Below are positions 1-64,000 of a DNA stretch of 64,000 bases, one piece after another. The stretch comes from a virus: UHGV virus genome UHGV-0134778. One strand, written 5' to 3'. Below the pieces are notes generated by a model. The model had not been told where the DNA came from. It searched no databases and saw nothing but the letters and a program-made list of their open reading frames with translations. Each line of letters begins with the position of its first letter. Positions within the stretch are counted from its first letter, which is position 1. The position numbers and the translations under genes are program-made.

Positions 1-135
1 GATGTTCTTGAGCTGGCTGATATCATCATTGATGGCAAGTATGTAAAAGATTTACCAACAAAGAAACCATTCCGAGGCAGCGATAACCAAAGAATGTTTA
101 AAAAGGTAGCAGGCGGTTGGGTTCAGGTTGACTAG
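1..135 (+). CDS. nrdG: 3' end of an anaerobic ribonucleotide reductase activating protein (NrdG-like); 5' part lies outside the window
   Basis: Frame 1 is open from base 1 to TAG at 133-135. Translation ...LADIIIDGKYVKDLPTKKPFRGSDNQRMFKK matches the recalled NrdG C-terminal motif VDGKFxxDL...RGSxNQ. Confidence 0.5.
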   Translation, partial: DVLELADIIIDGKYVKDLPTKKPFRGSDNQRMFKKVAGGWVQVD

Positions 136-138
136 TCG

Positions 139-168
139 TTGACAAAGCTTTGGTAAGTTGGTTATAAT
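139..168 (+). promoter_or_regulatory. sigma70-type promoter
   Basis: TTGACA (139-144), 17-nt spacer, TTATAAT (162-168). Confidence 0.6.
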
Positions 169-197
169 TATCGTAATGAAAGCAGAGGAGGTGCCAA

Positions 198-311
198 ATG
201 GCTAAAAAAGCCTTGAAGAAGGCGTACAAGAAAGAGATTGCGCTTGAGCTTAAGAAAAAACACAAGCGTGAAAAGAAATGTCATGAAGATGAAGAGGGGG
301 TGCAACAGTGA
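198..311 (+). CDS. small lysine-rich protein (37 aa)
   Basis: ATG 198 lies 6 nt after GAGGAGG and downstream of the promoter at 139-168. Stop TGA overlaps the GTG start of the next gene (GTGA). Below the ORF-track size cutoff. Confidence 0.35.
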   Translation: MAKKALKKAYKKEIALELKKKHKREKKCHEDEEGVQQ

Positions 312-658
312 CACAAGAGCGTATTGATTTAGCCAGTAAGTTTGTAGATCTCATTTTGCCACGGTTGGTTACTCAACATGCAGACGCTATTTCTACCAAT
401 CTTGATGGCTTACGCCTAATGCTGAACCGAACAGATGATCCACGTATTCGGGCCGATTTAGAGGCCTCTGCCAACAAACTGGAAAAGTTCTTGCAAGTAG
501 ATACGCAAGAAGCCTTGCACAAGATTATGGTGGAAGGTTTCTCTAAAGAATTCACCGTTAAAGAGCTTAAGGAGCTGATCCGCCAAGAAGAGATGAATAT
601 CCGAGTTCAGGCTGTTGCAAGCAGCATGGAAGCGGCTATTGAAAAACTGTTGCAGTAG
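308..658 (+). CDS. hypothetical protein
   Basis: 116-aa ORF in the co-directional array; no recognisable motif. Confidence 0.5.
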   Translation: MTQERIDLASKFVDLILPRLVTQHADAISTNLDGLRLMLNRTDDPRIRADLEASANKLEKFLQVDTQEALHKIMVEGFSKEFTVKELKELIRQEEMNIRVQAVASSMEAAIEKLLQ

Positions 659-696
659 AAGTTCTTGACACATCTCAATCTGAAAGGAGTCCCAAC

Positions 697-1485
697 ATGG
701 GTCGAGCTAAAGAAACAAAACGCATGCGTGATGAAGCCAAAGAGGCTCGCAAATCTGATCGTCTGCGTAAGGCTGCTGAGAAATTTGCTGACGAACGAGA
801 GCACACAGCTCCAGCTCTCAGACCAATGAACAAAAAGCAGCAAAAGTATCTTGATTATCTAGGATCGCGTAAGATTATTATTGTAAACGGTGTGTTTGGA
901 TCCGGTAAGACATTCATGGCATCCGCATATGCAGGTGATCTTTTGCGTAAGAACGAGATTGATAAGATCATTGTTGCACGCCCTTACGTTCAGACAGGAA
1001 AGACTTCAGGGTTTAAACCTGGAAACGCAATGCAGAAACTGTGGCCCTATCTCCGAAGCATGATGGACACGATTTGTCGTCGTGTTGGCAAAGGTGCTTT
1101 TGCCGCAATGCTGGGAGATGGTCAGAACAGTCGTATCGAGATCTGTGAAGTTGAAAGCATTCGTGGTCGTAGTTTCGATGAGCGGTGCTTTGTCCTAATT
1201 GACGAGGCACAGCAAACTAACCCTGAAGAAATGTTATCAATTATCACAAGGATCTCTGATCAGGCCACACTTGTAATCATGGGTGATAATAGCCAACGTG
1301 ACATCCCTGGTAAGTCTGGGCTTGCATGGGTAACGGATTTCTTTACTCGTCATCCAGATCCTGAGGTTGGGATGATTAGCTTTGATAGTCCAGACGATGT
1401 CGTTCGTTCTGGGTTGGGTCGTCAGATCGCACTCAATCTTATTGAGGATCGTGCAAATCATATTTGGACCCCTGTTTCCGAGTAA
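697..1485 (+). CDS. phoH: PhoH-like ATPase
   Basis: Walker A GVFGSGKTF, Walker B-like FVLIDEAQQ and overall PhoH pattern. RBS AAAGGAG upstream; intrinsic terminator follows at 1493-1517. Confidence 0.85.
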   Translation: MGRAKETKRMRDEAKEARKSDRLRKAAEKFADEREHTAPALRPMNKKQQKYLDYLGSRKIIIVNGVFGSGKTFMASAYAGDLLRKNEIDKIIVARPYVQTGKTSGFKPGNAMQKLWPYLRSMMDTICRRVGKGAFAAMLGDGQNSRIEICEVESIRGRSFDERCFVLIDEAQQTNPEEMLSIITRISDQATLVIMGDNSQRDIPGKSGLAWVTDFFTRHPDPEVGMISFDSPDDVVRSGLGRQIALNLIEDRANHIWTPVSE

Positions 1486-1492
1486 TACAGAA

Positions 1493-1517
1493 GGGTGGTT
1501 ATTCCACCCTTAAATAT
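1493..1517 (+). terminator. intrinsic terminator after phoH
   Basis: GGGTGG-TTATTC-CACCC followed by TTAAATATCT. Confidence 0.5.
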
Positions 1518-1529
1518 CTAAAACAGTTG

Positions 1530-1558
1530 TTGACAAATAGGTAAGCTTTAGATATTAT
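1530..1558 (+). promoter_or_regulatory. sigma70-type promoter
   Basis: TTGACA (1530-1535), 17-nt spacer, TATTAT (1553-1558); shares GGTAAG/AGCTTT spacer words with the promoter at 139. Confidence 0.6.
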
Positions 1559-1586
1559 TATCGGACAAAACAGAGAGAAGGACAGT

Positions 1587-1898
1587 ATGGCTACAATACA
1601 AGAGAAACTGAATAAAATATACTGCCTGTTTGTCTATAACGGCGAGACAATTTTGGCAAATAAGGGATCCAAGAATGTGTGGACCAAGGACAGCGGTGGT
1701 AATATAATTAACTTAGCGTTGCTACGTGAGCGCCGACACAGATTCTTTATCGAGTCTCGAATTATTGAAAGCAGCACTTGCTACAGAACAGGCGATAAAG
1801 TAATTGTTGACAATGATACGTGGTATGTGGTAGACTGGCAATCATTGAGCTGTGATGCTTCTGACAATCGTAAGTATTCCATAGTGATTGCTAAATAA
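1587..1898 (+). CDS. hypothetical protein
   Basis: 103-aa ORF preceded by promoter 1530-1558 and RBS GAGAAGGA. Confidence 0.5.
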   Translation: MATIQEKLNKIYCLFVYNGETILANKGSKNVWTKDSGGNIINLALLRERRHRFFIESRIIESSTCYRTGDKVIVDNDTWYVVDWQSLSCDASDNRKYSIVIAK

Positions 1899-1958
1899 AG
1901 GTAAATGTGAATCAGGTTTAAATAAATAGCTTTCAACTTCCAATATTAAGGATTTCTC

Positions 1959-3008
1959 ATGAATTTAACACCTCGCAGAACCATGGTACACGGCATGAAA
2001 GAAAAACAGAACGGTTTCGAACCTATGAGTAATAAAATGTTTGGTATGCCGGGCGGTATCATGGAAACATACAGCTACCCAACACCTGTTGTTGACCACG
2101 TTCTTTATATCGACGATTTGGAAGACTTACAAGACCATATGTCTCGTCTGCAGACGATCCGTATGGCTCAGCCGGAAGAAAGCATTCGGGTGATCATCAA
2201 TAGCCCTGGGGGTTGCGTGCACATTGCAATGGCTTATCTGCAGGCATTCCGAGAGTCTCAGGCAAGCGTTGTCGTACACGCTGAAGGGATGTGCTGCTCA
2301 GCAGGAACAATCTTATGGCTGGGTTGCAAAGAACGCACTGTGGCTCCGGACACAGAATTTATGTTCCACTACTATCAAGGTGGCACTTATGGTAACGGTG
2401 TGAACATGAATACTCAGGTCAGCTACTGGAAAAAACGTTTTGAACGCCTGATTGAAAAATACTACGGTGGGGTGCTGACAGAAGATGAGATCGCATCCAT
2501 CACAGCTGGCGGTGAAGTGTGGTTGGATGGAGAAGAGCTGGCATCTAGAACTGGTGCTATCATCTTGGACGATGAAAACATTCAGCGCATTCAGAATGGA
2601 CAGAAACCGAAAAAGCTTTTGGCAAAAAGAGATGAAGAAGGTGTGTTAGGTGAGGCAGGCCTTCCAGAGATTCACCAATGCACATCTTTGGACGAGCTGG
2701 TTCATGCTGTTGAGTCTGCAAAAGAAAATGGTATGAAAGGTGATGTTCACACTGTGTTCCTGAATCTACAGATGGAGAGTGGTGAGACCGTTAAGATTGC
2801 ACTAGGTGAGATTACCTCGGAAGATCTGCAGCGATTCTCTGTGGTAGAGCTTCAGGACATTTTGTCCCAATTGAAAACTACCCTGAACGGAGGTGAAGAA
2901 GTTCAGGTGAAAGATAAGACTCGCAAGCGTCTGGTGGACAATATTATTAAAACAGCAAAAGAGCTTAATGAAAAAATCCTGGGCGCAGGAATTGTCGAAG
3001 AAGCTTAA
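1959..3008 (+). CDS. ClpP-like (S14 family) serine peptidase with C-terminal extension
   Basis: INSPGG...GMCCSAGT...MFHYY aligns with the ClpP motifs INSPGG / GxAASMG / MIHQP (Ser and His in place). RBS AAGGA; terminator at 3022-3046. Confidence 0.7.
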   Translation: MNLTPRRTMVHGMKEKQNGFEPMSNKMFGMPGGIMETYSYPTPVVDHVLYIDDLEDLQDHMSRLQTIRMAQPEESIRVIINSPGGCVHIAMAYLQAFRESQASVVVHAEGMCCSAGTILWLGCKERTVAPDTEFMFHYYQGGTYGNGVNMNTQVSYWKKRFERLIEKYYGGVLTEDEIASITAGGEVWLDGEELASRTGAIILDDENIQRIQNGQKPKKLLAKRDEEGVLGEAGLPEIHQCTSLDELVHAVESAKENGMKGDVHTVFLNLQMESGETVKIALGEITSEDLQRFSVVELQDILSQLKTTLNGGEEVQVKDKTRKRLVDNIIKTAKELNEKILGAGIVEEA

Positions 3009-3021
3009 ACATTAATTCTAA

Positions 3022-3046
3022 AGCCCTCTTCGGAGGGCTTTTATGA
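3022..3046 (+). terminator. intrinsic terminator after the ClpP-like gene
   Basis: AGCCCTC-TTCG-GAGGGCT followed by TTTTAT. Confidence 0.7.
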
Positions 3047-3059
3047 TCTGGAGATTTGC

Positions 3060-3593
3060 ATGACTTGTGCTAGAAAACCTGACGAACAACGTAACGCCTA
3101 TGATGAATATGTGACACCAGAGTGGTGTGCAGAAGGGTTGTATGACCTCATTCCGTTCCCAGAAGATTGGACCTATTTGGAGCCTTGCAGGAATAGCGCC
3201 TCAGGTGTGTTCTACTCCCGTATGCCGTTAGGATCTGCATGGGGAGAAATCCAAGAAGGTGTTGACTATCTGAATACAGAATACAACCATGTTGACTGTA
3301 TTATCACCAACCCGCCGTACAGCCTGGCTCGTGAGTTTGTGGACAAGGCGTTGAAAGATGCCGACGTAGTTATTATGCTTTTGCGTCTTAATTTTCTGGA
3401 AAGCAAGGCCAGATTTGAATGGTGGCTTGATAATGCCCCTACCACTGTGATCACAATATCTAAGCGTCCATCATTCCAATCGAATGGCAGAACTGACGGG
3501 CAAGCATATGCATATTTTGTGTGGGACAAGAAGAACCGTTTAGACCTACCGCCATTTATGTGGTTGGCACCTCCGGAGGCAGACTTGAAATGA
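3060..3593 (+). CDS. phage Dam-family N6-adenine DNA methyltransferase
   Basis: DEYVTPEW near the N-terminus, EPCRNSA and catalytic ITNPPYS are typical of the small phage Dam-type (NPPY) methyltransferases. Confidence 0.6.
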   Translation: MTCARKPDEQRNAYDEYVTPEWCAEGLYDLIPFPEDWTYLEPCRNSASGVFYSRMPLGSAWGEIQEGVDYLNTEYNHVDCIITNPPYSLAREFVDKALKDADVVIMLLRLNFLESKARFEWWLDNAPTTVITISKRPSFQSNGRTDGQAYAYFVWDKKNRLDLPPFMWLAPPEADLK

Positions 3594-3874
3594 AAATGAG
3601 TGCTAAGGACAAGTTGCACCAGTTAGCGCTAAAACGTCCTGTAACTCTCCCTGACGAGCTTAACTCCATTTATGATGCGATTGTAGGGGAGATACAAAAT
3701 AAGGCGTTAGCAGGCTTTCTGGGATGCGGATTTTCGATAAATCTTCCATCACACCTCTCAGACTACTTACCACACATCGTTGGGGATTTGAGGGCAGGAG
3801 GTCTGCAGGTGGATGTTGTTGGCATCTCCCCGGAGAAAAATAACACAGTTGCCTACTTGACAGTGACCTGGTAG
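3590..3874 (+). CDS. hypothetical protein
   Basis: In-frame ATG at 3590 overlaps the upstream stop (ATGA coupling). The track ORF begins at 3521 but that part overlaps the methyltransferase gene. Confidence 0.45.
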   Translation: MKMSAKDKLHQLALKRPVTLPDELNSIYDAIVGEIQNKALAGFLGCGFSINLPSHLSDYLPHIVGDLRAGGLQVDVVGISPEKNNTVAYLTVTW

Positions 3875-3909
3875 TAGTGTATTTTGTTTTCAACAAGAGG
3901 GGGTCATCT

Positions 3910-4149
3910 ATGTATAAGTCATTTTCAATCTACTCAAGACAGACAAAACACTACACAGAGATTCTGATCACTCAGAAAAAATCTGTGGAAGGTGAGTGGG
4001 AATATCATCATAAAATGTTGCGTCCAGACTGGGTTTTTGACAGGCTTATTGCTATGATCCCTCTTGGAGAAGTATACCCTCTGACAGGTCATAGGGATGC
4101 TTGGGATTTAATTGACTATATAGATTCATTTAAGGAGCCTAGATTATGA
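3910..4149 (+). CDS. hypothetical protein
   Basis: ATG 3910 preceded by AGAGGGGG RBS; the longer track ORF starts at 3877. Confidence 0.4.
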   Translation: MYKSFSIYSRQTKHYTEILITQKKSVEGEWEYHHKMLRPDWVFDRLIAMIPLGEVYPLTGHRDAWDLIDYIDSFKEPRL

Positions 4150-4544
4150 AGATTGAGATTACTGAAGAAGGTAAGAAAGTCTCTGGTAACTATGCAACAG
4201 TTATCCGTGATGTAATGTTCGAAGTCACTAAGATTGGCACATCCAAGGTTGGTCAAACGGTGAGTGTGCAAGGTAATATCACCTCAGGAGAGAAGATATT
4301 CATCGTAATAAAAGGCCAGGACCCTGTAGAAGGGACAGTTGGACGTGGCGGATACCTGTGTATCTCTGAAGAGCCTCGCATGCTAGTTGCTGATAACTCT
4401 ACAGGTAAAAAGCGGGTATGTAACACGGACGAGGTGATGATTATCTATCCAGTCAACCCGGATGATCCGGCAACATGGATTGTGGGAAATGAAATCTTCT
4501 CTTTAGAAGAGTTATCCTTCCCAGCTCCGCGATCTGTTCAGTAA
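4146..4544 (+). CDS. hypothetical protein
   Basis: 132-aa ORF; start overlaps the upstream stop (ATGA); RBS AAGGAG. Confidence 0.5.
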   Translation: MKIEITEEGKKVSGNYATVIRDVMFEVTKIGTSKVGQTVSVQGNITSGEKIFIVIKGQDPVEGTVGRGGYLCISEEPRMLVADNSTGKKRVCNTDEVMIIYPVNPDDPATWIVGNEIFSLEELSFPAPRSVQ

Positions 4545-4583
4545 TAATTTATCTTACCAGGGACGGTAAAAGTAGGAGGTAGC

Positions 4584-4817
4584 ATGAAAGTTAAATTTCT
4601 TACAGATTTAGGGTACCCTTCCTTGGTTGACTGTGTTGGTAAAATTGTGGAAGCAAAACGGCTATCTGCAAACGATAATGTTGTCATGGTTAAGGGAAAA
4701 GATTTACTAGCTGCAGGTGCAGAGTCTGGCAGGATCTCTCCTGACTATACGTATTACCTGTCTTTAAGTAATCTACCAGAACGAGGCGGCAAAGGCCTTG
4801 AAGTTGTGGAGGAGTGA
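4584..4817 (+). CDS. small acidic protein, EVVEE-tail paralogue family
   Basis: MKVKFL... and C-terminal ...LEVVEE; shares the KG.DL.AAGA core with 8142 and 8359. RBS GGAGG. Confidence 0.5.
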   Translation: MKVKFLTDLGYPSLVDCVGKIVEAKRLSANDNVVMVKGKDLLAAGAESGRISPDYTYYLSLSNLPERGGKGLEVVEE

Positions 4818-4822
4818 CAGGT

Positions 4823-5359
4823 ATGCTTCTGATTAACTGGGAAGACCTCTATGGGGACAAAGACCCTGTTGCGTTTGTTGATCGTAGGTGGAGGTACACT
4901 GAAGAACAACTGGCTGCAAAAAATTTAACTGCAAAACGCAGAAAGATCATCCAGTGCAAGTACAAATACGCACAGTTTGCTGCAAAAGTGTCTCCACAAA
5001 TCGAGAGTTTTGTACTTAAATTGTATGACGAGTACCTCAAATTCAAATTGGATTTTGTACAGGTATACCGTGCACAGGTACGTCCAGATACCAACATCTG
5101 TAGATGGAAGGTTGTTTGTGATGGTAAAGATTTGCCGCTCAGTTTGACAATTGAGTGGCGTTGGGGGTATCATGAGTGCGGTTTGTATGATATTTGGGAT
5201 GTCATTGTAGATCCTGCTAAGTACCTGAACACAGAGGAGCTGGAATATATCAATAAGGTTATTCTAGATATGTTTTTCAGCTACACCCATGAAAACTCTG
5301 AGAAAGAACGGGATAATTTTCTTGACACCCTCGGCAACCACCTGCAGTGTACAATTTAA
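4823..5359 (+). CDS. hypothetical protein
   Basis: ATG 4823 after GGAGGAG; the track alternative is GTG 4814. Confidence 0.5.
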   Translation: MLLINWEDLYGDKDPVAFVDRRWRYTEEQLAAKNLTAKRRKIIQCKYKYAQFAAKVSPQIESFVLKLYDEYLKFKLDFVQVYRAQVRPDTNICRWKVVCDGKDLPLSLTIEWRWGYHECGLYDIWDVIVDPAKYLNTEELEYINKVILDMFFSYTHENSEKERDNFLDTLGNHLQCTI

Positions 5360-5377
5360 CCTACAAAGGAGGAGCCA

Positions 5378-5581
5378 ATGAGTATAGATGCTGTGCTGAT
5401 AGGTTACCTGGTAGTAGCTGTTATAACAGCAGTAATCTTGGCAGGTATATGCATCGTGTCTACCCGAAGGGTGAAGTTTGATGATTTTATCACCATCATC
5501 ACTGCTGCGCCCTTTTGGCCTGTTGTTATCTTCATCGTAATAATGTGCCTAGTTGATTACCACAAGAATATCCGTAAGTAG
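5378..5581 (+). CDS. small membrane protein
   Basis: 67 aa with two hydrophobic stretches (LVVAVITAVILAGICIV and WPVVIFIVIMCLV); RBS AAGGAGGAG. Confidence 0.5.
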   Translation: MSIDAVLIGYLVVAVITAVILAGICIVSTRRVKFDDFITIITAAPFWPVVIFIVIMCLVDYHKNIRK

Positions 5582-5597
5582 AAAAAGGAGAGTAGGG

Positions 5598-5750
5598 ATG
5601 GATACCGCACCTAAAACTGTTTATACTGTTCTTAAAGAGATTGCATTCTACGCAGATCTTAGCCGGGCACCTTTATGGGAAAAGAATATGTATTTAAAAT
5701 GGTGCGTGAAATTAGGGGGGCCTTCTAATGTTTCAAGCCATGTTTATTGA
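5598..5750 (+). CDS. hypothetical protein (50 aa)
   Basis: ATG 5598 after AAGGAGAG; the track ORF from 5553 would overlap the previous gene. Confidence 0.35.
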   Translation: MDTAPKTVYTVLKEIAFYADLSRAPLWEKNMYLKWCVKLGGPSNVSSHVY

Positions 5751-5833
5751 AATGCTCTCTGGGGTATTACTGCTGGTAGCCATTTTAGGTGGCGCGGCGC
5801 TGATGTATAATTATCTTGAAAAAGGGGACAGTA

Positions 5834-6019
5834 ATGACAAAAAATAAATCCTTAGAACAGGCTGAAAACCTTCTCCACGAGCTGGTAAAGGAGTGGAAAG
5901 TTGAATACTCAGATTTTAATGCAAGAGAGGGGGAAGATTATTGGCCTACGGAGCGCTCAGAGGGAGAGTGGTATCAAGATTTCATAGAATGGCTATATCA
6001 GACGTGCGATGAGGGGTGA
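5834..6019 (+). CDS. hypothetical protein
   Basis: ATG 5834 after AAGGGGAC; acidic, Trp-rich small protein. Confidence 0.45.
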   Translation: MTKNKSLEQAENLLHELVKEWKVEYSDFNAREGEDYWPTERSEGEWYQDFIEWLYQTCDEG

Positions 6020-6477
6020 CGATGTTTGTTAAATATGTAAAAACGTGCCTCAACAACCTTGGTAGAGAGCATTGGTACACACTGCTTGAAAAAGGAGAAA
6101 TTTTAACAAAATCTGGAAAGATAACTTTGATACCTTTGGACGATAAAGACCCGTCACTACTTGTCATAGATGATTACGTTACAGGTGTGTCGTACGAGGT
6201 ATCTGTGGAGAGGTTAATACGCAGATCTGGAGGTCCTTATGACCGAAGAGAGTATGTTTTCGATTCCGTTACAGAGAAGGAAGATCCGTCTCTAATGTTT
6301 AGGATGGTAATCAGGGATATGAAATCATCTATAAATAGGATCGTAAAGGACATTAAGGAGCCTTTTAGGGTAAAAGTTAAGAAGTTTTTTGATTCTAAGA
6401 TCAACATACTTGCAGTTGTGCTAGGCGTAATTCAACTTCTGTTAATTTTGCACTATTTTGAACTGTTGTTTAAGTAA
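6016..6477 (+). CDS. hypothetical protein with C-terminal hydrophobic segment
   Basis: 153 aa; start overlaps upstream stop; C-terminal ILAVVLGVIQLLLILHYF is hydrophobic. Confidence 0.5.
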   Translation: MTMFVKYVKTCLNNLGREHWYTLLEKGEILTKSGKITLIPLDDKDPSLLVIDDYVTGVSYEVSVERLIRRSGGPYDRREYVFDSVTEKEDPSLMFRMVIRDMKSSINRIVKDIKEPFRVKVKKFFDSKINILAVVLGVIQLLLILHYFELLFK

Positions 6478-6537
6478 TGTGCATTATGGCACAAAGGATG
6501 TGCCATAACTAAATAAACTAAGAAAGAGGTAGAGAGA

Positions 6538-6885
6538 ATGTCAAAGATTAAATCGATATTAATGTGGGTGGCTGTTGTAGCTTTTGTAGGATACTGGACT
6601 TGGGAAACTGAATTAAAAGATATTGGGTATACCAGTCTTGAGAGTAAGGCGTGCATTGGCATAACCGATGCATTCAGGCAGAATGCTATGGATCACGAAT
6701 GTGTCGATGCAGATATAGATGAGAAACTGTCTAAGGACAAAGATTTTTACCATGGTCATGCCTTGCTTGATAGTGGTGATACTGTAGAATTCTGGTCGTG
6801 GTTCCGTGAAGATGGGACAATAAAGACAGCAGTAAAGATTTCCAACAAAGAGTTGATGCTGTTGCAGCAGAAGGAGGTGCAATGA
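6538..6885 (+). CDS. hypothetical secreted or membrane-anchored protein
   Basis: N-terminal signal/anchor-like LMWVAVVAFVGYWTW; RBS AAGAGG. Confidence 0.5.
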   Translation: MSKIKSILMWVAVVAFVGYWTWETELKDIGYTSLESKACIGITDAFRQNAMDHECVDADIDEKLSKDKDFYHGHALLDSGDTVEFWSWFREDGTIKTAVKISNKELMLLQQKEVQ

Positions 6886-7151
6886 TCTGGATATCCTACG
6901 CTGATGGCACCATGCTGTATACTGCAGGTACTAGATATGAAGTTAAGGAGGACGATAAAAAATTTATCGTAAAAACATTTGACAAGGACGACAACCTTTT
7001 GCTAGAATTGACTTACAAGGTTGGGGATGTATCTAGCATCCAATTGGATTGCGGTCATAAAGATAACCCGCTCAAGAAACCTGGGGTAGGTAAAGCTTCA
7101 GAAGAACGCCTGTCTCGTATTGCAGAAAGCGTTTCTGCACAAAAAATCTAA
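6882..7151 (+). CDS. hypothetical protein
   Basis: 89 aa; ATGA overlap with the upstream gene. Confidence 0.5.
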   Translation: MIWISYADGTMLYTAGTRYEVKEDDKKFIVKTFDKDDNLLLELTYKVGDVSSIQLDCGHKDNPLKKPGVGKASEERLSRIAESVSAQKI

Positions 7152-7166
7152 AAAGGGGACTAGAAA

Positions 7167-7361
7167 ATGAAAAACTTACATTTTAACACTTATTACTACA
7201 ACACTTTGAATGATTTGTATTATATTGTTCGAAGTAAAAATCCTGAAACAGTCCTATTCTGCCGCGAACCTTTCAAAGGAGAGGAAGTGGAGTCTGAGAT
7301 GAATGTTAGCCAGATTACCTCTTTGTTGCTCTCAGGTGCAATGGAAGAAGCAATATTCTAA
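7167..7361 (+). CDS. hypothetical protein
   Basis: 64 aa; RBS AAGGGGA. Confidence 0.45.
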   Translation: MKNLHFNTYYYNTLNDLYYIVRSKNPETVLFCREPFKGEEVESEMNVSQITSLLLSGAMEEAIF

Positions 7362-7379
7362 ACCAGGCGGGAGGGTTTT

Positions 7380-7568
7380 ATGAAGCACTATTGTCTGTCT
7401 GGTAGGATGGGGGTGGATTGTGATTGGGTTTTCTTAAAACTTGTCAGCGTTCGAGAGTCCATCCCAGAGGAAGAGCAAGAAAGCGAGCTGATGTCATGGA
7501 TCAACCATTACGGTAACACTTTTCGGCATGTTAAGGTAGAAGAGTTGCCAAGCGAGGCTGAATTATGA
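7380..7568 (+). CDS. hypothetical protein
   Basis: 62 aa; RBS GGGAGGG. Confidence 0.4.
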   Translation: MKHYCLSGRMGVDCDWVFLKLVSVRESIPEEEQESELMSWINHYGNTFRHVKVEELPSEAEL

Positions 7569-7861
7569 AACTTTTTGAGTGGTTTAAAAAGTTTAAATAT
7601 AAAGCTGTAGCCATCGTGCCGTGGTCCATTCAGTGGGTTGATGAAGGTGGTCTACCGATACCTGGTGACAAAGATACTGGGTACTGGATTATGATGGAGA
7701 ACGGGTTTGGAAAGCGAAAGTATACGTGCACAAACTCTACTCGATCTGCACTTAATAGAGTGCCTGGTTACAAACTTATGGTTGTGTGGAAAATGTCAGG
7801 CGTGCCTCCAGCCAATGCTCAATTTCTTACTGACAATCCGACCACGGTAGAGGGAGATTGA
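7565..7861 (+). CDS. hypothetical protein
   Basis: 98 aa; ATGA overlap. Confidence 0.5.
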   Translation: MKLFEWFKKFKYKAVAIVPWSIQWVDEGGLPIPGDKDTGYWIMMENGFGKRKYTCTNSTRSALNRVPGYKLMVVWKMSGVPPANAQFLTDNPTTVEGD

Positions 7862-8145
7862 TAATGAAAAAGATTAACAGTAGTGAAGTAGAGTTTAAAC
7901 TTGTCGGAAAAGGCACTTACTGGGAAGTTCGTCAAAAGGTATATTTGTTCGGTCTTATTCCCTACTGGTCTAAATTCTACTGGGGAGCTAACGAGTTGGG
8001 AAGATACGCCACCAAATCAATGGCACTTATTGGTATAGCAGAGTACATTGCAGCCCGAGACAGGGTTGGAACCACTTATTACTACACTGCTGACGATATT
8101 CGTAACAGTGTTTACGTCCCACAACCACCTGATGGAGACCGTTGA
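7858..8145 (+). CDS. hypothetical protein
   Basis: 95 aa; overlapping start/stop. Confidence 0.5.
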   Translation: MIMKKINSSEVEFKLVGKGTYWEVRQKVYLFGLIPYWSKFYWGANELGRYATKSMALIGIAEYIAARDRVGTTYYYTADDIRNSVYVPQPPDGDR

Positions 8146-8369
8146 TGAAAGTTAAAGTTTTAGATTCAAGCTTCTATATTGGTCAGGAGCCTTTAGTAGG
8201 AAAAGTGTTTACTGCTGTCCCTAACGAAGATTACCCTGACCTTTTAAAAATAAAAGGAGCAGATCTTATTGCCGCTGGTGCATCTCAGGAATGCTTTGAC
8301 AGTCAGTGGACCTATAACTTTGCCCTAGGTGAGGATGTAGAGGTAGTGGAGGACGATCATGAAGGTTAA
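8142..8369 (+). CDS. small acidic protein, EVVEE-tail paralogue family
   Basis: MMKVKVLD...KGADLIAAGA...VEVVED; paralogue of 4584 and 8359. Confidence 0.5.
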   Translation: MMKVKVLDSSFYIGQEPLVGKVFTAVPNEDYPDLLKIKGADLIAAGASQECFDSQWTYNFALGEDVEVVEDDHEG

Positions 8370-8613
8370 AATTCTTGATTCTAACGTCTACTTGGGACAA
8401 TCCTTCCTGAATGGAAAGGTCGTTCCTGCGGTATACTTTGAAGGGTTGCCGTGGGATGATCCTGTGCGGCAACATCACAGTTATGTAGGCCACAACGTGG
8501 TGTTTATCTTGGGATCAGACCTGATCACCGCTGGTGCACCTGAATATTATTTCGGGGAAGAGTCCTACTATGCCTTTGGGGTAGGGTCAGATGCAGATAT
8601 TGTAGAGCTGTGA
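8359..8613 (+). CDS. small acidic protein, EVVEE-tail paralogue family
   Basis: MKVKILD...GSDLITAGA...; tandem paralogue of 8142. Confidence 0.5.
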   Translation: MKVKILDSNVYLGQSFLNGKVVPAVYFEGLPWDDPVRQHHSYVGHNVVFILGSDLITAGAPEYYFGEESYYAFGVGSDADIVEL

Positions 8614-8625
8614 TGGGTAACCGTT

Positions 8626-9024
8626 GTGAAAAATAAACTGTTTAAAGTTACAATGAAAATTCGCGGAGCTTGGAGCGTAAAGCAAGGGCGCATCCCAGAG
8701 TTTGAGAAAGACTTCTACGTAGTCTCCACCTCTGAAGAGGCTGCATGCTGGCAGGCTGGATATGCCTATGCAAGAACCTGGTACGAAGGATACCAGACTG
8801 GAGGCTATGACGGAGAAATTGTCAGCAAGGGTGTGGAAGAAATTAATGTGTTGACAAGTGAAAAAGTTTTTGTTATAGTGCATCCTGATTCTAGAGTGAA
8901 GCATTACTGGAATGCCAGAACAAAAACCTGGACACCGTTTGCAGATTCTGCTACACCGCTTTTAAACCAGAAAGCTCTTGACTCTGCCCCAAGCTATGGG
9001 GTTGTTGAAGAAAAGATAAGCTGA
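8626..9024 (+). CDS. hypothetical protein, paralogue of 10833..11228
   Basis: HPDSRVKHYWNARTKTWTP matches HPHSNIAYYWDVLNNEWTP in 10833..11228; start is GTG. Confidence 0.5.
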   Translation: MKNKLFKVTMKIRGAWSVKQGRIPEFEKDFYVVSTSEEAACWQAGYAYARTWYEGYQTGGYDGEIVSKGVEEINVLTSEKVFVIVHPDSRVKHYWNARTKTWTPFADSATPLLNQKALDSAPSYGVVEEKIS

Positions 9025-9041
9025 AATAGTGGGGTACTTAC

Positions 9042-9332
9042 ATGATGGATTTAGTTTTGGACACTGATAACACCGAATCGTTTAAAAAAGATGGTGTAAT
9101 AAGCATGGACCAACCCTGCCATGCCAAGATTGACTCAAAATGGACCTACAAGTTTGACGGTGAGATCTTCGCAAATGATGAGAAGGTCGTGGATGCTGTA
9201 GCCATTTTAAACGCTTTAGGGTATGACCCTGTGAACTCATTGATCAAGGATCCTGTTGAGTTTGCAGAGTATGTTCGTAAAATGGCAGATCTTGCAGTAG
9301 ATATTTTAAAAACTATCGACGACAAGCTGTAA
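9042..9332 (+). CDS. hypothetical protein
   Basis: 96-aa ORF. Confidence 0.5.
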   Translation: MMDLVLDTDNTESFKKDGVISMDQPCHAKIDSKWTYKFDGEIFANDEKVVDAVAILNALGYDPVNSLIKDPVEFAEYVRKMADLAVDILKTIDDKL

Positions 9333-9338
9333 AAACTG

Positions 9339-9400
9339 TTGACACAACACTTGATCTTTAGTATCATTATTTTCAAAGAGGGTTTGGTTCCCTCTTCTTT
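9339..9400 (+). promoter_or_regulatory. sigma70-type promoter with hairpin at the predicted transcript 5' end (hpf leader)
   Basis: TTGACA (9339-9344), 17 nt, TATCAT (9362-9367); hairpin AGAGGG-TTTGGTT-CCCTCT at 9377-9395 followed by TCTTT, then RBS AAGGAG. Confidence 0.55.
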
Positions 9401-9414
9401 AAAAGGAGCACGTT

Positions 9415-9732
9415 ATGCAGATTGAAATCACTGGCAACGTAGAGATCACTGAAGGTATGGTGTCTTTCATTTCCCACAAAATGTCCAAACTGGAGCGTTT
9501 GCACCCATCTGCCAACTATGCACGTGTGAGTGTAAAAGTTGAAAATGATCACCAGGAAGTTATGGCTTTTATTTTTGACAATTCTGGGAAAGAAGTTATC
9601 GCCAAAGCTAAAGGTAGCGATGCTTACGAGGCAACTGACCGTATGGTGGATGTTGCAGCACGCCAGTTGGCTAAATGCGGTGGAAAGAAAGGTAAGGGAA
9701 AAGGTAAAGTAAAGATTGACTTTTTAGATTAA
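9415..9732 (+). CDS. hpf: ribosome hibernation promoting factor / RaiA (YfiA) family homologue
   Basis: MQIEITGNVEITEGM...VSVKVEN...AKGSDAYEATDRMVDVAARQLAK tracks the recalled E. coli HPF MQLNITGNNVEITEAL...VVLKVEK...AEGQDMYAAIDGLIDKLARQLTK. Lys/Gly-rich tail. Own promoter 9339-9367 and RBS AAGGAG. Confidence 0.7.
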   Translation: MQIEITGNVEITEGMVSFISHKMSKLERLHPSANYARVSVKVENDHQEVMAFIFDNSGKEVIAKAKGSDAYEATDRMVDVAARQLAKCGGKKGKGKGKVKIDFLD

Positions 9733-9741
9733 GGTGCTACA

Positions 9742-9843
9742 ATGGGCATGATTAAGAAATTAGTCCCAAATGTAGAGATTGCATGCTTTGAAATTATGTT
9801 TGCAATCGCAGTTGTAGTTAATGTGTTAGGTTACGGCTATTAA
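9742..9843 (+). CDS. micro-protein, hydrophobic (33 aa)
   Basis: ATG 9742 after AAGGTG; sequence IACFEIMFAIAVVVNVLGY is transmembrane-like. Below the track cutoff. Confidence 0.3.
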   Translation: MGMIKKLVPNVEIACFEIMFAIAVVVNVLGYGY

Positions 9844-9870
9844 TTATCAAATAATTGAGGAGACCTCTAA

Positions 9871-10140
9871 ATGAAAATTAAATTATTCAAAACTGAGCTG
9901 GCAGACAAAAACTGCGGACTGGTTGAAGGCATGATCGTTGAAGCACAACCAGTTGACTACATGAAGGTGGTTCGTGATGCCCTGGGTGAAGGTTTTGATC
10001 TGATGGAGCCAGCTCTGCGAGAAGATGTCATCGAGATGGCTAAAAAGCACACACCGGAAGGTTTGGTAGTGTTTGTTGCACCAGGTAACGGGGAAGAGTT
10101 GATTGTAACTCCGGATGTGTATGAGGTTGTAGAAGAGTAA
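9871..10140 (+). CDS. small acidic protein, EVVEE-tail paralogue family
   Basis: MKIKLFK... ending ...YEVVEE; RBS GAGGAG. Confidence 0.5.
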   Translation: MKIKLFKTELADKNCGLVEGMIVEAQPVDYMKVVRDALGEGFDLMEPALREDVIEMAKKHTPEGLVVFVAPGNGEELIVTPDVYEVVEE

Positions 10141-10232
10141 TCCTGCTTGGGTTGGAATACTTTCCTCGACAAGAAAGGTTTATAATTATTTGTGGGAAAG
10201 GAATCCCCATCTCTTACCAGAGGTGATACTAT

Positions 10233-10496
10233 ATGATTGTTTATTTTAAAACTTCAGGTGGATACCCTGATTCTCAAAGCTTGATTGGAAAAACGTGCAC
10301 AGCATACTCACCTCTTGATGAGGAGGTAAGTGGTATCCTACGAGATATGTATCGGATTGATCCACAAGAAGCTTTTGATCAAAACCTTGTATTTGTCAAG
10401 GGATCAGACATAAAGTCTTTGGGGGCATTCCCTGAAGCAGATGATGATGCTGTTTATTCGTTTATGACACCTTTTGAAGCTATGGTTGTGGGGTAA
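10233..10496 (+). CDS. small acidic protein related to the EVVEE family
   Basis: ...LVFVKGSDIKSLGA... core resembles 8142 and 8359. Confidence 0.5.
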   Translation: MIVYFKTSGGYPDSQSLIGKTCTAYSPLDEEVSGILRDMYRIDPQEAFDQNLVFVKGSDIKSLGAFPEADDDAVYSFMTPFEAMVVG

Positions 10497-10500
10497 GAAT

Positions 10501-10833
10501 ATGAAAGTACGCTTTATTGGTGAAACAATTCCTGTGCATCTCCGGTCTCCTGAAGACTCTGCAGATCTTGCATCTCAAAAGGCGAGAGGGTATGATAAGA
10601 AAGTGATCTCAAGCAATGTAGAGCTTGAGGCCACCAGTCTGCCTGACCCAGCTGCATTCTTCAATCATTATGGCTACTATTTTAGCAATCTGATGAATAT
10701 TGGTGAGCTTGTGTTTATTAGTGGTGGAGAGATAGTTAGCAAGCTTGGTGGAGATCCGGATATCTTTCATGAAACCTGTCCTTTTGCATTTGTGGTGGGT
10801 TCAGATGTGGAAGTTATTGAGGAGGTTCGGTAA
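10501..10833 (+). CDS. small acidic protein, EVVEE-tail paralogue family
   Basis: MKVRFIG... with LVFISGGEIVSKLG core and C-terminal VGSDVEVIEEVR. The track ORF from 10474 overlaps the previous gene. Confidence 0.5.
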   Translation: MKVRFIGETIPVHLRSPEDSADLASQKARGYDKKVISSNVELEATSLPDPAAFFNHYGYYFSNLMNIGELVFISGGEIVSKLGGDPDIFHETCPFAFVVGSDVEVIEEVR

Positions 10834-11228
10834 TGGTAAGTCTATACCGTGTTGAGTATAGCTCGGATACTGTATACAACGTAAGAAGCAAAGATCGCAG
10901 TGATAGAGTGCAAGAAATGTATGTTCTTGCAGATAGTCCGTTATCTGCAGCGTTCAAGGCAGGAGCTCTTGCATCTCGTTGGAAATTTGAGGGTGGATCT
11001 TTCTATGAAGAAACCCTCGAAGATTCTGTTGTTATTTCTTCTGTAGAGGTTTCAACCGACTACGAAGGGAAAAAGTTCGTAATGCGGCACCCACACAGCA
11101 ACATTGCGTACTACTGGGATGTTCTGAACAATGAGTGGACACCTGATCTTCAGAAGGCCACTGTTCTAACCCCATTCCTGGCAGATAAGTTCCCACCAGA
11201 AGGTAATTTATCTGCACTGTTTCAGTAA
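10833..11228 (+). CDS. hypothetical protein, paralogue of 8626..9024
   Basis: 131 aa; shares the HP..YW....WTP block with 8626..9024. Confidence 0.5.
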   Translation: MVSLYRVEYSSDTVYNVRSKDRSDRVQEMYVLADSPLSAAFKAGALASRWKFEGGSFYEETLEDSVVISSVEVSTDYEGKKFVMRHPHSNIAYYWDVLNNEWTPDLQKATVLTPFLADKFPPEGNLSALFQ

Positions 11229-11239
11229 TTTTATGCCAC

Positions 11240-11275
11240 ACAGGTGTTGACAACACCAACCCTGTGTGCAATAAT
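11240..11275 (+). promoter_or_regulatory. sigma70-type promoter overlapped by nested palindromes (candidate operator)
   Basis: TTGACA (11247-11252), 17 nt, AATAAT (11270-11275). CACAGG/CCTGTG and GGTGTT/AACACC inverted repeats are centred on the -35. Confidence 0.5.
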
Positions 11276-11304
11276 ACCTTCATCTTAACAAGATAGGAGA
11301 CCGA

Positions 11305-11565
11305 TTGATGAAGATTAAATTGAAAAACCTTGAAACGGCAGAGATTCAGGAAGGTGTTGATTTCCGTTCTAAAGATGGAGACATCCTAGAGGCGAATGTC
11401 CCGACATATAAGTTGATTAAAGGTTTTGGCAACGTTCCGGAGGAGGATATTACAGACATTCTTATGATGTTGATCCTTGACGGGACTGTGTTTGTAGGTG
11501 AAGGTGAGAACGCTATTGCAATCCCGAGCCATTTTTATGAAGTAGTTGACGAAGAGGTGCTGTAA
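11305..11565 (+). CDS. small acidic protein, EVVEE-tail paralogue family
   Basis: MMKIKLKNL... ending ...YEVVDEEVL; preceded by the palindromic promoter at 11240-11275. Confidence 0.5.
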   Translation: MMKIKLKNLETAEIQEGVDFRSKDGDILEANVPTYKLIKGFGNVPEEDITDILMMLILDGTVFVGEGENAIAIPSHFYEVVDEEVL

Positions 11566-11916
11566 ATGAAAGTAGAGATCACAGGTTTTGATATGAATGC
11601 GGTTCCGGAAGATATTTTAGCTAAACTCCCGGAAGGTTTTGGTAACGGTGTTGTGGTTGATGCTGTTCCTCCTACCAAAGACATCCTGCTGCAGTATGGT
11701 GTGGCAGAGGAAGATGTTGATAAAGTTCTTACAATGATGGCAATCGACCGTGTTGTCGTTGTTAAAGGTCTTGAAGGTTTTGATAACGATCCTCTGATTA
11801 TTCGTGGTGATGACTATCGTATCATCGACAACGAAGGTCAGGGGTTCTACGAACCTTCTGCTGAAGATGTTCTTAACTTACTACTGGAAGCAGGTACCGT
11901 AGAGGAGGCAGAATAA
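11566..11916 (+). CDS. small acidic protein related to the EVVEE family
   Basis: MKVEITGF... ending ...GTVEEAE; start adjacent to upstream stop. Confidence 0.5.
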   Translation: MKVEITGFDMNAVPEDILAKLPEGFGNGVVVDAVPPTKDILLQYGVAEEDVDKVLTMMAIDRVVVVKGLEGFDNDPLIIRGDDYRIIDNEGQGFYEPSAEDVLNLLLEAGTVEEAE

Positions 11917-12245
11917 TGAAAATTGATCCGTTACTGAAGGCTCGTGCAGAAAAAGCATACACTATTAAGCTGACCTCTCTGGTTCCTACTTGTCATCCAG
12001 ATGTAGGTTGGCCTGAAGGTCTGGTAGAGGGGACTGTAACAGCCGCATATCTCCCTAACATCAAATACCTCATGGAGATCTTGGAGATGGATGAGGAAAC
12101 GGCAGAACAGTTCCAGTTAGACATGAAGCAAAGTGGGACTCTGGTTATTCACGGGTGGTATAATACTAAAGATGCAGAAGATCCCCTGGTAACTTCTAAT
12201 CTGGCATATGAGATCTTAGGGCCTTTGAACTTGGGGGAAGACTAA
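11916..12245 (+). CDS. hypothetical protein
   Basis: 109 aa; ATGA coupling. Confidence 0.5.
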   Translation: MKIDPLLKARAEKAYTIKLTSLVPTCHPDVGWPEGLVEGTVTAAYLPNIKYLMEILEMDEETAEQFQLDMKQSGTLVIHGWYNTKDAEDPLVTSNLAYEILGPLNLGED

Positions 12246-12532
12246 TGAAAGATTTGGTTAAGATCAAGATTAAAGACACCAATGGAGAACTCAGCCATTT
12301 TGGAATTAACGATGGTGACGAGCTGATCGCCCACCTGCCTACCAAGGAAGTTGTAAGCAAAGCGGTTGCCGGAGAAGAAGATGCAATGCAGGCTGCAGGT
12401 GTGGATGAAAACTATGTAGCAATGTGTATGTGCCGAGATCAGGTTGTTCTGTATAAAGCGTATCGACCAAATGGAGCACCTGAGTGGCTTGTTTTCCGAC
12501 CCGAAGGATATGAAATTTTAGAGACGCTATGA
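12245..12532 (+). CDS. hypothetical protein
   Basis: 95 aa; ATGA coupling. Confidence 0.5.
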   Translation: MKDLVKIKIKDTNGELSHFGINDGDELIAHLPTKEVVSKAVAGEEDAMQAAGVDENYVAMCMCRDQVVLYKAYRPNGAPEWLVFRPEGYEILETL

Positions 12533-12612
12533 TAAATCTTGCCAAGGTTGCAACGGCACTGTTAATTATTTGCTGGATAGTGACCTTGGCACTATGTCTT
12601 GTATTTCATTAA
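12529..12612 (+). CDS. micro-protein, hydrophobic (27 aa)
   Basis: ATG overlaps the upstream stop; ALLIICWIVTLALCLVF is one transmembrane-length segment. Confidence 0.25.
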   Translation: MINLAKVATALLIICWIVTLALCLVFH

Positions 12613-12621
12613 GGGGGCTGT

Positions 12622-12885
12622 ATGAACATCTTGGTGTGGGTTGTAGCAGTAGCGTTTGTTGCGTGCCTCTCTTGTTGGGTTGCTGTGAGGATTTCTATAG
12701 CCACTCTTCGGAAATTAGGGTTCTCAGAGTGGGATATTAATATCCTTTCTTTTCGCAATGAGACAATCTCAGCCGCCCTGCTGTGTAAGAAGTTTAAGTG
12801 GGAACCTTGTGAGGTCATGAACTATCTAAGAACAGGAGATATTCCTGAGAGATTTAAAAAAGTTCTTGACGGCAAAGACAAATGA
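12622..12885 (+). CDS. membrane-anchored hypothetical protein
   Basis: N-terminal ILVWVVAVAFVACLSCWVAV; RBS AAGGGGG. Confidence 0.45.
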   Translation: MNILVWVVAVAFVACLSCWVAVRISIATLRKLGFSEWDINILSFRNETISAALLCKKFKWEPCEVMNYLRTGDIPERFKKVLDGKDK

Positions 12886-12913
12886 TAGTATAGTGACTAA
12901 CAAGAGGTGAGGA

Positions 12914-13054
12914 ATGACTGATTTTACTGAAGCTTTAATGATGGCCTTATCTGTTTTAGCGCTATCGGTGTGTTTTGGGGCGTTATTCACATCTCTGGTT
13001 AAAGTTTTACATACCATATTCTCACCCAAGGAGCACAGTAATGACGAAGATTGA
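12914..13054 (+). CDS. micro-protein, hydrophobic (46 aa)
   Basis: ATG 12914 after AGAGGTGAGG; MMALSVLALSVCFGALF is a membrane segment. Confidence 0.3.
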   Translation: MTDFTEALMMALSVLALSVCFGALFTSLVKVLHTIFSPKEHSNDED

Positions 13055-13292
13055 CTTAAATGCTGGCGACCATGTTGTTGTCAAATGCATCGGGGATTAT
13101 CTTGGATTCACAATCGGCAATACTTACGAGGCAGTGGTGGCGAAGGTTTATCATGATAAAGTCCTTAGCCTTGTATTTGACTGTGATGATGACGGAGATG
13201 ACCGCTACGTCTGTGAGGTGCTGGCACGTGACGATAGTGAAGACCAGAAATTCCTGGTTATCGAACTGAACGGTATTTTTGTAGAACGTTAA
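13041..13292 (+). CDS. hypothetical acidic protein
   Basis: ATG 13041 after AAGGAG. The track ORF from 12975 has no RBS and overlaps the micro-ORF. Confidence 0.45.
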   Translation: MTKIDLNAGDHVVVKCIGDYLGFTIGNTYEAVVAKVYHDKVLSLVFDCDDDGDDRYVCEVLARDDSEDQKFLVIELNGIFVER

Positions 13293-13320
13293 TTTAAAAC
13301 AATATAAGGAGACTCTTACT

Positions 13321-13626
13321 ATGGCTAAATCTAAAGTTGAACTGTTCACCTCTCTGCCTTCTGACACTGCAGAGCGTGATCGCCTCCGTAAAACAATTGA
13401 AGAGCTGGTGGAACTTCAGCTTCAGATTAAAGATCTGAAAGACGCTATCAAGGATATTATTCTTGTAGAGAAACAGGATCACCTGTATTCTCCTAAGTTT
13501 ATCAAGTCATTGGTGGCTACCGAATTCGATATCCGCTATGAAGCTGAAAAACGTCGAGCTAAAATCGAAGAAGAGGTTGAGCACATGTCTGAAGCAGACA
13601 TTCTGTTCAAACGCTCTGCAGAATAA
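13321..13626 (+). CDS. hypothetical coiled-coil protein
   Basis: 101 aa, charged heptad-like sequence; RBS AAGGAGA; strong terminator follows at 13633-13660. Confidence 0.5.
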   Translation: MAKSKVELFTSLPSDTAERDRLRKTIEELVELQLQIKDLKDAIKDIILVEKQDHLYSPKFIKSLVATEFDIRYEAEKRRAKIEEEVEHMSEADILFKRSAE

Positions 13627-13632
13627 CAACGA

Positions 13633-13660
13633 AGAGGGGTCTTGGCCCCTCTTTTTTACT
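13633..13660 (+). terminator. intrinsic terminator
   Basis: AGAGGGG-TCTTGG-CCCCTCT followed by TTTTTT. Confidence 0.7.
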
Positions 13661-13680
13661 ATCTATGAAGGAGATTAGAG

Positions 13681-14007
13681 ATGCTAATGCCGATTACTGT
13701 AAAAGAACTAAATGAACGTGATGCAGGAGGCCTGTGGCCTGCACGGAAAATACGCTGCGTTTATATGAAAGAGAATCTTGAACACCTTGATCAACAGATT
13801 GCGGTTGGCGATATTTTCGAAGTTCTCTATTCTAATCGTCGCAACTGGGAAACCATTCAACCTTCCGGTTTTGTTCTTGCCAGACTTGATACCGGAGAAG
13901 TGATTATCCCTGGGCTGGATATTGTCTTCGAAATTATCCAGGAGTGGGATCCTGATAAGATTAAATATGAAGAGTTATTCGGTGAAGGTATTATCAGGCC
14001 TGTATGA
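13681..14007 (+). CDS. hypothetical protein
   Basis: 108 aa; RBS GAAGGAG. Confidence 0.5.
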   Translation: MLMPITVKELNERDAGGLWPARKIRCVYMKENLEHLDQQIAVGDIFEVLYSNRRNWETIQPSGFVLARLDTGEVIIPGLDIVFEIIQEWDPDKIKYEELFGEGIIRPV

Positions 14008-14315
14008 GGTGGATTATGTCTACAACGACAGCTAAATACTCCTATATGCCAGCAACCTCGGCAGAAATAGACTTCAGTTTTGATGTGTTTCCATTGTTTG
14101 AGGTGGTTCTGGCATACCCAACAATACTATCTACTCCTGAATCCCTTGTACCTGTTAAGTTGCAGAACGCTATGCATTCCATGCATTACAACAATAAATG
14201 TAGGCACAGATGGTGTCAAGACGAGGAAAAAGATCTGGAGAGTTTGAAAGATTTTGACAGTCACCTTTTGACACCTTTTAGTTACTCAAACCTAGACAAG
14301 CCTTCATGGGTATAG
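14004..14315 (+). CDS. hypothetical protein
   Basis: 103 aa; ATGA overlap; terminator at 14340-14368 follows. Confidence 0.5.
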   Translation: MRWIMSTTTAKYSYMPATSAEIDFSFDVFPLFEVVLAYPTILSTPESLVPVKLQNAMHSMHYNNKCRHRWCQDEEKDLESLKDFDSHLLTPFSYSNLDKPSWV

Positions 14316-14339
14316 CAAAATATCAAATTTAAGGCACAT

Positions 14340-14368
14340 AGGACGCTATGTGGCGTCCTTTTCTTTAT
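14340..14368 (+). terminator. intrinsic terminator
   Basis: AGGACGC-TATGTG-GCGTCCT followed by TTTCTTTAT. Confidence 0.65.
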
Positions 14369-14528
14369 CTGGTGCACGATTCCATACCTTAAGCAGTTAA
14401 TCTCATTACAGAGCGTTTAAAGGCGGCTTACAAGCAACTCTCTATTTCGAGCGTAGCGAGAACGCACGTCCGTTTTGACCCAAATCACCATACGCTCGGA
14501 TTTTAACCAAACCCTCGCGGCGTTTCTG

Positions 14529-14557
14529 TTGACACATTACCGCTCCAGTGATAATAT
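14529..14557 (+). promoter_or_regulatory. sigma70-type promoter
   Basis: TTGACA (14529-14534), 17 nt, TAATAT (14552-14557). Confidence 0.5.
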
Positions 14558-14577
14558 CCACACATCATTTGGAGAAT

Positions 14578-14679
14578 ATGGGATACACAATGAAAACATT
14601 GTCAGAGGTTTTGGTGGTGATCCTGATGATCATTACGTCCATAGTGGCTGTTGCCGGAATACTCACGGGTGGAACATGA
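14578..14679 (+). CDS. micro-protein, hydrophobic (33 aa)
   Basis: ATG 14578 is 21 nt after the -10 of promoter 14529-14557 and preceded by GGAG; VLVVILMIITSIVAVAGIL is transmembrane-like. Confidence 0.3.
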   Translation: MGYTMKTLSEVLVVILMIITSIVAVAGILTGGT

Positions 14680-15009
14680 TAAACACACATGCATCTGAAG
14701 AGACATCCAAAGGAGTGACTATATGTCCCTTGGCTGAGCCAGTGAAAGAGGAAAACTTAGATTCTGAAGATTCTCCATCTTCGCTCCAGGTAGATCCTGA
14801 GGCTGATGACCTAACGTGGGAAGACATCGTAGACATCTGGTTCTCCATTATGCCTGAGCACGAAGAGTTCAGAGGTGGCAGACTATGAAGCACCGAGCCC
14901 ACACAGGTTCCTCATGCTAAAGCATGGCCTGAAGAGGCAAACGTGCATAATTCCTGTGCATTGGAACGTATAAAACCCTGTTCACACTCTCATTTCTAGA
15001 GGAGATTTC

Positions 15010-15225
15010 ATGAAGATAGAAATATTTGGTGGAGCTGACAACACTTGTGGCCTGATTTACCTCGAATTCGATGAATCGTACCTGCCAGAAGTGTTAAACA
15101 TGGATTCTGTTGCTGAGGCTTTGGGAGTAAGTCCTAAAGATCTCTACTCTGGTGCTGAGATTGATGGTTGGGAGGAGACCATGAACATCGATTTCAGTGA
15201 AGTAGGTGATGAACCGCTGGACTGA
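15010..15225 (+). CDS. small acidic protein
   Basis: 71 aa, MKIEIFGG...; RBS AGGAG. Last gene of the rightward block. Confidence 0.5.
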   Translation: MKIEIFGGADNTCGLIYLEFDESYLPEVLNMDSVAEALGVSPKDLYSGAEIDGWEETMNIDFSEVGDEPLD

Positions 15226-15350
15226 CACACAATTAGTTGCCCGGCTAAAGTGCTGGAAGCACCCATAACATCTTCCAACTAAATTTCCTACCAACACAGT
15301 TACTTACCCACCACACATGACTGTTTGCTTGTTTAGTGAGCAGTCATCCC

Positions 15351-15378
15351 TTGACATTCTTGCCTATCTTGATAAAAT
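15351..15378 (+). promoter_or_regulatory. sigma70-type promoter reading into non-coding DNA
   Basis: TTGACA (15351-15356), 16 nt, TAAAAT (15373-15378); no ORF with an RBS in the next ~300 nt. Confidence 0.45.
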
Positions 15379-16671
15379 TAAGTTCTTCTCTTTTCTTTTA
15401 CCGAGTAATTCGGGTTTTCTGTTCTCTTCGGTTTGAAGGGGTATGGAGATACACCTGAGTGAACAGGGTGAACAACCGAACCTTTAGCTATGGCATTAGC
15501 ATGGCGAAGCGGACGGGTGACGAAAGAGGGGCCGGAGGACACCAGTCACTGCCATATAGTATATGGGTGATAACCTGAAGAGTCTGAATAAGTGTTTAAG
15601 TACCAGTCAGAGGAAAAGGTGAATGGTAGCCGAAGGGGGAGGGGGGTTTCTTATATCTTTAATTTGTATACTTTATATACACTTGTAAACCAATTCAATT
15701 AGGATCTGTTTACCACACAAAGTGGATGGAGACAAATATCACCTATTAAACTTGAATTATTTATAGAAAATACCACAACACTACTTAAGTCTTTGATTTT
15801 ACACACAAATCCTACAGATACTCACCCTCCATATTTAACATACTTGTAACATATCCCATACTCTACCTGTCTGATCAATTTACCCAACTACATCCCCATA
15901 TTTTTCCTGTCTGTACTACCCCTGCCCCGCCGGGAGTCCCGTCATATCTGGCTTCCCAGCAAATATCACACCCACAAATATCATTGCCTGAAGAGGGTTT
16001 CATCCCATAATACACACCTTGCCTGAAGAGCGATTCATACACCAACTAAATTTTTTAATTGACCCCTCCCCGCCGCCGGAGAGGTTGGCTTTTCCCACAC
16101 AGGCCTGAAGAGTCAGCCAGAAATATCTGAACAGGCCCAGTTATACCACGATTTTGACATGACCGACAGGAGTGCTACCCTGTCAGGAGCCGGTAGCGAC
16201 TGGAGTGCTGCCAGGCGGACGAAATGGGAATACTTCTCATTCTTATAACAATTCTCAAATATCGAGGCAGTGAGGCAAATTAATAGGTGAGGCCGTTCAC
16301 ACAGTGGCACAACATTTGCAACCTATCTTGTGGGGTGAATGAGAATACCTATCATTGTGAGAATAGTTATCATTACGGGCAATTTAACATAATACCCATT
16401 ATGCGCACCACTGGCGATACATACAGGGATTGATAACATGGGTTACTGTTTACGCACATAACAATTATATTTCTTACTATTTGTGCGGGATATAGTTAGC
16501 AACCAATAGATTAGATATTGACCTGCGGACTTCTGACCGTCCAGACGTCTAAACGCCCACACAACAAGGGTTATACATACATTCCTGAATGTAAACAGGG
16601 CCGCAAAAATGCTACCATACCAGTTTGTAAATTTTTCATGCAGCACTTGACAAAGAGGAGAAAAACTTGTC

Positions 16672-16720
16672 TGACACTTTTGCCACTTTTGACACTTTTA
16701 CCTTTGACACAATATGACAC
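16672..16720. repeat. cluster of four TGACAC boxes
   Basis: TGACAC at 16672, 16690, 16705 and 16715, embedded in repeated CACTTTTGACAC words. Confidence 0.5.
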
Positions 16721-16750
16721 AATAACGGCTGTTACTATTCCATATCTCAC

Positions 16751-16805
16751 TGTTTACGCATAGACTGTTTACGCCTGAATAGTTTACGCCCAAACTGTTT
16801 ACACA
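16751..16805. repeat. four iteron-like direct repeats (C/A)TGTTTAC(G/A)C at 14-16 bp spacing
   Basis: TGTTTACGC at 16751 and 16767, AGTTTACGC at 16781, TGTTTACAC at 16797. Further copies of CTGTTTACG at 16446 and 17267, and inverted at about 16590. Confidence 0.6.
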
Positions 16806-16815
16806 GAGATGATGA

Positions 16816-17109
16816 GCCATGCCATTCGTTTGCATGAAAACAATTAACAAGATAACAATTAACAAGTTAATAATCTTTCGCTGGCTATGCCAGGTGACTA
16901 GGTCACCCCTTCGGGCGTTTATATGACATAATATAAAAGCAGGGCAACTATTAGAAGATCTATAGTTGCCTTGCTTGTTATGTCATGATTAACTAAATAC
17001 AAGGCAACTATGATCTGAGTAATAGATTGCAGAAAAACTATCACGGGGGTGATGGTTACTGCTTTTATATTATGTCGCGACTCCGTCGCGCCATGCCATT
17101 CGTTTGCAT
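16816..17109. repeat. 20-bp direct repeat pair flanking a nested inverted-repeat structure
   Basis: GCCATGCCATTCGTTTGCAT at 16816-16835 and 17090-17109. Inside: 18-bp perfect inverted repeat GACATAATATAAAAGCAG (16926-16943 / 17059-17076) and four copies of GGCAACTAT/ATAGTTGCC. Confidence 0.65.
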
Positions 17110-17722
17110 AGTTGCCTTATTGTTACAGGTAAAATAATTACATTATTAATTATTTCTTATCTTTCTCTTAGTCATCTAATGATTCCAGTCAGTATAGTAA
17201 TGTACAGTAAACATTAGACGACTAAAGATTTCTCTGTTTATGATAACTCATCGTGATAATTTCGGGCTGTTTACGAAAAATGTTGACACCTGAGCTGATT
17301 TATGTTATGCAGTCTACACGAATAATTATTTTATGCAGGTATTGACTATTCCGTTATTCTGTGGTTGGAATAAATACTTTGCAGGCTATAGAATGGCGTG
17401 CGTACGTGAATTCTGAGATCTGGCGGCTATAGTTATACTCGATTTTTCGCGTAGAACACGCTTTAGATGCTGTGTAAGTGTATGACTTATAAAGATTTTT
17501 AGTTGTTGACAAGATATTGGAGATGTGCATCAGGTTAAAATTTGTGCAATAGCGGCATTACGTGCACTTTTGGGAGAGAAAACGGGTAAAAATGGACTTG
17601 CTACCACACAATGAAAAATTATGCAATAGTTATTTTCCATGTATATTTGTACAGTATGTGGGATTGATGGCTAGTCAATTATTCCACTTGCCAGGTAGGG
17701 CCGTTTATGGTAGGAGAAGAGC

Positions 17723-17750
17723 AGACAAAAAGAAAGGGGCCTAAGCCCCT
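17723..17750 (-). terminator. intrinsic terminator closing the leftward gene block
   Basis: Minus strand AGGGGC-TTAG-GCCCCT followed by TTCTTTTTGTCT; lies 20 nt past the stop of 17770..18189. Confidence 0.7.
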
Positions 17751-17769
17751 TGATAATTCAGTTAAAAAA

Positions 17770-18189
17770 TTATAATGATTCGTATATTTCAAAAATCCGA
17801 TTTGCCAGGTCGTTACGGTAGCTGAATTTTTCCTCACGTTTGATCATAAGATCTTTATAGCCGTACTCTTTAAGCACTTCATTAACTTTATGGCGGCATA
17901 CTTTCATATTATCCTGCGCGTCACCAATAAATCTGTTGCTATGGTGCATGGCTTTAATTTCTTCTTCCAGGACCAGGGCAACTATGCGGACCGGATCAAG
18001 CTGATAGGCGGTAACATCCATGCGGCATTGTAAACGGCTTTTTACGTCTGCCACCGGATATACTGCAACCTCTTCCCCGTCAACATTGACAATAATTAGT
18101 TTACCATCGATTTCGAATCCTTTCGCCGCCGGACCGTGACAAAAAGCGTTATCAAAGCTATATGCCGGATTATTAGATTTAATGTTCAT
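17770..18189 (-). CDS. hypothetical protein
   Basis: 139 aa. First gene upstream of the minus-strand terminator at 17723-17750; promoter 18239-18267 and RBS AAGAGG upstream. Confidence 0.55.
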   Translation of the reverse strand: MNIKSNNPAYSFDNAFCHGPAAKGFEIDGKLIIVNVDGEEVAVYPVADVKSRLQCRMDVTAYQLDPVRIVALVLEEEIKAMHHSNRFIGDAQDNMKVCRHKVNEVLKEYGYKDLMIKREEKFSYRNDLANRIFEIYESL

Positions 18190-18238
18190 GGTGTTTTTAC
18201 CTCTTAGTTAATTTTCTTACAACTTCCCTTCAAAAAAG

Positions 18239-18267
18239 AATATAGCAAAACTGCCGATCCCTGTCAA
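18239..18267 (-). promoter_or_regulatory. sigma70-type promoter
   Basis: Minus strand TTGACA (plus 18262-18267), 17 nt, TATATT (plus 18239-18244). Confidence 0.55.
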
Positions 18268-18333
18268 CCAGGGATAGCGTAATTTTTATGTGATCAAGGG
18301 GCTTTATTGCCCCTGACCATGTAACTTGTTGTA

Positions 18334-18597
18334 TTATTTGTTGCTCATCCAGTTTTCCCAAGCTGCCTGATAATCTGCCTCACTACGGCGGATCTCTTCT
18401 TGCTCTTCAAGGCGGATCTCTTCTTCCAGGTACCCCAAGATGTCAGCCTTTTTAGTCTGGCGTAGCATCCAGTCATCTTTTTTGCGAGTGAAGATCTTAT
18501 AAGCTTTCTCGCAAACCTCTTTTTTGCTACCTTTCTGGACTTCAAGAACACGATAAGCCATATATTGAACTAATTTGAGCTGATCAAGACGTTTCAT
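18334..18597 (-). CDS. hypothetical protein
   Basis: 87 aa; leader contains hairpin GGGCCAAAAGGCCC and RBS AAAGAGG. Confidence 0.5.
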   Translation of the reverse strand: MKRLDQLKLVQYMAYRVLEVQKGSKKEVCEKAYKIFTRKKDDWMLRQTKKADILGYLEEEIRLEEQEEIRRSEADYQAAWENWMSNK

Positions 18598-18657
18598 GAT
18601 GTTTACCTCTTTGTGCGGTTCTGATTAGTGGGCCTTTTGGCCCGTGTCATTATCTTA

Positions 18658-18930
18658 TTACTTATGGCGGCAGAATTCAAGCGTTTTTAATTGATAATCT
18701 TCCTCAGCTTGGAGTACGACCGCCTCGATCATTTCGTTGGCATTGTTAAAGCCATAACCTTTAGCGAACTCATCCGCGCCACCTTCGTGATCATGTTCTG
18801 CGTTCATCGCTTCCACAAAATGGAATTCCAAATTGTTGAGGTAGGGGCTTGATGTTCCGTCCTCTTTTTCGATGAGATCCCAAATAGCATTAAAACGTGA
18901 TTCGACTTCTTGATTAATCCAGCTTGACAT
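18658..18930 (-). CDS. hypothetical acidic protein
   Basis: 90 aa; promoter 18985-19013, leader hairpin, RBS AGGAGAGAGG. Confidence 0.5.
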   Translation of the reverse strand: MSSWINQEVESRFNAIWDLIEKEDGTSSPYLNNLEFHFVEAMNAEHDHEGGADEFAKGYGFNNANEMIEAVVLQAEEDYQLKTLEFCRHK

Positions 18931-18984
18931 AGTGTTTTCCTCTCTCCTGGTTGTTGTGTGGGCACTTTTGCCCCTTCAAGATAA

Positions 18985-19013
18985 ATGTTACCTCACCCCA
19001 TGGCAGATGTCAA
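18985..19013 (-). promoter_or_regulatory. sigma70-type promoter
   Basis: Minus strand TTGACA (19008-19013), 17 nt, TAACAT (18985-18990). Confidence 0.45.
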
Positions 19014-19044
19014 CGGTTTTTATAGTTCTTATATGACAGGCAGG

Positions 19045-19061
19045 CCCGGTGATTGTCTCCC
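19045..19061 (-). repeat. 17-nt motif GGGAGACAA(C/T)CACCGGG, copy a (minus orientation)
   Basis: Plus strand reads CCCGGTGATTGTCTCCC; downstream of the minus-strand promoter 19090-19118. Confidence 0.5.
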
Positions 19062-19089
19062 CCTGTTCCCAAGTGCCGCCCGTTTAATA

Positions 19090-19118
19090 AGAATAGCAAA
19101 AGGGGCCGAACAAGTCAA
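19090..19118 (-). promoter_or_regulatory. sigma70-type promoter followed by the 17-nt motif
   Basis: Minus strand TTGACT (19113-19118), 17 nt, TATTCT (19090-19095); motif copy at 19045-19061 lies 28 nt downstream of the -10. Confidence 0.45.
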
Positions 19119-19147
19119 CCCCAAAATCAGTACCAAAACACTTTTAT

Positions 19148-19459
19148 TTATACGGTCCGATCATTGGCCTTTGTCCAGGACCTGGCGATCCGTTTCCCGG
19201 TCACCTGGAACGGAGGCTGCATTGTGTGTAATGAGTCCAGAGTAAGGGAGGACCGTTTACGGCGTATCTTCAGGATCGCTAACGTATTGTCCATCTCACG
19301 GCCAGGTCCTGGGCGGTATGGTGTGCCTCCAGCGTTAAGGTTGATGATCTCATGTATTGAGATCCGGCGTTGTTTTGCTTCCGCATCTTTGAAGATAGCC
19401 AGCGGAGGCGCTATGCGTTGCCGATACCAATCTAAAACGGTTGGCGTAATAGCGATCAT
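19148..19459 (-). CDS. hypothetical protein
   Basis: 103 aa; co-directional with neighbours and coupled to 19456..19647; preferred over the opposite-strand ORF 19053..19508. Confidence 0.4.
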   Translation of the reverse strand: MIAITPTVLDWYRQRIAPPLAIFKDAEAKQRRISIHEIINLNAGGTPYRPGPGREMDNTLAILKIRRKRSSLTLDSLHTMQPPFQVTGKRIARSWTKANDRTV

Positions 19460-19647
19460 ATTTTACCCCCTATGTAGTCCGGTCGGTTTTTCTCTGTCAT
19501 ACGCTTAAGCAATTCTTGCATGTTGCTTATGGCTTGTAGTGTATCCTCTTCAAGGGATGAATCAAGATAATCAGGATCATTCTTCACCTTGCAATGATTA
19601 TGATAACGCAGCACCGCCAGTACTTTTTTAACTTCTTCTGCTGTCAT
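19456..19647 (-). CDS. hypothetical protein
   Basis: 63 aa. Confidence 0.45.
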   Translation of the reverse strand: MTAEEVKKVLAVLRYHNHCKVKNDPDYLDSSLEEDTLQAISNMQELLKRMTEKNRPDYIGGKI

Positions 19648-19655
19648 TATTCCAC

Positions 19656-19790
19656 CTAAAACAATGAGTTAATATATAACATTAGATCGCTGACCACCAG
19701 GACAACACTGATCAGCACATGCCTAACCATAAAGGGAAAGATCGCCAACATTGCCACCACGATCCCCATGGTAATAATTATCTTTCTCAT
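19656..19790 (-). CDS. micro-protein, hydrophobic (44 aa)
   Basis: ATG immediately after the stop of 19793..20077; sequence is almost entirely hydrophobic. Confidence 0.3.
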   Translation of the reverse strand: MRKIIITMGIVVAMLAIFPFMVRHVLISVVLVVSDLMLYINSLF

Positions 19791-19792
19791 GG

Positions 19793-20077
19793 TTAACGGT
19801 TCACGTAAGTTTTCCCGTTTACGGTTATCGGCAGATCCTCCAGGTCTGGATCTTCTTTAAGGTCGCGAGCAAGTTCACCGCACCGGACGCCCTCGAATCC
19901 GTAGTACTCTGTCGTTCCGTCCTTAAAAGTTTTTGCGGCAAGGCATAAGCGATAAGTAACACCGATTTGATTGACGGCATGGATATCAGTTAGATCTACC
20001 TCTTTTGCCAGCTCTTTGGCCATTACAGGCGCATTAAGTCCAATAACCAAGGCAACCACTGCGATCATCTTTTTCAT
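19793..20077 (-). CDS. secreted/periplasmic hypothetical protein
   Basis: N-terminal signal-peptide-like MKKMIAVVALVIGLNAPVMA; RBS AGAGAATAG-like. Confidence 0.5.
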   Translation of the reverse strand: MKKMIAVVALVIGLNAPVMAKELAKEVDLTDIHAVNQIGVTYRLCLAAKTFKDGTTEYYGFEGVRCGELARDLKEDPDLEDLPITVNGKTYVNR

Positions 20078-20166
20078 GTTTTCTATTCTCTTTCTGTTGC
20101 GTTTAAGGCGGCGACAACCGCCTGTTTATGCTTTGTCGGTTAATAGGGCGTACGGTATAGATTAAA

Positions 20167-20391
20167 CTATGCTGTACGCTCAACTATGACAACGGCTTGA
20201 GGGATCTCACCTTCCACCACTATCAAGGCTTTTTTCTGCGTAATAGATATCTTTACCCGCTTCAGCGTGGCGGTAAAGTCTTTCATTTCGTCACGTGGTG
20301 TTTTAGTGCAATGCCAGATCTCAGGCTTACCTATTTGCAAGCCGCGTAAAAATTCCGTTTTTCCTGTTTTGTTCGTGATCATTTGTTTCAC
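20167..20391 (-). CDS. hypothetical protein
   Basis: 74-aa ORF. Confidence 0.45.
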   Translation of the reverse strand: MKQMITNKTGKTEFLRGLQIGKPEIWHCTKTPRDEMKDFTATLKRVKISITQKKALIVVEGEIPQAVVIVERTA

Positions 20392-20392
20392 C

Positions 20393-20497
20393 TTACCCGA
20401 TACCGTTGGAAGACAAGATCATATTAGCCATGGTTGCAATCAGGCCAATACCCAGGGCAATAACCAGGATCACCGCATCAATTAATTTCTGTTTCAT
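20393..20497 (-). CDS. micro-protein, hydrophobic (34 aa)
   Basis: RBS AAGAGGA 7 nt upstream; VILVIALGIGLIATMANMIL is a membrane segment. Confidence 0.3.
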   Translation of the reverse strand: MKQKLIDAVILVIALGIGLIATMANMILSSNGIG

Positions 20498-20587
20498 CTT
20501 GTTTTCCTCTTCTTGTTCCAGGTGGCGGACCATTCCGCCGCCTTATGTATTATGCTTTGTTAGATGGTTGTTTGTTGTCAAACTGTT

Positions 20588-20767
20588 TTAACGATAATCA
20601 TCGTACGCTTTATTAACCTGGCGAATATAACATTCAAAAGCCAGATCAATAGATTTATATTCACGGATATATTCACCATAGGAAACTACATACATTTCTA
20701 TAGCCTCCTCATATGCGAGGAGAATAGAATCCAAGCCTACGATCTCAGTCTTTGCAATAATAGCCAT
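20588..20767 (-). CDS. hypothetical protein (59 aa)
   Basis: Read manually; promoter 20817-20847, leader hairpin GGGGCAACAAGCCCC and RBS AAAGAGGA precede the ATG. Below the track cutoff. Confidence 0.4.
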   Translation of the reverse strand: MAIIAKTEIVGLDSILLAYEEAIEMYVVSYGEYIREYKSIDLAFECYIRQVNKAYDDYR

Positions 20768-20816
20768 GATTTTTTATCCTCTTTGTGGTTGGTGGGGCTT
20801 GTTGCCCCCTTTGATT

Positions 20817-20847
20817 TATATACTACAGTCTTATAGGGTCATGTCAA
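20817..20847 (-). promoter_or_regulatory. sigma70-type promoter
   Basis: Minus strand TTGACA (20842-20847) overlapping the upstream stop codon, 16-19 nt, TAGTAT/TATATA. Confidence 0.5.
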
Positions 20848-21077
20848 CTATTTTCAAAAAATTTTTCTGCTGTGATATTTTTCCCGGTAGGGTTCGCTAC
20901 TTTTAAAATTCTATCATGCACCGGACGCCCGAAAGAATAAGATCCGTATACAGTAAACCAATAATCACCGTCAGGCTGTACTATTACCGCCGCATATGGT
21001 ACGCCTTTTTCATTATTGCTCACAAAATAGATCACATTGCCATTAATAGCCTCAGCGCGTTTAATTTGTTCCATCAT
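20844..21077 (-). CDS. hypothetical protein
   Basis: 77 aa; RBS AAGAGAGG. Confidence 0.5.
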   Translation of the reverse strand: MMEQIKRAEAINGNVIYFVSNNEKGVPYAAVIVQPDGDYWFTVYGSYSFGRPVHDRILKVANPTGKNITAEKFFENS

Positions 21078-21133
21078 GATGATTTGCCTCTCTTTATTTT
21101 CATAATTGGGGGGCCTTTTCGGCCCCGCCAGGT

Positions 21134-21418
21134 TTATTTATTGATAGCGTGCAGCGGGAAAGGTACGCCAGGTTGATAGATAACTTTTACAACCTCATCA
21201 GGACAAAAGAAGTTGCAGAACTCACCGCAATAGGCCTCATCCTCTTTCAACTCTTCATCAACATACTCAAAAAAGTAGTCGATGCTTGGATAATCCTGGC
21301 CGGGATTATAGTCGACCATCGTTAATAGTAACTCTTGATCATTCCGTAGGATATGCATACCCGCTTTTAAGTATTTTGCTTCCATTTCTACTACATCGCC
21401 AACGGTAACAATAGCCAT
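21134..21418 (-). CDS. hypothetical acidic protein
   Basis: 94 aa; RBS GGAG. Confidence 0.5.
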   Translation of the reverse strand: MAIVTVGDVVEMEAKYLKAGMHILRNDQELLLTMVDYNPGQDYPSIDYFFEYVDEELKEDEAYCGEFCNFFCPDEVVKVIYQPGVPFPLHAINK

Positions 21419-21642
21419 GGTTTTAACTCCTATCTATCCGGTTAATGATTGGGGGCCGCCCCCCTGATACGTCCTATTATCCATATTGTAGGGCTTGATG
21501 CAAGTACTTCTTTAAATTTTTTTAAGCGCCTTGGGGGCCGCTGTAACGCTAAAATAATAAAGGCCATGCAACCGCATAGCCTTTATGTGATTATATCGCT
21601 TCAGGCCCTGCTAGGGGCCTTATTTTGCATCATTTGCCGGAA

Positions 21643-21948
21643 TTATTCAGAGAAAACATCGTTCACAATAGCGATCACAATGCCGCCCACCTTGTCACGG
21701 TCAACAATGCACAAATCACCATAGATCATGTGGTAGTCTGGATGATCTTTCACGGAATAGTCAATGAGCGTTTTCTTGTCGTCCAGCTTTGTAACTTCCA
21801 TTCTCATAACGATACGAGAATCATCAAAGGCATTATTCCGAAAAGTCATAGCCTGACCACCAGGGCACCCAGTGATCTCCACTTCCACGCCGTCTACGAT
21901 CTGACCATCAAAGAAATAAAGATTATTGGCGGGTATAAACATGATCAT
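21643..21948 (-). CDS. hypothetical protein
   Basis: Start taken at an ATG (21948 or 21942) after AAAAGGAG rather than the track GTG at 21963; lies downstream of 45-bp element copy 1. Confidence 0.5.
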   Translation of the reverse strand: MIMFIPANNLYFFDGQIVDGVEVEITGCPGGQAMTFRNNAFDDSRIVMRMEVTKLDDKKTLIDYSVKDHPDYHMIYGDLCIVDRDKVGGIVIAIVNDVFSE

Positions 21949-21986
21949 TGCTCCTTTTTGCACTGATTATTTTAACAGGGTTTAAA

Positions 21987-22031
21987 TTTACTTTATTGAT
22001 GGCCCTGGAGTCAAGGCCATCTAAAAATAAA
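21987..22031 (-). promoter_or_regulatory. 45-bp conserved promoter/operator element, copy 1
   Basis: TTTACTTTATTGATGGCCCTGGAGTCAAGGCCATCTAAAAATAAA, identical in all three copies. Minus strand reads TTGACT-N18-TAAATT; palindrome GATGGCC/GGCCATC flanks the -35. Confidence 0.5.
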
Positions 22032-22033
22032 TT

Positions 22034-22234
22034 TTACAGATCTACAATCTCTTTAATTCGTTTTACTGCTGCCTCAGCGCCTTGAGGGTAGAAATTATGA
22101 TAACCAATCACGCGGGTAATACTGATCGCCGCTTGGTGGTCCTCGTAGTCGCCTTTGAATATTTCTTGACCATCAACCAGCACAGCAATTTTTTCTTCTT
22201 TTTTGAAGTTAATAACGCGGATATTGTTGCTCAT
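22034..22234 (-). CDS. hypothetical protein
   Basis: 66 aa; leader has hairpin GGGGAGACACTCCCC and RBS AAAGGGGA. Confidence 0.5.
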   Translation of the reverse strand: MSNNIRVINFKKEEKIAVLVDGQEIFKGDYEDHQAAISITRVIGYHNFYPQGAEAAVKRIKEIVDL

Positions 22235-22337
22235 TTTGTTTCCCCTTTTGGAACTTTGTCTGTGTGGTGGGGAGTGTCTCCCCGTTGATTGTTATTATCC
22301 ATATTCTGGACCGGATTGCAACACTCAGGAAGAAAAA

Positions 22338-22375
22338 TTTTTTGAAAAAAGTTAGGCCCCCAGGGATCGGGGGCC
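22338..22375 (-). terminator. intrinsic terminator (minus strand)
   Basis: Minus strand GGCCCCC-GATCCCT-GGGGGCC followed by TAACTTTTTTCAAAAAA. Confidence 0.55.
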
Positions 22376-22379
22376 GTTA

Positions 22380-22499
22380 TCAGTTGCTTACAGCGATAAA
22401 ATACATCCCTACGCCTAACAATATTTCAAGGGCGATGATCTCCAGCCATACCATAACACGGCGCGCCTTATCGGTGCGGGGCTTATCCTTGGGTGTCAT
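22380..22499 (-). CDS. micro-protein with hydrophobic C-terminus (39 aa)
   Basis: Read manually; followed directly by the minus-strand terminator at 22338-22375. Confidence 0.3.
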   Translation of the reverse strand: MTPKDKPRTDKARRVMVWLEIIALEILLGVGMYFIAVSN

Positions 22500-22718
22500 C
22501 GTCTCCCTCTTTCCTCCTGTTAGTAGTGACGTGGTTTACAATGGTCCCCAGGAGTACTATCGCCACGCACATTACGAGAAAAATTATTTCTTCCGTTGTT
22601 CGGTCCATTGTTATAAAACCTCTCAAGATCAGGCCTAAAAGTAAATCTTTCGTTATTGAATCCGTCACGCCAGGCGGCTGGCTTCAAATCTTCACTAAAT
22701 GGATTAATTAACGTGGCA

Positions 22719-23090
22719 TTATTTAAACGGTTGGCCCACATATTTTCTATTCCTCTCAAATAGGCGATCCGCCTCAGTTAAACATATCTCATGGGCGTGA
22801 TCTCTGGTTTTAGCTTCATCAAAAACCTGTTGTGCAAGGCTGCAACGTAGGGAGACTGGAAGATCACTATAATAGGCGTTGACAAACGTTTGAGCGTCGT
22901 ACAGGTCTGAAAATACTTTACCCTTTCTATTATTCCCCTTGTCAACAATTGCAAGGATAACCAATACAATAGTTGCAACCACCCCCAGGAAAATAGATAT
23001 AATAAACCATAAAAAGGCGGATCTTCCCATCTTGCCAGCGATCCAGGCGTTAAACAAGGCAACCAATATAGCCAAAATAATAAATTCCAT
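22719..23090 (-). CDS. membrane protein
   Basis: Two to three transmembrane segments in the first 60 aa (IILAILVALFNAWIA, FLWFIISIFLGVVATIVLVILAIV). Confidence 0.5.
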   Translation of the reverse strand: MEFIILAILVALFNAWIAGKMGRSAFLWFIISIFLGVVATIVLVILAIVDKGNNRKGKVFSDLYDAQTFVNAYYSDLPVSLRCSLAQQVFDEAKTRDHAHEICLTEADRLFERNRKYVGQPFK

Positions 23091-23156
23091 TCTATGTACC
23101 CTCTTACAATTCTGCGTAGCAATAAGGCGGCAAATATGCCGCCGCCTGTTACCTGA

Positions 23157-23573
23157 TTAAAAATTATCGCCGTAAATCTTTCCGCTTTCTACCCATACCA
23201 CCACGCGAGGCATACTATCCCACACGTCTTGTTTTAGATTGAGCGCGTGCAATTCTTCGGTGGTGCTCATACCAGGCACGGGCTGATTGTATACTGCAAA
23301 ACGACCACCTGCATAATCATAGGCCAGAGTTAAATCACACTGGATCATCTTTTTGATCATGGCGTTAAGCATAGCGTTAGCCGCATATTGGTCACGTTTT
23401 AAAGGCAACTCTTTGATTAGTTTGCGATAGTTTTCGATATGGTCGCACACTGTTTCACGTGGAAGATCTTTCATATCTTCACGGAATGTAACCAGGTTAA
23501 ACATAACGGTGTCAATAGCCTTGGTGGTGTTTTTCATGATGTTTTCCTCTTTGTTTTGTGTGGGGCAAGTCAT
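23157..23573 (-). CDS. hypothetical protein
   Basis: 138 aa; TTGCAA-N16-TATATT promoter, leader hairpin and RBS AAAGAGGA upstream. Confidence 0.5.
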   Translation of the reverse strand: MTCPTQNKEENIMKNTTKAIDTVMFNLVTFREDMKDLPRETVCDHIENYRKLIKELPLKRDQYAANAMLNAMIKKMIQCDLTLAYDYAGGRFAVYNQPVPGMSTTEELHALNLKQDVWDSMPRVVVWVESGKIYGDNF

Positions 23574-23627
23574 CTCGCCCCCTTGATTTTTAATATAGCA
23601 GGTTTTTAGATTATTGCAACACTTTTC

Positions 23628-24251
23628 TTATGAAAAACTCATCTCACCATATTCATCTACATCAAACCGCCAGTCGTTGGCCTGGATGAGGTCGATCAAG
23701 GTCTCGACTGCAAATTGTTCGTCGTAGGCATTCTCCAGATCTACGTAAACCTTGCGAGAAATTTCTCTGACCGTCTCAGTGATCAACTCTTCCAGCTCTT
23801 CAACCTTGCTTTCTTGCTTGGCGGTCAGATTCAGCCAAGTAGTATCAATGTATCCGCTTACAGTGTTTTCGTGACTATGGCGGCTATATGGATCACGCTC
23901 AACACTTGCAGATAGCTCGCCATCGTGCATTGTGCCGAACAAGTGACGAATTGAGCGGAATTTAGTCAGAGATTTGACTTTACGCAAGAATTTTTCTAAA
24001 TCAACGTTTTCAGCACTGATTGACGCGCCGTCACCCTGGCACCAAAAGCCGGACCAATGTACTTCGGTATCTTCAAGGCCATACTCTGGAAAAACATATT
24101 CTTTATAGTATTCAATCACGCTTTCTGCAAAAAAGTTATCCCCGCTGTGTTCTTCTCTTTCGCGGACCATTTCAACGGCTTTTTCTTTTTGTTCGTCGGT
24201 CAGCACGTCGAAAGATAAGTTGTAACCTGTGGTAATGTTAACGGTGGTCAT
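23628..24251 (-). CDS. hypothetical acidic protein
   Basis: 207 aa; promoter 24309-24336, leader hairpin 24280-24298, RBS AGGAG. Confidence 0.55.
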   Translation of the reverse strand: MTTVNITTGYNLSFDVLTDEQKEKAVEMVREREEHSGDNFFAESVIEYYKEYVFPEYGLEDTEVHWSGFWCQGDGASISAENVDLEKFLRKVKSLTKFRSIRHLFGTMHDGELSASVERDPYSRHSHENTVSGYIDTTWLNLTAKQESKVEELEELITETVREISRKVYVDLENAYDEQFAVETLIDLIQANDWRFDVDEYGEMSFS

Positions 24252-24279
24252 GATATTTTCTCCTGTTTTCTTTATTAGT

Positions 24280-24298
24280 GGCGGGAAGTTTTCCCGCC
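24280..24298 (-). promoter_or_regulatory. leader hairpin, GGCGGGAA...TTCCCGCC family
   Basis: Perfect 8-bp stem with 3-nt loop between promoter 24309-24336 and the RBS of 23628..24251. Related hairpins at 26144-26160 and 26825-26843. Confidence 0.45.
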
Positions 24299-24308
24299 TG
24301 TGTGTTTA

Positions 24309-24336
24309 ATTATACTTATTGAGATTTACTTGTCAA
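24309..24336 (-). promoter_or_regulatory. sigma70-type promoter (consensus hexamers)
   Basis: Minus strand TTGACA (24331-24336), 16 nt, TATAAT (24309-24314). Confidence 0.65.
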
Positions 24337-24586
24337 CACTATTTTTTAAATTATTGTGGCGTAAAATGTTCAAGATCTCTTCAACGTCATCAACACGGCG
24401 GCAATTTTTAAACGCTACCAATTGCCCCATGATTTTAATCACTGGGCGGCCTTGCCAGTGCCCCTGGAGAAAGCGCGCCTTGACTTTATCGGTGGAGCTA
24501 TCACGCCACCAAATGGCCTTGTTGTTGCAGTAGTAAAAATTATTCAGGACAACATCAACCTTATCAAAATTTTTTAATTTACGCAT
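24326..24586 (-). CDS. hypothetical protein
   Basis: 86 aa; promoter 24619-24646 and RBS AAAGGAG upstream. Confidence 0.5.
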   Translation of the reverse strand: MRKLKNFDKVDVVLNNFYYCNNKAIWWRDSSTDKVKARFLQGHWQGRPVIKIMGQLVAFKNCRRVDDVEEILNILRHNNLKNSVDK

Positions 24587-24618
24587 GGCGTTTACTCCTT
24601 TCTCTCTTTGATGTGGTT

Positions 24619-24646
24619 AGTATAGCTAACCTGTTTAAGATGTCAA
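24619..24646 (-). promoter_or_regulatory. sigma70-type promoter
   Basis: Minus strand TTGACA (24641-24646), 16 nt, TATACT (24619-24624). Confidence 0.55.
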
Positions 24647-24790
24647 GCTTTAAATAAAATCACTGTCAATAATATTTTTAACGCCATAAAACGGCCCTGG
24701 GCGATGTTTTCAGGTTAAGAAAGGGGATTGCATAGGTGGGGGCCTTTTTGGCGCTTATAGGGCCAACCAGGGGCGCTATTCGTAGGATAG

Positions 24791-24818
24791 AAATAAAAAG
24801 CCCCGCACAATGGCGGGG
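24791..24818 (-). terminator. intrinsic terminator (minus strand)
   Basis: Minus strand CCCCGC-CATTGT-GCGGGG followed by CTTTTTATTT. Confidence 0.55.
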
Positions 24819-24827
24819 CGTTGGTTG

Positions 24828-25025
24828 TTATTTGTCTTTATGGCGGTATCGTTCTGCCTGTCGTTCACGTTCCAAAAGTAGGCCAGGCAATTTACGATCA
24901 TAATGATTTCGCCAGATCTTTCCAAATCTTTTTGGCTTATTCAGTTTATTGTTACGCTGGCGGCGTTCCGGCAACTCTTCGGAATCATGAGGACGCTTTA
25001 CAATTTTTTCGAAATTAATTTTCAT
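24828..25025 (-). CDS. small basic protein
   Basis: Arg/Lys-rich; start taken at the ATG after AAGGGGGAAG. Terminator 24791-24818 follows. Confidence 0.4.
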   Translation of the reverse strand: MKINFEKIVKRPHDSEELPERRQRNNKLNKPKRFGKIWRNHYDRKLPGLLLERERQAERYRHKDK

Positions 25026-25386
25026 AGCTTCCCCCTTTACTGATTTCAATATTTGCCTGAATCGCCCGGATACGGCGTTTTATAACCTCCTGATCCGTGC
25101 AATCATATCCCCAAAAGTCTACAATTTTTGCGCCCCCAGCTTTTAAGCGGTATAGTGTTTCTTGCATCTTGTAAGCTGGGATCGGTCGTGGTGTTACCTG
25201 GTCGCCTTTCTCATCCTTGTACTTGATAATATAATCTTCATTGTCGTTGAATACCCAAAATGGGTATTCTGTAAGGGCGTTGCTCTCTTTTTCGTTTTTG
25301 GATTGGATCTTGTTTACAATTAAAGCCGTAGCAATAGCGCCAATGATAAAACTTGCACCGCTGATCATGTTACTTTCTCCTTTCAT
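25015..25386 (-). CDS. membrane-anchored hypothetical protein
   Basis: N-terminal ISGASFIIGAIATALIV; RBS AAAGGAGA. Confidence 0.5.
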   Translation of the reverse strand: MKGESNMISGASFIIGAIATALIVNKIQSKNEKESNALTEYPFWVFNDNEDYIIKYKDEKGDQVTPRPIPAYKMQETLYRLKAGGAKIVDFWGYDCTDQEVIKRRIRAIQANIEISKGGSYEN

Positions 25387-25443
25387 GGTGTTAATAAATT
25401 ATCTTTATAGATGGCCCTGCAGCCAGGACCACCGAAAAAATAA

Positions 25444-25689
25444 CTATTTCACAATGCCTACAAAACAGATCCCGCCTTCCCCGACGTAGGCAATATCGGT
25501 CACTTTATAGTCGGTTAAGATCTGTTTATTCAGATCATTAATAAAATCGGTCATTGCGTTGGTGTAGTTGTCTTCCATATCTAAGGCATAATCCCAGGTG
25601 TAAACCTTTTTACGTCCGAAGCCTTTTACCATGATACGGGCGCTTTTGGTGTTGGTAGGCGCATAATATTTGGTGATTAGTGCTGCCAT
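25444..25689 (-). CDS. hypothetical protein
   Basis: 81 aa; downstream of 45-bp element copy 2; RBS AGAGGAG. Confidence 0.5.
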   Translation of the reverse strand: MAALITKYYAPTNTKSARIMVKGFGRKKVYTWDYALDMEDNYTNAMTDFINDLNKQILTDYKVTDIAYVGEGGICFVGIVK

Positions 25690-25732
25690 GGTTTTAACTC
25701 CTCTGTATTAGTTCAGTGTTAACAGTGTAAAG

Positions 25733-25777
25733 TTTACTTTATTGATGGCCCTGGAGTCAAGGCCATCTAAAAATAAA
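25733..25777 (-). promoter_or_regulatory. 45-bp conserved promoter/operator element, copy 2
   Basis: Identical 45-mer; the candidate -10 here is TAAACT because the flank differs. Confidence 0.5.
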
Positions 25778-25778
25778 T

Positions 25779-26120
25779 TTACTCGTTTTCTTCCAGTTCT
25801 GCAAGCTCTTCTTTTGCTTCTTCCAACTCTGTCTGTAATTCCTGGTATTCTTCATCGTCCTCAATATCCAGGCTGTCGATGTAGTCGCTAAATCCGCAGC
25901 GGTAAGCGATAGGATCTAGCTCCTTGAGGATACGCGACGGAAGAAAAGAAATGTTTCCGATCATGATTTCGCCGTAGACCTCGTCTAACCATTCATCATA
26001 GTTTTCGTCGTACTTGTCCTCGTCGATTTCAAAGTTATCGATCTTGTTCTCAAGGTCTGCGATCTGTTTTTTCAGTGCGGCAACCTGAATAGCTTTTTCT
26101 GCGGTGGTCATAGTAGTCAT
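25779..26120 (-). CDS. hypothetical acidic coiled-coil protein
   Basis: 113 aa; promoter 26172-26199, hairpin 26144-26160, RBS AAAAGGAGA. Confidence 0.5.
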   Translation of the reverse strand: MTTMTTAEKAIQVAALKKQIADLENKIDNFEIDEDKYDENYDEWLDEVYGEIMIGNISFLPSRILKELDPIAYRCGFSDYIDSLDIEDDEEYQELQTELEEAKEELAELEENE

Positions 26121-26171
26121 GGCGTTTTCTCCTTTTGTGTGTTCTGGGAAGTTTTCCCGTTTACGTGTTTA

Positions 26172-26199
26172 AGTATACCGATTCAGATTAGCTTGTCAA
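26172..26199 (-). promoter_or_regulatory. sigma70-type promoter
   Basis: Minus strand TTGACA (26194-26199), 16 nt, TATACT (26172-26177). Confidence 0.55.
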
Positions 26200-26319
26200 T
26201 TAAAAATTTAAGAAAAATTTTGCAAAACTGTTAGCGCTACTCATTAACATTTGCGCCAGGATGTACCCGACAACGCAAACGATAATAGTTACCTTTGTGT
26301 ATTGGCGTGTAGTGCTCAT
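26200..26319 (-). CDS. micro-protein, hydrophobic (39 aa)
   Basis: ATG after AAGGGGGC; lies in the leader of the transcript from 45-bp element copy 3; VTIIVCVVGYILAQML is a membrane segment. Confidence 0.35.
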   Translation of the reverse strand: MSTTRQYTKVTIIVCVVGYILAQMLMSSANSFAKFFLNF

Positions 26320-26354
26320 CTTAAAGCCCCCTTTTTTCGCTTAACTGAGATTAA

Positions 26355-26399
26355 TTTACTTTATTGATGGCCCTGGAGTCAAGGCCATCTAAAAATAAA
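26355..26399 (-). promoter_or_regulatory. 45-bp conserved promoter/operator element, copy 3
   Basis: Identical 45-mer immediately after the stop of 26401..26805 and upstream of micro-ORF 26200..26319. Confidence 0.5.
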
Positions 26400-26400
26400 C

Positions 26401-26805
26401 TTAGTAAGTTTTCAGTACTTTCCCGTCCAACCTGTCAAGCTGAATCTCGATAGCTGCAGAAAACCTATTGTACACCACGTCGCCCATGGAATCCAACCAG
26501 TCTATGACGTTATATACTTGCTCTTTGTTCTTGCAGGTCCGGATCCGTTTCATGATGTAAGCCGGATCAATATTGGTACTTTCGTTAGTGTTCCCCTGTA
26601 CCTGATTTGCCGTATTAGTTACATCTTTAATGGCCTTTACCACCACCTGGAAGGGCTTTAAGGTGCCTTTTGCGTTCATCTCACGCGCTTTTGCGGCGCG
26701 GTTGTTATATGTTACACAACGGCGGCAAATGTTCACCAAATGCATGTCAATAATTTTTTCATCGTTTGCCAGTTCGTTCATGATGCGGCGTACGTTCTTA
26801 TTCAT
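26401..26805 (-). CDS. hypothetical protein
   Basis: 134 aa; leader hairpin 26825-26843; RBS AAAGGAAAAAG. Confidence 0.5.
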   Translation of the reverse strand: MNKNVRRIMNELANDEKIIDMHLVNICRRCVTYNNRAAKAREMNAKGTLKPFQVVVKAIKDVTNTANQVQGNTNESTNIDPAYIMKRIRTCKNKEQVYNVIDWLDSMGDVVYNRFSAAIEIQLDRLDGKVLKTY

Positions 26806-26887
26806 GATCTTTTTCCTTTGTGTTGGCGGGAAACATTCCCGCCTTTTGTGACTAGTTTACTTGAATTTTGCAGCGTGTCAACAATTT

Positions 26888-27286
26888 TTATTCGTGGGCG
26901 CATGTTACAATGTGCTTTTTATAGCCCAGGTGGTTAGCAAGTGCCGACAAAAACTCTTCTTCATAGATCCAGCCGTTGGCAGTGATCCCCATAGCATTTA
27001 ATGCGCTCTCAAGTGCTGCATTAGCTTTATCGTAGCCGTGACCGCTCGCCTTCCCGCCAGTATAACCGTACTTATTGTTCTTGTTGTCGTGAATCCAAAA
27101 AACGCAGTATTGAGTGTTCCCGCTGGCGGCGGCATAATACCGGATCTCAGCTACTTCGTGCAAATTATTGTCATCGTCCAGGCCCACCAGATTATAAGCC
27201 TTGTAAAATCCACGATCACGGCGGCAGTTCTTGACATCAGAAAAAGAAAAGTCCGCATTATCAAAATTAAAGGTAGTGGTTTTCAT
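26888..27286 (-). CDS. hypothetical protein
   Basis: 132 aa; promoter 27319-27347 and RBS AAGAGGA. Confidence 0.5.
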   Translation of the reverse strand: MKTTTFNFDNADFSFSDVKNCRRDRGFYKAYNLVGLDDDNNLHEVAEIRYYAAASGNTQYCVFWIHDNKNNKYGYTGGKASGHGYDKANAALESALNAMGITANGWIYEEEFLSALANHLGYKKHIVTCAHE

Positions 27287-27318
27287 GATTTTATCCTCTT
27301 AGTGTCTTTTGTGCTTTT

Positions 27319-27347
27319 AGTGTATTTGGTGTCGGACTATATGTCAA
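27319..27347 (-). promoter_or_regulatory. sigma70-type promoter
   Basis: Minus strand TTGACA (27342-27347), 17 nt, TACACT (27319-27324). Confidence 0.5.
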
Positions 27348-27350
27348 TAC

Positions 27351-27548
27351 TTATTTTTTATTAAACCAGTGGTTGATCTGTCCTTTTGTCAGGGCGCAAC
27401 GATTAAGCTGTTGCCGGGTATAGCTCTGACCGCGACGGAATTTATAAAGGCCTTGCCCGTTGTTGATGGTTACGTCCACCTGGCAAATCATTTGATCGGT
27501 GACGGCCTGGCGAGTGTTGCGACGTACTTTAATTCCGTAGGCGTTCAT
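27351..27548 (-). CDS. hypothetical protein
   Basis: 65 aa; RBS AGAGAGGA. Confidence 0.45.
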   Translation of the reverse strand: MNAYGIKVRRNTRQAVTDQMICQVDVTINNGQGLYKFRRGQSYTRQQLNRCALTKGQINHWFNKK

Positions 27549-27966
27549 GATTTTTATCCTCTCTGTTAATTAGTGTGGTGTTGTTCACCTTGCGAGGATA
27601 AGAATAACAGAACTATCCGAGCTGTCAACCGTTAGTTAGAATTATTTTTTGGGCAGAATTCTCCAGCCGCCGCCACTGCCAGGTTAACCATCATTTTTTC
27701 GTACTCTTCTTTATGTTCCAACGCTCCCGCCATAGCCTTTTCAACCAGGGTGATAGCCTCAGCGTCATTAATCGCTACATTTCCAGGGGATCAAATTACC
27801 TTTCATTTTTGTACCTCCTCTTCAATTGTTACCTGCCCTGTAGCATAGGCCTACCAGGTTTGCAAGTTTTCACTCTCTCCTACCTGGTCAGTCAGGTCCT
27901 GCCAGGCTGGCCCCGCCAGGTTGCAGCGGTTGGTGCATTATGTTAGAAAAAATTTTTGAAGAAGTG

Positions 27967-27995
27967 TTGACAGCGGCCCCGCCAGGTGGCACAAT
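27967..27995 (+). promoter_or_regulatory. promoter-like element on the opposite strand to the flanking genes
   Basis: Perfect TTGACA (27967-27972), 17 nt, weak -10 CACAAT; followed ~35 nt later by the 17-nt motif at 28031-28047. Confidence 0.35.
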
Positions 27996-28030
27996 ATACC
28001 TATCGAAAGGACGGCAGGCACCGGTGACGG

Positions 28031-28047
28031 GGGAGACAACCACCGGG
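28031..28047 (+). repeat. 17-nt motif GGGAGACAA(C/T)CACCGGG, copy b
   Basis: Matches 28165-28181 and, in reverse complement, 19045-19061; each copy is 23-35 nt downstream of a promoter -10. Confidence 0.5.
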
Positions 28048-28110
28048 GATAGGCGCTGCATAAAATGAGAACGGTTATCATTATCATTTAAAAATTTATG
28101 CAAAAAATCC

Positions 28111-28141
28111 TTGCTTTCTTTGTCCTGTGTGATACTATAAT
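28111..28141 (+). promoter_or_regulatory. promoter-like element on the opposite strand to the flanking genes
   Basis: TTGCTT, then perfect TATAAT at 28136-28141 (19-nt spacer; alternative extended -10 TGATACTAT); followed 23 nt later by the 17-nt motif at 28165-28181. Confidence 0.35.
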
Positions 28142-28164
28142 AACAAGCCGGGGCAACAGGGGCC

Positions 28165-28181
28165 GGGAGACAATCACCGGG
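28165..28181 (+). repeat. 17-nt motif GGGAGACAA(C/T)CACCGGG, copy c
   Basis: GGGAGACAATCACCGGG; followed by GAGAATGATTATCATT, similar to the GAGAACGGTTATCATT after copy b. Confidence 0.5.
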
Positions 28182-28428
28182 GGTGCCCGTTATTCTGCAA
28201 ACGAGAATGATTATCATTCAAAATTCTAAATGAGAACTCCTCGCATTTAATAAATTTAATTAGCATGCTAATTACCCTCCGTAACAATTTCCTATAAAAC
28301 AATATCTCATAAAATATTCCCATATATAAATTTTAAAAATCCATTTCTGAAAACGAAAAATCGATTTCGTCCCCAAAAATTTTAGGTCGAGCGCCGGAAC
28401 GATTTCCAGAAAATCTGATTCAGAAAAC

Positions 28429-28511
28429 GAAAAACAGATCGAGTACTAAGAAATTTATCGAGAAAAATTTTCAGAAAATCAGGTATTTGAAATGAAAAAC
28501 AGATCGAGTAC
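28429..28511. repeat. tandem ~65-bp imperfect duplication containing an 18-bp perfect repeat
   Basis: GAAAAACAGATCGAGTAC at 28429-28446 and 28494-28511; units begin TTCCAGAAAATC (28404) and TTCAGAAAATC (28470); degenerate third copy near 28346. Confidence 0.55.
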
Positions 28512-28633
28512 CGAGAGAGATGTGCCGAAACTTTCTGATAGGTAATGGACTTATTGTTATAAAAGGTCAGAGGTAAGCTGGGAAAGTTCTGGTAGAAGGG
28601 TGAGAGTATGTGCGGAAAATCTGGAATAGTGAC

Positions 28634-28822
28634 TTAAAGTACGGTGCGAACGATAGAATGAGCAGCACAGCTTATCGTGCCTGTCTTGAAAAAATCCATT
28701 TTAGTTTTCGATCCATTTTCTGATTTTCTAAGAATTTTAAAATATCCGGCCAGGTGAAATATCAAAAGGAGGAAATCCATTTTAGAAATCCTCCTTATGT
28801 TTGATGTGCCAGGGATTTTCAA
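28634..28822 (-). CDS. questionable small ORF in a repeat-rich island
   Basis: 62-aa ORF with an internal AAGGAGG + ATG at 28779-28781 that would give a shorter product; overlaps direct repeats and a hairpin, so coding status is uncertain. Confidence 0.25.
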   Translation of the reverse strand: MKIPGTSNIRRISKMDFLLLIFHLAGYFKILRKSENGSKTKMDFFKTGTISCAAHSIVRTVL

Positions 28823-28825
28823 GTA

Positions 28826-29155
28826 TCAACTATCTTTGTTTTTAGGCTTGTACATGCGTAGAGGTATAGTCTTTGTAACATTCCATCTCCCCAACCCTTC
28901 CCAGTTCCAATTGTGAGCGTGATACCCGGTTATGCATGCACTGCTGGCGTGATCATAAGCATAAGAGAACGCTATGCGAACCAGGTGGGGCCAGTCTTTC
29001 CACGGCTGTGGCCCGTAAGCCTTTCTCCAACACCGACACAAACTAAATGTCTCAAGAATAGGCAGGATAACAAATCCATACACCACCACCAAGATGATCA
29101 GCGCAATGATTGTCAGGAATACATACCCTGCAGTTGAAATAATGATCTCTGTCAT
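28826..29155 (-). CDS. membrane protein
   Basis: N-terminal transmembrane segments (VFLTIIALIILVVVYGFVILPIL). Confidence 0.5.
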   Translation of the reverse strand: MTEIIISTAGYVFLTIIALIILVVVYGFVILPILETFSLCRCWRKAYGPQPWKDWPHLVRIAFSYAYDHASSACITGYHAHNWNWEGLGRWNVTKTIPLRMYKPKNKDS

Positions 29156-29355
29156 TTGTCATCCCCTTTCTTACGGATATAGATGTGAGAGCCTGCTTGT
29201 ACATAAATTTCCCGACCATCTTCTGCAAAGATGTGGAATACACGGTCGCCTTCGTATTCAATACGGGATATCTTCATAACGGTCTTCCCACCCGGGATGC
29301 GGATCTCATCACCAACAGCAATGTTCCATGCAGATTTAAGCTTAAACATCTGCAC
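29152..29355 (-). CDS. hypothetical protein
   Basis: 67 aa; ATGA overlap. Confidence 0.45.
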   Translation of the reverse strand: MQMFKLKSAWNIAVGDEIRIPGGKTVMKISRIEYEGDRVFHIFAEDGREIYVQAGSHIYIRKKGDDK

Positions 29356-29587
29356 CCTCCTTTGGGAGCTCTAACTCTGGCATAGCCATATACGCCACAA
29401 CAGGGTTGTAATCAAAGTAGAAATGACCGTTAATTATCCCAGTTTTGTGGGCATAGTCACCAGATCCCGCAAGAACAATTTCGCAAACTCCGAAATCCAC
29501 CTTGCCACTCTCATCTGCCATGGCTACAATATACTTTCCTAGAGGCATGTTTTTAACGCCGTCTACAAATGTCCACCCTTTGTTCAT
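29342..29587 (-). CDS. hypothetical protein
   Basis: 81-aa ORF. Confidence 0.5.
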   Translation of the reverse strand: MNKGWTFVDGVKNMPLGKYIVAMADESGKVDFGVCEIVLAGSGDYAHKTGIINGHFYFDYNPVVAYMAMPELELPKEGADV

Positions 29588-29607
29588 ACTTTATCTCCTG
29601 CACTTTC

Positions 29608-29940
29608 TTAAGGTAACCAGTAAACAATCTCGCCCTTCAGCTTCATGTCGTTTCCAACATAGATTTCCCAGCCATCCATCTTAGCAACTGTAGGCCCAAA
29701 GTCATCCGCACCCCTTACCTCTTTCCAGGCTCCGTAGTCAGGTTGCCAGATATAGAATCCACCTTCTTTGTCCCATGCTCCGTACACTACGTTTAACAGG
29801 TTTCCCATTGCAACAATGGTGGGCCGTGGGAATAATACATCTACAGATGCGCCACAATTTCGGGTATCTTTTAAGTTGCAATCCCAAAAGATGTCTGCCA
29901 GTGTGGCGGCGATAGCTTTACGTCTTTCTAATGTTACCAT
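29608..29940 (-). CDS. hypothetical protein
   Basis: 110-aa ORF. Confidence 0.5.
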   Translation of the reverse strand: MVTLERRKAIAATLADIFWDCNLKDTRNCGASVDVLFPRPTIVAMGNLLNVVYGAWDKEGGFYIWQPDYGAWKEVRGADDFGPTVAKMDGWEIYVGNDMKLKGEIVYWLP

Positions 29941-29950
29941 AGCACAATAC

Positions 29951-30142
29951 TCACTTGTTGTTAAGAAGTTCTAATGCTTTCTGTTTTACTTTATCAAGAT
30001 CTGTTGATTCAAAAACTGTGCGATATCCCCAACTTTGCCCATAGGAGTAACTGCAATCTCCGTAACACCATTGCTCAATTTGATAGTATTCAAGGAATGG
30101 GTGCTGTCTAACTATGATACCGTCTCGATTAAAAATTACCAT
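29951..30142 (-). CDS. hypothetical protein
   Basis: 63-aa ORF. Confidence 0.45.
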   Translation of the reverse strand: MVIFNRDGIIVRQHPFLEYYQIEQWCYGDCSYSYGQSWGYRTVFESTDLDKVKQKALELLNNK

Positions 30143-30205
30143 AATGTATCCCTCTCTGCTGGTTTATGTTTGTATTATACACCGCAGTTTTCAGATGTCA
30201 ATCTT

Positions 30206-30400
30206 TTACAGGTTACTCCAGTATAATCGGCATTTACATTTTGGGCAATGAGGTTCTTTTATGTAATAGCCGTCAGTCTTTGGAACACTTTTTGGTGCAG
30301 TTTTAAGATTGTACCGAGTAAAACACCGGAAGCATGTTACCTCTCCGACCTGTTGATCGTTGATCCACTCACCAGAGTAAAGCTCTTTCTTGTTTCTCAT
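30206..30400 (-). CDS. small zinc-ribbon-like protein
   Basis: CxxC...CxxC pattern (CFRCF...CPKCKC); start at the ATG after GGAGAG. Confidence 0.4.
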   Translation of the reverse strand: MRNKKELYSGEWINDQQVGEVTCFRCFTRYNLKTAPKSVPKTDGYYIKEPHCPKCKCRLYWSNL

Positions 30401-30402
30401 AA

Positions 30403-30597
30403 TTATCTCTCCAATCCTCTGCAATCTTCTACCAGAATCTCCAGCCAGAAAGCACACGGGAACACTTTGAGGATTGAATCTTTACTCGGTTCGGAAGTTC
30501 TTTTTCCATAGGGCAGGTAGAAATACCCTCCTGCAGATTCAAACATGGCTCCTTCTGTTGTATCTATCACAGCTAGAATTAAGATTTTAGTCTCCAT
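30403..30597 (-). CDS. hypothetical protein
   Basis: 64 aa; promoter 30627-30655 and RBS AGGGGAAC. Confidence 0.45.
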   Translation of the reverse strand: METKILILAVIDTTEGAMFESAGGYFYLPYGKRTSEPSKDSILKVFPCAFWLEILVEDCRGLER

Positions 30598-30626
30598 AGT
30601 GTTCCCCTGTCTTAGTCATTGTGGTG

Positions 30627-30655
30627 ACTATACCACCTCAAACTCCGGCTGTCAA
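30627..30655 (-). promoter_or_regulatory. sigma70-type promoter
   Basis: Minus strand TTGACA (30650-30655), 17 nt, TATAGT (30627-30632). Confidence 0.55.
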
Positions 30656-31110
30656 CACTCTTTGTACTCCACCACGATAATATCTATATCAAAAGTGGCA
30701 AGGTTAATAACGTCCTCCACGTGTCCCCACTTCAAGCCGCCTATGCCGCACCCAATCTTAGGTATGTAGAATGGTAAAGTCGATCTCTTGAATATCTCAT
30801 TTACTCGCTCAAAGCCTTTCAGAATTGAGAAATACTCAGCATTAGGTCCTGGGTAGAACTGAGTGTATAGATTGATTCCGTATACAATACCTTTCGGAGA
30901 TAAGTGCTCCCACCGAGAGAACGCTCCTAGCTTACTTAGGCAACCGTAGGTAGTCGTTTTGTCAGCCGCCAATGCTTGAGGGAACTCACGGGAAATTTGT
31001 TTTGCTACACCCTTACCCATTGTGTGGAAGCAGTTACAACCGTGGATCAGGTGACCAGCACCGCTCTTAAAAAGGGAGATTAGATCTCCCTCTACAGTAT
31101 CAATAATCAC
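30652..31110 (-). CDS. Macro-domain (ADP-ribose binding/processing) protein
   Basis: IVIIDTVEGDL..LIHGCNCF..GKGVAKQI...IPKIGCGIGG follows the Macro-domain motif order (GDIT-like strand, NAAN-like, GGGV-like, G[IV][FY]G-like). Start is uncertain: GTG at 31108-31110, ATG at 31189-31191 or track start 31209. Confidence 0.55.
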   Translation of the reverse strand: MIIDTVEGDLISLFKSGAGHLIHGCNCFHTMGKGVAKQISREFPQALAADKTTTYGCLSKLGAFSRWEHLSPKGIVYGINLYTQFYPGPNAEYFSILKGFERVNEIFKRSTLPFYIPKIGCGIGGLKWGHVEDVINLATFDIDIIVVEYKEC

Positions 31111-31525
31111 GATATGCCAGCTCCTCTTCCACAATTTCAAAAAACTCAGTCCAGCACTGTGGCATATTAGAGTTACCGAAGTGGCTTTCATAGTAAAGGT
31201 TCTCACCACTCGGAAGATAGAAATCTGTTACCTCGTAGAATCCACAATCGTCGCACTCACCTTCTTCAAACTTGGCCTCAACCTTAATACCGAGGAAGGT
31301 GAAAAGTTTATGAATATCTTCAGTTTCGAACTCCCAGTGAATGTTGTTTTCCGCATCGGTGTAGAACTGGATCAGCAGACCATTGTCCAGTTTACCAAAA
31401 TACTCTGTGAAGTAACTCCCTTCCCAGAAATCTTTATGACAAATAATATCCATGCGTTTGCCCATAATAATGGTGTGAGCGTTTTGGGCATCGTCACGAA
31501 TCAGTTTTGGCATTTCATAGATCAT
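31100..31525 (-). CDS. hypothetical acidic protein
   Basis: 141-aa ORF. Confidence 0.5.
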   Translation of the reverse strand: MIYEMPKLIRDDAQNAHTIIMGKRMDIICHKDFWEGSYFTEYFGKLDNGLLIQFYTDAENNIHWEFETEDIHKLFTFLGIKVEAKFEEGECDDCGFYEVTDFYLPSGENLYYESHFGNSNMPQCWTEFFEIVEEELAYRDY

Positions 31526-31593
31526 CTTAGTTCTCCGGGTTCAACAGGTGGTGGCGCTATAGGAAGATCATAAAACATGGCGATCACATTCTC

Positions 31594-31791
31594 TTACGCA
31601 GGAATTGCTTCAAACAGGCCGTTATCGATACCATCCTTCAAGTAAAGATTATACTCTATGTCAGTATCTGTGTAAAGGGCAGCATCTAGCATTCTATCTG
31701 TGAGTCCATCCATTGGGTGGAGAAACCACCACCCACGCCAGTCAAAGTAACAACCTGGTGCATCTTCTCTCACACGGATTCGATAAATCAT
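31594..31791 (-). CDS. hypothetical protein
   Basis: 65 aa; promoter 31863-31891 and RBS AGGAGG. Confidence 0.45.
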   Translation of the reverse strand: MIYRIRVREDAPGCYFDWRGWWFLHPMDGLTDRMLDAALYTDTDIEYNLYLKDGIDNGLFEAIPA

Positions 31792-31862
31792 GGGCAGTGG
31801 CCTCCTGTTAGTTACACATCCCAGTTTTCTTCGTTCATCACATCCTCCAGCTCTACAAGGTT

Positions 31863-31891
31863 ATAATTGCACACCTTCCAACCAGTGTCAA
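31863..31891 (-). promoter_or_regulatory. sigma70-type promoter
   Basis: Minus strand TTGACA (31886-31891), 17 nt, AATTAT (31863-31868). Confidence 0.45.
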
Positions 31892-32304
31892 CAGAAAACT
31901 TCAACAAATTCTTCCACAGTTTTAATGTCGTGGGAAAAAGGTTTGCGGCTATAACGGGCAATAGCACTGTCAACCACCTCCCGGTACTCCAAATCTCCAG
32001 AATATTTCATGAAGCATTGCAGAGTCTCCGGACAGATAGCCAGATAGCTCCACCACCCCTCTTCGGATTGGTAGTCAAATCCCATGCTCTCCAGCCACGA
32101 AGCGTATACACCTGCACCTTCCAGCCAGTGAGTATTTTCATCAAGGAACTTGTTAACAGTCATGTGAGCTTCTAAGCATTTATCCAGCTCTTTTCCGTTA
32201 ACCAGCCACGCACTGACAGTGGCACATCCAAGGTCCACAGATTGAGTTGATAAATTGTATTGATCATAGTTCTCAGGTTTAACAATGATATCTTCTAATG
32301 TCAT
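31888..32304 (-). CDS. hypothetical protein
   Basis: 138-aa ORF. Confidence 0.5.
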   Translation of the reverse strand: MTLEDIIVKPENYDQYNLSTQSVDLGCATVSAWLVNGKELDKCLEAHMTVNKFLDENTHWLEGAGVYASWLESMGFDYQSEEGWWSYLAICPETLQCFMKYSGDLEYREVVDSAIARYSRKPFSHDIKTVEEFVEVFC

Positions 32305-32366
32305 TTTTCAGGCCTCTTTATACAAAAATGCCCCACCCTTTCGGGCAGGGCTATGTTAACTAGATG

Positions 32367-33593
32367 TTAAAAAGGGATGTCATCATCAAAGGTGTACTGT
32401 GCCGGATTCTGATCCATCGGGTCGTCTTCCCCATCATCTACAGGAGGAGCGTCTACAGTGTTTTGCTGTGGAGAGGCTTCCTGTTTGGCAGCTTGAGGTT
32501 CTTGATGGTCAGTGGTCCCAGCACCGTTCTTGATCCAATCATACAACGGTTCAGCAAGATTAGTCAAGACATCTTTTGCCTCTGCAGTAATTGCTACTGC
32601 AAAATCATCAACTTTCGTTTTCTTGTCAATACGGCGACAAGCGTTCAATACCGCATTACCAACACTGGCACCTACTTCATCTTCAGTTCGGTTGGTGGCT
32701 TGAGCGTACTCTTTCTTAAGCTCGATGGTGACCACGTGCAGTGTTTTAGCCACATCTAAAGGGCTGTCAATCTTAAACCCGCGATCCAGGATGATCTGCA
32801 ATGCATTGATACTGTGCCCTGTCTCTACACCGATGGGGTCGTAAGAGGATTTACGCTTACCACCAGAACCTTGTGTACCGTTCTCTGCTTTAGGCGGGTA
32901 GGCCTTGAAGCCGCTGATAATATTCCCGGTATCTTTGTCAACAATAGCCGCAACACGACCGCCAACCACCAGGTCTTTAAGCTGCTCATCGGAGACAACC
33001 ATAGCACCTTCGCCAATCTTGTGGTCATTGACAGTAACCACGTTACCAACAATCTGAGTCACATCACCATAGATGCGTAAAACGTCCTGATTGGCATTCT
33101 GCTGAGGTTTCTGCTTCTGGCCTTGTGATTGTGTGCCTTGTTGCTGTTTTTGTTGCTGTGGAGCTGCTGGAGCCTCTCCTGCCCCCAGCTTAACCATTTT
33201 AGCCAATGAGCCTTTGTAGTAGGTCTTACCGTTATGCTCATTTGCCTTTAAAGGGATATTTACGATCCATCCTGGCGTTACTGTTTCCCACTTGTCATCA
33301 ATTTTAACAGAGACGGAATCTTGATGACCTGGTTTGAGCAATTTATCACCCATGCTGATCCAAACTTCTTCACCACCTTGGAGTAGGTTATCAGAAGAAT
33401 CCAGCTCAGAAATCAGTAAAGAGATGGTGTGGCTGGACTCAATTTTCTTACCTTGCCACACAGTGGTTTTAATACCTGTTGTGGGATCAGCACCTTTGAT
33501 TGGCTTGATGCTGACACGTTTAATCATACCGTGAGCCAGTAAAACAGTTTCACGAGGATTCATCGGGTTGGCAAATTGTTGAATAACGCTCAT
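32367..33593 (-). CDS. SSB-like single-stranded DNA-binding protein with canonical acidic C-terminal tail
   Basis: Ends ...DDGEDDPMDQNPAQYTFDDDIPF; DDDIPF is identical to the E. coli SSB C-terminal hexapeptide. Gln-rich linker; start at the ATG coupled to the upstream stop (TAATG). Sits next to the replication genes. Confidence 0.55.
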   Translation of the reverse strand: MSVIQQFANPMNPRETVLLAHGMIKRVSIKPIKGADPTTGIKTTVWQGKKIESSHTISLLISELDSSDNLLQGGEEVWISMGDKLLKPGHQDSVSVKIDDKWETVTPGWIVNIPLKANEHNGKTYYKGSLAKMVKLGAGEAPAAPQQQKQQQGTQSQGQKQKPQQNANQDVLRIYGDVTQIVGNVVTVNDHKIGEGAMVVSDEQLKDLVVGGRVAAIVDKDTGNIISGFKAYPPKAENGTQGSGGKRKSSYDPIGVETGHSINALQIILDRGFKIDSPLDVAKTLHVVTIELKKEYAQATNRTEDEVGASVGNAVLNACRRIDKKTKVDDFAVAITAEAKDVLTNLAEPLYDWIKNGAGTTDHQEPQAAKQEASPQQNTVDAPPVDDGEDDPMDQNPAQYTFDDDIPF

Positions 33594-33958
33594 TATTTGT
33601 CTCCTTGTTCTTCGTTGGTGTTTGCTGTGTGTGCAAACCCTGCTTGAATTAATTTGTCCTGCACTTGAGCCAACAGGCCCATTGCAAAACTTGTCGTCCC
33701 AGAAAGGGCCATTAGCATATCTCGTTGCTGAGCTACCCAACCTAAGGCATAATCCAAACGACGATATTTTTCTTCTTCGCGCAGAGCCTGGAATAACTGT
33801 TCAGCCTCTGGTTGTTGTGTGAGCTCCTGAAGTCTCCCCATGAAAGAAGAAAGTACCAGCAGAAGAGACACTTGATCTTTGCTTAACCCTAAGAAAAATT
33901 CTTGAGGTTGTTCTTGCTCGTTCATCGCAACCGACGTTTGATCGTTCATTTGTTCCAT
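33593..33958 (-). CDS. hypothetical protein
   Basis: Start at the ATG after GGAG (MEQMNDQ...); the track ORF is longer. Confidence 0.45.
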   Translation of the reverse strand: MEQMNDQTSVAMNEQEQPQEFFLGLSKDQVSLLLVLSSFMGRLQELTQQPEAEQLFQALREEEKYRRLDYALGWVAQQRDMLMALSGTTSFAMGLLAQVQDKLIQAGFAHTANTNEEQGDK

Positions 33959-34040
33959 TGTGGAATCTCCGATTTTATTTGAACAACATAAAGGAGACAC
34001 CATTTTAGCATCTCCTTCTGTAAATTACAACAGGTATTTG

Positions 34041-34286
34041 TTAGCCAATTACTTCGAAAGTACCCCAACTCCCGTTCAGCAGGCAGGTGATCGGATCACC
34101 ATCATCGTCAATTATTTCAAAGTTTTCAACATCCAGAATATGGTCATCGAACACAATACTTTCGTCACCACCACCAGAAACAACAGTGTATTCCTTACCT
34201 TGAGTCAAGTTTTGACACCCTTTGCCACCAAAACCTACTTCAACACAACGTACTTTCTGTCCTGCGCGAGCAACTACTTCAGCCAT
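34041..34286 (-). CDS. hypothetical acidic protein
   Basis: 81-aa ORF. Confidence 0.45.
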   Translation of the reverse strand: MAEVVARAGQKVRCVEVGFGGKGCQNLTQGKEYTVVSGGGDESIVFDDHILDVENFEIIDDDGDPITCLLNGSWGTFEVIG

Positions 34287-34303
34287 CTTAAGGTCTCCTG
34301 ATA

Positions 34304-34606
34304 TTAATCGTCAAGTTCAAAATAGATTTTAACAGCTTCATCAAAGATTGGAATCCCGATGTTGTTGATAAGCTGCCAAACTACCATATCTTTTCCTGGA
34401 TCTGGGAGAATGTCAACCTTTCTCCATGCGCTGTATATCCAGTTCGGACCGCCTTCTGCACTAACTGGTAGATTTTCACCAGCTTCCTGTAGATACTTAT
34501 ACAGCAAAAGATATTCTGGGTACTCTAGAACACTATCTTCTGTAGTATACAGCAGTTCACGGTATACTTTCAAGAATCCTGTTGGGTTGATGTTTTCAGT
34601 CTTCAT
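34304..34606 (-). CDS. hypothetical protein
   Basis: Start at the ATG after AGGAG; track alternative 34624. Confidence 0.45.
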   Translation of the reverse strand: MKTENINPTGFLKVYRELLYTTEDSVLEYPEYLLLYKYLQEAGENLPVSAEGGPNWIYSAWRKVDILPDPGKDMVVWQLINNIGIPIFDEAVKIYFELDD

Positions 34607-34997
34607 TTGCTGCTTCTCCTGCATTCATCAGATCTGCCATAGCGTCACCAACGAAGAGGACAACCACGTCGTTGACAGCGTCAGCATCATCTTTATTGAT
34701 GTTGCTGAATTTGGGGCACACTGCAATGACCATATAGACCCCGTTGCCCAACTGAACAGTGCGTGTAGTGCACATCAGTGTGGTGCTTGTGCCTTCTTTA
34801 AAGGCAAATCCTTGCAGACGTTCTTCCAGAGAGTCACCTGTTGATTTCAACAAGGCAAGATCTCCCAATGCGTAGGTAGTGTCCTCATAGGTAAGTCCAG
34901 AGGTCAATGTTACCTTTCCATCAGAGACTATAATAACTCCATCGGCACCGTCAAGCTCAGAGGCTTCAAAGATATTAATATCCCAAATGTTTTTCAT
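34596..34997 (-). CDS. hypothetical protein
   Basis: Start at the ATG after GAGGAAG; track alternative 35015. Confidence 0.45.
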   Translation of the reverse strand: MKNIWDINIFEASELDGADGVIIVSDGKVTLTSGLTYEDTTYALGDLALLKSTGDSLEERLQGFAFKEGTSTTLMCTTRTVQLGNGVYMVIAVCPKFSNINKDDADAVNDVVVLFVGDAMADLMNAGEAANED

Positions 34998-35259
34998 CAC
35001 GCGCTTCCTCGTCATCTAATGAGTTGAAGATTTCACCGAAGTATTCTAAGACTTCCAGCTCACGGGTGGTGCAGAAAACACAGTCCCCGTTGTCATCTTC
35101 GATAACGGCCTCTTTGCCAAGAACATCCACTTCAAATTCATCGTTTAACAGAACGGAACCTGTGTAAACTTTATCTGCCGTGCAGTCCCGAAAAGCAGAG
35201 TCCTTCTCCAAGTAGTCTGGCTTAACCTTGGCTTTAATTCGTTGATATTGTTTGGTCAT
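34975..35259 (-). CDS. hypothetical protein, paralogue of 35323..35577
   Basis: SAFRDCTADKVY and DDNGDCVFCT align with AFKDCTIGTVY and DDEGDSVWCT of the neighbour; promoter 35291-35319 and RBS AAAGGGGA. Confidence 0.45.
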   Translation of the reverse strand: MTKQYQRIKAKVKPDYLEKDSAFRDCTADKVYTGSVLLNDEFEVDVLGKEAVIEDDNGDCVFCTTRELEVLEYFGEIFNSLDDEEARDEKHLGY

Positions 35260-35290
35260 TGCTGTGGTCCCCTTTCGTTTTGATAGGGCC

Positions 35291-35319
35291 ATCATATTAG
35301 GCCCTATCGCTGTTGTCAA
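35291..35319 (-). promoter_or_regulatory. sigma70-type promoter overlapped by a 9-bp-arm palindrome
   Basis: Minus strand TTGACA (35314-35319), 17 nt, TATGAT (35291-35296); GATAGGGCC...GGCCCTATC spans the spacer and -10. Confidence 0.5.
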
Positions 35320-35322
35320 GTA

Positions 35323-35577
35323 TTAATGCTCAGGTTTTACAAAAACTACTTCGTTAACAGTGCACCAGACAGAATCTCCTTCATCATCTTTAAAGGTAAG
35401 ACACTGGGCTGAGTTTTCCAGCTCATCAAGTTCTTCTTGTGATAAATAGGTCCCTTCTTCCAGAAGGGCTTTTACCAGAGGGTTCTCACAAAACTCTGCT
35501 TCATAAACTGTACCGATTGTGCAATCTTTAAAAGCTCGGTCATTTGCAACGCATTCTGGCTTCAAAGTAATTTTCAT
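35323..35577 (-). CDS. hypothetical protein, paralogue of 34975..35259
   Basis: 84 aa; promoter 35628-35656 and RBS AAGGAGAC. Confidence 0.5.
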   Translation of the reverse strand: MKITLKPECVANDRAFKDCTIGTVYEAEFCENPLVKALLEEGTYLSQEELDELENSAQCLTFKDDEGDSVWCTVNEVVFVKPEH

Positions 35578-35627
35578 CTTGGCGGTCTCCTTAATTATTT
35601 AAAATCAACGCTCTGTCTGTGTGGGGT

Positions 35628-35656
35628 ATCTTACATCTACCCCAACTTGTTGTCAA
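35628..35656 (-). promoter_or_regulatory. sigma70-type promoter
   Basis: Minus strand TTGACA (35651-35656), 17 nt, TAAGAT (35628-35633). Confidence 0.55.
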
Positions 35657-36051
35657 CGACTATTTTCAATCATCCACCAAGGATCGAGATAAGTTTGTTG
35701 ACTTTTTGCCCACTGGCAAACTTCATTGTACATCTGGATCTCTTTGTCCGTCAGTTCACGAATAGGCTCATCTATACCCTCATTTTTGTGGTAATCCCAG
35801 TCGGCATCGATTTCCCACAACCATGACTTACGATCTTCACGCTTACGCACACAGAAGTCCCCAGGACGGCCTGCCAGTGCATTTAAGAACTCGTTCTCCG
35901 CTCTCTCCTGGAGAATACTGAGGAGCAAAACGTTGGAGCACGACCGTAAGATATGCTTCAGCTCACAATCATCGATCTCAACTTCAATACGTTGCTTGAC
36001 TGTGTGGGTACCTTTTACTAACATTCTACCTCCTCTAGACGAACTCTGCAA
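35653..36051 (-). CDS. hypothetical protein
   Basis: 132-aa ORF. Confidence 0.5.
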   Translation of the reverse strand: MQSSSRGGRMLVKGTHTVKQRIEVEIDDCELKHILRSCSNVLLLSILQERAENEFLNALAGRPGDFCVRKREDRKSWLWEIDADWDYHKNEGIDEPIRELTDKEIQMYNEVCQWAKSQQTYLDPWWMIENSR

Positions 36052-36229
36052 GGGTTGTGTTGTTCACTGCACCGCAGTAGATGGAGTATCCCAACCCGTT
36101 AGGGTGTAGAAACCACGGCACACCTTGATCATCCTTCACGTATACATCTCCATTTTCCGTAAAGGGCCAATACTCTTCTCCAAGGGTAAAATACCTACTC
36201 ATACCTTCAGCCAGATACTTTACTTTCAT
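36035..36229 (-). CDS. small protein, tandem paralogue set (36035/36226/36450)
   Basis: Shared ...D..G..W[FY][LI]...G pattern across the three adjacent genes. Confidence 0.45.
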   Translation of the reverse strand: MKVKYLAEGMSRYFTLGEEYWPFTENGDVYVKDDQGVPWFLHPNGLGYSIYCGAVNNTTLAEFV

Positions 36230-36453
36230 AGATCCTCTTCAACAGCTACAAACTTGGCAAGTAGGGTGGTTCCATAGATATGATACTCACCGTTTGCCAG
36301 ATGGGAGATATACCAGGAGATACCGTCCTCGTCTTCGATCATATTGTTTCTGCGATCCTTATCGTAATACACCTTGTAGGTCTTTCCTTCTTTAAAGAAT
36401 GACAAGCCTGTCATCTTTTCTTCTACAAACGTAGCTTTAACCAAAGTTGTCAT
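36226..36453 (-). CDS. small protein, tandem paralogue set
   Basis: DEDGISWYISHLANG pattern; ATGA coupling. Confidence 0.45.
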   Translation of the reverse strand: MTTLVKATFVEEKMTGLSFFKEGKTYKVYYDKDRRNNMIEDEDGISWYISHLANGEYHIYGTTLLAKFVAVEEDL

Positions 36454-36734
36454 TGATCTGCCTCCTTCTTGTTGAGCCGGAACACTGCAATAATGACATT
36501 TCCAAGATGCAGTGTCAAATCATTTCCCAGATACCACAGCATCCCACGGTCATCTTTAATGAAAGGGTAACAATCTGGTGCCTTCCAGACATTGTACACT
36601 TTCCCAACCTGAAAGAAATCAGGCCCTGTTGGGATTTTGGTGCCAGGCCACACTTGAGATACCTGAACACACTCCACCTGCATAATAACAGGAATAGTCA
36701 TGGATGTAAATGTTTTTGTCGGTTCTACTACCAT
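36450..36734 (-). CDS. small protein, tandem paralogue set
   Basis: DDRGMLWYLGNDL pattern; start at the ATG after GAGAGGAG (the track start 36824 would overlap the polymerase gene by 41 nt). Confidence 0.4.
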   Translation of the reverse strand: MVVEPTKTFTSMTIPVIMQVECVQVSQVWPGTKIPTGPDFFQVGKVYNVWKAPDCYPFIKDDRGMLWYLGNDLTLHLGNVIIAVFRLNKKEADQ

Positions 36735-36783
36735 AAAAGTCTCCTCTCTGTCTAACAACACTTCCGTGTGTTGATAGTTTACA

Positions 36784-39561
36784 TTAGTGACAATCACCCC
36801 AGTTACGACCACACAAGTATTCACCTGTGATCTGGAACGGAACGCCCATCATTTTAGAAGCTTGCCAGAAGCAATGTACCACCATTTCGCCCACAGGGCT
36901 CCAGATAAGTTCAAGCTTTCCGTCATCGTTCAAGATAGGATCGTATACCGTATTTCCATCCCTGTCAACTACTTCGTTTCCTTCTTCATCCTTGCGTGCC
37001 TTTTTGTACTTATGACCGTCGAACACATGAAGTTTAGCCTCCTGCTGGGACTTAAATGTTTCCAGCTCTTCAATTGTGTCGAAGGTGTATACAGTTTTAT
37101 ACTTAGGTGTGTCAGGGACTTGAAGTTGATATTCGTCATGGTAATAAATAATACGACGAACACCCTCATCATACCATCCACGCTTCACCATCTGGTGGTG
37201 CATGAGTATCCCAACTAAGTCACACAATGATGCACCGCCATTTTGCTGATATGCATTAAGCAAAGAGTGTTTAGATCGGGTCCAAATGGCATGACCGTCA
37301 AAAGAGTAGATAAATTTCTTACCTGTTGCTTCCCAGAATTTCTCCAGATCCTCTTTACGACCCTTAAGACCTGGGTTGGCATCCCAGAGAGCGTCAATTA
37401 CTCTCTGTCCCAGTTCTGGAGAGATATCTAGCATATCTGCAACTTTATCTTTTTGTGCCCCGTACATAACCCCATACGTGACAGGCTTACCATCGTTACG
37501 AGACACCTCCCTGCCTGCTACTTTTGTATATGCCTCAGCATTGTTTTGGTGCGCATCTCCGTTACTTACAACATCATAATACAGACCGTTGTCAAACTCA
37601 AAGGCACCCCAGGCCCCGATGAGCTGCTCTAAGTTGGACCCGTCAATACCGATCTCAAAGTATCCTGGAGGAACACCCCACAGACTACGCATCTCTTTAC
37701 CCATAACCACTTTAGGAGATGGTTTAGGCATGTTTGCACAAATGCTGTGTTTCTGTCTGGAAGTGTTTGTTAATCCAGAACTTTTAGCAGGAAGCTTATG
37801 GTCAATCTTCAAACGTGGATGATTAAGAAGACCAGTATCAACCTTATCCTCCTTGATTGGATCAAGGACCGATCTACGGTTTCGCAAGGATAACCACAAG
37901 ACGATATCTTTAGCCATCTCTCCGTTCAACTTTTCAAGATTCGGACATAGGTGTCCAAACGTATCTTTCAGTTGCGGAGAAGTAATAAGCGCTCTGGCTT
38001 TTCTACGTATCTTCCCAAACACTTCCTTTTTAATCCTTTCTGAGTTAGGGAAGCTTCGGAACTTGTGCACGGTTGTCTGAAACTTAGCATCAGTTTTGTT
38101 CCAGAAGTTGATAATTAGGTCACAATACTCTGACTCTAAAAGCTCGTCCATATATGCATATACTCGTGCATCAACATCAGCATCAGGCAGAGCTTTCTTC
38201 TTGCTGTCCTTGGTTACATCTTTAGTTCTCCACATTGTTGGGAGCCAACCAGCGCTGATCAAATATCGCTTAATATCGTCCTGGTTGCTGATCTTCATAG
38301 GTATCTTGCAGTCAGGCATCCGCTTCTGCTGCAGATCACTTATTGCCTGATCCATTAGTTCTTTAGGTAAAGGATGTGGTGTAGAGGTTCCTTTGATATA
38401 CCCCCTCAAGAAATCAGCCATCTTATCTGGGTCTTTACAGCCCATCTCTTCACACCATTTTATCCCCATTTTGCTGACATCCCCTGTGGAGGTAAATGCT
38501 CGCTTAGGAGGAGCTTTGAACTCTAAAGCGCTCATGTCCACAGGATAGCCAAGCTTGTCTTTTAACCATTTCCAACCATTATTGGAGATTGTCCCATCCT
38601 GGTTAAACGGCTTTTCAGGGAACTTAGGCCGCTGAGACATTGATAACTCTTTTAAAGGAAGTTGTGGTTCAACACGATCAGCGATCTCCTTCATCCACGC
38701 ATCGCAGCGGTCACGTAAAGCAATAGCTCCATCTATGTCGAAATACACACCCTGTCGAGCCTGCAGCTCCATCAGGAAATGCTGCAGCATGCCTCGGCGT
38801 AATGCATTCTTCCAGGTAATCTTCTTGAATCCTTTAGGCTTCTCTTTGGCAGGGTCATACATAAAGTTCTGCATGTCAGATTTGCCGTAGAATACACCTT
38901 TTGATTCCGCTACCAACTCTTTCCAGAGCAACTCCTGGATGATAACGTCCTCGAACACACGATCCACATATTTCCACAGCGGAAGCTCACGCCAGTCATC
39001 GATTTGAACTTTCTGGTTACCAAGGGCATAGCCCCATGCCATAAGGCCATGAGGTCCAACAGGCTGCATTTTCTTGGTAACTGGATTGAATACTGCGTCC
39101 GGACAACCTTTTGGCAAAGGGCGGTCAGGCCACAAGATTCGACTCATCGCTAACGTATCAAACAGATTAACCTGGTGGTCGTTGATAGTTCCCATGCATT
39201 TAGGATCACGGAACATATCAAAATGAATACCGGATAATCTTTCCATCAGCATAAAGTCGTAACTGTAGCAGTTATGGCAGTTCAAAGCCGTAGGTGACCA
39301 GTCTGAATTGCCTGTAAGCCAGCCTTCCAACTCTGAAAAATCTGCTATGCGAGCCTCAAAATCTGTATAAAGGGTCTTCTTTGCCAGAATGAAGTTCTTA
39401 GCTTTCTCCACATCCTCTTCAGAGTAGTGTGTGCGGTCATTTAGAGGAAGGAACAGCATAAAACGGTTCTTATTCAGCTCTTTAAACAAACCGCAGTGAT
39501 AATAAAGATCTGGGTCTTCCAGCAAGCCAGAGGCCTCAAAATCGAACGACCACATGCTCAT
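36784..39561 (-). CDS. family A DNA polymerase with 3'-5' exonuclease domain
   Basis: N-terminal Exo I-like FDFEASGL, polymerase motif B-like DGKPVTYGVMYGAQ and motif C IIYYHDEYQ; 925 aa. Confidence 0.9.
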   Translation of the reverse strand: MSMWSFDFEASGLLEDPDLYYHCGLFKELNKNRFMLFLPLNDRTHYSEEDVEKAKNFILAKKTLYTDFEARIADFSELEGWLTGNSDWSPTALNCHNCYSYDFMLMERLSGIHFDMFRDPKCMGTINDHQVNLFDTLAMSRILWPDRPLPKGCPDAVFNPVTKKMQPVGPHGLMAWGYALGNQKVQIDDWRELPLWKYVDRVFEDVIIQELLWKELVAESKGVFYGKSDMQNFMYDPAKEKPKGFKKITWKNALRRGMLQHFLMELQARQGVYFDIDGAIALRDRCDAWMKEIADRVEPQLPLKELSMSQRPKFPEKPFNQDGTISNNGWKWLKDKLGYPVDMSALEFKAPPKRAFTSTGDVSKMGIKWCEEMGCKDPDKMADFLRGYIKGTSTPHPLPKELMDQAISDLQQKRMPDCKIPMKISNQDDIKRYLISAGWLPTMWRTKDVTKDSKKKALPDADVDARVYAYMDELLESEYCDLIINFWNKTDAKFQTTVHKFRSFPNSERIKKEVFGKIRRKARALITSPQLKDTFGHLCPNLEKLNGEMAKDIVLWLSLRNRRSVLDPIKEDKVDTGLLNHPRLKIDHKLPAKSSGLTNTSRQKHSICANMPKPSPKVVMGKEMRSLWGVPPGYFEIGIDGSNLEQLIGAWGAFEFDNGLYYDVVSNGDAHQNNAEAYTKVAGREVSRNDGKPVTYGVMYGAQKDKVADMLDISPELGQRVIDALWDANPGLKGRKEDLEKFWEATGKKFIYSFDGHAIWTRSKHSLLNAYQQNGGASLCDLVGILMHHQMVKRGWYDEGVRRIIYYHDEYQLQVPDTPKYKTVYTFDTIEELETFKSQQEAKLHVFDGHKYKKARKDEEGNEVVDRDGNTVYDPILNDDGKLELIWSPVGEMVVHCFWQASKMMGVPFQITGEYLCGRNWGDCH

Positions 39562-39619
39562 ATACAGTTCTCCTTAAAGGGGAGGCGGTTGTACTACCCC
39601 TCCCACTCTTGGTTAAACA

Positions 39620-41698
39620 TTAAAAAGGTGTTTCGTCGTCTTCAAAACCGGGGACGTGGTTAGAGGACGGATCATCATACTGAGGATCTTCCTGTGTGTC
39701 AACTGGGGTAACAGTAGGAGTTACAACCTTATCAGCCACAACCTTGCCCACAGGTGTTTCCACAACTGCATGATCTTGATCCTCAAACATAGCCTGAGGT
39801 CTCCAAACAACCTCCCCACCTTCTCCGTCTGTAAACATTTGCATTTCTTTATCCCAGTACCAATTGCTGGCATCGTGGAACTTGCCTGTGTGAGGATCCA
39901 TAACTAAAGTGTCCGCAATACCTAGGGTTTTTGCTGGGCGGTTTTTAAGACTTACCAGTCGGACACGTCCACGGGAACGATCCACCATCTCTTCTGCTTC
40001 TACCCCAACAACTACCCAGCTGAGTTGCTCCAATCCGGCACTACCTCGAAGGTTCTCTTTTCGTACAGGGTACCAGAAAGGCAACGGATTCCCATCCTTA
40101 TCCTTAGGAGGTACAATCTCTGTACGTTTCAGGTGAGCAATCACCAGGATAAACACATTAAACTGCTTACAGAACGCGGCTAGTTGAGTCATAGCCATGT
40201 CAAGTTCTTTGCGCTCATCCTTAACATTAAGCCCTGAAATCACCATAGACAAGTGATCCAGCACAATGTAACGGCAGTGATACAGGCACACCATTTGTTT
40301 AAGCTTAGTGATCAGCTCATCCACAGGGATGGAGCCGAAATGCTTGAACACTTTGATTTTTCCGGTCTTGGCCCAAGATTGATGAATCTCAGCGTGCTCC
40401 TGGTCGGTCAGGAACTGACTGGGGTCTTCAACAAACTCTTTAACATCAAACCCCAGCTGGTTAGCGTACAGAGAGTTGATTGCTTCCTCAGGATCCTCTT
40501 CAAGGTGAATCAGACACAGGCGATCATCCTCTTCATAATCATCAGCTTTAGGGCATGTTGGATCCATCAAGTATCTTGCAATGCAGTGTTCCAGCTTCTT
40601 GGCTATAGTTGTTTTACCACCGCCAGATGGGCCTGTTAGCATCATCAAGGTGCCTTTGTGGAGCCCTTTCAGCATCTTCTGCAATTTAGGGAACTCCGCA
40701 CTGATATCCACGCCATTGGAAGTCTTCTTACGAAGAGATTCAATGGAGAAGTCTTCTAAATCAGATACAGCATCAGGCACATATTTGACTGGGTGACGGA
40801 ACATGTTGACAATATCTTCCAGCTTTTTAGCCTTCAGCATGTCACGAATATCTTTTACACCATCGGGATCGTTTACCTCTCCTGGGTATTCCACGTGGTA
40901 AACGTTGTCAGCCATTAAAAATGCTGCGATATTATGTGTGGCTTCAACACCTTTGATAACGTGTTTTTGCTTCTCTACCTCGTTAGCTGCATCGTTGTCC
41001 ATTGCAAGGACCACTGTTCCATAGCTACGGATAAATTTCTCATTGTTCGCAAAAGTGTCTACGGCGTTTGCACACCCGCAGTTAATTCCAACAAAAGGCA
41101 GGCAGGGTTTTCCTGCCAGGTCTCCGCCGTTGATAACTGCATCAATCCCATCTTGAACTTCTTTAGCCCACTGCTTCACCTTCGCTGGGGCTTTAGCATT
41201 GGTGAGAATGCCCTTCACTTGTATCTGATATGCAGCTTGCCATGCTGCAATAACATCACCCTCCCCCTCGCAGACGTTAATCTGTTTACGGTTGTTGGAG
41301 GATGCACACAGCTTTTGACCAAACATCTGAGAGTTGGCCTTTACTATGCCAACAACTGAGAAATGGCCTCTTTGCTCTTTAGGGATTGTCCAGTCACGCT
41401 TTTTAAAGCCGGATAGATTACCGTAGCGGTCGTAATATGGGAAATATGTTGCGGTGACCGTTACCCCGTCTTCCTGAGACAATGCTGATCGCACACCAAA
41501 ATATTGTGCAGCCATCAGTCCGATATTTTGTTGTGGAACAGGGACAATTTTAGTATTTTCTAAAACAGTCTCTACAGTTTCAACCTCTTTTTCATCACGA
41601 TAGTCTCGTTTCACACTTCCCCCACTTTTATACTTAGTTGCTTTCGGGTTTGGCTCACCGAAACGGTTGTATGCAGATGCCATGAATTTACTGCCCAT
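39620..41698 (-). CDS. bifunctional primase-helicase (T7 gp4-like) with acidic C-terminal tail
   Basis: Toprim-like VVLAMDNDAANE, Walker A LTGPSGGGKTT, DnaB-type helicase region; C-terminus ...GFEDDETPF. Confidence 0.85.
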   Translation of the reverse strand: MGSKFMASAYNRFGEPNPKATKYKSGGSVKRDYRDEKEVETVETVLENTKIVPVPQQNIGLMAAQYFGVRSALSQEDGVTVTATYFPYYDRYGNLSGFKKRDWTIPKEQRGHFSVVGIVKANSQMFGQKLCASSNNRKQINVCEGEGDVIAAWQAAYQIQVKGILTNAKAPAKVKQWAKEVQDGIDAVINGGDLAGKPCLPFVGINCGCANAVDTFANNEKFIRSYGTVVLAMDNDAANEVEKQKHVIKGVEATHNIAAFLMADNVYHVEYPGEVNDPDGVKDIRDMLKAKKLEDIVNMFRHPVKYVPDAVSDLEDFSIESLRKKTSNGVDISAEFPKLQKMLKGLHKGTLMMLTGPSGGGKTTIAKKLEHCIARYLMDPTCPKADDYEEDDRLCLIHLEEDPEEAINSLYANQLGFDVKEFVEDPSQFLTDQEHAEIHQSWAKTGKIKVFKHFGSIPVDELITKLKQMVCLYHCRYIVLDHLSMVISGLNVKDERKELDMAMTQLAAFCKQFNVFILVIAHLKRTEIVPPKDKDGNPLPFWYPVRKENLRGSAGLEQLSWVVVGVEAEEMVDRSRGRVRLVSLKNRPAKTLGIADTLVMDPHTGKFHDASNWYWDKEMQMFTDGEGGEVVWRPQAMFEDQDHAVVETPVGKVVADKVVTPTVTPVDTQEDPQYDDPSSNHVPGFEDDETPF

Positions 41699-42482
41699 TA
41701 ATTCTGCTCCTTACTGCAGGCTCGTTTGCTAAGAATACAGCTTTAGCCCAGCCACGTGGTGTGAGGCTTCGAATCATCTTCGTCCTTGCACTCTTTCCAC
41801 CTAGCTTAGCGTGTTGCATAGAATAACCGCTAACCGCATCCACTATTTGCGGGACAGGTTTTGTGGCTGGGATTATAAATCCATTGCCTATCCAACCGCA
41901 AGTTATTTTTGGGTAGGCATCACGTGGAGCTATAAATTCAGGAAACCATGGGTTTACATCATCTTCTGGTAAATAACCGCCATAATCTGAAGGATGAAAA
42001 CGATAATCAGGTTTTCGCCACAGTGTGGACATAACCCCCACAGGGTTCTCTACATGCCACGGGCAATCGTAAATCTCTCCCAACTCTTCTGCAACCCGAG
42101 CATCTTTTACAGCATTAATTTGAATCAGAGGGTCCTTAGCCAGCTTTTTCTTAAAATGTGCAGCGCCTGATACTGCTAGATGCGTGCACGGAGGAAATGC
42201 AAGAATAAAGTCTGGAGCTGGGTACATGCAAAAAGTTTCTTGAGGGAACCACGGGTCAATCCAATAATCCACGTAGTGAATGTTTGGATGATCTGTTATC
42301 ACCTCTGCATAACTGCCATGGTCAGCGCCTTCTGCGTTAAAGCACAGGCACAGATATCCAGCTTTTGCCCAGTCAATGACTGCACCGCCAGATCCGTCAA
42401 ATAGACTCCACACAACACCTTTGTGGTGGTGTTCTTTATAGATAAATTTCAATTTGCTGTCTCCTAATGCAAAAAGCCCCAC
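41688..42482 (-). CDS. small C5-cytosine DNA methyltransferase-like protein
   Basis: Motif I-like LFDGSGG, motif IV-like FPPCTHLAVSG (PC catalytic dipeptide), motif VI-like HVENPVG (ENV). Only 264 aa, so activity and specificity are uncertain. Confidence 0.5.
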   Translation of the reverse strand: MGLFALGDSKLKFIYKEHHHKGVVWSLFDGSGGAVIDWAKAGYLCLCFNAEGADHGSYAEVITDHPNIHYVDYWIDPWFPQETFCMYPAPDFILAFPPCTHLAVSGAAHFKKKLAKDPLIQINAVKDARVAEELGEIYDCPWHVENPVGVMSTLWRKPDYRFHPSDYGGYLPEDDVNPWFPEFIAPRDAYPKITCGWIGNGFIIPATKPVPQIVDAVSGYSMQHAKLGGKSARTKMIRSLTPRGWAKAVFLANEPAVRSRINGQ

Positions 42483-42503
42483 CCTTTCGGGCAGGGCCTA
42501 GTG

Positions 42504-42986
42504 TTAAACCCGGATACCTATTGTATACTCGGTGGATACCAATGTCAAATCTAAATTTAAAATTTCTTGCATCTCATAGTATGCATCCAGGGTGAGATAC
42601 ATTTCCCCATCCTTTTCTACATACTTGTCCAAGTGCTTGAGGCATTTCGGATAACTATCAAGGGCAGCCTTTAGGCACTCAAACTCTGTGCTGTTGATGA
42701 GTCCTTCCATCTTGGCTACCCGTTCTGGGGTAACGATAGCACTGTAGTGAGATTTAGCTTCCTGGATGCAATGGGTCCAAGCATCAACTTTCTCTTCGAA
42801 AAGTCCGAAGAACTTCTTTTTGGTGAGCTTCAGATTCTTTAAGTGCTTAAGCACTCGGTTACCGATCACGGCCACATCACGAAACTTAAGGATCACTTTG
42901 TCGATATCCTCGCGGCCTATTTTCACAAAGCAAGCCTCACACATTTCAGGAGCTGCGTAACCTACTTTCCACATAAAATCTGACAT
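42504..42986 (-). CDS. hypothetical protein
   Basis: 160-aa ORF. Confidence 0.5.
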   Translation of the reverse strand: MSDFMWKVGYAAPEMCEACFVKIGREDIDKVILKFRDVAVIGNRVLKHLKNLKLTKKKFFGLFEEKVDAWTHCIQEAKSHYSAIVTPERVAKMEGLINSTEFECLKAALDSYPKCLKHLDKYVEKDGEMYLTLDAYYEMQEILNLDLTLVSTEYTIGIRV

Positions 42987-42998
42987 AACACTATCCCC

Positions 42999-43397
42999 TT
43001 ATTCTTCCTGAAAAGCAACGATATCATATGAACTTGCAGACGATCCTGGTGAAGAATGACTCCAGTCTAGGTCATCAGAGTAGTCAGCGTACTGTGCACC
43101 ACTACGTAGTTTATATTTTACCCACTTACCTGGTGCAGGGTTTTCACCACCTTCCCATACTTCCCAGCCTTCTGGCAGGCCGTCCTGGGGACAGTCATCC
43201 ACCTCACTAATAATCTTAGGGTTTGGCACCAAGATCCCTGCAGGCTCTTCCTTCCGGATAAGTGTCCACACAACGTAGGTGTCTGAGCAGGCGCATGATA
43301 GCAAAGTATATCCACTATTCAGAACTTCTGCAAGCTCTTTTTCAGCATCTTCCAATTTGGTTAAGTGGTATTGGATAACCTTCACACCTGTAATCAT
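42999..43397 (-). CDS. hypothetical protein
   Basis: 132-aa ORF. Confidence 0.5.
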   Translation of the reverse strand: MITGVKVIQYHLTKLEDAEKELAEVLNSGYTLLSCACSDTYVVWTLIRKEEPAGILVPNPKIISEVDDCPQDGLPEGWEVWEGGENPAPGKWVKYKLRSGAQYADYSDDLDWSHSSPGSSASSYDIVAFQEE

Positions 43398-43741
43398 CAG
43401 AAACCTCCCACTTCTTCAGCAAATGCAGCTGCTGTCGTCGCTGCATCCAGATAGGACTCTAGTTCACGGGCTGCACGTTTGTAAATTGAGTGGCGCATAT
43501 CGTTTGGCAGTTTGTGGAAGTCCACCTCTTCACCGTTGTGGTAAACATGCACATCGGTAATTTGTCTAAATCCGTAATAGTCAACATCAGAATCACGGCA
43601 CTCTGGGTCTGGCAACTGGACAACTGCCTGAGCTTCCACAGTGAACATCTCGTCAAGTTCGAAATCGATTTCAAAAGTGTATGGTTTATAACGTTTCATC
43701 ATTTGATTGTACTCTTTATTGGTCAGACTTATCTTTCGCAA
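43397..43741 (-). CDS. hypothetical protein
   Basis: 114 aa; coupled to the upstream gene. Confidence 0.5.
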   Translation of the reverse strand: MRKISLTNKEYNQMMKRYKPYTFEIDFELDEMFTVEAQAVVQLPDPECRDSDVDYYGFRQITDVHVYHNGEEVDFHKLPNDMRHSIYKRAARELESYLDAATTAAAFAEEVGGF

Positions 43742-45041
43742 TTAAGGTCGGGGTAAGTTTGTAATAACGGAAGCCACCACCACCTTCCCAGTTTACAGAC
43801 TTAGAAATACCACCTTGATCTTCACCATCGATCACTTTTTCCAAGCGCGGAATAATATGGGTATGACAATGATCACCTAGCTCGATTGAGATCCAACGTC
43901 TTTTCATCTTGTGAGCTACAGCAGCAGTAGTTCCCGAACCACCGAATGAATCCAATACCAAATCGCCTTCTCGCGTACACATTTCGAAAATCCGCTTCAA
44001 AAGCGCTTCTGGTTTTTTCCCATTTTTGAAACTAACGCCGCCTTCATTTGCTATTCCATTCCAACTAATGTCTGTCCAAACATCAGTTATTAGTTCCGCA
44101 GGTTGCATCTCACCGTCAATTTCCAAAAGCCTGTTGGAGTAAAAGACCATTTGCCTACCATTTGCGATATAAAATCCTTCAACATCTTCATTTGGATGTA
44201 CATAAACCTTATCCCTGTCTTTCTTTGACTTCTCGATAGTTTCTTTTCTCTTTATTTTAGCTCCACCGCCAATTGCAACAGATTGAAATACACGTTCTGC
44301 ATTATCAATTGCGAATTGTGCTAATTCATCATCGAATGTATCAGGCAGTTTTTTCTTGGCTTCTTTTGCATCTTTATAGCCATTGGCCTTTGCAAACGCA
44401 TCGGCAATACCGCACCACGTCCAATTTTTATAATGGTCATCCGGGTTTAATAGGTATTTGTTATATCCTGTATCATACCCTTTAGGTATATAGATTTTGT
44501 TAAGCGGTTTCTTGGTGCGATCTTTTGCATATACAAGCAAAAAGTTTGCTGTGGAGAAAACTGTGGCTCCTGTTGCCTTAAATCCCGAAGGAGAATTTGT
44601 GGTCATCGATATGGTATTTAACTGATTTGCACGACCAAAAATCTCGTCCATCAAAACTTTTAAATATGCCATTTCGCAATCATCTAAGTGAACGAATATT
44701 ACCCCATCATCACTTAGAAGATTACGAATTATTTCTAACCTATCCCTCATTAAGCCCAGCCAAATGGAATGCTCCAGGCTATCATCGTAGTGCTCAAAAG
44801 CCCTCCCGGTATTGAATGGTGGGTCTATGTAAACACACTTCACTTTGCCTGCATACTCTTGCTCTATCGCCTTCAATGCTAATAAGTTATCTCCAAAAAT
44901 CAGTTTATTATCAAAAATATCGTTTTCGGTCACTTTCTGGCTGTGGTAAGATTTGCTAGAATCTTCTAACAAAATGTACGGCTCTAACTTTTTGCGCTCG
45001 TTTTTACCTATCCAGGTAAGTTCTAATTTGGTTTTACTCAT
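43716..45041 (-). CDS. beta-class N6-adenine/N4-cytosine DNA methyltransferase (orphan, Type III Mod-like)
   Basis: N-terminal LTWIGK, catalytic motif IV VYIDPPFN ahead of AdoMet motif I VLDSFGGSGTT (beta-class order). No restriction subunit nearby. Confidence 0.8.
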   Translation of the reverse strand: MSKTKLELTWIGKNERKKLEPYILLEDSSKSYHSQKVTENDIFDNKLIFGDNLLALKAIEQEYAGKVKCVYIDPPFNTGRAFEHYDDSLEHSIWLGLMRDRLEIIRNLLSDDGVIFVHLDDCEMAYLKVLMDEIFGRANQLNTISMTTNSPSGFKATGATVFSTANFLLVYAKDRTKKPLNKIYIPKGYDTGYNKYLLNPDDHYKNWTWCGIADAFAKANGYKDAKEAKKKLPDTFDDELAQFAIDNAERVFQSVAIGGGAKIKRKETIEKSKKDRDKVYVHPNEDVEGFYIANGRQMVFYSNRLLEIDGEMQPAELITDVWTDISWNGIANEGGVSFKNGKKPEALLKRIFEMCTREGDLVLDSFGGSGTTAAVAHKMKRRWISIELGDHCHTHIIPRLEKVIDGEDQGGISKSVNWEGGGGFRYYKLTPTLIAKDKSDQ

Positions 45042-45102
45042 CGTTTGGTGCTCTCCTTAGTTTTTGTGGGGAGGGGTGCCTCCCCTTTATACTCACATCT
45101 TA

Positions 45103-45444
45103 CTACTCAAGGTCTTCAGAGTCAAGCTCAAAAAGAATCAAACTGTGCATGCCTGCAGAGAGATTAACACACCCTGCAACAATAAGGGTTTGATAGTAAG
45201 GTTCAGCACCCTCAATATCTTCGTTAAAATCCACAACAAGGTAGTCACCTTTGTTAAAGGTGTATTTGTCCGATGTAAACGCAAAACCTGCCCAGTCCCC
45301 TACTGCAGGATCTTTATCAGTCACCTTTGTTAGCAGTAGATCTTTTTCACGAGATCTTTTAGTAAAATCGTGAATCACAACATCCTTCTCTTCAGAAGTC
45401 GGATTGCCACACACGTAGTTAACGATATTTCTCCACAAACTCAT
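45103..45444 (-). CDS. hypothetical protein
   Basis: 113-aa ORF. Confidence 0.5.
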   Translation of the reverse strand: MSLWRNIVNYVCGNPTSEEKDVVIHDFTKRSREKDLLLTKVTDKDPAVGDWAGFAFTSDKYTFNKGDYLVVDFNEDIEGAEPYYQTLIVAGCVNLSAGMHSLILFELDSEDLE

Positions 45445-46811
45445 ACGTCCCCCTTTTCTGCTCTAGTTTCAAAATCTTTCCTGACTTTCTCGTCTAAGCC
45501 AGGGAAAGTTGTATTATAAAACTCTACGACTCTCGGGTCAACAATAATATCCACCTCTCTTAATGGACGCAACAAGTTTATTCCTTGTATCGTCTTAACC
45601 CGACTCAAGGCAACATACGTCATTCCGGGAGAGAAAGCTCCGTTCTTTCCGAGGTCTAGGTTGTAACAATCTAACGTAAGTCCTTGACTTTTATGCGATG
45701 TTACTGCGTACCCAGATTTCAAAGGAAGTTGCTCATAAGACCCGATCACAACCCTCTCTATGAACTTCTCCATCTTCCTTTCGGCAATATTGTACCTCTG
45801 GGAAGGTTTGTACTCGTTATTCTCCCACAATCTTGGCTCAATTTCAACCTGTGTTCCGTCTTCTAGCTCAACTACTACGGATTTGGTCTTGAATTTTACC
45901 ACTGTGGCACGTGTCCCGTTAACATAATACGGAACTTTGTGAGTAGGGTCAACATCGTTTGAGGTTATCATAACCTTCATCCCTATCTTCAGCCTCATTT
46001 CCTGCTCCACAGGTAGTGTGGAAGGGAACTTACCTTTCATTTTACCAATGTAGGTCTTCTCTGGGGCCTTGATGGCATCATAGAAACGTCTGTTCACCTC
46101 CTCTGCTTGCTTATTGGTGGCACAGATGGTCAAGGCATCTGTTGGGACACCACCATGATAGCAACGAGTGTTAAGCTCTGCTACAACCTCTTTTATGCGA
46201 CGACCTTCACGAACACAGTTCAACATTGTGGCGAAGCGAACAGATTCCTGACGGAACTGGTCTACTAAGGCTATGTTGTGAAGATTAAGATCCTCCCAAG
46301 ATTCTGTATAGCAACACAGGTCTGTGTGGTAGAAGTTGAAGTAGGCTTCTTTCTCCATAGAAGAGACAACTGGAGGTGCTTGGTAGAAATCTCCAAACAA
46401 TAACACCTGAATGCCTCCGAAAGGTTTGTCATTTTTCCGAAGAAAGCGGAGTTTTCTATCCATCTCTATGAACTTGTCAGCACGGATCATAGAGATTTCA
46501 TCGATAATCAGGATGGTAAATGCCTTGCTTTTCAGAGGCTTTGCTGTTTTTGCCCTTATTGCTGTCCAGTCTGACTCCATGCTCACACCTGCGGCAAGAT
46601 CGAAAGTTCGGTGCGCTGTTGCTCCATTAACGTTTAAAGCGGCTACCCCTGTCGGGGCAACCGTTATGCAAGAGTCTCCATACATGGACTGGATCATGTT
46701 GATAAGATATGTCTTCCCGGTTCCACCAGGTCCACTTACGAAGACATTCTCACCGCTCATGATTGCAACAAGGGCAGCATCTGTGCCTACATCGTACTGC
46801 CCTTTTTCCAT
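45441..46811 (-). CDS. Dda/RecD/Pif1-like superfamily 1 DNA helicase
   Basis: Walker A VSGPGGTGKTY, Walker B ILIIDEISM and C-terminal SF1 helicase motifs; 456 aa, similar in size to T4 Dda. Confidence 0.8.
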   Translation of the reverse strand: MEKGQYDVGTDAALVAIMSGENVFVSGPGGTGKTYLINMIQSMYGDSCITVAPTGVAALNVNGATAHRTFDLAAGVSMESDWTAIRAKTAKPLKSKAFTILIIDEISMIRADKFIEMDRKLRFLRKNDKPFGGIQVLLFGDFYQAPPVVSSMEKEAYFNFYHTDLCCYTESWEDLNLHNIALVDQFRQESVRFATMLNCVREGRRIKEVVAELNTRCYHGGVPTDALTICATNKQAEEVNRRFYDAIKAPEKTYIGKMKGKFPSTLPVEQEMRLKIGMKVMITSNDVDPTHKVPYYVNGTRATVVKFKTKSVVVELEDGTQVEIEPRLWENNEYKPSQRYNIAERKMEKFIERVVIGSYEQLPLKSGYAVTSHKSQGLTLDCYNLDLGKNGAFSPGMTYVALSRVKTIQGINLLRPLREVDIIVDPRVVEFYNTTFPGLDEKVRKDFETRAEKGDV

Positions 46812-48052
46812 TACGCCTCCTCGTAGATAATGTCGATAGTATTACCGTCGCGGTCAACCACGTACTCAATTGGGTCGCCATCTTTGCGCGATTCTGGAGC
46901 TACTACGATTTCGTAGCGGCATGCACGGCACTTGGCGCTGTTGTGTTGGTAAGGTACACTAACTACATCGGCAGGGTCAACCATAACCGTCATCACAGTT
47001 CCGTAGCTCTTTGCATACTCTTTGCTGGCACAGTGCAGGCCATAAGAGCATGCAGCTTCCGGATCATCCTCTACAAAGTTACGAGGCATGGATACAAAAG
47101 CCCCCTGGTATTGTGGGACTTTACCACTGTGCCAATCCACCCACTTGTCGCCGTTAAACTGAACCCCTTTGTAGCAAATGATTCGACCATCTTCTGCAAT
47201 CTGAATGTCGTTTGCCTGCATAAAATCGTAGAGCATGTTTACAGATTTTGCAGAAGGATTGCGTAGCAGGCGAACGAGGAATTTCACATAGCGGTCATCC
47301 AGTGTTCCGTCTGCATAATCTTTCTCAATTTTCTTTGCAATGGTGGATCGCATCTCTACACCGTAGTAGTAGAGCTTACCATCTTTCATGATCAGGTTGT
47401 CTGCAAGTGTGGTGAACTCATTCTTGCGTTCCAGCCAGACAAGGATTTCACCAATTGCCTCGTCATATTCCTGAACAGAGATATGGTCGAAGACTTTCTG
47501 GTAAACTTCCTCACTTTCACTGCGGCGAATTTCAAAAATACCTTCGTTGCAGGTGATCTGGAGGAGTTCCCCGCAAATAACCACCAAAGGCTCGATGCTT
47601 CGGGTCTGTTGCTGAGACACACTGCTCACCACCTCCAGCACCGGGTCTTTTACTTCTACTAAAGGTTCTTCTGACTTGATTGCTACCCCAGTGAACCCTA
47701 CACCGTGAACAACACACAGTGGATATACCACACCCCAACGTTTAACGGAACCTTCTCCTAAATCTAAGATCATGGCGTACTTACCGTTATCTTCCAGCCC
47801 ATATCGAAATAAACGGGCCTCTTCACGGGTTTCAAAATCCTCACGGGTGTAGCAGACGCTGTCACGGTCAGGATCGAACAACTCTGGGGCACCTACTGCC
47901 AGTGTCCAGGTTGTGTTACCTTTCTCAATAGCGCATGTGAAACCCTTCTTCTCAAGCTCTGCACGGCGGTCACGTGCTTCTTTACGAGTTTTGAAATGTT
48001 CGTAGATGAAAATCATCTTGGTCTCCTTATTTGATGTTATTCTTTGTATCAA
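46811..48052 (-). CDS. rIIB: rIIB-like protein
   Basis: C-terminal block FLVRLLRNPSAKSVNMLYDFMQANDIQIAEDG...HSGK...MPRNFVEDD...YGLHCASKEY...VVSVPYQHNSAKCRACRYE resembles my recollection of T4 rIIB; lies directly downstream of rIIA on the same strand. Confidence 0.65.
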   Translation of the reverse strand: MIQRITSNKETKMIFIYEHFKTRKEARDRRAELEKKGFTCAIEKGNTTWTLAVGAPELFDPDRDSVCYTREDFETREEARLFRYGLEDNGKYAMILDLGEGSVKRWGVVYPLCVVHGVGFTGVAIKSEEPLVEVKDPVLEVVSSVSQQQTRSIEPLVVICGELLQITCNEGIFEIRRSESEEVYQKVFDHISVQEYDEAIGEILVWLERKNEFTTLADNLIMKDGKLYYYGVEMRSTIAKKIEKDYADGTLDDRYVKFLVRLLRNPSAKSVNMLYDFMQANDIQIAEDGRIICYKGVQFNGDKWVDWHSGKVPQYQGAFVSMPRNFVEDDPEAACSYGLHCASKEYAKSYGTVMTVMVDPADVVSVPYQHNSAKCRACRYEIVVAPESRKDGDPIEYVVDRDGNTIDIIYEEA

Positions 48053-50009
48053 TCAGTTCACGGTATTCAATCATAGCAGGAGTGTCCCAATATTTCAAGC
48101 CTACATGCTTCAAAAGTGGATATTTCTTTTCCAATCTTGCAATATAGGCCTTCCCGCACTTAACCCGGTTGGCGATTAAGATTTTGGCACGATGATTTAG
48201 CTCACCGTACTTCCACGTGGTGCTACCTTCCCACTTGTGGAAATGTGGCCGATAACTTCCAAAATCCTGCATGGGGATAATTTTACCTAACTGTCTGTAC
48301 AGGCTGTCATATGAAGTTTCATTTGCTGCGCGAGTTAGTAAGAATTTCCAAGCATCCTCTTTCAACAAATGTTCCACATTCTTCTCTGTAACATATTGGC
48401 AATCAGGATCAGTCCAAAGCAGACGAGATTCCGACACCAGGTACAGATCTTCCCCTTCAGGAATCTGGAGTGCCGCACGCACACGGTCATAATCTTGCTG
48501 GTAGATGTTGCTCATCTGCCCTAGCCAACAACTTCCGCGTTGGATATCCCCCTCATACGGTATGCAGTGCTTAATCTTCCTGAACTCTGCCTTAGTAATA
48601 CGCTCACGCCGGAAGTAACCATCCTTCTCAAGTTTTTTAACCCAATAGCCTGGTTCGTAACGGGTTTTGGTTTCACCTTTCTTCGTAGGTCGGCGTGGAA
48701 GCTCCGATAACAATTTGACCGTATCTGCAAAAAACGGATGGTGTGCCGCCTCTTTAAACTCTTTCACCAGATCCGTGTTACGGCAATAGAAAACGTTGCG
48801 TCCGGTAATCTCGCTTAAGTAGTTACACTTATTCCGGTTATATTTGCCGTCTCCGTCGTTAAATACTAAATAAACTCCCCGTAAGAATTCTACCTTTCCG
48901 TAGCAGGCGTAACCTATGCGGCCTTTATTTAAGCCGCCAGCGAAGATCTCGCAGTCCCCCAAATTTCCTAGCCCTGTTTCTTCCCAGCGGTCATACATAA
49001 AATTCTTACCGAAGATGTGCCCGAACACTCCACTGTTCTTCATCATCTCGCGTGCTTCTGAGGATGTTTTTGCTGTCTCCAGTTCTGCAACAACTTCTGC
49101 TCCACGAAGGCGAATGCCTTCTTTGACAAAAGCTTCCAAACGCTCTTGGAATCCACCATCGTCGTGACCTTCTATGGTCCATTCACGCCCTGGGTTAATA
49201 TTGCAATCTCCGATAGGGATCTCTACACAAATTGCAGGATAATCTATTAGTGTCTCCAGGAACTTAGAACGGTAAGGTTGGTGACCCATTACCACACGAC
49301 TCTCGTCAGAGCTGGTATAACCCTTCAGGATGGTCATCTTCCAACCATCTTTTTCATAATAATACTGCGCCTCTACTTTGTCTCCCTCCAGCATCTTGCT
49401 CGTCATCGGGTCGGTGACAGTGAACGGAAATTTTGCATAGCGCAGGCATGATGCAATAGCGGTGCGATATTTCAGAACATGCTCTTTCTTAACATGAAAC
49501 TGAACTTTTACCCCGTTGTGCTCTTCAGTCTTCCGCTCACGGATCTTGGTGACATTTGGGATACCCTGGTCCAAGAACAATAGGTATGTGCTTTCCACAC
49601 CGTTGTGCACACTGATTACATCGAAAGTGTCCACCATGCTGAACGGGGCCTTTGAACCAACACCTTTATTGCCTACCAGAGCGTTGCTGTTGCGCTTGGT
49701 CGACTCACCGAGGTTCATGAAAGTGTTACGGACCATCTCTTCTGACATGCCTAATCCAACGTCCTGCACAAAGAAGTATGGTTCAAGGTCTGTAGGAGAG
49801 TGAATGATGATCGGTACATCACCTCGTCCAGACTCAACATGTGAGTCCACAGCATTGAAGATCGGTTCACGGCAGCTTGCCAGTACCTTATCTTCATAAA
49901 TCCCTTTGATGATTAGCCCAAAAGTCTCTTTGTTCAGAGAAATTGATCCCCTGGTTACCTCCATATTCCCAGTTAGCACCGCTTTAGTTTCATTGCTGTT
50001 TACAATCAT
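48027..50009 (-). CDS. rIIA: rIIA-like protein (GHKL-type ATPase fold)
   Basis: LASCREPIFNAVDSH, FFVQDVGLGMS and VGNKGVGSKAPFSMVDTF correspond to the conserved N-terminal ATPase-like blocks recalled from T4 rIIA. Confidence 0.8.
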   Translation of the reverse strand: MIVNSNETKAVLTGNMEVTRGSISLNKETFGLIIKGIYEDKVLASCREPIFNAVDSHVESGRGDVPIIIHSPTDLEPYFFVQDVGLGMSEEMVRNTFMNLGESTKRNSNALVGNKGVGSKAPFSMVDTFDVISVHNGVESTYLLFLDQGIPNVTKIRERKTEEHNGVKVQFHVKKEHVLKYRTAIASCLRYAKFPFTVTDPMTSKMLEGDKVEAQYYYEKDGWKMTILKGYTSSDESRVVMGHQPYRSKFLETLIDYPAICVEIPIGDCNINPGREWTIEGHDDGGFQERLEAFVKEGIRLRGAEVVAELETAKTSSEAREMMKNSGVFGHIFGKNFMYDRWEETGLGNLGDCEIFAGGLNKGRIGYACYGKVEFLRGVYLVFNDGDGKYNRNKCNYLSEITGRNVFYCRNTDLVKEFKEAAHHPFFADTVKLLSELPRRPTKKGETKTRYEPGYWVKKLEKDGYFRRERITKAEFRKIKHCIPYEGDIQRGSCWLGQMSNIYQQDYDRVRAALQIPEGEDLYLVSESRLLWTDPDCQYVTEKNVEHLLKEDAWKFLLTRAANETSYDSLYRQLGKIIPMQDFGSYRPHFHKWEGSTTWKYGELNHRAKILIANRVKCGKAYIARLEKKYPLLKHVGLKYWDTPAMIEYRELIDTKNNIK

Positions 50010-50506
50010 TTATTGCGCTCCTTGTAGTAGATATGGCTCCCGAATTGAGCTGTCCTCTGCATCTTTTTTGCCCATTTCGGTCGTACTTTTGTTGTATGGT
50101 AGTGTGTTGCTCCGCCTGTTATATCCATAGCCATGTATGCAACATGGTTGTTATTATAGACCTTTAGAAGCATCTTTGCAAGACTTTTAGCGTGATCCCA
50201 TGAATCTTTTTCTGTCACCTTAAAAGTTTTGCCGTGGTTTGTCCACGAAAACTGGTTAGGTTGGTAGACAATCTTTCTTATAGTGTCTGGGTATTTGGGG
50301 TGAGATTTCCTGTTTAGTGTGGCAAATCCGGATGCCAGCATACCCATCGTGCCATCCCCTCTAGCCTCCCTGTAGATATTGCATGCTAGAATGTTTTCCT
50401 TAGTATCCGACGGCTTGCAAGTGTGATATACTTTTTGTTTTGGTGCTGCAACAACAGGCAGCGATAAAAATGCGCTCAAAATAATAGCAAAGATTTTAAT
50501 TTTCAC
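50006..50506 (-). CDS. secreted SleB-type cell wall hydrolase (candidate endolysin)
   Basis: Signal peptide MKIKIFAIILSAFLSLPVVAAP, then NIYREARGDG...LNR...IVYQPNQFSW as in the SleB/Hydrolase_2 family. Confidence 0.6.
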   Translation of the reverse strand: MKIKIFAIILSAFLSLPVVAAPKQKVYHTCKPSDTKENILACNIYREARGDGTMGMLASGFATLNRKSHPKYPDTIRKIVYQPNQFSWTNHGKTFKVTEKDSWDHAKSLAKMLLKVYNNNHVAYMAMDITGGATHYHTTKVRPKWAKKMQRTAQFGSHIYYKERNK

Positions 50507-50555
50507 AATAGCTCCAAATAGAAAATCCCCGCCGAAGCGGGGTGTGTCTTAGAAA

Positions 50556-50936
50556 TTAATCGTAGTGTGCCAAAATCTCTCCATCGTTGCAAGTCCCCTC
50601 TACGAAGTTGTGAAGATTCATGCATTCATCTTGATAGAAGAATTTACCGCTTTTCAGCCGTAGACCAAACAACTCCGCATCTCCACGATGGCAAGCCTCT
50701 ACAAGTTCATAGATTTCATACGGTAATTCCCCATCGTCATGGAAGAACCCCGCTTTATCGTTGACATAGATGAAGAAATAGTCACTGCTGTCGCAAGCGT
50801 CCAGTATTTTAAACCAGATTTCATCCACATCTTTTTCTCGGATATCGATCACACAAGCGGAGCTGCATTCGTACTCCTTCTCCGGCTCCTCGGTCAATAC
50901 CACCAAGTAGTTTCCCCGCTTACCTACTTTAGCCAT
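50556..50936 (-). CDS. hypothetical acidic protein
   Basis: 126-aa ORF. Confidence 0.5.
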   Translation of the reverse strand: MAKVGKRGNYLVVLTEEPEKEYECSSACVIDIREKDVDEIWFKILDACDSSDYFFIYVNDKAGFFHDDGELPYEIYELVEACHRGDAELFGLRLKSGKFFYQDECMNLHNFVEGTCNDGEILAHYD

Positions 50937-50945
50937 ACAACCTCC

Positions 50946-52130
50946 TCAAGCTTTAGCTAAAATGGCGCTAAACTCTTCACCAAACTCTTTTACAATCTTC
51001 ATCAGGTTTGGGTATGCTTTGATCAGCTGAGCAACGATCTTGTCCCTGCCTTTACCAATAAGTAAGGCATTTCCTAAGGCGTTAGGTTTCATCATCGCCA
51101 TAAAGACTGAGAATACAAAGTCTCGGTTCTCATCCTTGAAATTTTCCCAAAGGAAATCAAGGAAGTTTGCCACACAGCTGACGAGATCTTCGTCGGAGAT
51201 ACTTGCATTTTCCATCATATTACGAATAGCGATACAACCTTCAGACCCCAGAATCCACAAGATGTCTGGCTGCTTAGGACCTACATATTCTTTGCAGCCT
51301 CCTGCCATAATCCGACCGATTTCTGGCAAGTTTCGTTTCTTGGTGTGGTAGGTCCAAATTTCTACCGCTGCAGTGTGACCAATTGCACCTTGTAGAAGGA
51401 CACGGGCCATAGCGTCAGAAATAATACCGCTGTCAAAATCGTGCAGGATGTCAGATGCAGCAACCCAAGATCGCGGTGTAGCAAAAGATGGACAATTAAT
51501 CTCAGCCATGGCCTCATAATTATCGATGGCTGATGGGACTCTTTTCAGATATCCAATTACCGAGGAGTGCACCCCATTAAGGAATGCATAGTCCTCAATA
51601 AACACCTCTGCACTGCTTGTAACTTCTACAATGATAAAGCGGTTAGCTAGAGGAGCTTCGAGCGCCGAAAGAACAGCACCGTCTGTAGCACGGTTACCTG
51701 CAGCTACAAAAACAGAGCCCTTAGGAAATGCATAGGTGCCGCACTTGTGGTCGAGCATAATTTGCATTGCAACCTTCTGCAGGTAGTTATCTGCATGAGT
51801 AAGCTCATCTAGAAAGATAATTCCGCTCCAGTCCGGATCTGCAGGCCAAAATTCTGGAATTGCAAACACTGTGCGTGTAGTCCCATCCGACTCTACAGGG
51901 ATAGGTAGCCCAGATAAGTCAGCAGGATCTTTATCTGACAACCGCACGTCAACCAGGTTGTCATCTCGCTCGCCGAACATATTATCAGCAATCTGCTTCA
52001 TCACCTGGCTCTTCCCCACGCCCATCGGTCCTAAAATCAGGACAGATCGGTTATGACGCTGGGCAAATTGAATAATAGCTGGCAACTCGCGGACAGTGAT
52101 TTGACCACTTTCGAATACGTTTCTTGACAT
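50946..52130 (-). CDS. MoxR-like AAA+ ATPase (AAA_5 type)
   Basis: Walker A ILGPMGVGKSQV, Walker B IIFLDELTHAD and overall MoxR/CobS-like layout; 394 aa. Confidence 0.8.
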   Translation of the reverse strand: MSRNVFESGQITVRELPAIIQFAQRHNRSVLILGPMGVGKSQVMKQIADNMFGERDDNLVDVRLSDKDPADLSGLPIPVESDGTTRTVFAIPEFWPADPDWSGIIFLDELTHADNYLQKVAMQIMLDHKCGTYAFPKGSVFVAAGNRATDGAVLSALEAPLANRFIIVEVTSSAEVFIEDYAFLNGVHSSVIGYLKRVPSAIDNYEAMAEINCPSFATPRSWVAASDILHDFDSGIISDAMARVLLQGAIGHTAAVEIWTYHTKKRNLPEIGRIMAGGCKEYVGPKQPDILWILGSEGCIAIRNMMENASISDEDLVSCVANFLDFLWENFKDENRDFVFSVFMAMMKPNALGNALLIGKGRDKIVAQLIKAYPNLMKIVKEFGEEFSAILAKA

Positions 52131-52399
52131 TAGTAAAAGTCCTCTACTTGTGTGTAAGTGTTTTCAAAGTTTTCCAAAACAGACATCACATCGGATCTGT
52201 CAATATCATACGCAACTCTCCAGCCATATGCAACCCTTTCTGCTGTTGCCTCTTCTGGCGCTAGTCGTCTGCTGGCATAAAAGAGTGTTGGAGTACACTT
52301 TCTTGCTTGCCCTCTAACTTTCCCATAATAATATCTGTGAATATCTTTGTCAAAATTTAATTCTTTTTCTGCACGAAGTTCGTACTGCTGGTATAACAT
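52130..52399 (-). CDS. hypothetical protein
   Basis: 89 aa; coupled to the ATPase gene. Confidence 0.5.
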   Translation of the reverse strand: MLYQQYELRAEKELNFDKDIHRYYYGKVRGQARKCTPTLFYASRRLAPEEATAERVAYGWRVAYDIDRSDVMSVLENFENTYTQVEDFY

Positions 52400-52443
52400 C
52401 TCTACTGCTCCTTAAGCAGCATCCTTGCCGCCATCCCTACCCA

Positions 52444-52824
52444 CTAAAATGCAGTCCGAATCCAGACAAGGTTCTTATCTGCCCAATCATAGAGGCAAGT
52501 CATTGCACTATTGAATTGCTCACACGGAGGATAATCTTCTTCCATCTTGCGCATAGCAGAGCCTTGTGGGTAAAGCTCCCGTGCTGCAAACCACGCGTCG
52601 TAGTCATCAACGGTATCGAAGTAGTATACAACATCCTCCAACTCAGGATCGAACTTTGAACTATCAGGATCCAGCTGTTCAGGGAACTTGGAGCGTAACT
52701 TGCCAGCCACAATACTTGCCAACTCGCTAACATGTTTGTTGTCCCACTCTACCAGTTTCCCGTCTTCAGTTATGCGTCCTAACCACTGATCATGAAGGTC
52801 AACTGTTGTCTTCCACTGGGCCAT
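52444..52824 (-). CDS. hypothetical protein
   Basis: 126-aa ORF. Confidence 0.5.
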   Translation of the reverse strand: MAQWKTTVDLHDQWLGRITEDGKLVEWDNKHVSELASIVAGKLRSKFPEQLDPDSSKFDPELEDVVYYFDTVDDYDAWFAARELYPQGSAMRKMEEDYPPCEQFNSAMTCLYDWADKNLVWIRTAF

Positions 52825-52826
52825 TA

Positions 52827-53084
52827 TCAGTCTACCTCTTCTTCTCGTTGCAGTTCAAGATACCCATAGGTCTGGATATCTTCAAAGGTGTGGAACTCTC
52901 CATCTGCCGCTAAGGCACGGACAACCTGGCATAGAGTTTTATAAGGTACTTTCTCCAAACCCATATTCAGCGCAGGAAAAACCTTATCTAAGTCAACAAA
53001 ATATACAAACTGTAGCTCACCAGTTTCAAAAGGCGTATCTTCGATAAACATCTTCTCGGCATTAGTTAAGATTTGCACTTTCAT
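52827..53084 (-). CDS. hypothetical protein
   Basis: 85-aa ORF. Confidence 0.5.
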   Translation of the reverse strand: MKVQILTNAEKMFIEDTPFETGELQFVYFVDLDKVFPALNMGLEKVPYKTLCQVVRALAADGEFHTFEDIQTYGYLELQREEEVD

Positions 53085-53440
53085 TATTCTGCCTCCTCTT
53101 CTTTTTCTTCAGCATTAGTTTCAGTACCACCCCACTCTGGAGTTTCCACCTCGACAGTAAACTCACGCACTACACGGTAATTGCCCATGAAGCGCTCCAC
53201 TTCTTCAAGGCTTATGGAGAGGCCATTGGCAACCAAGTCTGCAGCACCCTTCTCTACCAGGTAGTCCAGATTGGCTTCCAAGGCTTCAGGCTCAAACCCT
53301 GTCAATGCAATCATATAACCTTCCCCTTCATCAGGGAGGGCAATACAGCCCAACTGATTTTCTTTAAAAAAGCAGTGACCATCACTATTGATTGGTTGCT
53401 CATTGCAGTAAATAGCTGCACGATAAGTAACTTTAGACAT
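53084..53440 (-). CDS. hypothetical acidic protein
   Basis: 118-aa ORF. Confidence 0.5.
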   Translation of the reverse strand: MSKVTYRAAIYCNEQPINSDGHCFFKENQLGCIALPDEGEGYMIALTGFEPEALEANLDYLVEKGAADLVANGLSISLEEVERFMGNYRVVREFTVEVETPEWGGTETNAEEKEEEAE

Positions 53441-53452
53441 TGATAGGCCTCC

Positions 53453-53731
53453 TTAGGCAACTGTCATTTTACATTCTTGAAATTTTAGCACAAGACGGTG
53501 ATTGTGTCTAGTGTCTAAAAAGATTTTTTCAACCATCAGGCACACGGTATAACCGTCTGTCTTGTTGACAACAAAATCCCCAGGGTGAGGGAGAATGTCC
53601 CCAGGATTGGGGAAACATAACCCGCTCAAGAAGGCATCATCGGTGGTGGACTTAATGGATTTCCACACACTATCTGCCTGAACATTCTCACCAACATAAT
53701 ATACACTACCACATGACTTCATCATAGTCAA
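53453..53731 (-). CDS. hypothetical protein
   Basis: 92-aa ORF. Confidence 0.5.
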   Translation of the reverse strand: MTMMKSCGSVYYVGENVQADSVWKSIKSTTDDAFLSGLCFPNPGDILPHPGDFVVNKTDGYTVCLMVEKIFLDTRHNHRLVLKFQECKMTVA

Positions 53732-54627
53732 ATCTCCGCGTAAATTAAACTGGAATCAGTATACTTCTTTAGTGGGTAAATATCCTGTCCATAGATGCCG
53801 TCATTAAACACCTCATCTACCCAAAGGCTACACTTATATCCCATCATCTCTAAAACACCCATCTCTTCTTCGGTAAACTTATCACCGCTCTTGCAAGATG
53901 TCAACACCTCATTCTGTACTCTTGCTACCTCGAAGCGATTATTGGCAATATCGCTATTGGCGATCAAATACTCACCTAAAGGGTGTGCGGCATTAAAGAT
54001 GCACAGTGGGCGGTTGACGTAATAGTCTCCCGGTGTATAAAAATTGTTGAGATCCTTCACCAGAACATTCTTATCAGTCACTTCATTTATAACATCATGC
54101 ATATCACACATCTTTATATGTTTGAGGATTCCATCCCCCATCACAAAATAAAAACTTGCTGAGACACTCTCGGCATAGATCTTACTAGATCCGTTGTAGT
54201 TGTATTTTACGCGAATGCTTACAGGGGTTTTGCCTGTCGCGTTAGCCATCATCCAAAGGAACGGAAGTTCAAACTTCTCCTCTGAGGAAACAAAAGGTGA
54301 AGTTGCCAGAGATCGGAAACCACCAGAGAAGTTGAAAGTTACAGAGCCGCTCCGGCGATATGATACCGCATATTCTACTTTTATATCGACATAGCCGTTG
54401 GAGTAAGTGTGGCCTCCATTATCCAGATATGTCCATTTATCAGATCCGGATACCAGCCTACGCTCAATAACCTTCATTACTATAGGAATTAGCGGGTTGG
54501 TACAAACCGATTTTGAAGTAGCTTTATCATCCAAAGCCTCGTAAATTGCAGAAAGGATATCACCTGCTGAGAGATTGGTTGTGATATCTTGTTTCCACCT
54601 GGTGCTAAAACTGTTAAGATTTGCCAT
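53728..54627 (-). CDS. hypothetical protein
   Basis: 299 aa; first gene of the leftward block; promoter 54668-54696 and RBS AGGAGCAC. Confidence 0.5.
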   Translation of the reverse strand: MANLNSFSTRWKQDITTNLSAGDILSAIYEALDDKATSKSVCTNPLIPIVMKVIERRLVSGSDKWTYLDNGGHTYSNGYVDIKVEYAVSYRRSGSVTFNFSGGFRSLATSPFVSSEEKFELPFLWMMANATGKTPVSIRVKYNYNGSSKIYAESVSASFYFVMGDGILKHIKMCDMHDVINEVTDKNVLVKDLNNFYTPGDYYVNRPLCIFNAAHPLGEYLIANSDIANNRFEVARVQNEVLTSCKSGDKFTEEEMGVLEMMGYKCSLWVDEVFNDGIYGQDIYPLKKYTDSSLIYAEI

Positions 54628-54667
54628 GCGTAAGTGCTCCTATGTTAGTTTTCTTTTGAATGGGTGC

Positions 54668-54696
54668 ACTATATCGTGGATTTAGAGTAAAGTCAA
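54668..54696 (-). promoter_or_regulatory. sigma70-type promoter (leftward arm of a divergent pair)
   Basis: Minus strand TTGACT (54691-54696), 17 nt, TATAGT (54668-54673). Confidence 0.55.
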
Positions 54697-54709
54697 CACG
54701 TTTTTCAGG

Positions 54710-54738
54710 TTGACATCTTCTCAGGCACTTGGTAAGAT
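54710..54738 (+). promoter_or_regulatory. sigma70-type promoter (rightward arm of a divergent pair)
   Basis: TTGACA (54710-54715), 17 nt, TAAGAT (54733-54738). Confidence 0.55.
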
Positions 54739-54769
54739 TTCTCCACCCACAGAGAACAAGAGACAACTC

Positions 54770-55759
54770 ATGAATCTTGAAAAATATTATACACCAGAAG
54801 AGTTAGAGCGCTTGCTCAAAAAATACAGACGCAAACAGAATAACGCACGGAAACGGGATATAGAGTTCAACCTGTCATGGGAAGAATATCTCCTATTTGG
54901 TAAAAAACTTTTAGGAGAGGGAGTATGCGACTATACCCTTATACCTTTCGACATGCACACAGATGAAAACGGACTGGGAAATCCTTTCTACCCATCTCTG
55001 GAGCGGATAGATGATGAAGGTCCTTATGCGGTTGATAATTGTTGTGTGGTGGGATTGAGATGCAACTCCCTAAAGGACTGCCTGGTAGATAAAAAGACCG
55101 CAGTCTTGATTAAAGACAAAACTGATCGAAAAATTGTCCAGCAGATGATGCTCCACCTGAGCGAAGAGCGTATGGAGAAATTGAAAGGTGATTACACTTT
55201 TGAAGATTTCATCTTGCAATATGGAACGGAAGAAGATAAACTAGCACTCTTTGACGAAGAATGGGAGGAAGATATGTCACCAATGCAGGATTTTAAAAAC
55301 TTCATGGCTAATCGTGGAGCCAACAAGCACATTTCTGACATTATAAACGAGCCTGCAGTAGAGGAGATTGAAGAGATGACGCAAAAGGCTTACGAAGAGG
55401 AAAAAGAGCCTCAAGTGGTCGAAGAAGAGCTTACAGAAGAGGTTCCTGCACTGCCTGACGATGTTGAGATTGCCAAAGCTTACACTTTCTATTGCCAGAC
55501 GTTCTACGATGCAGGTATGAAAGTTGATCTGTCATTCAGCCAGTTTAAGAGCACATACATTCGAAAATGTTGTGCTTTAACTGGTGAACGTCTCGGTGCC
55601 GGACTTAAACCCCTATTAGTTACCGACTGGAACAAAGGTTTCACCAAAGGTAACTTCATGGTAGTATCTCCAATCATGGAGAAGGCTATGACAGACCTTA
55701 TGAAGACCACTCGCATGACAATGACCGAGTTGGCTGGTATTTTCAAGCACGTTAAATAA
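54770..55759 (+). CDS. hypothetical protein with an internally duplicated module
   Basis: ATG 54770 lies downstream of promoter 54710-54738. Two related segments (DIEFNLSWEEYLLFGKKLLGEG and KVDLSFSQFKSTYIRKCCALTGERL). Confidence 0.5.
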   Translation: MNLEKYYTPEELERLLKKYRRKQNNARKRDIEFNLSWEEYLLFGKKLLGEGVCDYTLIPFDMHTDENGLGNPFYPSLERIDDEGPYAVDNCCVVGLRCNSLKDCLVDKKTAVLIKDKTDRKIVQQMMLHLSEERMEKLKGDYTFEDFILQYGTEEDKLALFDEEWEEDMSPMQDFKNFMANRGANKHISDIINEPAVEEIEEMTQKAYEEEKEPQVVEEELTEEVPALPDDVEIAKAYTFYCQTFYDAGMKVDLSFSQFKSTYIRKCCALTGERLGAGLKPLLVTDWNKGFTKGNFMVVSPIMEKAMTDLMKTTRMTMTELAGIFKHVK

Positions 55760-55792
55760 TGACAGGGGCCAATGGCCCCTTCTGGAGTTTTA

Positions 55793-57253
55793 ATGGATAG
55801 CAGAAGTTCAGAAATCATTACCGCACAAAAAGATGATGCCTTGCGAATGCTGCAGGCCGCTCGCATGTACCTTCTTGAAAAGCTGCCGTTTTATGGCACA
55901 CTGTTGTCAGGGTTGCAGTTCGTAGAAAACCACACATGGTGCTCCACTATGGCAACAGACCATAAACGCATCTACTACAGCCCTGAGTTCATTATGGGGT
56001 TGGCAGATGAGCGTAAAACCATTCTTAAAGCATCTCTGACTGACAAGCAGTTTGAGATGGCTGAGGTTTTCTATTCCCCAAAATCTGTGAAAGAGGTGGC
56101 CTTCCTTCTGTCACATGAGGTGGGGCATATTATCTGTGATCATCTGGTCCGTGGTAAAAGCTTTGAGCCGGAACTGTTCAATATTGCTTGTGATCACGTT
56201 ATCAACACAGGTCTTGTGGTTGACTTTAGCAAGCCTCCTTGTGTTTTCTTCCCGAAGGGGAAAAGCACTGAGTTCGTAAAAGGTAAGCCTTTTGGCTTCT
56301 TAGCTAATTGCTACTGCGACATGAAGTTTCATGGATGGATTGCTGAGAACGTCTATGCAGTTCTTGATAAACAAAGAGATCAGAATAGCGGTAAAAGTAA
56401 GAACGGTAAAGGCGAGAACTCCCAAGGAGATAAACGACAAACCGATGATCACATGAGCGGGAACGGTGGCACTAGTGATGATCTTGGAAAGGCTATGGGG
56501 TATGATCAGCCGCAACCAGTAATCAGTCAATCTGATAAAGATCAGGCCATGCAGGACTCTGGTGACATGTTGGAAGCAGCAATGCAAGCTTCAGGAGGTC
56601 GTTGCCCTGAGGCGGTGCGCGAGTTTGTCAAAAACAGAGGCAAGCCTGTAATCAACTATATAGATATTATTAAGCAACGTATGTTGTCTAAACGAAAGGC
56701 CGAGCTAACCTACAGAAAACCTGGTCGCCGATCTGGGTCTTTGACCACCACAATGCGAAAAGTTGGAGCTATAAACAAGAATCAACACATTATTGTTCCT
56801 GGTCGTAATCCGGAAAACACCATAGATATTGTAGTGGCTTTGGACGTTTCTGGATCGATCTCGCAAAGAACTTTAAAGAAAATGTTCAATGAGATCACCG
56901 GGTTGTGCAATTTGTATAAAGAGTTTAAGGTTACGATGTTCTGTTGGTCAACCGAGGTTGGAGAGGTTAAAGTATACACTCGCGGTAACATCGATGAGAT
57001 GATCAACTATGAGGTCCACTCAACATGGGGCACAACAGCCGCCTGCGTGTTCGAGTATCTGGATGCTAACATACCGAATGCAAAAGATGTCATCGTCCTT
57101 ACCGACCTCTACTTTGAGCATAACTTTGAACAAAAGGCTGTTGACAACAAGTGGAAAAAGTACGATACTTTATGGGTTCTCACCGAAGGGTATAATAAAA
57201 ATTATATCCCGAGCTTTGGGAAAACTGTGGAATTAATCGAGTATGCTAAGTAA
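55793..57253 (+). CDS. putative metallopeptidase (HExxH) plus von Willebrand factor A domain protein, DUF2201-like
   Basis: N-terminal LLSHEVGHIICDH...NIACDHVIN; C-terminal VWA with MIDAS-like DVSGSIS. Start taken at ATG 55793 after GGAG; alternative 55772. Confidence 0.65.
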   Translation: MDSRSSEIITAQKDDALRMLQAARMYLLEKLPFYGTLLSGLQFVENHTWCSTMATDHKRIYYSPEFIMGLADERKTILKASLTDKQFEMAEVFYSPKSVKEVAFLLSHEVGHIICDHLVRGKSFEPELFNIACDHVINTGLVVDFSKPPCVFFPKGKSTEFVKGKPFGFLANCYCDMKFHGWIAENVYAVLDKQRDQNSGKSKNGKGENSQGDKRQTDDHMSGNGGTSDDLGKAMGYDQPQPVISQSDKDQAMQDSGDMLEAAMQASGGRCPEAVREFVKNRGKPVINYIDIIKQRMLSKRKAELTYRKPGRRSGSLTTTMRKVGAINKNQHIIVPGRNPENTIDIVVALDVSGSISQRTLKKMFNEITGLCNLYKEFKVTMFCWSTEVGEVKVYTRGNIDEMINYEVHSTWGTTAACVFEYLDANIPNAKDVIVLTDLYFEHNFEQKAVDNKWKKYDTLWVLTEGYNKNYIPSFGKTVELIEYAK

Positions 57254-57259
57254 GAGAGG

Positions 57260-57526
57260 ATGGTATTTATGGCAACAGAGGTAGTAATTAAAGCTGAACG
57301 CCCAGTTAAAAAAGCTATCAACACGTTCCCTGTAGGAACCATTGTGAGCATGATTACAGAGTCAGGCCGTGTATCTACACTGCTAATCGTGAAATCTGCA
57401 TGCTCATCTTGTGTGTGGGCATACGATCTTGACGAGAAAGAACTGAAAGATTTTGTCGGGGAGCTGAAAGCAACAGAGCTTGACGCTCGTATCGAAGTAT
57501 TTGGTGAAACTATGGAGGAAGAGTAA
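57260..57526 (+). CDS. hypothetical protein, paralogue set (57260/57526/57791)
   Basis: Similar size and pattern to the next two genes; RBS AGAGAGGA. Confidence 0.45.
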   Translation: MVFMATEVVIKAERPVKKAINTFPVGTIVSMITESGRVSTLLIVKSACSSCVWAYDLDEKELKDFVGELKATELDARIEVFGETMEEE

Positions 57527-57789
57527 TGACTACAAAAATCACCATTGCAGAACCAAAAGCTAACACGCAACCTATCGAAAAGTTTAAATGCGGTGAGGTG
57601 GTAACATTCACACCAGATAATGAAGATGCCAAGATTTTTGCCATGGTCACAGCCGAGTGGATGTGTGACAATACCACACAGGTGCTGCGTTTTGACACCT
57701 ATCTTACAGATGAAATCAGGAACGACAAGATCGTGACTGGTGTGGATACTGAGATTATTTTCTACAAGAGCTTTTTAGAGGGTTTCTGA
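57526..57789 (+). CDS. hypothetical protein, paralogue set
   Basis: 87 aa; ATGA coupling. Confidence 0.45.
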   Translation: MTTKITIAEPKANTQPIEKFKCGEVVTFTPDNEDAKIFAMVTAEWMCDNTTQVLRFDTYLTDEIRNDKIVTGVDTEIIFYKSFLEGF

Positions 57790-57790
57790 T

Positions 57791-58024
57791 ATGGCAAAAA
57801 TTCGTAAATTATCCAGCAATCAGGTTGTGAAAGACTTTGAATCTGGAGAGATCTTGTATGTCCGTGATGCAGATGATGAATGTGAAGATCTTGTTATGCT
57901 GGTAGGGCACGCTGAAGACGGATGCATCCAGGCTGTTTTTCTTGAAACAGCGATGGTGCACTGGATAGAGCTGGACCTGAAAGCACGAAAACCTAAAGCA
58001 GAAATCATTATTTACGAAGATTAA
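57791..58024 (+). CDS. hypothetical protein, paralogue set
   Basis: 77-aa ORF. Confidence 0.45.
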   Translation: MAKIRKLSSNQVVKDFESGEILYVRDADDECEDLVMLVGHAEDGCIQAVFLETAMVHWIELDLKARKPKAEIIIYED

Positions 58025-58040
58025 CAAGAAGGAGAGAGCC

Positions 58041-58490
58041 GTGTTGAGCAAACGTGAATGCGACAGCATTAGCCTGAATTCTTATAAGAAACAATGGTTT
58101 GGGGTAGAAGTTTGCCGACTACGGCTGGGCTCCTACTTGAACTTCGTCCATTATGAGAGTGACAGTCGTATCGTTTCTTATGAAGTGTTCTACACTAAGA
58201 ATACATTCGAGCTGAGACGTAAGGTGGATGGCGGGAGATCTACCGCCCAGAATAATTGGGAAACTATTCTGCCTCCAGATGTTATAGGAAGTCCCCTGAA
58301 TGTATCTGAAGATGAAAATCTTATGGTTCATGCTATGATGGGACTTGACAGCTTAGAGCTGGCGATCTATGATATGTCCATCGAAGCAGTTAAGTTGGAC
58401 TACATCGAAAACACTTTAGAGGAAGGTATCAAGAAGTTTCTCGGTGAGAAATTGAAAGCCCACTTTCATAAGGAGCTATATCTGTTATGA
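58041..58490 (+). CDS. hypothetical protein
   Basis: 149 aa; RBS AAGGAGAGAG. Confidence 0.5.
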   Translation: MLSKRECDSISLNSYKKQWFGVEVCRLRLGSYLNFVHYESDSRIVSYEVFYTKNTFELRRKVDGGRSTAQNNWETILPPDVIGSPLNVSEDENLMVHAMMGLDSLELAIYDMSIEAVKLDYIENTLEEGIKKFLGEKLKAHFHKELYLL

Positions 58491-58732
58491 AGACCCGTAA
58501 AGAACGTAACAAGATTTTACCTGGCGCTCTCGAACACATGATGAAGTGCAGATCTATCTGGCACTCTGCCAAGGAGGGCCAGCATGTGGTCGTGGTTAGT
58601 GATAATGTCAACCCGTTCGGTGATTATGTCACCATGATGACTCCATACATCCGCGACGGTGTTGTGGAAGTGGTTCCTTATAACGGTCTGCATGAGAGGC
58701 ATTTTGAGAGCACTTTGCTAGTGGAGCTATAA
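58487..58732 (+). CDS. hypothetical protein
   Basis: 81 aa; ATGA coupling. Confidence 0.5.
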   Translation: MKTRKERNKILPGALEHMMKCRSIWHSAKEGQHVVVVSDNVNPFGDYVTMMTPYIRDGVVEVVPYNGLHERHFESTLLVEL

Positions 58733-58734
58733 TT

Positions 58735-59301
58735 ATGGCGGTCAATGTGGCTTACAACACAGGAAAGCTTGACAGAGACATTGGGTGTCTTGTCCTTTCA
58801 GATACAGAGGAGTATTGGGGTTATGGGTTGCTGTCAGACCCACACCCGAGCAACCTTGTATCAACGGTGCTCTATCGCTACGACCCTGTACCAACGGTGC
58901 ACGACAAAGATATTCACGACCTTCGGATCAAGTGTCTGGAAGATCTTCTGAACAATGGCTGCAACGATCTGCAGGTAGCCAAGGAGAAGCTTACAAACAT
59001 CCACAAAGAGGAAGTGATGAGCACTCTCAGTAAGAGGTCAGTGCACAAAAAGATGATGCTGAACTTTGCAATGGGTATCTACATGGATGGGTATAAGGGT
59101 GGGGATCCGATCCTCAAGCTTCGCTGCCCAACACTGTGGGAAAGAGTGGTTGACAGTAAGGACGGTACTGCCCTGCTAGAACTCCACACTGCAGGTTGGA
59201 TTTGGCGGTATGTAGACGGATACCCTCTGTGGGCATGTGGGCCGGGTGAGTTTGTTGACAGACCTAGCGCGGTGGTGGACTTGCTATTGCAGTTTGAATA
59301 A
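58735..59301 (+). CDS. hypothetical protein
   Basis: 188-aa ORF. Confidence 0.5.
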   Translation: MAVNVAYNTGKLDRDIGCLVLSDTEEYWGYGLLSDPHPSNLVSTVLYRYDPVPTVHDKDIHDLRIKCLEDLLNNGCNDLQVAKEKLTNIHKEEVMSTLSKRSVHKKMMLNFAMGIYMDGYKGGDPILKLRCPTLWERVVDSKDGTALLELHTAGWIWRYVDGYPLWACGPGEFVDRPSAVVDLLLQFE

Positions 59302-59356
59302 AAGGTGAGTTATAAGGCACTCATACACCTATCAACAATAAACAGGAGAGACTGAG

Positions 59357-59632
59357 ATGACGAAGGAAGAGGCAGACGTATTAGACTTTGCATTAGAAGC
59401 TACGCAGGAGGCTTTGGTGTTAGCTTGGAAAATGAACCAGCGTGCTGCAGAATGCAACCGCCGCATCAATGAGATTCTAGGCATGTCTATGTATGATTTC
59501 ACCATGCATGCTGGAGAGATTCCTGAATTAACTGCTGAGATGAATGATCTTGACAATAAAATTAATATCATTCTGAAGACAGCAGAAACAACTCACCAAA
59601 CCGCCCGTAAATTTATCAACGAGAAGGTGTGA
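59357..59632 (+). CDS. hypothetical protein
   Basis: 91 aa; RBS AGGAGAG. Confidence 0.5.
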   Translation: MTKEEADVLDFALEATQEALVLAWKMNQRAAECNRRINEILGMSMYDFTMHAGEIPELTAEMNDLDNKINIILKTAETTHQTARKFINEKV

Positions 59633-60108
59633 ATATGGACTACAGCTACTGCGGAGAAGAAGTACCTTTCAACTACAGCAATCTCACCACGAGCAATCCA
59701 TATGAGACTCGTCACGGCACCCACATCATTGCTATCGACTTTGATGGAACGTTTAATGCGAGCCCTTTCATCTTCTCCCGCCTTATTAAGGACCTGAAGA
59801 AGGAAGGGTGGACAGTCTATCTTGTGACTTTCCGATTCATCACTCAAGACAACGTGGACATCGAATACTGGCGCAAGGAGTTAGATGTTGGAGTGTTTTA
59901 TACTGGAGGCGTTCAGAAGGCCGCTTATCTGGCGCAGTTTGATATCTACCCAGACATCTGGGTTGATGATTCTCCAGCTTGCATTCTGGCTAAGAATCAG
60001 TTAGAGTTTGCAATGAAGGAGATTGAGTATAAGTCTGACGCTAAGCGTAACGGATGGCCCTTTATTATTGGAGATTATCCAGATCCTGAACCGGAGAAAG
60101 AACCATGA
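59629..60108 (+). CDS. HAD-superfamily hydrolase (nucleotidase/phosphatase-like)
   Basis: Motif I IIAIDFDGTF (DxDGT) and a later VWVDDSP acidic motif. Confidence 0.5.
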   Translation: MNMDYSYCGEEVPFNYSNLTTSNPYETRHGTHIIAIDFDGTFNASPFIFSRLIKDLKKEGWTVYLVTFRFITQDNVDIEYWRKELDVGVFYTGGVQKAAYLAQFDIYPDIWVDDSPACILAKNQLEFAMKEIEYKSDAKRNGWPFIIGDYPDPEPEKEP

Positions 60109-60275
60109 AACGAAGATACCATTACGTGATGTGGAAGTTATATCATGGTGCTGCTAAGGCTTATCGAGCCGTGTTTGGTAATGACAATCACTGCATTATG
60201 TTACACCTTACATCCATTGAGCATCACAATGAGTGGATTCGTGCAATCGTAATAGGTGACAAAGACTTTAAGTAA
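60105..60275 (+). CDS. small protein (56 aa)
   Basis: ATG overlaps the upstream stop (ATGA) with GGAGAAAG ahead; His/Tyr-rich. Confidence 0.3.
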   Translation: MKRRYHYVMWKLYHGAAKAYRAVFGNDNHCIMLHLTSIEHHNEWIRAIVIGDKDFK

Positions 60276-60305
60276 AATATGGCTTTCTAGATGGAGACTA
60301 ACTAA

Positions 60306-60689
60306 ATGTGCAAGTGTAAATCTTATAATTGGAAAGTGAAAGGTGCCAAGCATCCAAATGTTATCGTTGATGTGCCTAAAAAGCTCCGTGACGGCAAAAA
60401 ACGTGTGTGCCTTGATAAGTGCATGGCTAAACCTATCATGAGCCTATGGGCGGCAGGATTGAAGACCTTAAACTGCTGCTGTGGTCATAACAAACGCCCA
60501 CCAAGCATTATCATACCGGAGAATGCAGATCCTAAAGCATATGCCAAGATACTGACCCGCTACTACAGCACCTTCTTGATTGGAAAATGGTGCCACGATG
60601 AACTCCAGTGGTGGATAGCGTATGGCGGTCTTGGTGCTGCTTTAGGTTTCCCAGCTTTATCAGATAAATCTGTCAAGGTATCGTCGTAA
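60306..60689 (+). CDS. cysteine-rich hypothetical protein
   Basis: 127 aa with many Cys (CKCK, CLDKC, CCCGH); RBS GGAGA. Confidence 0.5.
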   Translation: MCKCKSYNWKVKGAKHPNVIVDVPKKLRDGKKRVCLDKCMAKPIMSLWAAGLKTLNCCCGHNKRPPSIIIPENADPKAYAKILTRYYSTFLIGKWCHDELQWWIAYGGLGAALGFPALSDKSVKVSS

Positions 60690-60793
60690 CCTATTTTAAG
60701 GCCTCAAACGAGGCCTATGCCTTCATAAACTACCTGCCTCTGTGTGATTACCCTTCTAAATAAAATACCCTCTCAAATTGCTTAAAATTAAGC

Positions 60794-60822
60794 TTGACAT
60801 CAACACCAGATTTATATATGAT
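60794..60822 (+). promoter_or_regulatory. sigma70-type promoter
   Basis: TTGACA (60794-60799), 17 nt, TATGAT (60817-60822). Confidence 0.5.
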
Positions 60823-60852
60823 TATCTCATCAACCAAGCAGAGGAGATTGTC

Positions 60853-61260
60853 ATGGATAATCTTGCAAGTGTGAACGTCGAAATTGTTAAACTAAAGTTC
60901 TTGGGCTTTCGAGACCCTAATTCTCTAACAGCTATACTGATGGATACCCACTTCACACCTGGGAAGGAGTACACTGCCTTCCGTTATATTTGTGGAGATC
61001 ACGAATCGGCCTATAGTGTGAATACAAACCTCGGCGAGGGGTATTTCATCAAAGATATCACAGATCACTTGTGGGGTATGTGGGAATTGGTGGAAGAAGA
61101 GAATAAATCCCTTCCCAAAGAGATTTGGGTGCACACCTTCCACACAGGTAAGTTCGGAGGTACGGCACATAAGTCTATCCACTATGAAGAAGAAAGTGCC
61201 ATCAAGCAACAAGCTGTGCTTGGTGGATCTGTAGAAAAATTTGTTAAATGCGAGGACTGA
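60853..61260 (+). CDS. hypothetical protein
   Basis: Start at ATG 60853 after GAGGAG, downstream of promoter 60794-60822; the track ORF from 60778 would contain that promoter. Confidence 0.5.
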   Translation: MDNLASVNVEIVKLKFLGFRDPNSLTAILMDTHFTPGKEYTAFRYICGDHESAYSVNTNLGEGYFIKDITDHLWGMWELVEEENKSLPKEIWVHTFHTGKFGGTAHKSIHYEEESAIKQQAVLGGSVEKFVKCED

Positions 61261-61263
61261 GAA

Positions 61264-61464
61264 ATGGCTGATTTTTGTAAAGATTGCTCTGAAGAGTTGT
61301 TTGGCTTTGACTGCAAAGATTTGGAAGGTCTGATCACTGAGGATCAGTGGAAGGAAGGCTATGCAGCACCTGTTATTTGTGAAGGTTGTGGCTATACCTA
61401 TGTTGACCATAAAGGTAAGCGCGTCAAGCCGTCTGAAGATGGGGCATGTTGGGAGTATTACTAA
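61264..61464 (+). CDS. small zinc-ribbon-like protein
   Basis: CKDCSEE...CEGCGY gives two CxxC pairs; followed by the bidirectional terminator. Confidence 0.5.
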   Translation: MADFCKDCSEELFGFDCKDLEGLITEDQWKEGYAAPVICEGCGYTYVDHKGKRVKPSEDGACWEYY

Positions 61465-61477
61465 CTATAAAAAGAAA

Positions 61478-61502
61478 GGGGCCAAACGGCCCCCTTTTTT
61501 AT
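61478..61502. terminator. bidirectional intrinsic terminator between convergent genes
   Basis: GGGGCC-AAAC-GGCCCC flanked by AAAAAGAAA on one side and CTTTTTTATTT on the other. Confidence 0.75.
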
Positions 61503-61513
61503 TTACCCCCTTG

Positions 61514-64000
61514 TTAACGAGAAAAGGTTGCGTAGGCTTCTAGACGATACTGCTGGTCACCAGGGAACATAACACCTATAGAGGCTGTCCCTAGAATCCT
61601 GCCTTCCTTTCCAGACTCCATTCTAAACCCTACCCATCCTGAACTCCTTGCAGCCTCGATGTTGTCGCTATACCCGAAAGTGGCAAGATCGTCAACACCA
61701 GCCCCAAACAGCAACTGAAGCTGACTTCTCGGAAGCCCTATAATTTCAGGAATATACGCACCAAAGTACACCATCTGCCCTACCTTAGGACCGCTGCCGT
61801 ACTCCATCGGTTTGCTTGTAGAGAAAGTCTTCATACCAGAAGTACCTGCCGGATTAGGGTATGCCCCGTTTGTTGCTGTACCTATCCACATTCTCCACTG
61901 AGGTGCCATCTGTCTGACAGTAAACGATGTTGAAGACGTTTTGCGGCCTGCATCATCTGTAACTACAAACTTTATGGTGACATTCCCAGTAGCTTTAAAT
62001 GTTACCAGTCCTGTGGTGGCATCTACTGTTGCAATGTTGGTATTACTACTTTCCCAAGTCTTTCTAATCCCGGCTACGTTGGAAGGGGTAATAGAAGGTT
62101 CCTGCATCTGCAGTTTACCACCAACAATCCCTATGCCGTTGCCCGGATTATACAGCGCACCAACCTCGTCTATAATGTTCCCTGCTTTGAGACTATACTT
62201 CCTTGAGAAGTTGTAGGTTCCGTTATAAGCGTGTGTCCCTGAGAAGGTGACATCTGCCTTCCCGTAAGAGATGCAAACCAAAGCATACTTCCTGTCAGGC
62301 AACGTTTCTCCAGTTTCTGGGTGAGTTTTACCTACCTGGAACACACTCGGGTCAGTGGAGTCGTGGCTATCACTGACGGAGCTTGGACCACCCATCAGCT
62401 GTGACAAGCAATTCCTTACCCATGTCCAGTTATTATCACTGGAGAAGTCCACAGTCAAATCAAACACAACCCACTCATTCGGCTTCCACACAGGTGTTGC
62501 AATGGACTTGCCTACACCACCTCCTTGGAGGGTTGCCGACTGTTCGGTGATCAGGGCCGCATAGGCCAGAGTTCCTAAACTCAGAGTCTGGCTTGCTGTC
62601 CTCACTACCTTAGAATCAGCATCTGTGAAGTTGTTGATGATCTGGAATGTGCCATAAGTGTTTTTACAGGTAATTCTGGCGTTCAGTGTGTCAATCTTCC
62701 TCACATCTGCCATAGCAGTGTTAGACACAGAGAAGTCAGAAGCTTTAGCTGAGTTTGCCGCAACAGCAGGATCAACGTTAAGAGTTGCGTTGAACTGGCA
62801 GGCAGGGGTAACCAGCAGCTTGTTATCGCCTATTTGCTTCCATGAAACACTTTGAACAGGGAGATTCCATTTAATACCTGAGAAAACCTTAGCAACCCTT
62901 GGACCCAAAGCTCCAGTCCTGTTGTCTTTACAGCACATAGACATGGTGATCGTTGACGGAGTGGCCTGACCAAATAATTGCTGTGCTTTTGCAGAGGACA
63001 TAGTGTAGAAATTGTCCTTGACAAACTCATCAGCGGCTAAAGATCCATCAGCCCTCCACCACTGAACCTGATACCCTGTTTTGTCCCAACCACCGACCTG
63101 CTTCAAGTCCTCCCAGGAGATTTCTAGATCCCCAGTGGTAGGGTTGATTGCAGCAGTTCCCGGTGTTCCGGGTGACCACAATGGAATATCAAACCACGCT
63201 GGTTTAGCCGACTGCACTGCGTTAGGTCCTATTGCAGCAGCAAGTTGTCGACCCATCAATACGCGGGTATCTTTCACAAAACCCCACTCGATCATAGACC
63301 CAGAGTAACCTTCTTTCTTGTAGGCAGGAGATCCGTTCAAATGGATAAGTCGGCTTGTGCCAAAGTTATATGCCCCGCCACCGTTATCATCTGCAAAATT
63401 GTATATGATTCTATCCCTAATATCTTTCCATGCCCTACCGCCAATCTCGTAGTCATGGTCATAGCATCTTTGCAGCGTTGTCCAGCAAATGATTGCCATC
63501 CTTCTACCATTGCTGAAGCCGAAAGCCTGATCGTTAAGCTCTCTCCACAAATAGCAGTTTGTGGTCCACATAGCTCTGTGGATGTTGAACCAGTTTATAG
63601 ACCTGGCCGCGTTGTTATAGTCAGTGCCTTCTAGAGTAGGCCACACTGCATTAACCAGCATGTCCTCTGTCCCTGCATCTATCAAGAATCCTCTAACTTT
63701 CTTACCCATTCCTACTCTGTCCTTGGCAATCCATGTGCCAAATAGTTTCAGTTTAGGACCGATTACTGCATCCTCTGGATGCTCAAGAGAGACATACTTC
63801 AAGTATATTGTAGGATCACCGTAGGTGCCATCACAAACAGCTTTGTGCATGTTCTCACCAAGGTCCAGACGGATACCTGTAAGAGTTTTGGTAGTATCCG
63901 TGAGCTTATCTGTCAAATCAAACTCGTACCACCACCATCCGGCCCCAAGTAAAACTTTCTTGCAGCGCTTAGAGTCTGTGTCAGAGATTCTTTTATCTCT
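61514..64000 (-). CDS. large structural-type protein with bacterial Ig-like domain (candidate tail fibre or virion decoration); 5' end outside the window
   Basis: The reading frame stays open from the track TTG start at 63916 to the window edge, so the gene is 5'-truncated. A segment near the C-terminus (...TWESSNTNIATVDATTGLVTFKATGNVTIKFVVTD...) resembles Big_2 Ig-like domains. Confidence 0.45.
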   Translation of the reverse strand, partial: RDKRISDTDSKRCKKVLLGAGWWWYEFDLTDKLTDTTKTLTGIRLDLGENMHKAVCDGTYGDPTIYLKYVSLEHPEDAVIGPKLKLFGTWIAKDRVGMGKKVRGFLIDAGTEDMLVNAVWPTLEGTDYNNAARSINWFNIHRAMWTTNCYLWRELNDQAFGFSNGRRMAIICWTTLQRCYDHDYEIGGRAWKDIRDRIIYNFADDNGGGAYNFGTSRLIHLNGSPAYKKEGYSGSMIEWGFVKDTRVLMGRQLAAAIGPNAVQSAKPAWFDIPLWSPGTPGTAAINPTTGDLEISWEDLKQVGGWDKTGYQVQWWRADGSLAADEFVKDNFYTMSSAKAQQLFGQATPSTITMSMCCKDNRTGALGPRVAKVFSGIKWNLPVQSVSWKQIGDNKLLVTPACQFNATLNVDPAVAANSAKASDFSVSNTAMADVRKIDTLNARITCKNTYGTFQIINNFTDADSKVVRTASQTLSLGTLAYAALITEQSATLQGGGVGKSIATPVWKPNEWVVFDLTVDFSSDNNWTWVRNCLSQLMGGPSSVSDSHDSTDPSVFQVGKTHPETGETLPDRKYALVCISYGKADVTFSGTHAYNGTYNFSRKYSLKAGNIIDEVGALYNPGNGIGIVGGKLQMQEPSITPSNVAGIRKTWESSNTNIATVDATTGLVTFKATGNVTIKFVVTDDAGRKTSSTSFTVRQMAPQWRMWIGTATNGAYPNPAGTSGMKTFSTSKPMEYGSGPKVGQMVYFGAYIPEIIGLPRSQLQLLFGAGVDDLATFGYSDNIEAARSSGWVGFRMESGKEGRILGTASIGVMFPGDQQYRLEAYATFSR

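What the first reader, a model, noticed from the sequence alone, without database searches (positions are those of the whole stretch)
50006..50506. Secreted SleB-type cell wall hydrolase beside rIIA: candidate signal-peptide endolysin without an obvious holin neighbour
The protein has a cleavable-looking signal peptide and the SleB/Hydrolase_2 signature. No small holin-like membrane protein is adjacent; its neighbours are rIIA and an acidic 126-aa protein. Secreted endolysins usually depend on membrane depolarisation for activation, and rIIA/rIIB are linked to lysis timing in T4. The juxtaposition may reflect a lysis-control module.
Basis: partly seen in the sequence, partly recalled or inferred. 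Interest (0 to 1): 0.5.

Follow-up and report, generated by a model that had tools for sequence, protein, structure and literature searches.

The report
Exported second wall-cutting enzyme of rV5-like phage
This gene encodes a known but functionally untested exported cell-wall-cutting enzyme (gp2) of rV5-like E. coli phages; it is an extra enzyme, not the phage's main lysis enzyme, and its position beside rIIA looks like an accident of gene order.

Summary
Window 50006..50506 (- strand) encodes a 166-aa protein with a Sec-type cleavable signal peptide and one SleB/CwlJ-type (Pfam Hydrolase_2) domain with its catalytic Glu intact. It lies between a 126-aa acidic protein and rIIA/rIIB, and no holin-like ORF is adjacent or embedded.

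The window comes from a Vequintavirus (rV5-like coliphage), and the gene is rV5 gp2. It is annotated as "cell wall hydrolase/SleB/endolysin" in over 100 GenBank records.

- These phages have a canonical cytoplasmic lambda-R-type endolysin (rV5 gp89 = LysECP26), which has been purified and shown to be active.
- They also have an i-/o-spanin pair beside the terminase. Both sets of genes lie outside the window.
- A putative holin (gp129 homologue) lies at 5378..5581.
- The link to rIIA is not conserved. In every sister genus examined, a small 2-TMD holin-like gene directly follows the SleB-like gene. rIIA/rIIB are present in some genera and absent in others.

Homologues in several other large virulent phages also carry export signals, coexist with a canonical endolysin, and often sit behind a terminator hairpin with a GTG or TTG start.

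Best reading: a low-dose, holin-independent, periplasmic auxiliary muralytic enzyme. The gene is already known and interest is modest.

The parts
50006..50506 (-). Gene for the exported SleB/CwlJ-type (Hydrolase_2) peptidoglycan hydrolase, the homologue of rV5 gp2. It encodes a 166-aa precursor. The predicted mature protein is 146 aa, 16.9 kDa, pI about 9.95, with two Cys (C30, C42).
   Evidence: rV5 Table S3 lists gene 2 as 'cell wall hydrolase', 166 aa, pI 10.0
50447..50506 (-). Codons 1-20, the Sec-type signal peptide MKIKIFAIILSAFLSLPVVA. Cleavage by signal peptidase I is predicted between A20 and A21. Cleavage after A21 would put Pro at +1, which is disfavoured (established knowledge).
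   Evidence: Heuristic hydropathy and -3/-1 rule. pLDDT is low for residues 1-20. Equivalent signal peptides with AXA sites occur in all Vequintavirinae, Stephanstirmvirinae and T5-like homologues examined, even though their sequences differ.
50366..50368 (-). Codon of E47, the predicted catalytic glutamate in the motif Y-R-E-A-R-G.
   Evidence: It aligns with the Glu of YGESRGE in SleB 4F55/4FET. It is invariant in a 16-sequence alignment of phage and metagenomic homologues.
50516..50542 (-). GC-rich hairpin CCCCGC-TTCG-GCGGGG followed by ATTTTCTATTT. It resembles an intrinsic terminator and sits 5' of the hydrolase ribosome-binding site (GGAG at 50512-50515) and the GTG start.
   Evidence: MFE -15.6 kcal/mol, z = -2.7; unique in the window. 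Comparable hairpins lie just upstream of the homologous gene in 12 of the 18 loci examined. phiTE and PAK_P4 have a terminator annotated there.
50153..50181 (-). Sigma-70-like promoter match TTGCAA-17-TATAAT inside the hydrolase coding region, about 145 nt upstream of the rIIA start. It could be a promoter for rIIA/rIIB. This is a consensus match only.
   Evidence: 10 of 12 positions. The number of promoter-like matches in the region does not exceed that in shuffled sequence, so the evidence is weak.
48027..50009 (-). rIIA homologue, 660 aa, with a GHKL-type ATPase domain. Its ATG overlaps the hydrolase stop codon (ATGA).
46811..48052 (-). rIIB homologue. The mechanical ORF has a TTG start at 48052, whereas ECP26 annotates a 401-aa product starting at MIFIYEHF. 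The N-terminus gives a weak SPOR-like match.
50556..50936 (-). Upstream neighbour, the homologue of rV5 gp3. It is a 126-aa acidic protein (pI 4.4) of unknown function (PHROG 12370; rV5 Table S3 cites T5.083 as a homologue). It is not linked to the hydrolase in other phage groups.
5378..5581 (+). A 67-aa protein with two transmembrane segments and a basic C-terminus, homologous to rV5 gp129 ('putative holin'). It lies 44 kb from the hydrolase and is the only holin candidate proposed for this genus.
   Evidence: PHROG 10061, unknown function; found only in the 116 Vequintavirus-type records

Best explanation
The ORF is gp2 of an rV5-like (Vequintavirus) coliphage. It is a single-domain SleB/CwlJ-family peptidoglycan hydrolase made with a cleavable Sec signal peptide.

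Shown here:
- The domain, the fold and the conserved catalytic Glu are present.
- An export signal is present and is conserved across distant homologues.
- A separate canonical endolysin and spanins are encoded elsewhere in the genome.
- The gene lies in the leftward replication and host-takeover operon that runs from the bidirectional promoter region near 54.6-54.7 kb.
- A terminator-like hairpin and a GTG start lie immediately in front of the gene.

Inferred:
- The protein is exported by Sec independently of any holin. Signal peptidase I cleaves it to give a soluble, basic periplasmic enzyme of about 17 kDa, probably with a C30-C42 disulfide.
- It cuts glycan strands. By homology with SleB it would be a lytic transglycosylase.
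- Expression is deliberately kept low, through read-through of the hairpin and a weak start codon, and it begins before the late phase.
- It therefore acts as an auxiliary enzyme that weakens or remodels the wall. It is tolerated at low dose, and it secures or speeds breakdown of the sacculus when the main system (holin, gp89 endolysin and spanins) fires.
- Its contact with rIIA is specific to this genus. It results from the absence here of the small 2-TMD gene that follows the hydrolase in every sister genus examined.
For: Identity:
- Pfam Hydrolase_2 and PHROG 938 matches.
- Sequence and fold matches to SleB only.
- E47 and eight other residues are invariant.

Export:
- All 18 phage homologues examined have a hydrophobic N-terminus. 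Textbook AXA sites are present in the Vequintavirinae, Stephanstirmvirinae and T5-like members.
- Of the 147 closest cluster representatives that start with Met, 132 have a hydrophobic N-terminus.
- The CB7 paper reports a signal peptide and toxicity in E. coli for the Certrevirus orthologue (PMC7344957).

Not the main endolysin:
- LysECP26 (rV5 gp89) has been characterised.
- LysECP26, the 68-aa membrane ORF and the spanins are present in ECP26 and in OX460980.1 but not in the window.
- The phage LL12 genome announcement names gp90 as the endolysin and gp65/gp66 as the spanins.
- The same pairing of a canonical endolysin with a Hydrolase_2 protein occurs in Phapecoctavirus, in the Stenotrophomonas phage Ps15, a relative of Mendera, and in CB7.

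Not late-specific, and low dose:
[quoted passage not shown] The window has matching promoter-like sites at 54696 (-) and 54710 (+).
- Phi92-like phages and Vibrio phage F95 have a near-consensus sigma-70 promoter directly upstream of their homologue.
- PAK_P3 gp151, a homologue of about 35% identity, is transcribed at 3.5 min and at 13 min. The log2 fold change is 0.62 and not significant, and read counts are 3-9 times lower than for the gene upstream of the hairpin.
- A hairpin lies upstream in 12 of 18 loci, and the start codon is GTG or TTG in 8 of 18.

Not in virions:
- rV5 gp2 is not marked as having MS evidence.
- CB7_83 is not among the virion proteins named in the passages I read.
Against: - No experiment on this protein exists in the library searched. 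Muralytic activity, signal cleavage, timing and dosage in a Vequintavirus are all inferred.
- The only expression data come from a distant homologue in a Pseudomonas phage.
- The hairpin could be an RNA-stability or processing element rather than an attenuator.
- The conserved, translationally coupled 2-TMD gene in sister genera looks like an endolysin-holin pair. That favours a more direct role in lysis than 'auxiliary'.
- A soluble periplasmic muralytic enzyme made early should be dangerous to the infected cell. How its activity is restrained is unexplained.
Confidence: 0.55

Rival explanations
1. It is a true secreted endolysin belonging to a second lysis module. The enzyme accumulates in the periplasm in a restrained state. 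It is unleashed when a small 2-TMD (pin)holin-like protein depolarises the membrane, as with Lys44 of phage fOg44 or the SAR-endolysin/pinholin systems. In this genus the partner gene has been lost from the locus, and its role is taken by gp129 or by the main holin.
For: - In six sister lineages a 51-80-aa protein with two hydrophobic segments directly follows the hydrolase gene. In four of the six it also has a charged C-terminus. In phiTE, Kashira and A73 the genes overlap by 4 nt.
- The CB7 authors call CB7_82 a strong class II holin candidate.
- The gp129-like 2-TMD protein is detectable only in the genus that lacks the adjacent gene.
- The orthologue is toxic when expressed in E. coli (data not shown in that paper).
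- No holin has been positively identified for these phages.
Against: - The phage already has an active cytoplasmic endolysin that needs a hole-forming holin.
- The gene sits in an early or middle operon, not a late cassette.
- Outside Vequintavirinae the homologues have no membrane-protein neighbour.
- The PAK_P3 homologue is transcribed from 3.5 min.
- The 2-TMD proteins have no holin family match; their PHROG families are 'unknown' or 'membrane protein'.
- To my knowledge, no PMF-gating mechanism is known for a soluble periplasmic enzyme in Gram-negative bacteria.
Confidence: 0.25
2. One reading: the hydrolase and rIIA/rIIB form a functional lysis-control module in which the rII proteins tune activation of the secreted enzyme.
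For: - The hydrolase stop codon and the rIIA start codon overlap (ATGA), which suggests translational coupling.
- The order hydrolase, (2-TMD), rIIA, rIIB is kept in Vequintavirus, Mydovirus, Seunavirus and Henunavirus.
- The rIIB N-terminus has a weak SPOR-like (peptidoglycan-binding fold) match.
Against: - Certrevirus, Kashira and A73 keep the hydrolase and the 2-TMD gene at the same place but have no rIIA/rIIB there.
- In the phi92-like, phAPEC8-like, T5-like, PAK_P-like and Mendera-like loci examined, no rII match lay within the 4-5 kb fetched on either side of the homologue.
- A promoter-like site inside the hydrolase gene could uncouple rIIA transcription.
- rIIB has no export signal, so a SPOR-like domain would stay in the cytoplasm.
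Confidence: 0.07
3. It has a non-lytic role. One option is a host-takeover or auxiliary metabolic enzyme that releases muropeptides or remodels the sacculus during infection, as proposed for PAK_P3 gp151. Another is an envelope modification that hinders superinfection.
For: - PAK_P3 infection causes cell-wall precursors to accumulate, and the authors propose gp151 as the cause.
- The gene lies among early, replication and nucleotide-metabolism genes in all groups examined.
- The PAK_P3 homologue is expressed from the early time point.
- The expression signals point to low output.
Against: - This is purely correlative, with no assay behind it.
- It does not explain the holin-like partner in Vequintavirinae.
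- It overlaps with the best explanation and differs mainly in whether the pay-off comes at lysis.
Confidence: 0.15
4. It is a virion-associated lysin used to penetrate the wall during DNA injection.
For: Hydrolase_2 domains occur at the N-terminus of very large DarB-like or polyvalent injected proteins in some phages (hits H60 and H63; PHROG 938 has a 2185-position profile; PMC5512222 is listed).
Against: - A Sec signal peptide is incompatible with cytoplasmic virion assembly.
- rV5 Table S3 does not mark gp2 as having MS evidence.
- The orthologue CB7_83 is not among the virion proteins named in the passages of the CB7 paper that I read.
- The gene lies outside the structural module.
Confidence: 0.02

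Closest known systems
rV5 gp2 and its orthologues (FV3 'SleB', ECP26 ECP26DNA_00024 'cell wall hydrolase', CB7_83, CR3_087, PVP-SE1 SleB)
   Same: It is the same gene. Amino-acid identity is 99-100% to many Vequintavirus records and 45-55% to the other Vequintavirinae genera. Genome position, length and signal peptide are the same.
   Different: Nothing of substance differs. In sister genera a 2-TMD gene follows the hydrolase, whereas here rIIA follows directly.
Bacillus SleB / CwlJ spore-cortex lytic enzymes (PDB 4F55, 4FET; Pfam PF07486)
   Same: It shares the catalytic-domain fold and the catalytic Glu motif. Like CwlJ, it is a single-domain protein.
   Different: - It has no N-terminal PG_binding_1 domain, which SleB has.
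- The host has no muramic-delta-lactam substrate and no spore context.
- Sequence identity is only 19-24%.
- It is exported to a Gram-negative periplasm.
Signal-peptide (secreted) endolysins such as Lys44 of Oenococcus phage fOg44, and SAR endolysins (P1 Lyz, phage 21 R). These examples are from my own knowledge of the literature.
   Same: It is a muralytic enzyme that reaches the wall through Sec without needing holin holes. In sister genera it is paired with a small 2-TMD protein, as SAR endolysins are paired with pinholins.
   Different: - It is not the phage's only or main endolysin.
- It does not sit in a late lysis cassette.
- The N-terminus looks like a cleavable signal, with a strongly hydrophobic core, no Gly and an AXA site. 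It does not look like a Gly/Ala-rich SAR anchor.
- The host is Gram-negative, where I know of no example of a fully secreted soluble endolysin.
LysECP26 / rV5 gp89 (lambda R-type lysozyme-like endolysin of the same phages)
   Same: It is the other peptidoglycan-degrading enzyme of the same genome and is of similar size (156 aa).
   Different: It has a different fold (Phage_lysozyme), no signal peptide and a different locus, and its lytic activity has been demonstrated.
PAK_P3 gp151, PAK_P4 gp154, the T5-like 'cell wall hydrolase' and Mendera gp205
   Same: These are Hydrolase_2 proteins with an N-terminal export or anchor segment. They occur in large virulent phages that also carry a canonical endolysin, and their genes lie among early or metabolic genes, often behind a terminator.
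   Different: They are 33-40% identical. The PAK_P-type N-terminus looks like an uncleaved anchor. They have no rII neighbours and no 2-TMD partner.

Membership tests
Pfam Hydrolase_2 (SleB/CwlJ catalytic-domain superfamily) | Significant match to PF07486 above the gathering score | tested here: met
   70.4 bits against a cutoff of 27, E=2.1e-19, covering profile positions 2-100 of 100
Pfam Hydrolase_2 (SleB/CwlJ catalytic-domain superfamily) | Conserved catalytic glutamate in the N-terminal helix motif (Y-x-E-[AS]-R-G) | tested here: met
   E47 aligns with the Glu of YGESRGE in 4F55/4FET. It is invariant in 16 homologues. The motif is present in 148 of 150 representatives.
Pfam Hydrolase_2 (SleB/CwlJ catalytic-domain superfamily) | SleB catalytic-domain fold | tested here: met
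   The AF2 model has pLDDT 88.6. The only Foldseek PDB hits with E<=1e-3 are 4F55 and 4FET (TMt 0.72-0.79, rmsd 2.6-3.0 A).
SleB proper (germination-specific lytic transglycosylase) | N-terminal peptidoglycan-binding domain, dependence on muramic-delta-lactam cortex and a YpeB partner | tested here: not met
   Hydrolase_2 is the only Pfam domain found, and the N-terminal 50 residues are a signal peptide plus a short linker. Substrate specificity cannot be tested here.
Lytic transglycosylase activity | Formation of 1,6-anhydro-MurNAc products | not testable with these tools
   Inferred only from homology to SleB (descriptions of 4FET/4F55).
Sec-exported protein with a cleavable signal peptide | Positive n-region, hydrophobic h-region of about 10-16 residues, helix breaker, and small residues at -3/-1 | tested here: met
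   The sequence is MKIKIFAIILSAFLSLPVVA|APK. The tests were hydropathy and the -3/-1 rule only, with no SignalP. The feature is conserved in homologues whose signal-peptide sequences differ. A signal peptide is reported for the orthologue CB7_83.
SAR (signal-anchor-release) endolysin | Uncleaved, weakly hydrophobic, Gly/Ala/Ser-rich N-terminal TMD; usually partnered with a pinholin | tested here: not met
   The h-region IFAIILSAFLSLPVVAA has no Gly, and 10 of its 17 residues are I, L, F or V. An AXA-type site follows. This is a composition heuristic, not an experiment.
Secreted signal-peptide endolysin (Lys44 type) | It is the phage's lysis endolysin, encoded with a holin in the lysis cassette and expressed late | tested here: not met
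   A separate, active endolysin exists elsewhere. No holin-like ORF is adjacent or embedded. The gene lies in the gene 10-to-1 leftward unit. Caveat: sister genera do have an adjacent 2-TMD gene.
Canonical holin-endolysin-spanin lysis cassette | Clustered holin, endolysin and Rz/Rz1-type spanin genes | tested here: not met
   In ECP26 the endolysin lies at 87.9 kb, the spanins at 77.1-77.8 kb and the hydrolase at 17.4 kb. The putative holin gp129 lies at window 5378..5581.
Virion-associated peptidoglycan hydrolase | Present in purified virions and encoded in the structural module | tested here: not met
   rV5 Table S3 does not mark it as a structural protein with MS evidence. CB7_83 is not among the virion proteins named in the CB7 passages I read. 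The gene lies outside the structural region.
   Linkage is found only in four Vequintavirinae genera, and direct adjacency only in Vequintavirus. It is absent in Certrevirus, Kashira and A73, and from the fetched flanks of the Stephanstirmvirinae, T5-like, Pakpunavirus and Menderavirus loci.

The most novel reading that the evidence does not exclude
The SleB-like enzyme and the small 2-TMD protein that follows it in sister genera (relocated or replaced by gp129 in rV5-like phages) form a second lysis pathway that depends on Sec rather than on holin holes. [quoted passage not shown] It would run in parallel with the classical holin, cytoplasmic endolysin and spanin pathway. It could also explain why no convincing holin has been found for Vequintavirinae.
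Probability: 0.15. Interest if true: 0.6.

Novelty: already known. Interest (0 to 1): 0.3.

Why it matters
The gene itself is a routinely annotated feature of a well-sampled phage genus, so the finding adds no new entity.

The broader point is modest but real. Several unrelated lineages of large virulent phages of Gram-negative bacteria carry a second, exported SleB-type muralytic enzyme alongside a canonical endolysin. These lineages are Vequintavirinae, Stephanstirmvirinae, T5-like phages, Pakpunavirus/Nankokuvirus and Menderavirus. The gene lies outside any lysis cassette, and its expression signals suggest low, non-late production.

Nobody has tested what this enzyme does. Vequintaviruses are also widely used in phage-therapy and biocontrol cocktails, yet their holin is still unidentified. 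Knowing whether gp2 contributes to lysis timing, to wall remodelling or to muropeptide release would fill a gap in a lysis pathway that otherwise follows the textbook. It would also show whether these proteins are useful as enzybiotics.

Tried and rejected
- I looked for a hidden holin next to or embedded in the gene. There are no ORFs of 20 aa or more with a hydrophobic segment on the coding strand in 49700-50560. The 74-aa hydrophobic ORF at 49906..50130 lies on the opposite strand, inside coding sequence, and I treated it as spurious.
- I searched the window and the ECP26 genome for a homologue of the Hena1 77-aa membrane protein. Only chance-level hits appeared (E>4).
- I tested whether the acidic 126-aa neighbour (gp3) is a conserved partner, such as an inhibitor or chaperone, of the hydrolase. 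It is absent from the flanks of all the other homologue loci fetched up to that point, so I rejected the idea.
- I tested whether the 2-TMD proteins of the different genera are homologous to each other, to gp129 or to the 68-aa ORF after LysECP26. Only the Seunavirus and Mydovirus proteins are related (blastp; PHROGs). Whether gp129 is a relocated orthologue therefore stays open.
- I found no holin family match for any candidate. Their PHROG families are annotated 'unknown' or 'membrane protein'.
- A literature search for Vequintavirus transcriptomics found nothing usable. A search for an experimentally characterised phage SleB-like enzyme also found nothing.
- The search for homologous proteins returned only 10 relatives. 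The exhaustive representative search was needed to see the size of the family.
- My first script failed because locus files are bundled, several loci to a file. This did not affect any result.


Full report
**1. What is there**

The window is a piece of a Vequintavirus (rV5-like) coliphage genome. The 4.2 kb around the finding is 100% identical to OX460980.1 (Vequintavirinae sp. EcoIv14a_Aya) and 99.7% identical to phage vB_EcoM-ECP26. It is 90-95% identical to about 100 other rV5-like records. The whole window is collinear with ECP26 positions about 104873..136993 followed by 1..31632.

- It matches Pfam Hydrolase_2 (PF07486) at E=2.1e-19 and PHROG 938 at E=1.7e-27.
- It matches the catalytic domains of Bacillus SleB (4F55, 4FET) by sequence. 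Its Y-R-E47-A-R-G motif lies on the SleB Y-G-E-S-R-G motif.
- An AlphaFold2 model has mean pLDDT 88.6. Its only significant matches in the PDB are those two SleB entries, with TM 0.72-0.79 relative to the target.
- In an alignment of 16 phage and metagenomic homologues, E47 and eight other positions are invariant.

**2. The signal peptide**

The N-terminus MKIKIFAIILSAFLSLPVVA|APKQK has two lysines, a 16-residue strongly hydrophobic core, and a Pro followed by small residues at -3/-1. Cleavage after A20 fits the rule. Cleavage after A21 would put Pro at +1, which signal peptidase I disfavours (established knowledge). No SignalP was available, so this rests on heuristics.

Three further observations support it.
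- The model is disordered over residues 1-20 and confident from residue 21 on.
- Every phage homologue I extracted has a hydrophobic N-terminus, although the sequences are unrelated. The Vequintavirinae, Stephanstirmvirinae and T5-like members have textbook sites such as ...PVLA|KD...PAMA|TE...PALA|KE and ...NSHA|TY.
- An exhaustive search finds 11,334 cluster representatives at E<=1e-3. Of the closest 147 that start with Met, 132 have a hydrophobic N-terminal segment.

Export is therefore the rule for this family. The mature protein would be 146 aa with pI about 9.95. It would have exactly two cysteines, C30 and C42, which are conserved in the Vequintavirinae and Stephanstirmvirinae group. 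That fits a periplasmic disulfide, which is an inference. The Certrevirus CB7 paper had already noted that the orthologue CB7_83 has a signal peptide, is conserved in all Vequintavirinae genera and is toxic when expressed in E. coli (PMC7344957).

**3. Neighbours**

Downstream lie rIIA (48027..50009, PHROG 612, E=2e-123), rIIB (46811..48052) and a Dda/Pif1-like helicase (45441..46811). Upstream lie a 126-aa protein of pI 4.4 (50556..50936) and a MoxR-like ATPase. The hydrolase TGA overlaps the rIIA ATG (ATGA).

No ORF of 20 aa or more with a membrane-like segment lies beside or inside the gene on the coding strand.

**4. Is it the endolysin?**

Probably not the main one. In ECP26 a 156-aa lambda-R-type lysozyme (LysECP26, 98% identical to rV5 gp89) is encoded at 87949..88419. 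It is followed by a 68-aa ORF with a hydrophobic N-terminus, and i-/o-spanins lie at 77080..77762 beside the terminase.
- LysECP26 has been purified and lyses 29 of 29 Gram-negative strains after the outer membrane is permeabilised (PMC9728275).
- The rV5 genome paper names gp89 as the lysin and proposes gp129, a 2-TMD protein, as the holin (PMC3606486).
- The LL12 genome announcement names the endolysin and spanins and states that the holin could not be identified (PMC6658697).
- The record identical to the window also carries the lysozyme (93.6% identity), the 68-aa ORF and both spanins. None of them lies in the window.
- The gp129 homologue does lie in the window, at 5378..5581 (+), 44 kb away.

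**5. Is the rIIA contact meaningful?**

I compared 18 loci from other phages.

Within Vequintavirinae the backbone 'hydrolase ... Dda-like helicase' is conserved, but what lies between the two genes varies.
- Mydovirus (KB57, AV124): hydrolase, then an unannotated 51-aa 2-TMD ORF, then rIIA, rIIB and the helicase.
- Seunavirus (KE22, FENT2): hydrolase, then a 57-aa 2-TMD ORF, then rIIA.
- Henunavirus (Hena1): hydrolase, then a 77-aa 2-TMD ORF, then rIIA, rIIB and the helicase.
- Certrevirus (phiTE; CB7 according to the paper): hydrolase, then a 65-aa 2-TMD 'membrane protein', then the helicase, with no rII genes. CR9 is the exception: it has a 61-aa protein without transmembrane segments.
- Kashira and A73: hydrolase, then an 80-aa or 70-aa 2-TMD ORF, then the helicase.

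In phiTE, Kashira and A73 the small gene overlaps the hydrolase stop codon by 4 nt. The small proteins all have two hydrophobic segments. Those of Seunavirus, Mydovirus, Kashira and A73 also have a charged C-terminus. The CB7 authors call theirs a strong class II holin candidate.

Only Vequintavirus lacks this gene, and there the 4-nt overlap is with rIIA instead. Outside the subfamily (phi92-like and phAPEC8-like phages, T5-like phages, PAK_P4 and G1, Mendera, a jumbo Pseudomonas phage, a Vibrio phage and an Aeromonas phage), the homologue has neither an rII neighbour nor a membrane-protein neighbour within the flanks fetched.

The conserved partner is therefore the small membrane protein, not rII. 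Direct contact with rIIA is a derived feature of one genus.

The gp129-like protein is detectable by tblastn only in the 116 Vequintavirus-type records. Its distribution complements that of the adjacent 2-TMD gene. This could reflect relocation or replacement. However, the 2-TMD proteins show no detectable similarity across genera except between Seunavirus and Mydovirus, so that remains speculation.

**6. Expression signals**

A hairpin CCCCGC-TTCG-GCGGGG followed by a T-rich run lies 20 nt upstream of the start codon. It is one of the strongest terminator-like sites in 12 kb, with an MFE of -15.6 kcal/mol and z=-2.7. There is no room for a promoter between it and the ribosome-binding site.
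- Comparable GC hairpins sit just upstream of the homologous gene in KB57, AV124, Hena1, CR9, phiTE (annotated terminator), Kashira, A73, VivaForever, ETEC-TG, PAK_P4 (annotated terminator) and Mendera, as well as in the window. That is 12 of the 18 loci examined; G1 adds a similar hairpin but without a T-run.
- In the two Stephanstirmvirinae phages a near-consensus extended -10 sigma-70 promoter (TTGCAA-17-TACAAT or TATACT) lies between the hairpin and the gene. Vibrio phage F95 has TTGACA-16-TATACT.
- The annotated start codon is GTG or TTG in 8 of 18 loci. In FENT2 and 2L372X the annotated N-termini look doubtful, so those start codons are uncertain.
[quoted passage not shown] The window has matching promoter-like sites at 54696 (-) and 54710 (+).
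- A promoter-like TTGCAA-17-TATAAT inside the hydrolase gene (50181..50153) could serve rIIA. This is weak evidence, because such matches are no more frequent here than in shuffled sequence.

The only expression data I found are for PAK_P3 gp151, a homologue of about 35% identity. It is transcribed at both 3.5 and 13 min. The log2 fold change is 0.62 and not significant, whereas structural genes rise by 5-13 log2 units. Its read counts are 3-9 times lower than those of the gene upstream of the hairpin (S5 Table of PMC4933390). The authors of that paper suggested gp151 as the cause of the cell-wall precursor accumulation they saw.

Together these observations point to production that is not confined to the late phase and that is kept low. 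For the window phage itself this is an inference.

**7. Best explanation and rivals**

I think the most likely reading (0.55) is as follows. gp2 is an auxiliary periplasmic muralytic enzyme. It is exported by Sec, processed and made in small amounts from before the late phase. It nicks or remodels the sacculus so that the canonical system (holin, gp89 and spanins) finishes the job quickly.

The main rival (0.25) is that it is a real secreted endolysin of a second lysis module. Its membrane partner would be adjacent in sister genera and elsewhere (gp129?) here. The translationally coupled 2-TMD gene is the strongest argument for this reading. The arguments against are the early-operon position, the presence of an active cytoplasmic endolysin, and the lack of such a partner outside the subfamily.

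The remaining rivals are these.
- A non-lytic metabolic or exclusion role (0.15) overlaps with the best explanation.
- A virion-associated lysin (0.02) is contradicted by the signal peptide and by the proteomics.

**8. Comparison with known systems and novelty**

The protein is a member of the Hydrolase_2 superfamily: the domain, the catalytic Glu and the fold were all tested and met. It is not an orthologue of SleB proper, because it lacks the peptidoglycan-binding domain and the spore context. It is closer to CwlJ in being a single domain.

It works like a secreted endolysin in how it reaches the wall. It fails the other defining features of Lys44-type or SAR endolysins.
- It is not the main endolysin.
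- It is not in a late cassette.
- It has no adjacent holin in this genus.
- Its N-terminus is not SAR-like.

The gene is already in the databases and the literature as rV5 gp2 'cell wall hydrolase'. Its signal peptide was noted in 2020. Two observations I did not see described in the papers I read: the terminator and weak-start architecture recurs across distant phage groups, and the adjacent 2-TMD gene and gp129 have complementary distributions.

I rate the finding as already known, with interest 0.3.

Noticed in passing
window 5378..6477 (+): This stretch holds a run of small membrane proteins. The 67-aa 2-TMD homologue of rV5 gp129 ('putative holin') lies at 5378..5581. A 39-aa 1-TMD ORF lies at 5728..5847. 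A 153-aa virion structural protein with a C-terminal hydrophobic segment lies at 6016..6477. By tblastn the gp129-like protein occurs only in the 116 Vequintavirus-type records. It diverges much faster (62-87% identity) than the hydrolase (95-99%).
   Followed up: partly
window 46811..48052 (-), rIIB residues about 20-54: The N-terminus of rIIB gives a SPOR-domain match (PF05036). The score is 19.2 bits in the full protein and 22.1 bits, above the gathering score of 21, when the N-terminal 152 aa are scanned alone. One GenBank record annotates the gene as 'SPOR domain-containing protein'. SPOR domains bind denuded peptidoglycan, but rIIB has no export signal, so the meaning is unclear.
   Followed up: partly
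L004:5536-5691 (KB57) and L023 about 1943-2098 (AV124): In Mydovirus genomes a 51-aa ORF lies between the SleB-like gene and rIIA and is not annotated. Its sequence in KB57 is MKKFLVIFVCITPLCVILSLSQPMYWEQICGAYAIGMATAAFRLNINNCKK. It is homologous to the annotated 57-aa Seunavirus protein (PHROG 24442, E=3.8e-13).
   Followed up: yes
L021:1432-1962 (Salmonella phage KE22): The SleB-like gene is annotated as a 127-aa product starting at an internal Met, which removes the signal peptide. tblastn shows that the full-length reading frame, matching residues 1-164 of the window protein, is present. In FENT2 the opposite error is likely: a 190-aa product is annotated from an upstream TTG.
   Followed up: partly
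window 50153..50181 (-): A sigma-70-like promoter match (TTGCAA-17-TATAAT) lies inside the hydrolase coding region, about 145 nt upstream of rIIA. The same TTGCAA -35 hexamer appears in the promoters in front of the SleB-like gene of phi92-like and phAPEC8-like phages.
   Followed up: no
window 54630..54740: This is a divergent promoter region between the leftward 299-aa ORF (ends at 54627) and the rightward 349-aa ORF (starts at 54710; annotated as an anti-sigma factor in ECP26, whose rV5 counterpart gp11 is described as Srd-like). Promoter-like sites TTGACT-17-TATAGT (-) and TTGACA-17-TAAGAT (+) are present. This corresponds to the bidirectional promoters described between rV5 genes 10 and 11.
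   Followed up: partly
L002:38483-38689 (ECP26, outside the window): A 68-aa ORF lies immediately downstream of the LysECP26 endolysin gene. It has a hydrophobic, Cys-containing N-terminus (MKDFLLAILFMAACLACGVVFAG...) that could be a lipoprotein signal or a single TMD. It belongs to PHROG 4641 (unknown function) and is 98.5% conserved in OX460980.1. It may be part of the lysis machinery, but it is not an obvious holin.
   Followed up: partly
(phage collection): Between 16 and 23 records named 'Campylobacter phage' (host C. jejuni) are 90-99% identical to E. coli rV5-like phages over this region. The host assignment of those records looks doubtful.
   Followed up: no
window 45441..46811 (-) compared with L001:12811-14179: The Dda/Pif1-like helicase is one intact 456-aa ORF in the window. 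In ECP26 it is annotated as two CDSs (12811..13368 and 13448..14179). This suggests a frameshift or a sequencing error in that record.
   Followed up: no

Follow-up and report, generated by a model that had tools for sequence, protein, structure and literature searches.

Introduction

The closest described relatives of the locus reported here are gp24 and gp25 of phage N4 (Schitoviridae), an AAA ATPase and a vWFA protein whose genes belong to the 14-gene core shared by N4-like phages and give rise to middle transcripts (PMC4193335). A MoxR-vWA-metallopeptidase pair with two-gene architecture has also been described in group 2.2 jumbo phages, where a role in virion assembly was proposed (Iyer et al., 2021, Viruses 13:63; PMC7824862). 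Genetic coupling of an ATPase to a VWA protein with an intact MIDAS is likewise seen in NorQ-NorD and CbbQ-CbbO, in which the VWA protein lacks an HExxH domain and the targets are respiratory and carbon-fixation enzymes; the NorQD template has its target bound at the MIDAS and a 'finger' of the VWA protein inserted into the ATPase pore (PMC9976466, PMC13036017). Acidianus two-tailed virus, an archaeal virus, is described as having a MoxR and VWA pair connected with tail development and devoid of a peptidase domain. The vWA-MoxR ternary conflict systems (VMAP and others; Kaur et al., 2020) share a MoxR and vWA core and sometimes carry peptidase effectors. In our search of the literature we found no experiment on any member of the families of the phage pair.

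Here we report on a MoxR-type ATPase and a VWA protein encoded in a 64,000-nucleotide stretch (the window) of virus genome UHGV-0134778, which is an rV5/FV3-like Vequintavirus. The two proteins are a genuine pair of an ATPase and a putative adaptor-protease, widespread in large phages and the same as N4 gp24/gp25 (HMM E=4.7e-58 and 6.1e-55, respectively). None of this is new: the pair is already in print and annotated, with the GenBank labels "MoxR ATPase" and "VWA-like/metallopeptidase". The VWA protein has the HExxH and DxSxS architecture of N4 gp25, and in both phages the pair belongs to the non-late genes, with rIIA, rIIB and a DNA helicase further along the block. The window proteins are longer than those of N4 (394 against 352 aa for the ATPase, 486 against 380 aa for the VWA protein), and while the genes of N4 and most phages are adjacent on one strand, those of the window lie 3.66 kb apart on opposite strands with divergent promoters between them. 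The pair of Iyer et al. (2021) was reported from jumbo phages only; that of the window resides, split, in a DNA-metabolism or early context of a 137-kb myovirus. We propose, with a probability of about 0.55, that the pair is a two-component machine conserved in many large virulent phages, a MIDAS-targeted, ATP-driven remodelling peptidase that acts before or during DNA replication and is not a component of the virion.

Table 1. Coordinates of the ATPase-VWA locus and of its motifs and regulatory elements in the window.
Feature	Position (nt)	Strand	Basis or remark
MoxR-like (CbbQ/NorQ-like) AAA+ ATPase gene	50946..52130	-	ORF, 394 aa; phage N4 gp24 homologue
ATPase Walker A, GPMGVGKS	52008-52031	-	alignment A2
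ATPase Walker B, DE	51804-51809	-	alignment A2
ATPase sensor-1 N146	51693-51695	-	alignment A2
ATPase LANR (R164)	51639-51641	-	alignment A2
ATPase FATPRSW (R220)	around 51471-51473	-	alignment A2
Six lineage-specific ORFs	52130..54627	-	PHROGs 13164, 6318, 13124, 12908, 12847, 12338
Sigma-70-like promoter site, TTGACT-17-TATAGT	54668..54696	-	faces leftward operon ending in ATPase, rIIA, rIIB
Sigma-70-like promoter site, extended -10, TTGACA-17-TG-TAAGAT	54710..54738	+	faces rightward operon: Srd-like gene, then VWA gene
Srd-like protein gene, putative anti-sigma decoy	54770..55759	+	rV5 gp11 homologue; PHROG 3118 at 3e-111
GC-rich hairpin AGGGGCCATTGGCCCCT	55764..55780		between Srd-like gene and VWA gene
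Zincin-like HExxH domain (DUF2201_N) + VWA (DUF2201) fusion gene	55793..57253	+	486 aa; N4 gp25 homologue
HEVGH of VWA protein	56114-56128	+	
NIACDHVIN of VWA protein	56180-56206	+	
DVSGS of VWA protein	56843-56857	+	
T414 of VWA protein	57032-57034	+	
D438 of VWA protein	57104-57106	+	

Domain architecture of the two proteins

The ATPase matches PHROG 1297 (2.4e-110), and its Walker A, Walker B, sensor 1 and LANR arginine are all invariant within the family (alignment A2). A first-pass annotation made from the sequence had called it MoxR/AAA_5-type. In Pfam every AAA match of the protein falls under the gathering cut-off (AAA_5, 16.9 bits against 22), as does bpMoxR (15.7 against 27 bits), and 'AAA_5-type' thus fails as a direct Pfam call. 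The MoxR class stands: AAA_3 and AAA_5 are found in relatives at 31-35% identity, and the family profile matches midasin. The AF2 model (pLDDT 82.9) predicts two hairpins, a beta-hairpin that forms the helix-2 insert (residues 76-89) and a short one ahead of sensor 1 (129-134); its top 15 Foldseek matches in the PDB are CbbQ2 (6L1Q) and NorQ, with NorQ-NorD VWA complexes among them. Identity to NorQ and CbbQ is only 15-20%, and the C-terminal helical region is about 130 aa longer in the window protein. The protein thus belongs with the MoxR ATPases by its motifs, by its predicted fold and by the solved structures closest to it.

Both halves of the VWA protein score above the Pfam cut-offs, the N-terminal DUF2201_N (E=1.7e-28; 100.4 bits, cut-off 23.2) and the C-terminal VWA-like DUF2201 (E=3.6e-11; 43.7 bits, cut-off 26.4), and the reading of the gene as an HExxH metallopeptidase-like region followed by a VWA domain with a MIDAS was borne out. 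The MIDAS is complete and all its residues are invariant down to homologues 24% identical to the window protein; the HExxH is conserved over the same range, except in one homologue (P0027) that is without the glutamate. The DUF2201_N domain has no significant solved relative, only motif-level matches to M48 peptidases (E 0.4-0.9), so the conserved HExxH is the sole pointer to peptidase activity. We favour the gene start at 55793 over an upstream ATG at 55772, as GGAG lies 6 nt before it, 55772 is inside the hairpin, and homologues and GenBank agree.

A different function could be modelled on NorQ-NorD and CbbQ-CbbO, in which the pair would insert a metal cofactor into, or activate, a phage or host metalloenzyme that serves nucleotide metabolism, for instance ribonucleotide reductase (RNR), the HExxH binding metal or substrate and not cleaving. 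The models would be NorQD, which loads iron into NO reductase, CbbQO, which reactivates Rubisco, and the CobST and BchID chelatases. Exactly such systems provide the nearest solved ATPase structures, the VWA domain is similar to those of NorD and BchD, nucleotide-metabolism genes recur as neighbours, and rV5 carries both aerobic and anaerobic RNR (PMC3606486). The HExxH glutamate, however, acts as the base in catalysis and does not ligate the metal, and its near-invariance indicates hydrolysis; moreover, the neighbour census described below gave no CobN/BchH-like third subunit or conserved metalloenzyme partner adjoining the pair, and the neighbours differ by lineage. We consider this function quite improbable.

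Linkage of the two genes across viruses

To measure linkage, 80 IMG/VR viral loci were anchored on the VWA gene and the ATPase was sought within 10 kb. It was found in 71 of the 80, invariably upstream, or in 71/76 when only loci whose upstream flank reaches 5 kb or more are counted; in five loci with full flanks no ATPase lay within 10 kb. The two genes are on the same strand in 62 linked loci, where they are mostly adjacent and the gap between them has a median near 115 nt. The divergent arrangement is confined to nine loci, all of them the closest relatives of the window, which marks the split layout as a derived rearrangement: the ATPase-to-VWA operon is ancestral, and the split is restricted to a Vequintavirinae-like clade.

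Adjacency extends to N4, to distant contigs of 150-185 kb, to one 578-kb contig and to one bacterial MAG, in which the homologue adjoins SNF2 helicase, kinase and PP2C genes; at locus L087 ClpS, ClpP and HSP20 genes surround the pair. By tblastn, Escherichia, Salmonella, Erwinia and Yersinia jumbo phages with genomes of some 350 kb also gave matches to both window proteins. The first-pass annotation had suggested a phage MoxR-VWA module and named domain searches and co-occurrence as tests that might refute it; neither did so, the HMM searches upholding the DUF2201 VWA fold and MIDAS and the co-occurrence being strong.

Genomic context and timing

The published proposal for the identical domain architecture in jumbo phages is that of a virion-assembly chaperone and protease, which would fold or assemble head or tail, and trim structural proteins, much as a MoxR-vWA system is required for the tail of Acidianus two-tailed virus to develop (Iyer et al., 2021). 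MoxR-VWA pairs in general are maturation chaperones, some N4-like roseophages encode mid-expressed virion proteins near their gp24/25 homologues (PMC4193335), and a PHROG 'tail protein' label falls on gene 58041..58490, 0.8 kb downstream in the window. Against this, the late morphogenesis unit of rV5 (genes 27-81), outside which the pair lies, is distinct from transcription units 10-1-... and 11-26, and neither protein is among those listed by mass spectrometry of the rV5 virion (PMC3606486); the N4 homologues, too, are middle genes. The 146 neighbouring ORFs of 56 loci, counts that are not independent because one syntenic marine lineage dominates them, include genes of DNA and nucleotide metabolism (5'-3' exonuclease, ThyX and thymidylate synthase, phosphatases, RNA/DNA ligase, DHFR) and homing endonucleases, and structural families such as capsid, portal, tail and terminase are missing from the top 25. 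Finally, podoviruses, myoviruses and jumbo phages all carry the pair although their tail machines are unrelated, which makes a common structural substrate hard to name. An assembly role is, in our judgement, unlikely. Gene position is weak evidence of expression timing. A remodelling protease of the early or middle phase accords better than virion assembly with the DNA-metabolism neighbours, with the non-late units and with a list of virion proteins that includes neither member of the pair.

A narrower form of the remodelling-peptidase hypothesis names the class of target: as a protease for counter-defence or host takeover, the pair would use its MIDAS to direct ATP-assisted cleavage at a host protein, be it a defence component, a nucleoid protein or a sigma factor. 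The early setting with sigma-70-type promoters would suit it, as would the nearby Srd-like anti-sigma decoy and rIIA/B, the Acb1 anti-CBASS gene at some loci, and the resemblance of the MAG neighbourhood to a conflict island. Anti-defence genes, though, tend to have a patchy distribution and to evolve fast, whereas this pair is core in all N4-like phages (PMC4193335) and its catalytic sites are conserved over very distant phages and hosts. PADLOC gave no hits, and compared with VMAP-type systems the window has no third component and its bpMoxR match is below threshold. We hold this narrower version to be very improbable. For a role in lysis timing, which the first-pass annotation had also raised, nothing speaks except the neighbouring rIIA/B.

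Proposed mechanism

Homology, intact catalytic motifs, folds, linkage and context are what the data show; from them we infer that the two proteins interact physically and cleave a target, which protein that target would be, and when the remodelling peptidase acts. By analogy with NorQ-NorD and CbbQ-CbbO, the VWA protein would dock onto a presumably hexameric ring of the MoxR-type ATPase, and its MIDAS metal would capture an acidic residue of a specific target protein; ATP hydrolysis would then remodel the complex and thereby allow the fused peptidase to cut the target or itself. The host-type promoters and the non-late location beside replication, nucleotide-metabolism and host-takeover genes make intracellular action before or during DNA replication most likely. 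In the Vequintavirinae-like clade the ancestral operon was split, leaving one gene on either side of a divergent early promoter region.

The divergent promoter region and surrounding genes

The divergent promoter pair that had been predicted at 54668-54738 lies exactly there, each site matching 10/12 positions, and agrees with Kropinski 2013, where bidirectional promoters were reported in rV5 between its genes 10 and 11 (PMC3606486). Over the whole region 21 sigma-70-like sites were observed against 14 expected, and the pair is hence backed more by its position than by number. The intervening genes are also present as annotated: the six ORFs, whose PHROG matches give no supported function, are the DNA that parts the ATPase gene from the promoter region, and hence from its VWA partner, in the clade of the window. 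The Srd-like gene opens the rightward unit directly 5' of the VWA gene; its product has weaker matches to the Srd/sigma70-decoy PHROGs 1400 and 4592, and its homologue in rV5 is gp11, a putative anti-sigma decoy (PMC3606486). We treat this gene as context of the candidate module. On the other side, a SleB-like hydrolase (Hydrolase_2, E=2.1e-19) followed by rIIA and rIIB does neighbour the ATPase, but the strict adjacency first described does not hold, as gene 50556..50936 intervenes.

The hairpin that precedes the VWA gene may set the expression of that gene, as an attenuator or as a stability element. A relative with the same layout of genes at this locus (L007) has a hairpin in the equivalent position (9969-9988), with differing stem and loop sequence.

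Identity and active sites of the two proteins

Our analysis places the ATPase and the VWA protein of the window in the N4 gp24/gp25 ('phage MoxR-vWA-metallopeptidase') module; the two proteins are homologues of N4 gp24 and gp25 (HMM E=4.7e-58 and 6.1e-55, respectively), and their tblastn matches carry the labels 'N4 gp24-like' and 'N4 gp25-like'. Escherichia phage vB_EcoM-ECP26 matches the 6.3-kb region at 98.7% identity, and 122 phage records, nearly all of them rV5/FV3-like Vequintaviruses, do so at 93-99%. Existing records label the genes 'MoxR ATPase' and 'VWA-like domain-containing protein', 'putative metallopeptidase domain' or 'metal-dependent peptidase'; some read instead 'HNH endonuclease' or 'anti-sigma factor'. 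The finding of an ATPase-VWA module is thus right, but annotation and comparative genomics had already described such modules. The literature searched for functional data yielded no experimental work on any member of the module family, and N4 gp24 (AAA ATPase) and gp25 (vWFA) are listed among proteins of unknown function (PMC2784036). Under the name 'Campylobacter phage', sixteen records (MG065644-MG065690) are ~94% identical to this E. coli Vequintavirus region over the full 6.3 kb; fifteen of them list Campylobacter jejuni as host, a label that looks doubtful.

All ORFs named in the first-pass annotation are present in the window. It had described the VWA protein as joining a metallopeptidase-like region to a VWA domain with a MIDAS-like motif, and a domain search finds two domains: DUF2201_N (100.4 bits against a Pfam gathering cut-off of 23.2, E=1.7e-28) and the VWA-like DUF2201 (43.7 bits against 26.4, E=3.6e-11), the DUF2201 family comprising PF13203 and PF09967. 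The VWA fold carries a complete MIDAS (DxSxS...T...D), every residue of which (D351, S353, S355, T414 and D438) is invariant in 22 homologues with identities down to 24%. In the same set, the HExxH histidines H108 and H112 and the motif N-x-A-x-D-x-x-x-N are invariant and E109 nearly so. Two residues are candidates for the third metal ligand: H117, nearly invariant in the larger alignment of homologues (A1) and invariant in an alignment of 11 sequences (A4), and D134, invariant among the homologues. Solved relatives of the putative zincin domain amount to M48 matches at the level of the motif (E 0.4-0.9, none significant), and a single-sequence PDB search with the protein gave no match.

The label 'HNH endonuclease' is attached to PHROG 1314 and PHROG 3118 and is inherited by RefSeq N4 gp25, FV3, APECc02 and others. 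Pfam finds nothing HNH-like in the VWA protein or in the product of the gene directly upstream; on the VWA protein (PHROG 1314, N4 gp25, FV3) the label is a propagated misannotation, and the upstream product is an Srd-like protein, not an HNH enzyme; its rV5 counterpart, gene 11, has been described as an Srd homologue (Kropinski et al., 2013; PMC3606486).

We prefer a VWA start codon at 55793 over the ATG at 55772, because a GGAG lies 6 nt upstream of the former, the latter is buried in a GC-rich hairpin, and the homologues and GenBank start at the equivalent methionine. As an attenuator or an element of RNA stability, this hairpin may set the expression of the VWA gene. A relative 61% identical at the protein level (locus L007) has a hairpin in the same position with a different stem and loop sequence.

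The AAA+ motifs of the ATPase are likewise complete (GPMGVGKS, IIFLDE, N146, LANR164 and FATPR220SW) and cover Walker A, Walker B, sensor 1, the arginine finger and sensor 2. Throughout 22 homologues, down to 30% identity, the G-x-G-K-S core of Walker A, the DE of Walker B, sensor-1 N146, R147, the LANR arginine and the PR of FATPRSW are invariant. Its assignment to the MoxR class is less clear-cut by Pfam, where every AAA-type match of the protein stays below its gathering score (AAA_5 16.9 bits against 22, bpMoxR 15.7 against 27) and there is no match to AAA_3. The assignment rests on four other lines: a match to PHROG 1297 'ATPase' (2.4e-110); matches to AAA_3 and AAA_5 in relatives at 31-35% identity (7 of 22 at E<=1e-3); midasin as the best PDB sequence match of the family profile (8e-11); and the predicted fold. 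In the AF2 model (pLDDT 82.9), strands 76-81 and 84-89 fall between beta2 and the Walker B strand, and the short strands 129-130 and 133-134 precede the sensor-1 strand; as a prediction, the model shows both hairpin inserts typical of the MoxR (helix-2-insert) AAA+ clade. In a Foldseek comparison with the PDB, the best 15 matches of the model are all MoxR proteins (E 4.5e-8 to 1.6e-6, target-relative TM 0.54-0.65), namely NorQ (9QH4-9QHG) and the Rubisco activase CbbQ2 (6L1Q); several of the NorQ entries are complexes with the NorD VWA domain, and the MoxR protein CHU_0153 (2R44) is also listed. A single-sequence PDB search with the ATPase returned just ClpB/ClpC matches at the level of Walker A. 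Of the original description as a 'MoxR/AAA_5-type ATPase', the MoxR part therefore stands on relatives, profile and fold, while a direct Pfam assignment to AAA_5 does not hold.

Coordinates of features in and around the ATPase-VWA region (window positions unless a fetched locus is named)
Feature	Position	Strand	Remark
Shared block: MoxR-like ATPase ... rIIA - rIIB ... DNA helicase	46811-52130	-	compared with N4 (L090) 1939-14277
SleB-like hydrolase ORF	50006-50506	-	166 aa
ATPase	50946-52130	-	394 aa
ORF abutting the ATPase gene	52130-52399	-	89 aa
Sigma-70-like site	54696-54668	-	
Sigma-70-like site	54710-54738	+	
Srd-like gene (rV5 gene 11)	54770-55759	+	
GC-rich hairpin	55764-55780		between Srd-like and VWA genes
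VWA protein	55793-57253	+	486 aa
ORF matching PHROG 6790	58041-58490	+	149 aa
N4 gp25	L090 3165-4307		
Hairpin in relative	L007 9969-9988		
HSP20/ClpS/ATPase/DUF2201/ClpP cluster	L087 1592-8591		578-kb contig
phrog_15894-like gene	L018-L086, L003-L006, e.g. L003 8970-9578, L058 11228-11992	VWA strand	~200-250 aa

Linkage and gene order

The partnership of ATPase and VWA protein proposed at first reading is supported by motifs, folds and linkage to the VWA/MIDAS gene, and the co-occurrence of the two genes across phages bears it out. With the VWA gene as anchor, we retrieved 80 IMG/VR loci and searched them with the ATPase HMM; the ATPase lies within 10 kb in 71, upstream every time. It is on the same strand in 62 loci (median gap ~115 nt) and divergent in 9, at a distance of 3.5-5.1 kb; four of the 9 loci with no ATPase match have less than 1.8 kb of upstream DNA. 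A tblastn search matched the ATPase to 813 phage records and its partner, the VWA protein, to 679; both sets span Vequintavirinae and relatives, CR3-like phages, N4-like podoviruses, jumbo phages of ~350 kb, Aeromonas and Vibrio phages and cyanophage S-TIM5. The two genes lie side by side, too, on distant contigs of 150-185 kb, on a 578-kb contig and in a Saccharofermentans MAG.

The window has its copies on opposite strands with 3,662 nt between them, and the adjacent, co-directional order from ATPase to VWA gene that marks N4 gp24/gp25 is absent both here and in the 9 closest IMG/VR relatives. These 9 (43-62% identity) are exactly the divergent loci, whereas in the next clade out, which is CR3-like (35% identity), the genes are adjacent; the split is therefore a derived rearrangement of an ancestral ATPase-VWA operon, specific to the Vequintavirinae-like clade and stably kept within it. 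Between the two genes, sigma-70-like sites were found where the first-pass annotation had placed a divergent promoter pair, and bidirectional promoters between rV5 genes 10 and 11 had been published earlier (Kropinski et al., 2013; PMC3606486). In N4 the block runs on from the pair to rIIA, rIIB and a DNA helicase, and the leftward operon of the window has the same order; its sharing by a myovirus and a podovirus suggests an old, mobile early/middle gene block.

Three further observations concern the surroundings of the pair. In 49 of the 89 fetched loci, the strand of the VWA gene also encodes, 70-2700 nt further downstream, a protein of ~200-250 aa resembling phrog_15894; we considered it as a universal third component and rejected this, since it is missing from the window and from the Vequintavirinae-like loci L007-L017, and it probably reflects lineage synteny, not a third subunit. 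On the 578-kb contig, of megaphage size, the ATPase and DUF2201 protein are part of a proteostasis cluster with HSP20, ClpS and ClpP, and an insertion of ~110 aa separates the helix-2-insert region of this ATPase from Walker B. In the Saccharofermentans sp. MAG (JAZRYF010000023.1; loci L089/L091), the ATPase-DUF2201 pair is followed by a membrane protein with a faint match to Pfam M50 and flanked by a 1076-aa SNF2-type helicase, a metallophosphatase, a Ser/Thr kinase and a PP2C phosphatase. Such a setting may represent a conflict island or the remnant of a prophage; a search of genome contigs with the MAG protein returned that protein alone.

Model for the activity of the pair

Iyer et al. proposed a role for such pairs in virion assembly and proteolytic processing, with Acidianus two-tailed virus as the analogy (PMC7824862). 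The genomic context fits another reading better. In rV5 the transcription units of the pair are separate from the late unit, and neither protein is among the listed virion proteins (PMC3606486); in N4, gp24 and gp25 are middle transcripts, and they are two of the 14 core genes across the 25 N4-like genomes analysed (PMC4193335). For a census of neighbours in 56 dereplicated loci, we compared the nearest larger ORFs, 146 in all, with two family libraries. Recurring among them are 5'-3' exonuclease, ThyX and thymidylate synthase, phosphatases, nucleotidyltransferase, RNA and DNA ligase, DHFR and homing endonucleases; in neither library do the top 25 families include a capsid, portal, tail or terminase family. 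The host-type promoters, the non-late units, the N4 middle class, this census and the ClpS/ClpP/HSP20 context together favour a non-late, intracellular role. An argument from context against a purely structural role is what the window contributes; it gives no other new handle on the function of the module. We nevertheless keep the assembly model as an unlikely reading, because many of the 56 census loci come from one syntenic marine lineage, gene position is weak evidence for timing, and some N4-like phages have mid-expressed structural genes near a gp24/25-type pair (PMC4193335).

The NorQ-NorD system, together with CbbQ-CbbO, offers the best template for how the pair most likely works. In NorQ-NorD a MoxR hexamer carries a single VWA protein, which places a finger in the pore; the MIDAS of the VWA protein binds acidic residues of the target and not of the ATPase, and ATP hydrolysis is passed on via the VWA protein and remodels the target (PMC9976466, PMC13036017). 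By analogy, the phage VWA protein would sit on the MoxR ring and its MIDAS would select the target; since the non-VWA part of the phage protein is a conserved HExxH domain, ATP-driven remodelling would be expected to be coupled to cleavage of the selected protein by that domain. A bolder reading, to which we give a probability of about 0.3, is that the pair is not an assembly chaperone but an ATP-dependent, MIDAS-targeted phage protease, which acts early or mid in infection on one specific host- or replication-associated target and represents a core function common to N4-like podoviruses, rV5-like myoviruses, jumbo phages and abundant marine phages.

Other functions of MoxR-VWA pairs fit the data less well. 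Metal insertion or enzyme activation we regard as improbable; CobN/BchH, the large third subunit that binds the substrate in the AAA+/VWA chelatases of tetrapyrrole pathways (CobST, BchID), is not among the top 25 neighbour families. A dedicated counter-defence role, with the vWA-MoxR ternary conflict/defence system as the relevant comparison, we rate slightly lower still: PADLOC gives nothing for the VWA protein and marginal P-loop matches for the ATPase, the sub-threshold bpMoxR score gives no support for membership of the ternary system, whose third, VMAP-type component is absent, and the two proteins plus two of their neighbours, when scanned with NCBIfam and PADLOC, give marginal P-loop matches at most. 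A role in lysis timing was rejected, the rIIA/B and SleB-like neighbours being the sole reason to consider it.

If the protease reading is true, the pair would be a new class of viral regulated protease, in which the logic of AAA+ proteases is built from MoxR, VWA and zincin parts. Three conserved active sites and a consistently non-structural context suggest that the enzymatic step performed by the pair during infection is real and probably important, and the solved NorQ-NorD structures are a concrete template for testing it. It belongs to the small core set of N4-like phages and recurs across several unrelated groups of large virulent phages, which include phages used in therapy and in biocontrol of E. 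coli O157.

Annotation of neighbouring genes

Several neighbouring genes carry starts or labels that merit comment. The SleB-like cell-wall hydrolase ORF begins at a GTG and has a signal-peptide-like N-terminus (MKIKIFAIILSAFLSLPVVAAP); its GenBank relatives are given as 113 aa from an internal ATG, a version that lacks the signal peptide and the first part of the Hydrolase_2 domain. Next to the ATPase gene, the small abutting ORF also bears the label 'ATPase' in PHROG 13164 and several GenBank records; its sequence has no P-loop, and we treat the label, which seems to have been acquired by adjacency, as spurious. Downstream of the VWA gene, an ORF matches PHROG 6790 'tail protein' (5.8e-57), a tentative label, although it sits in the non-late unit amid small genes of unknown function.
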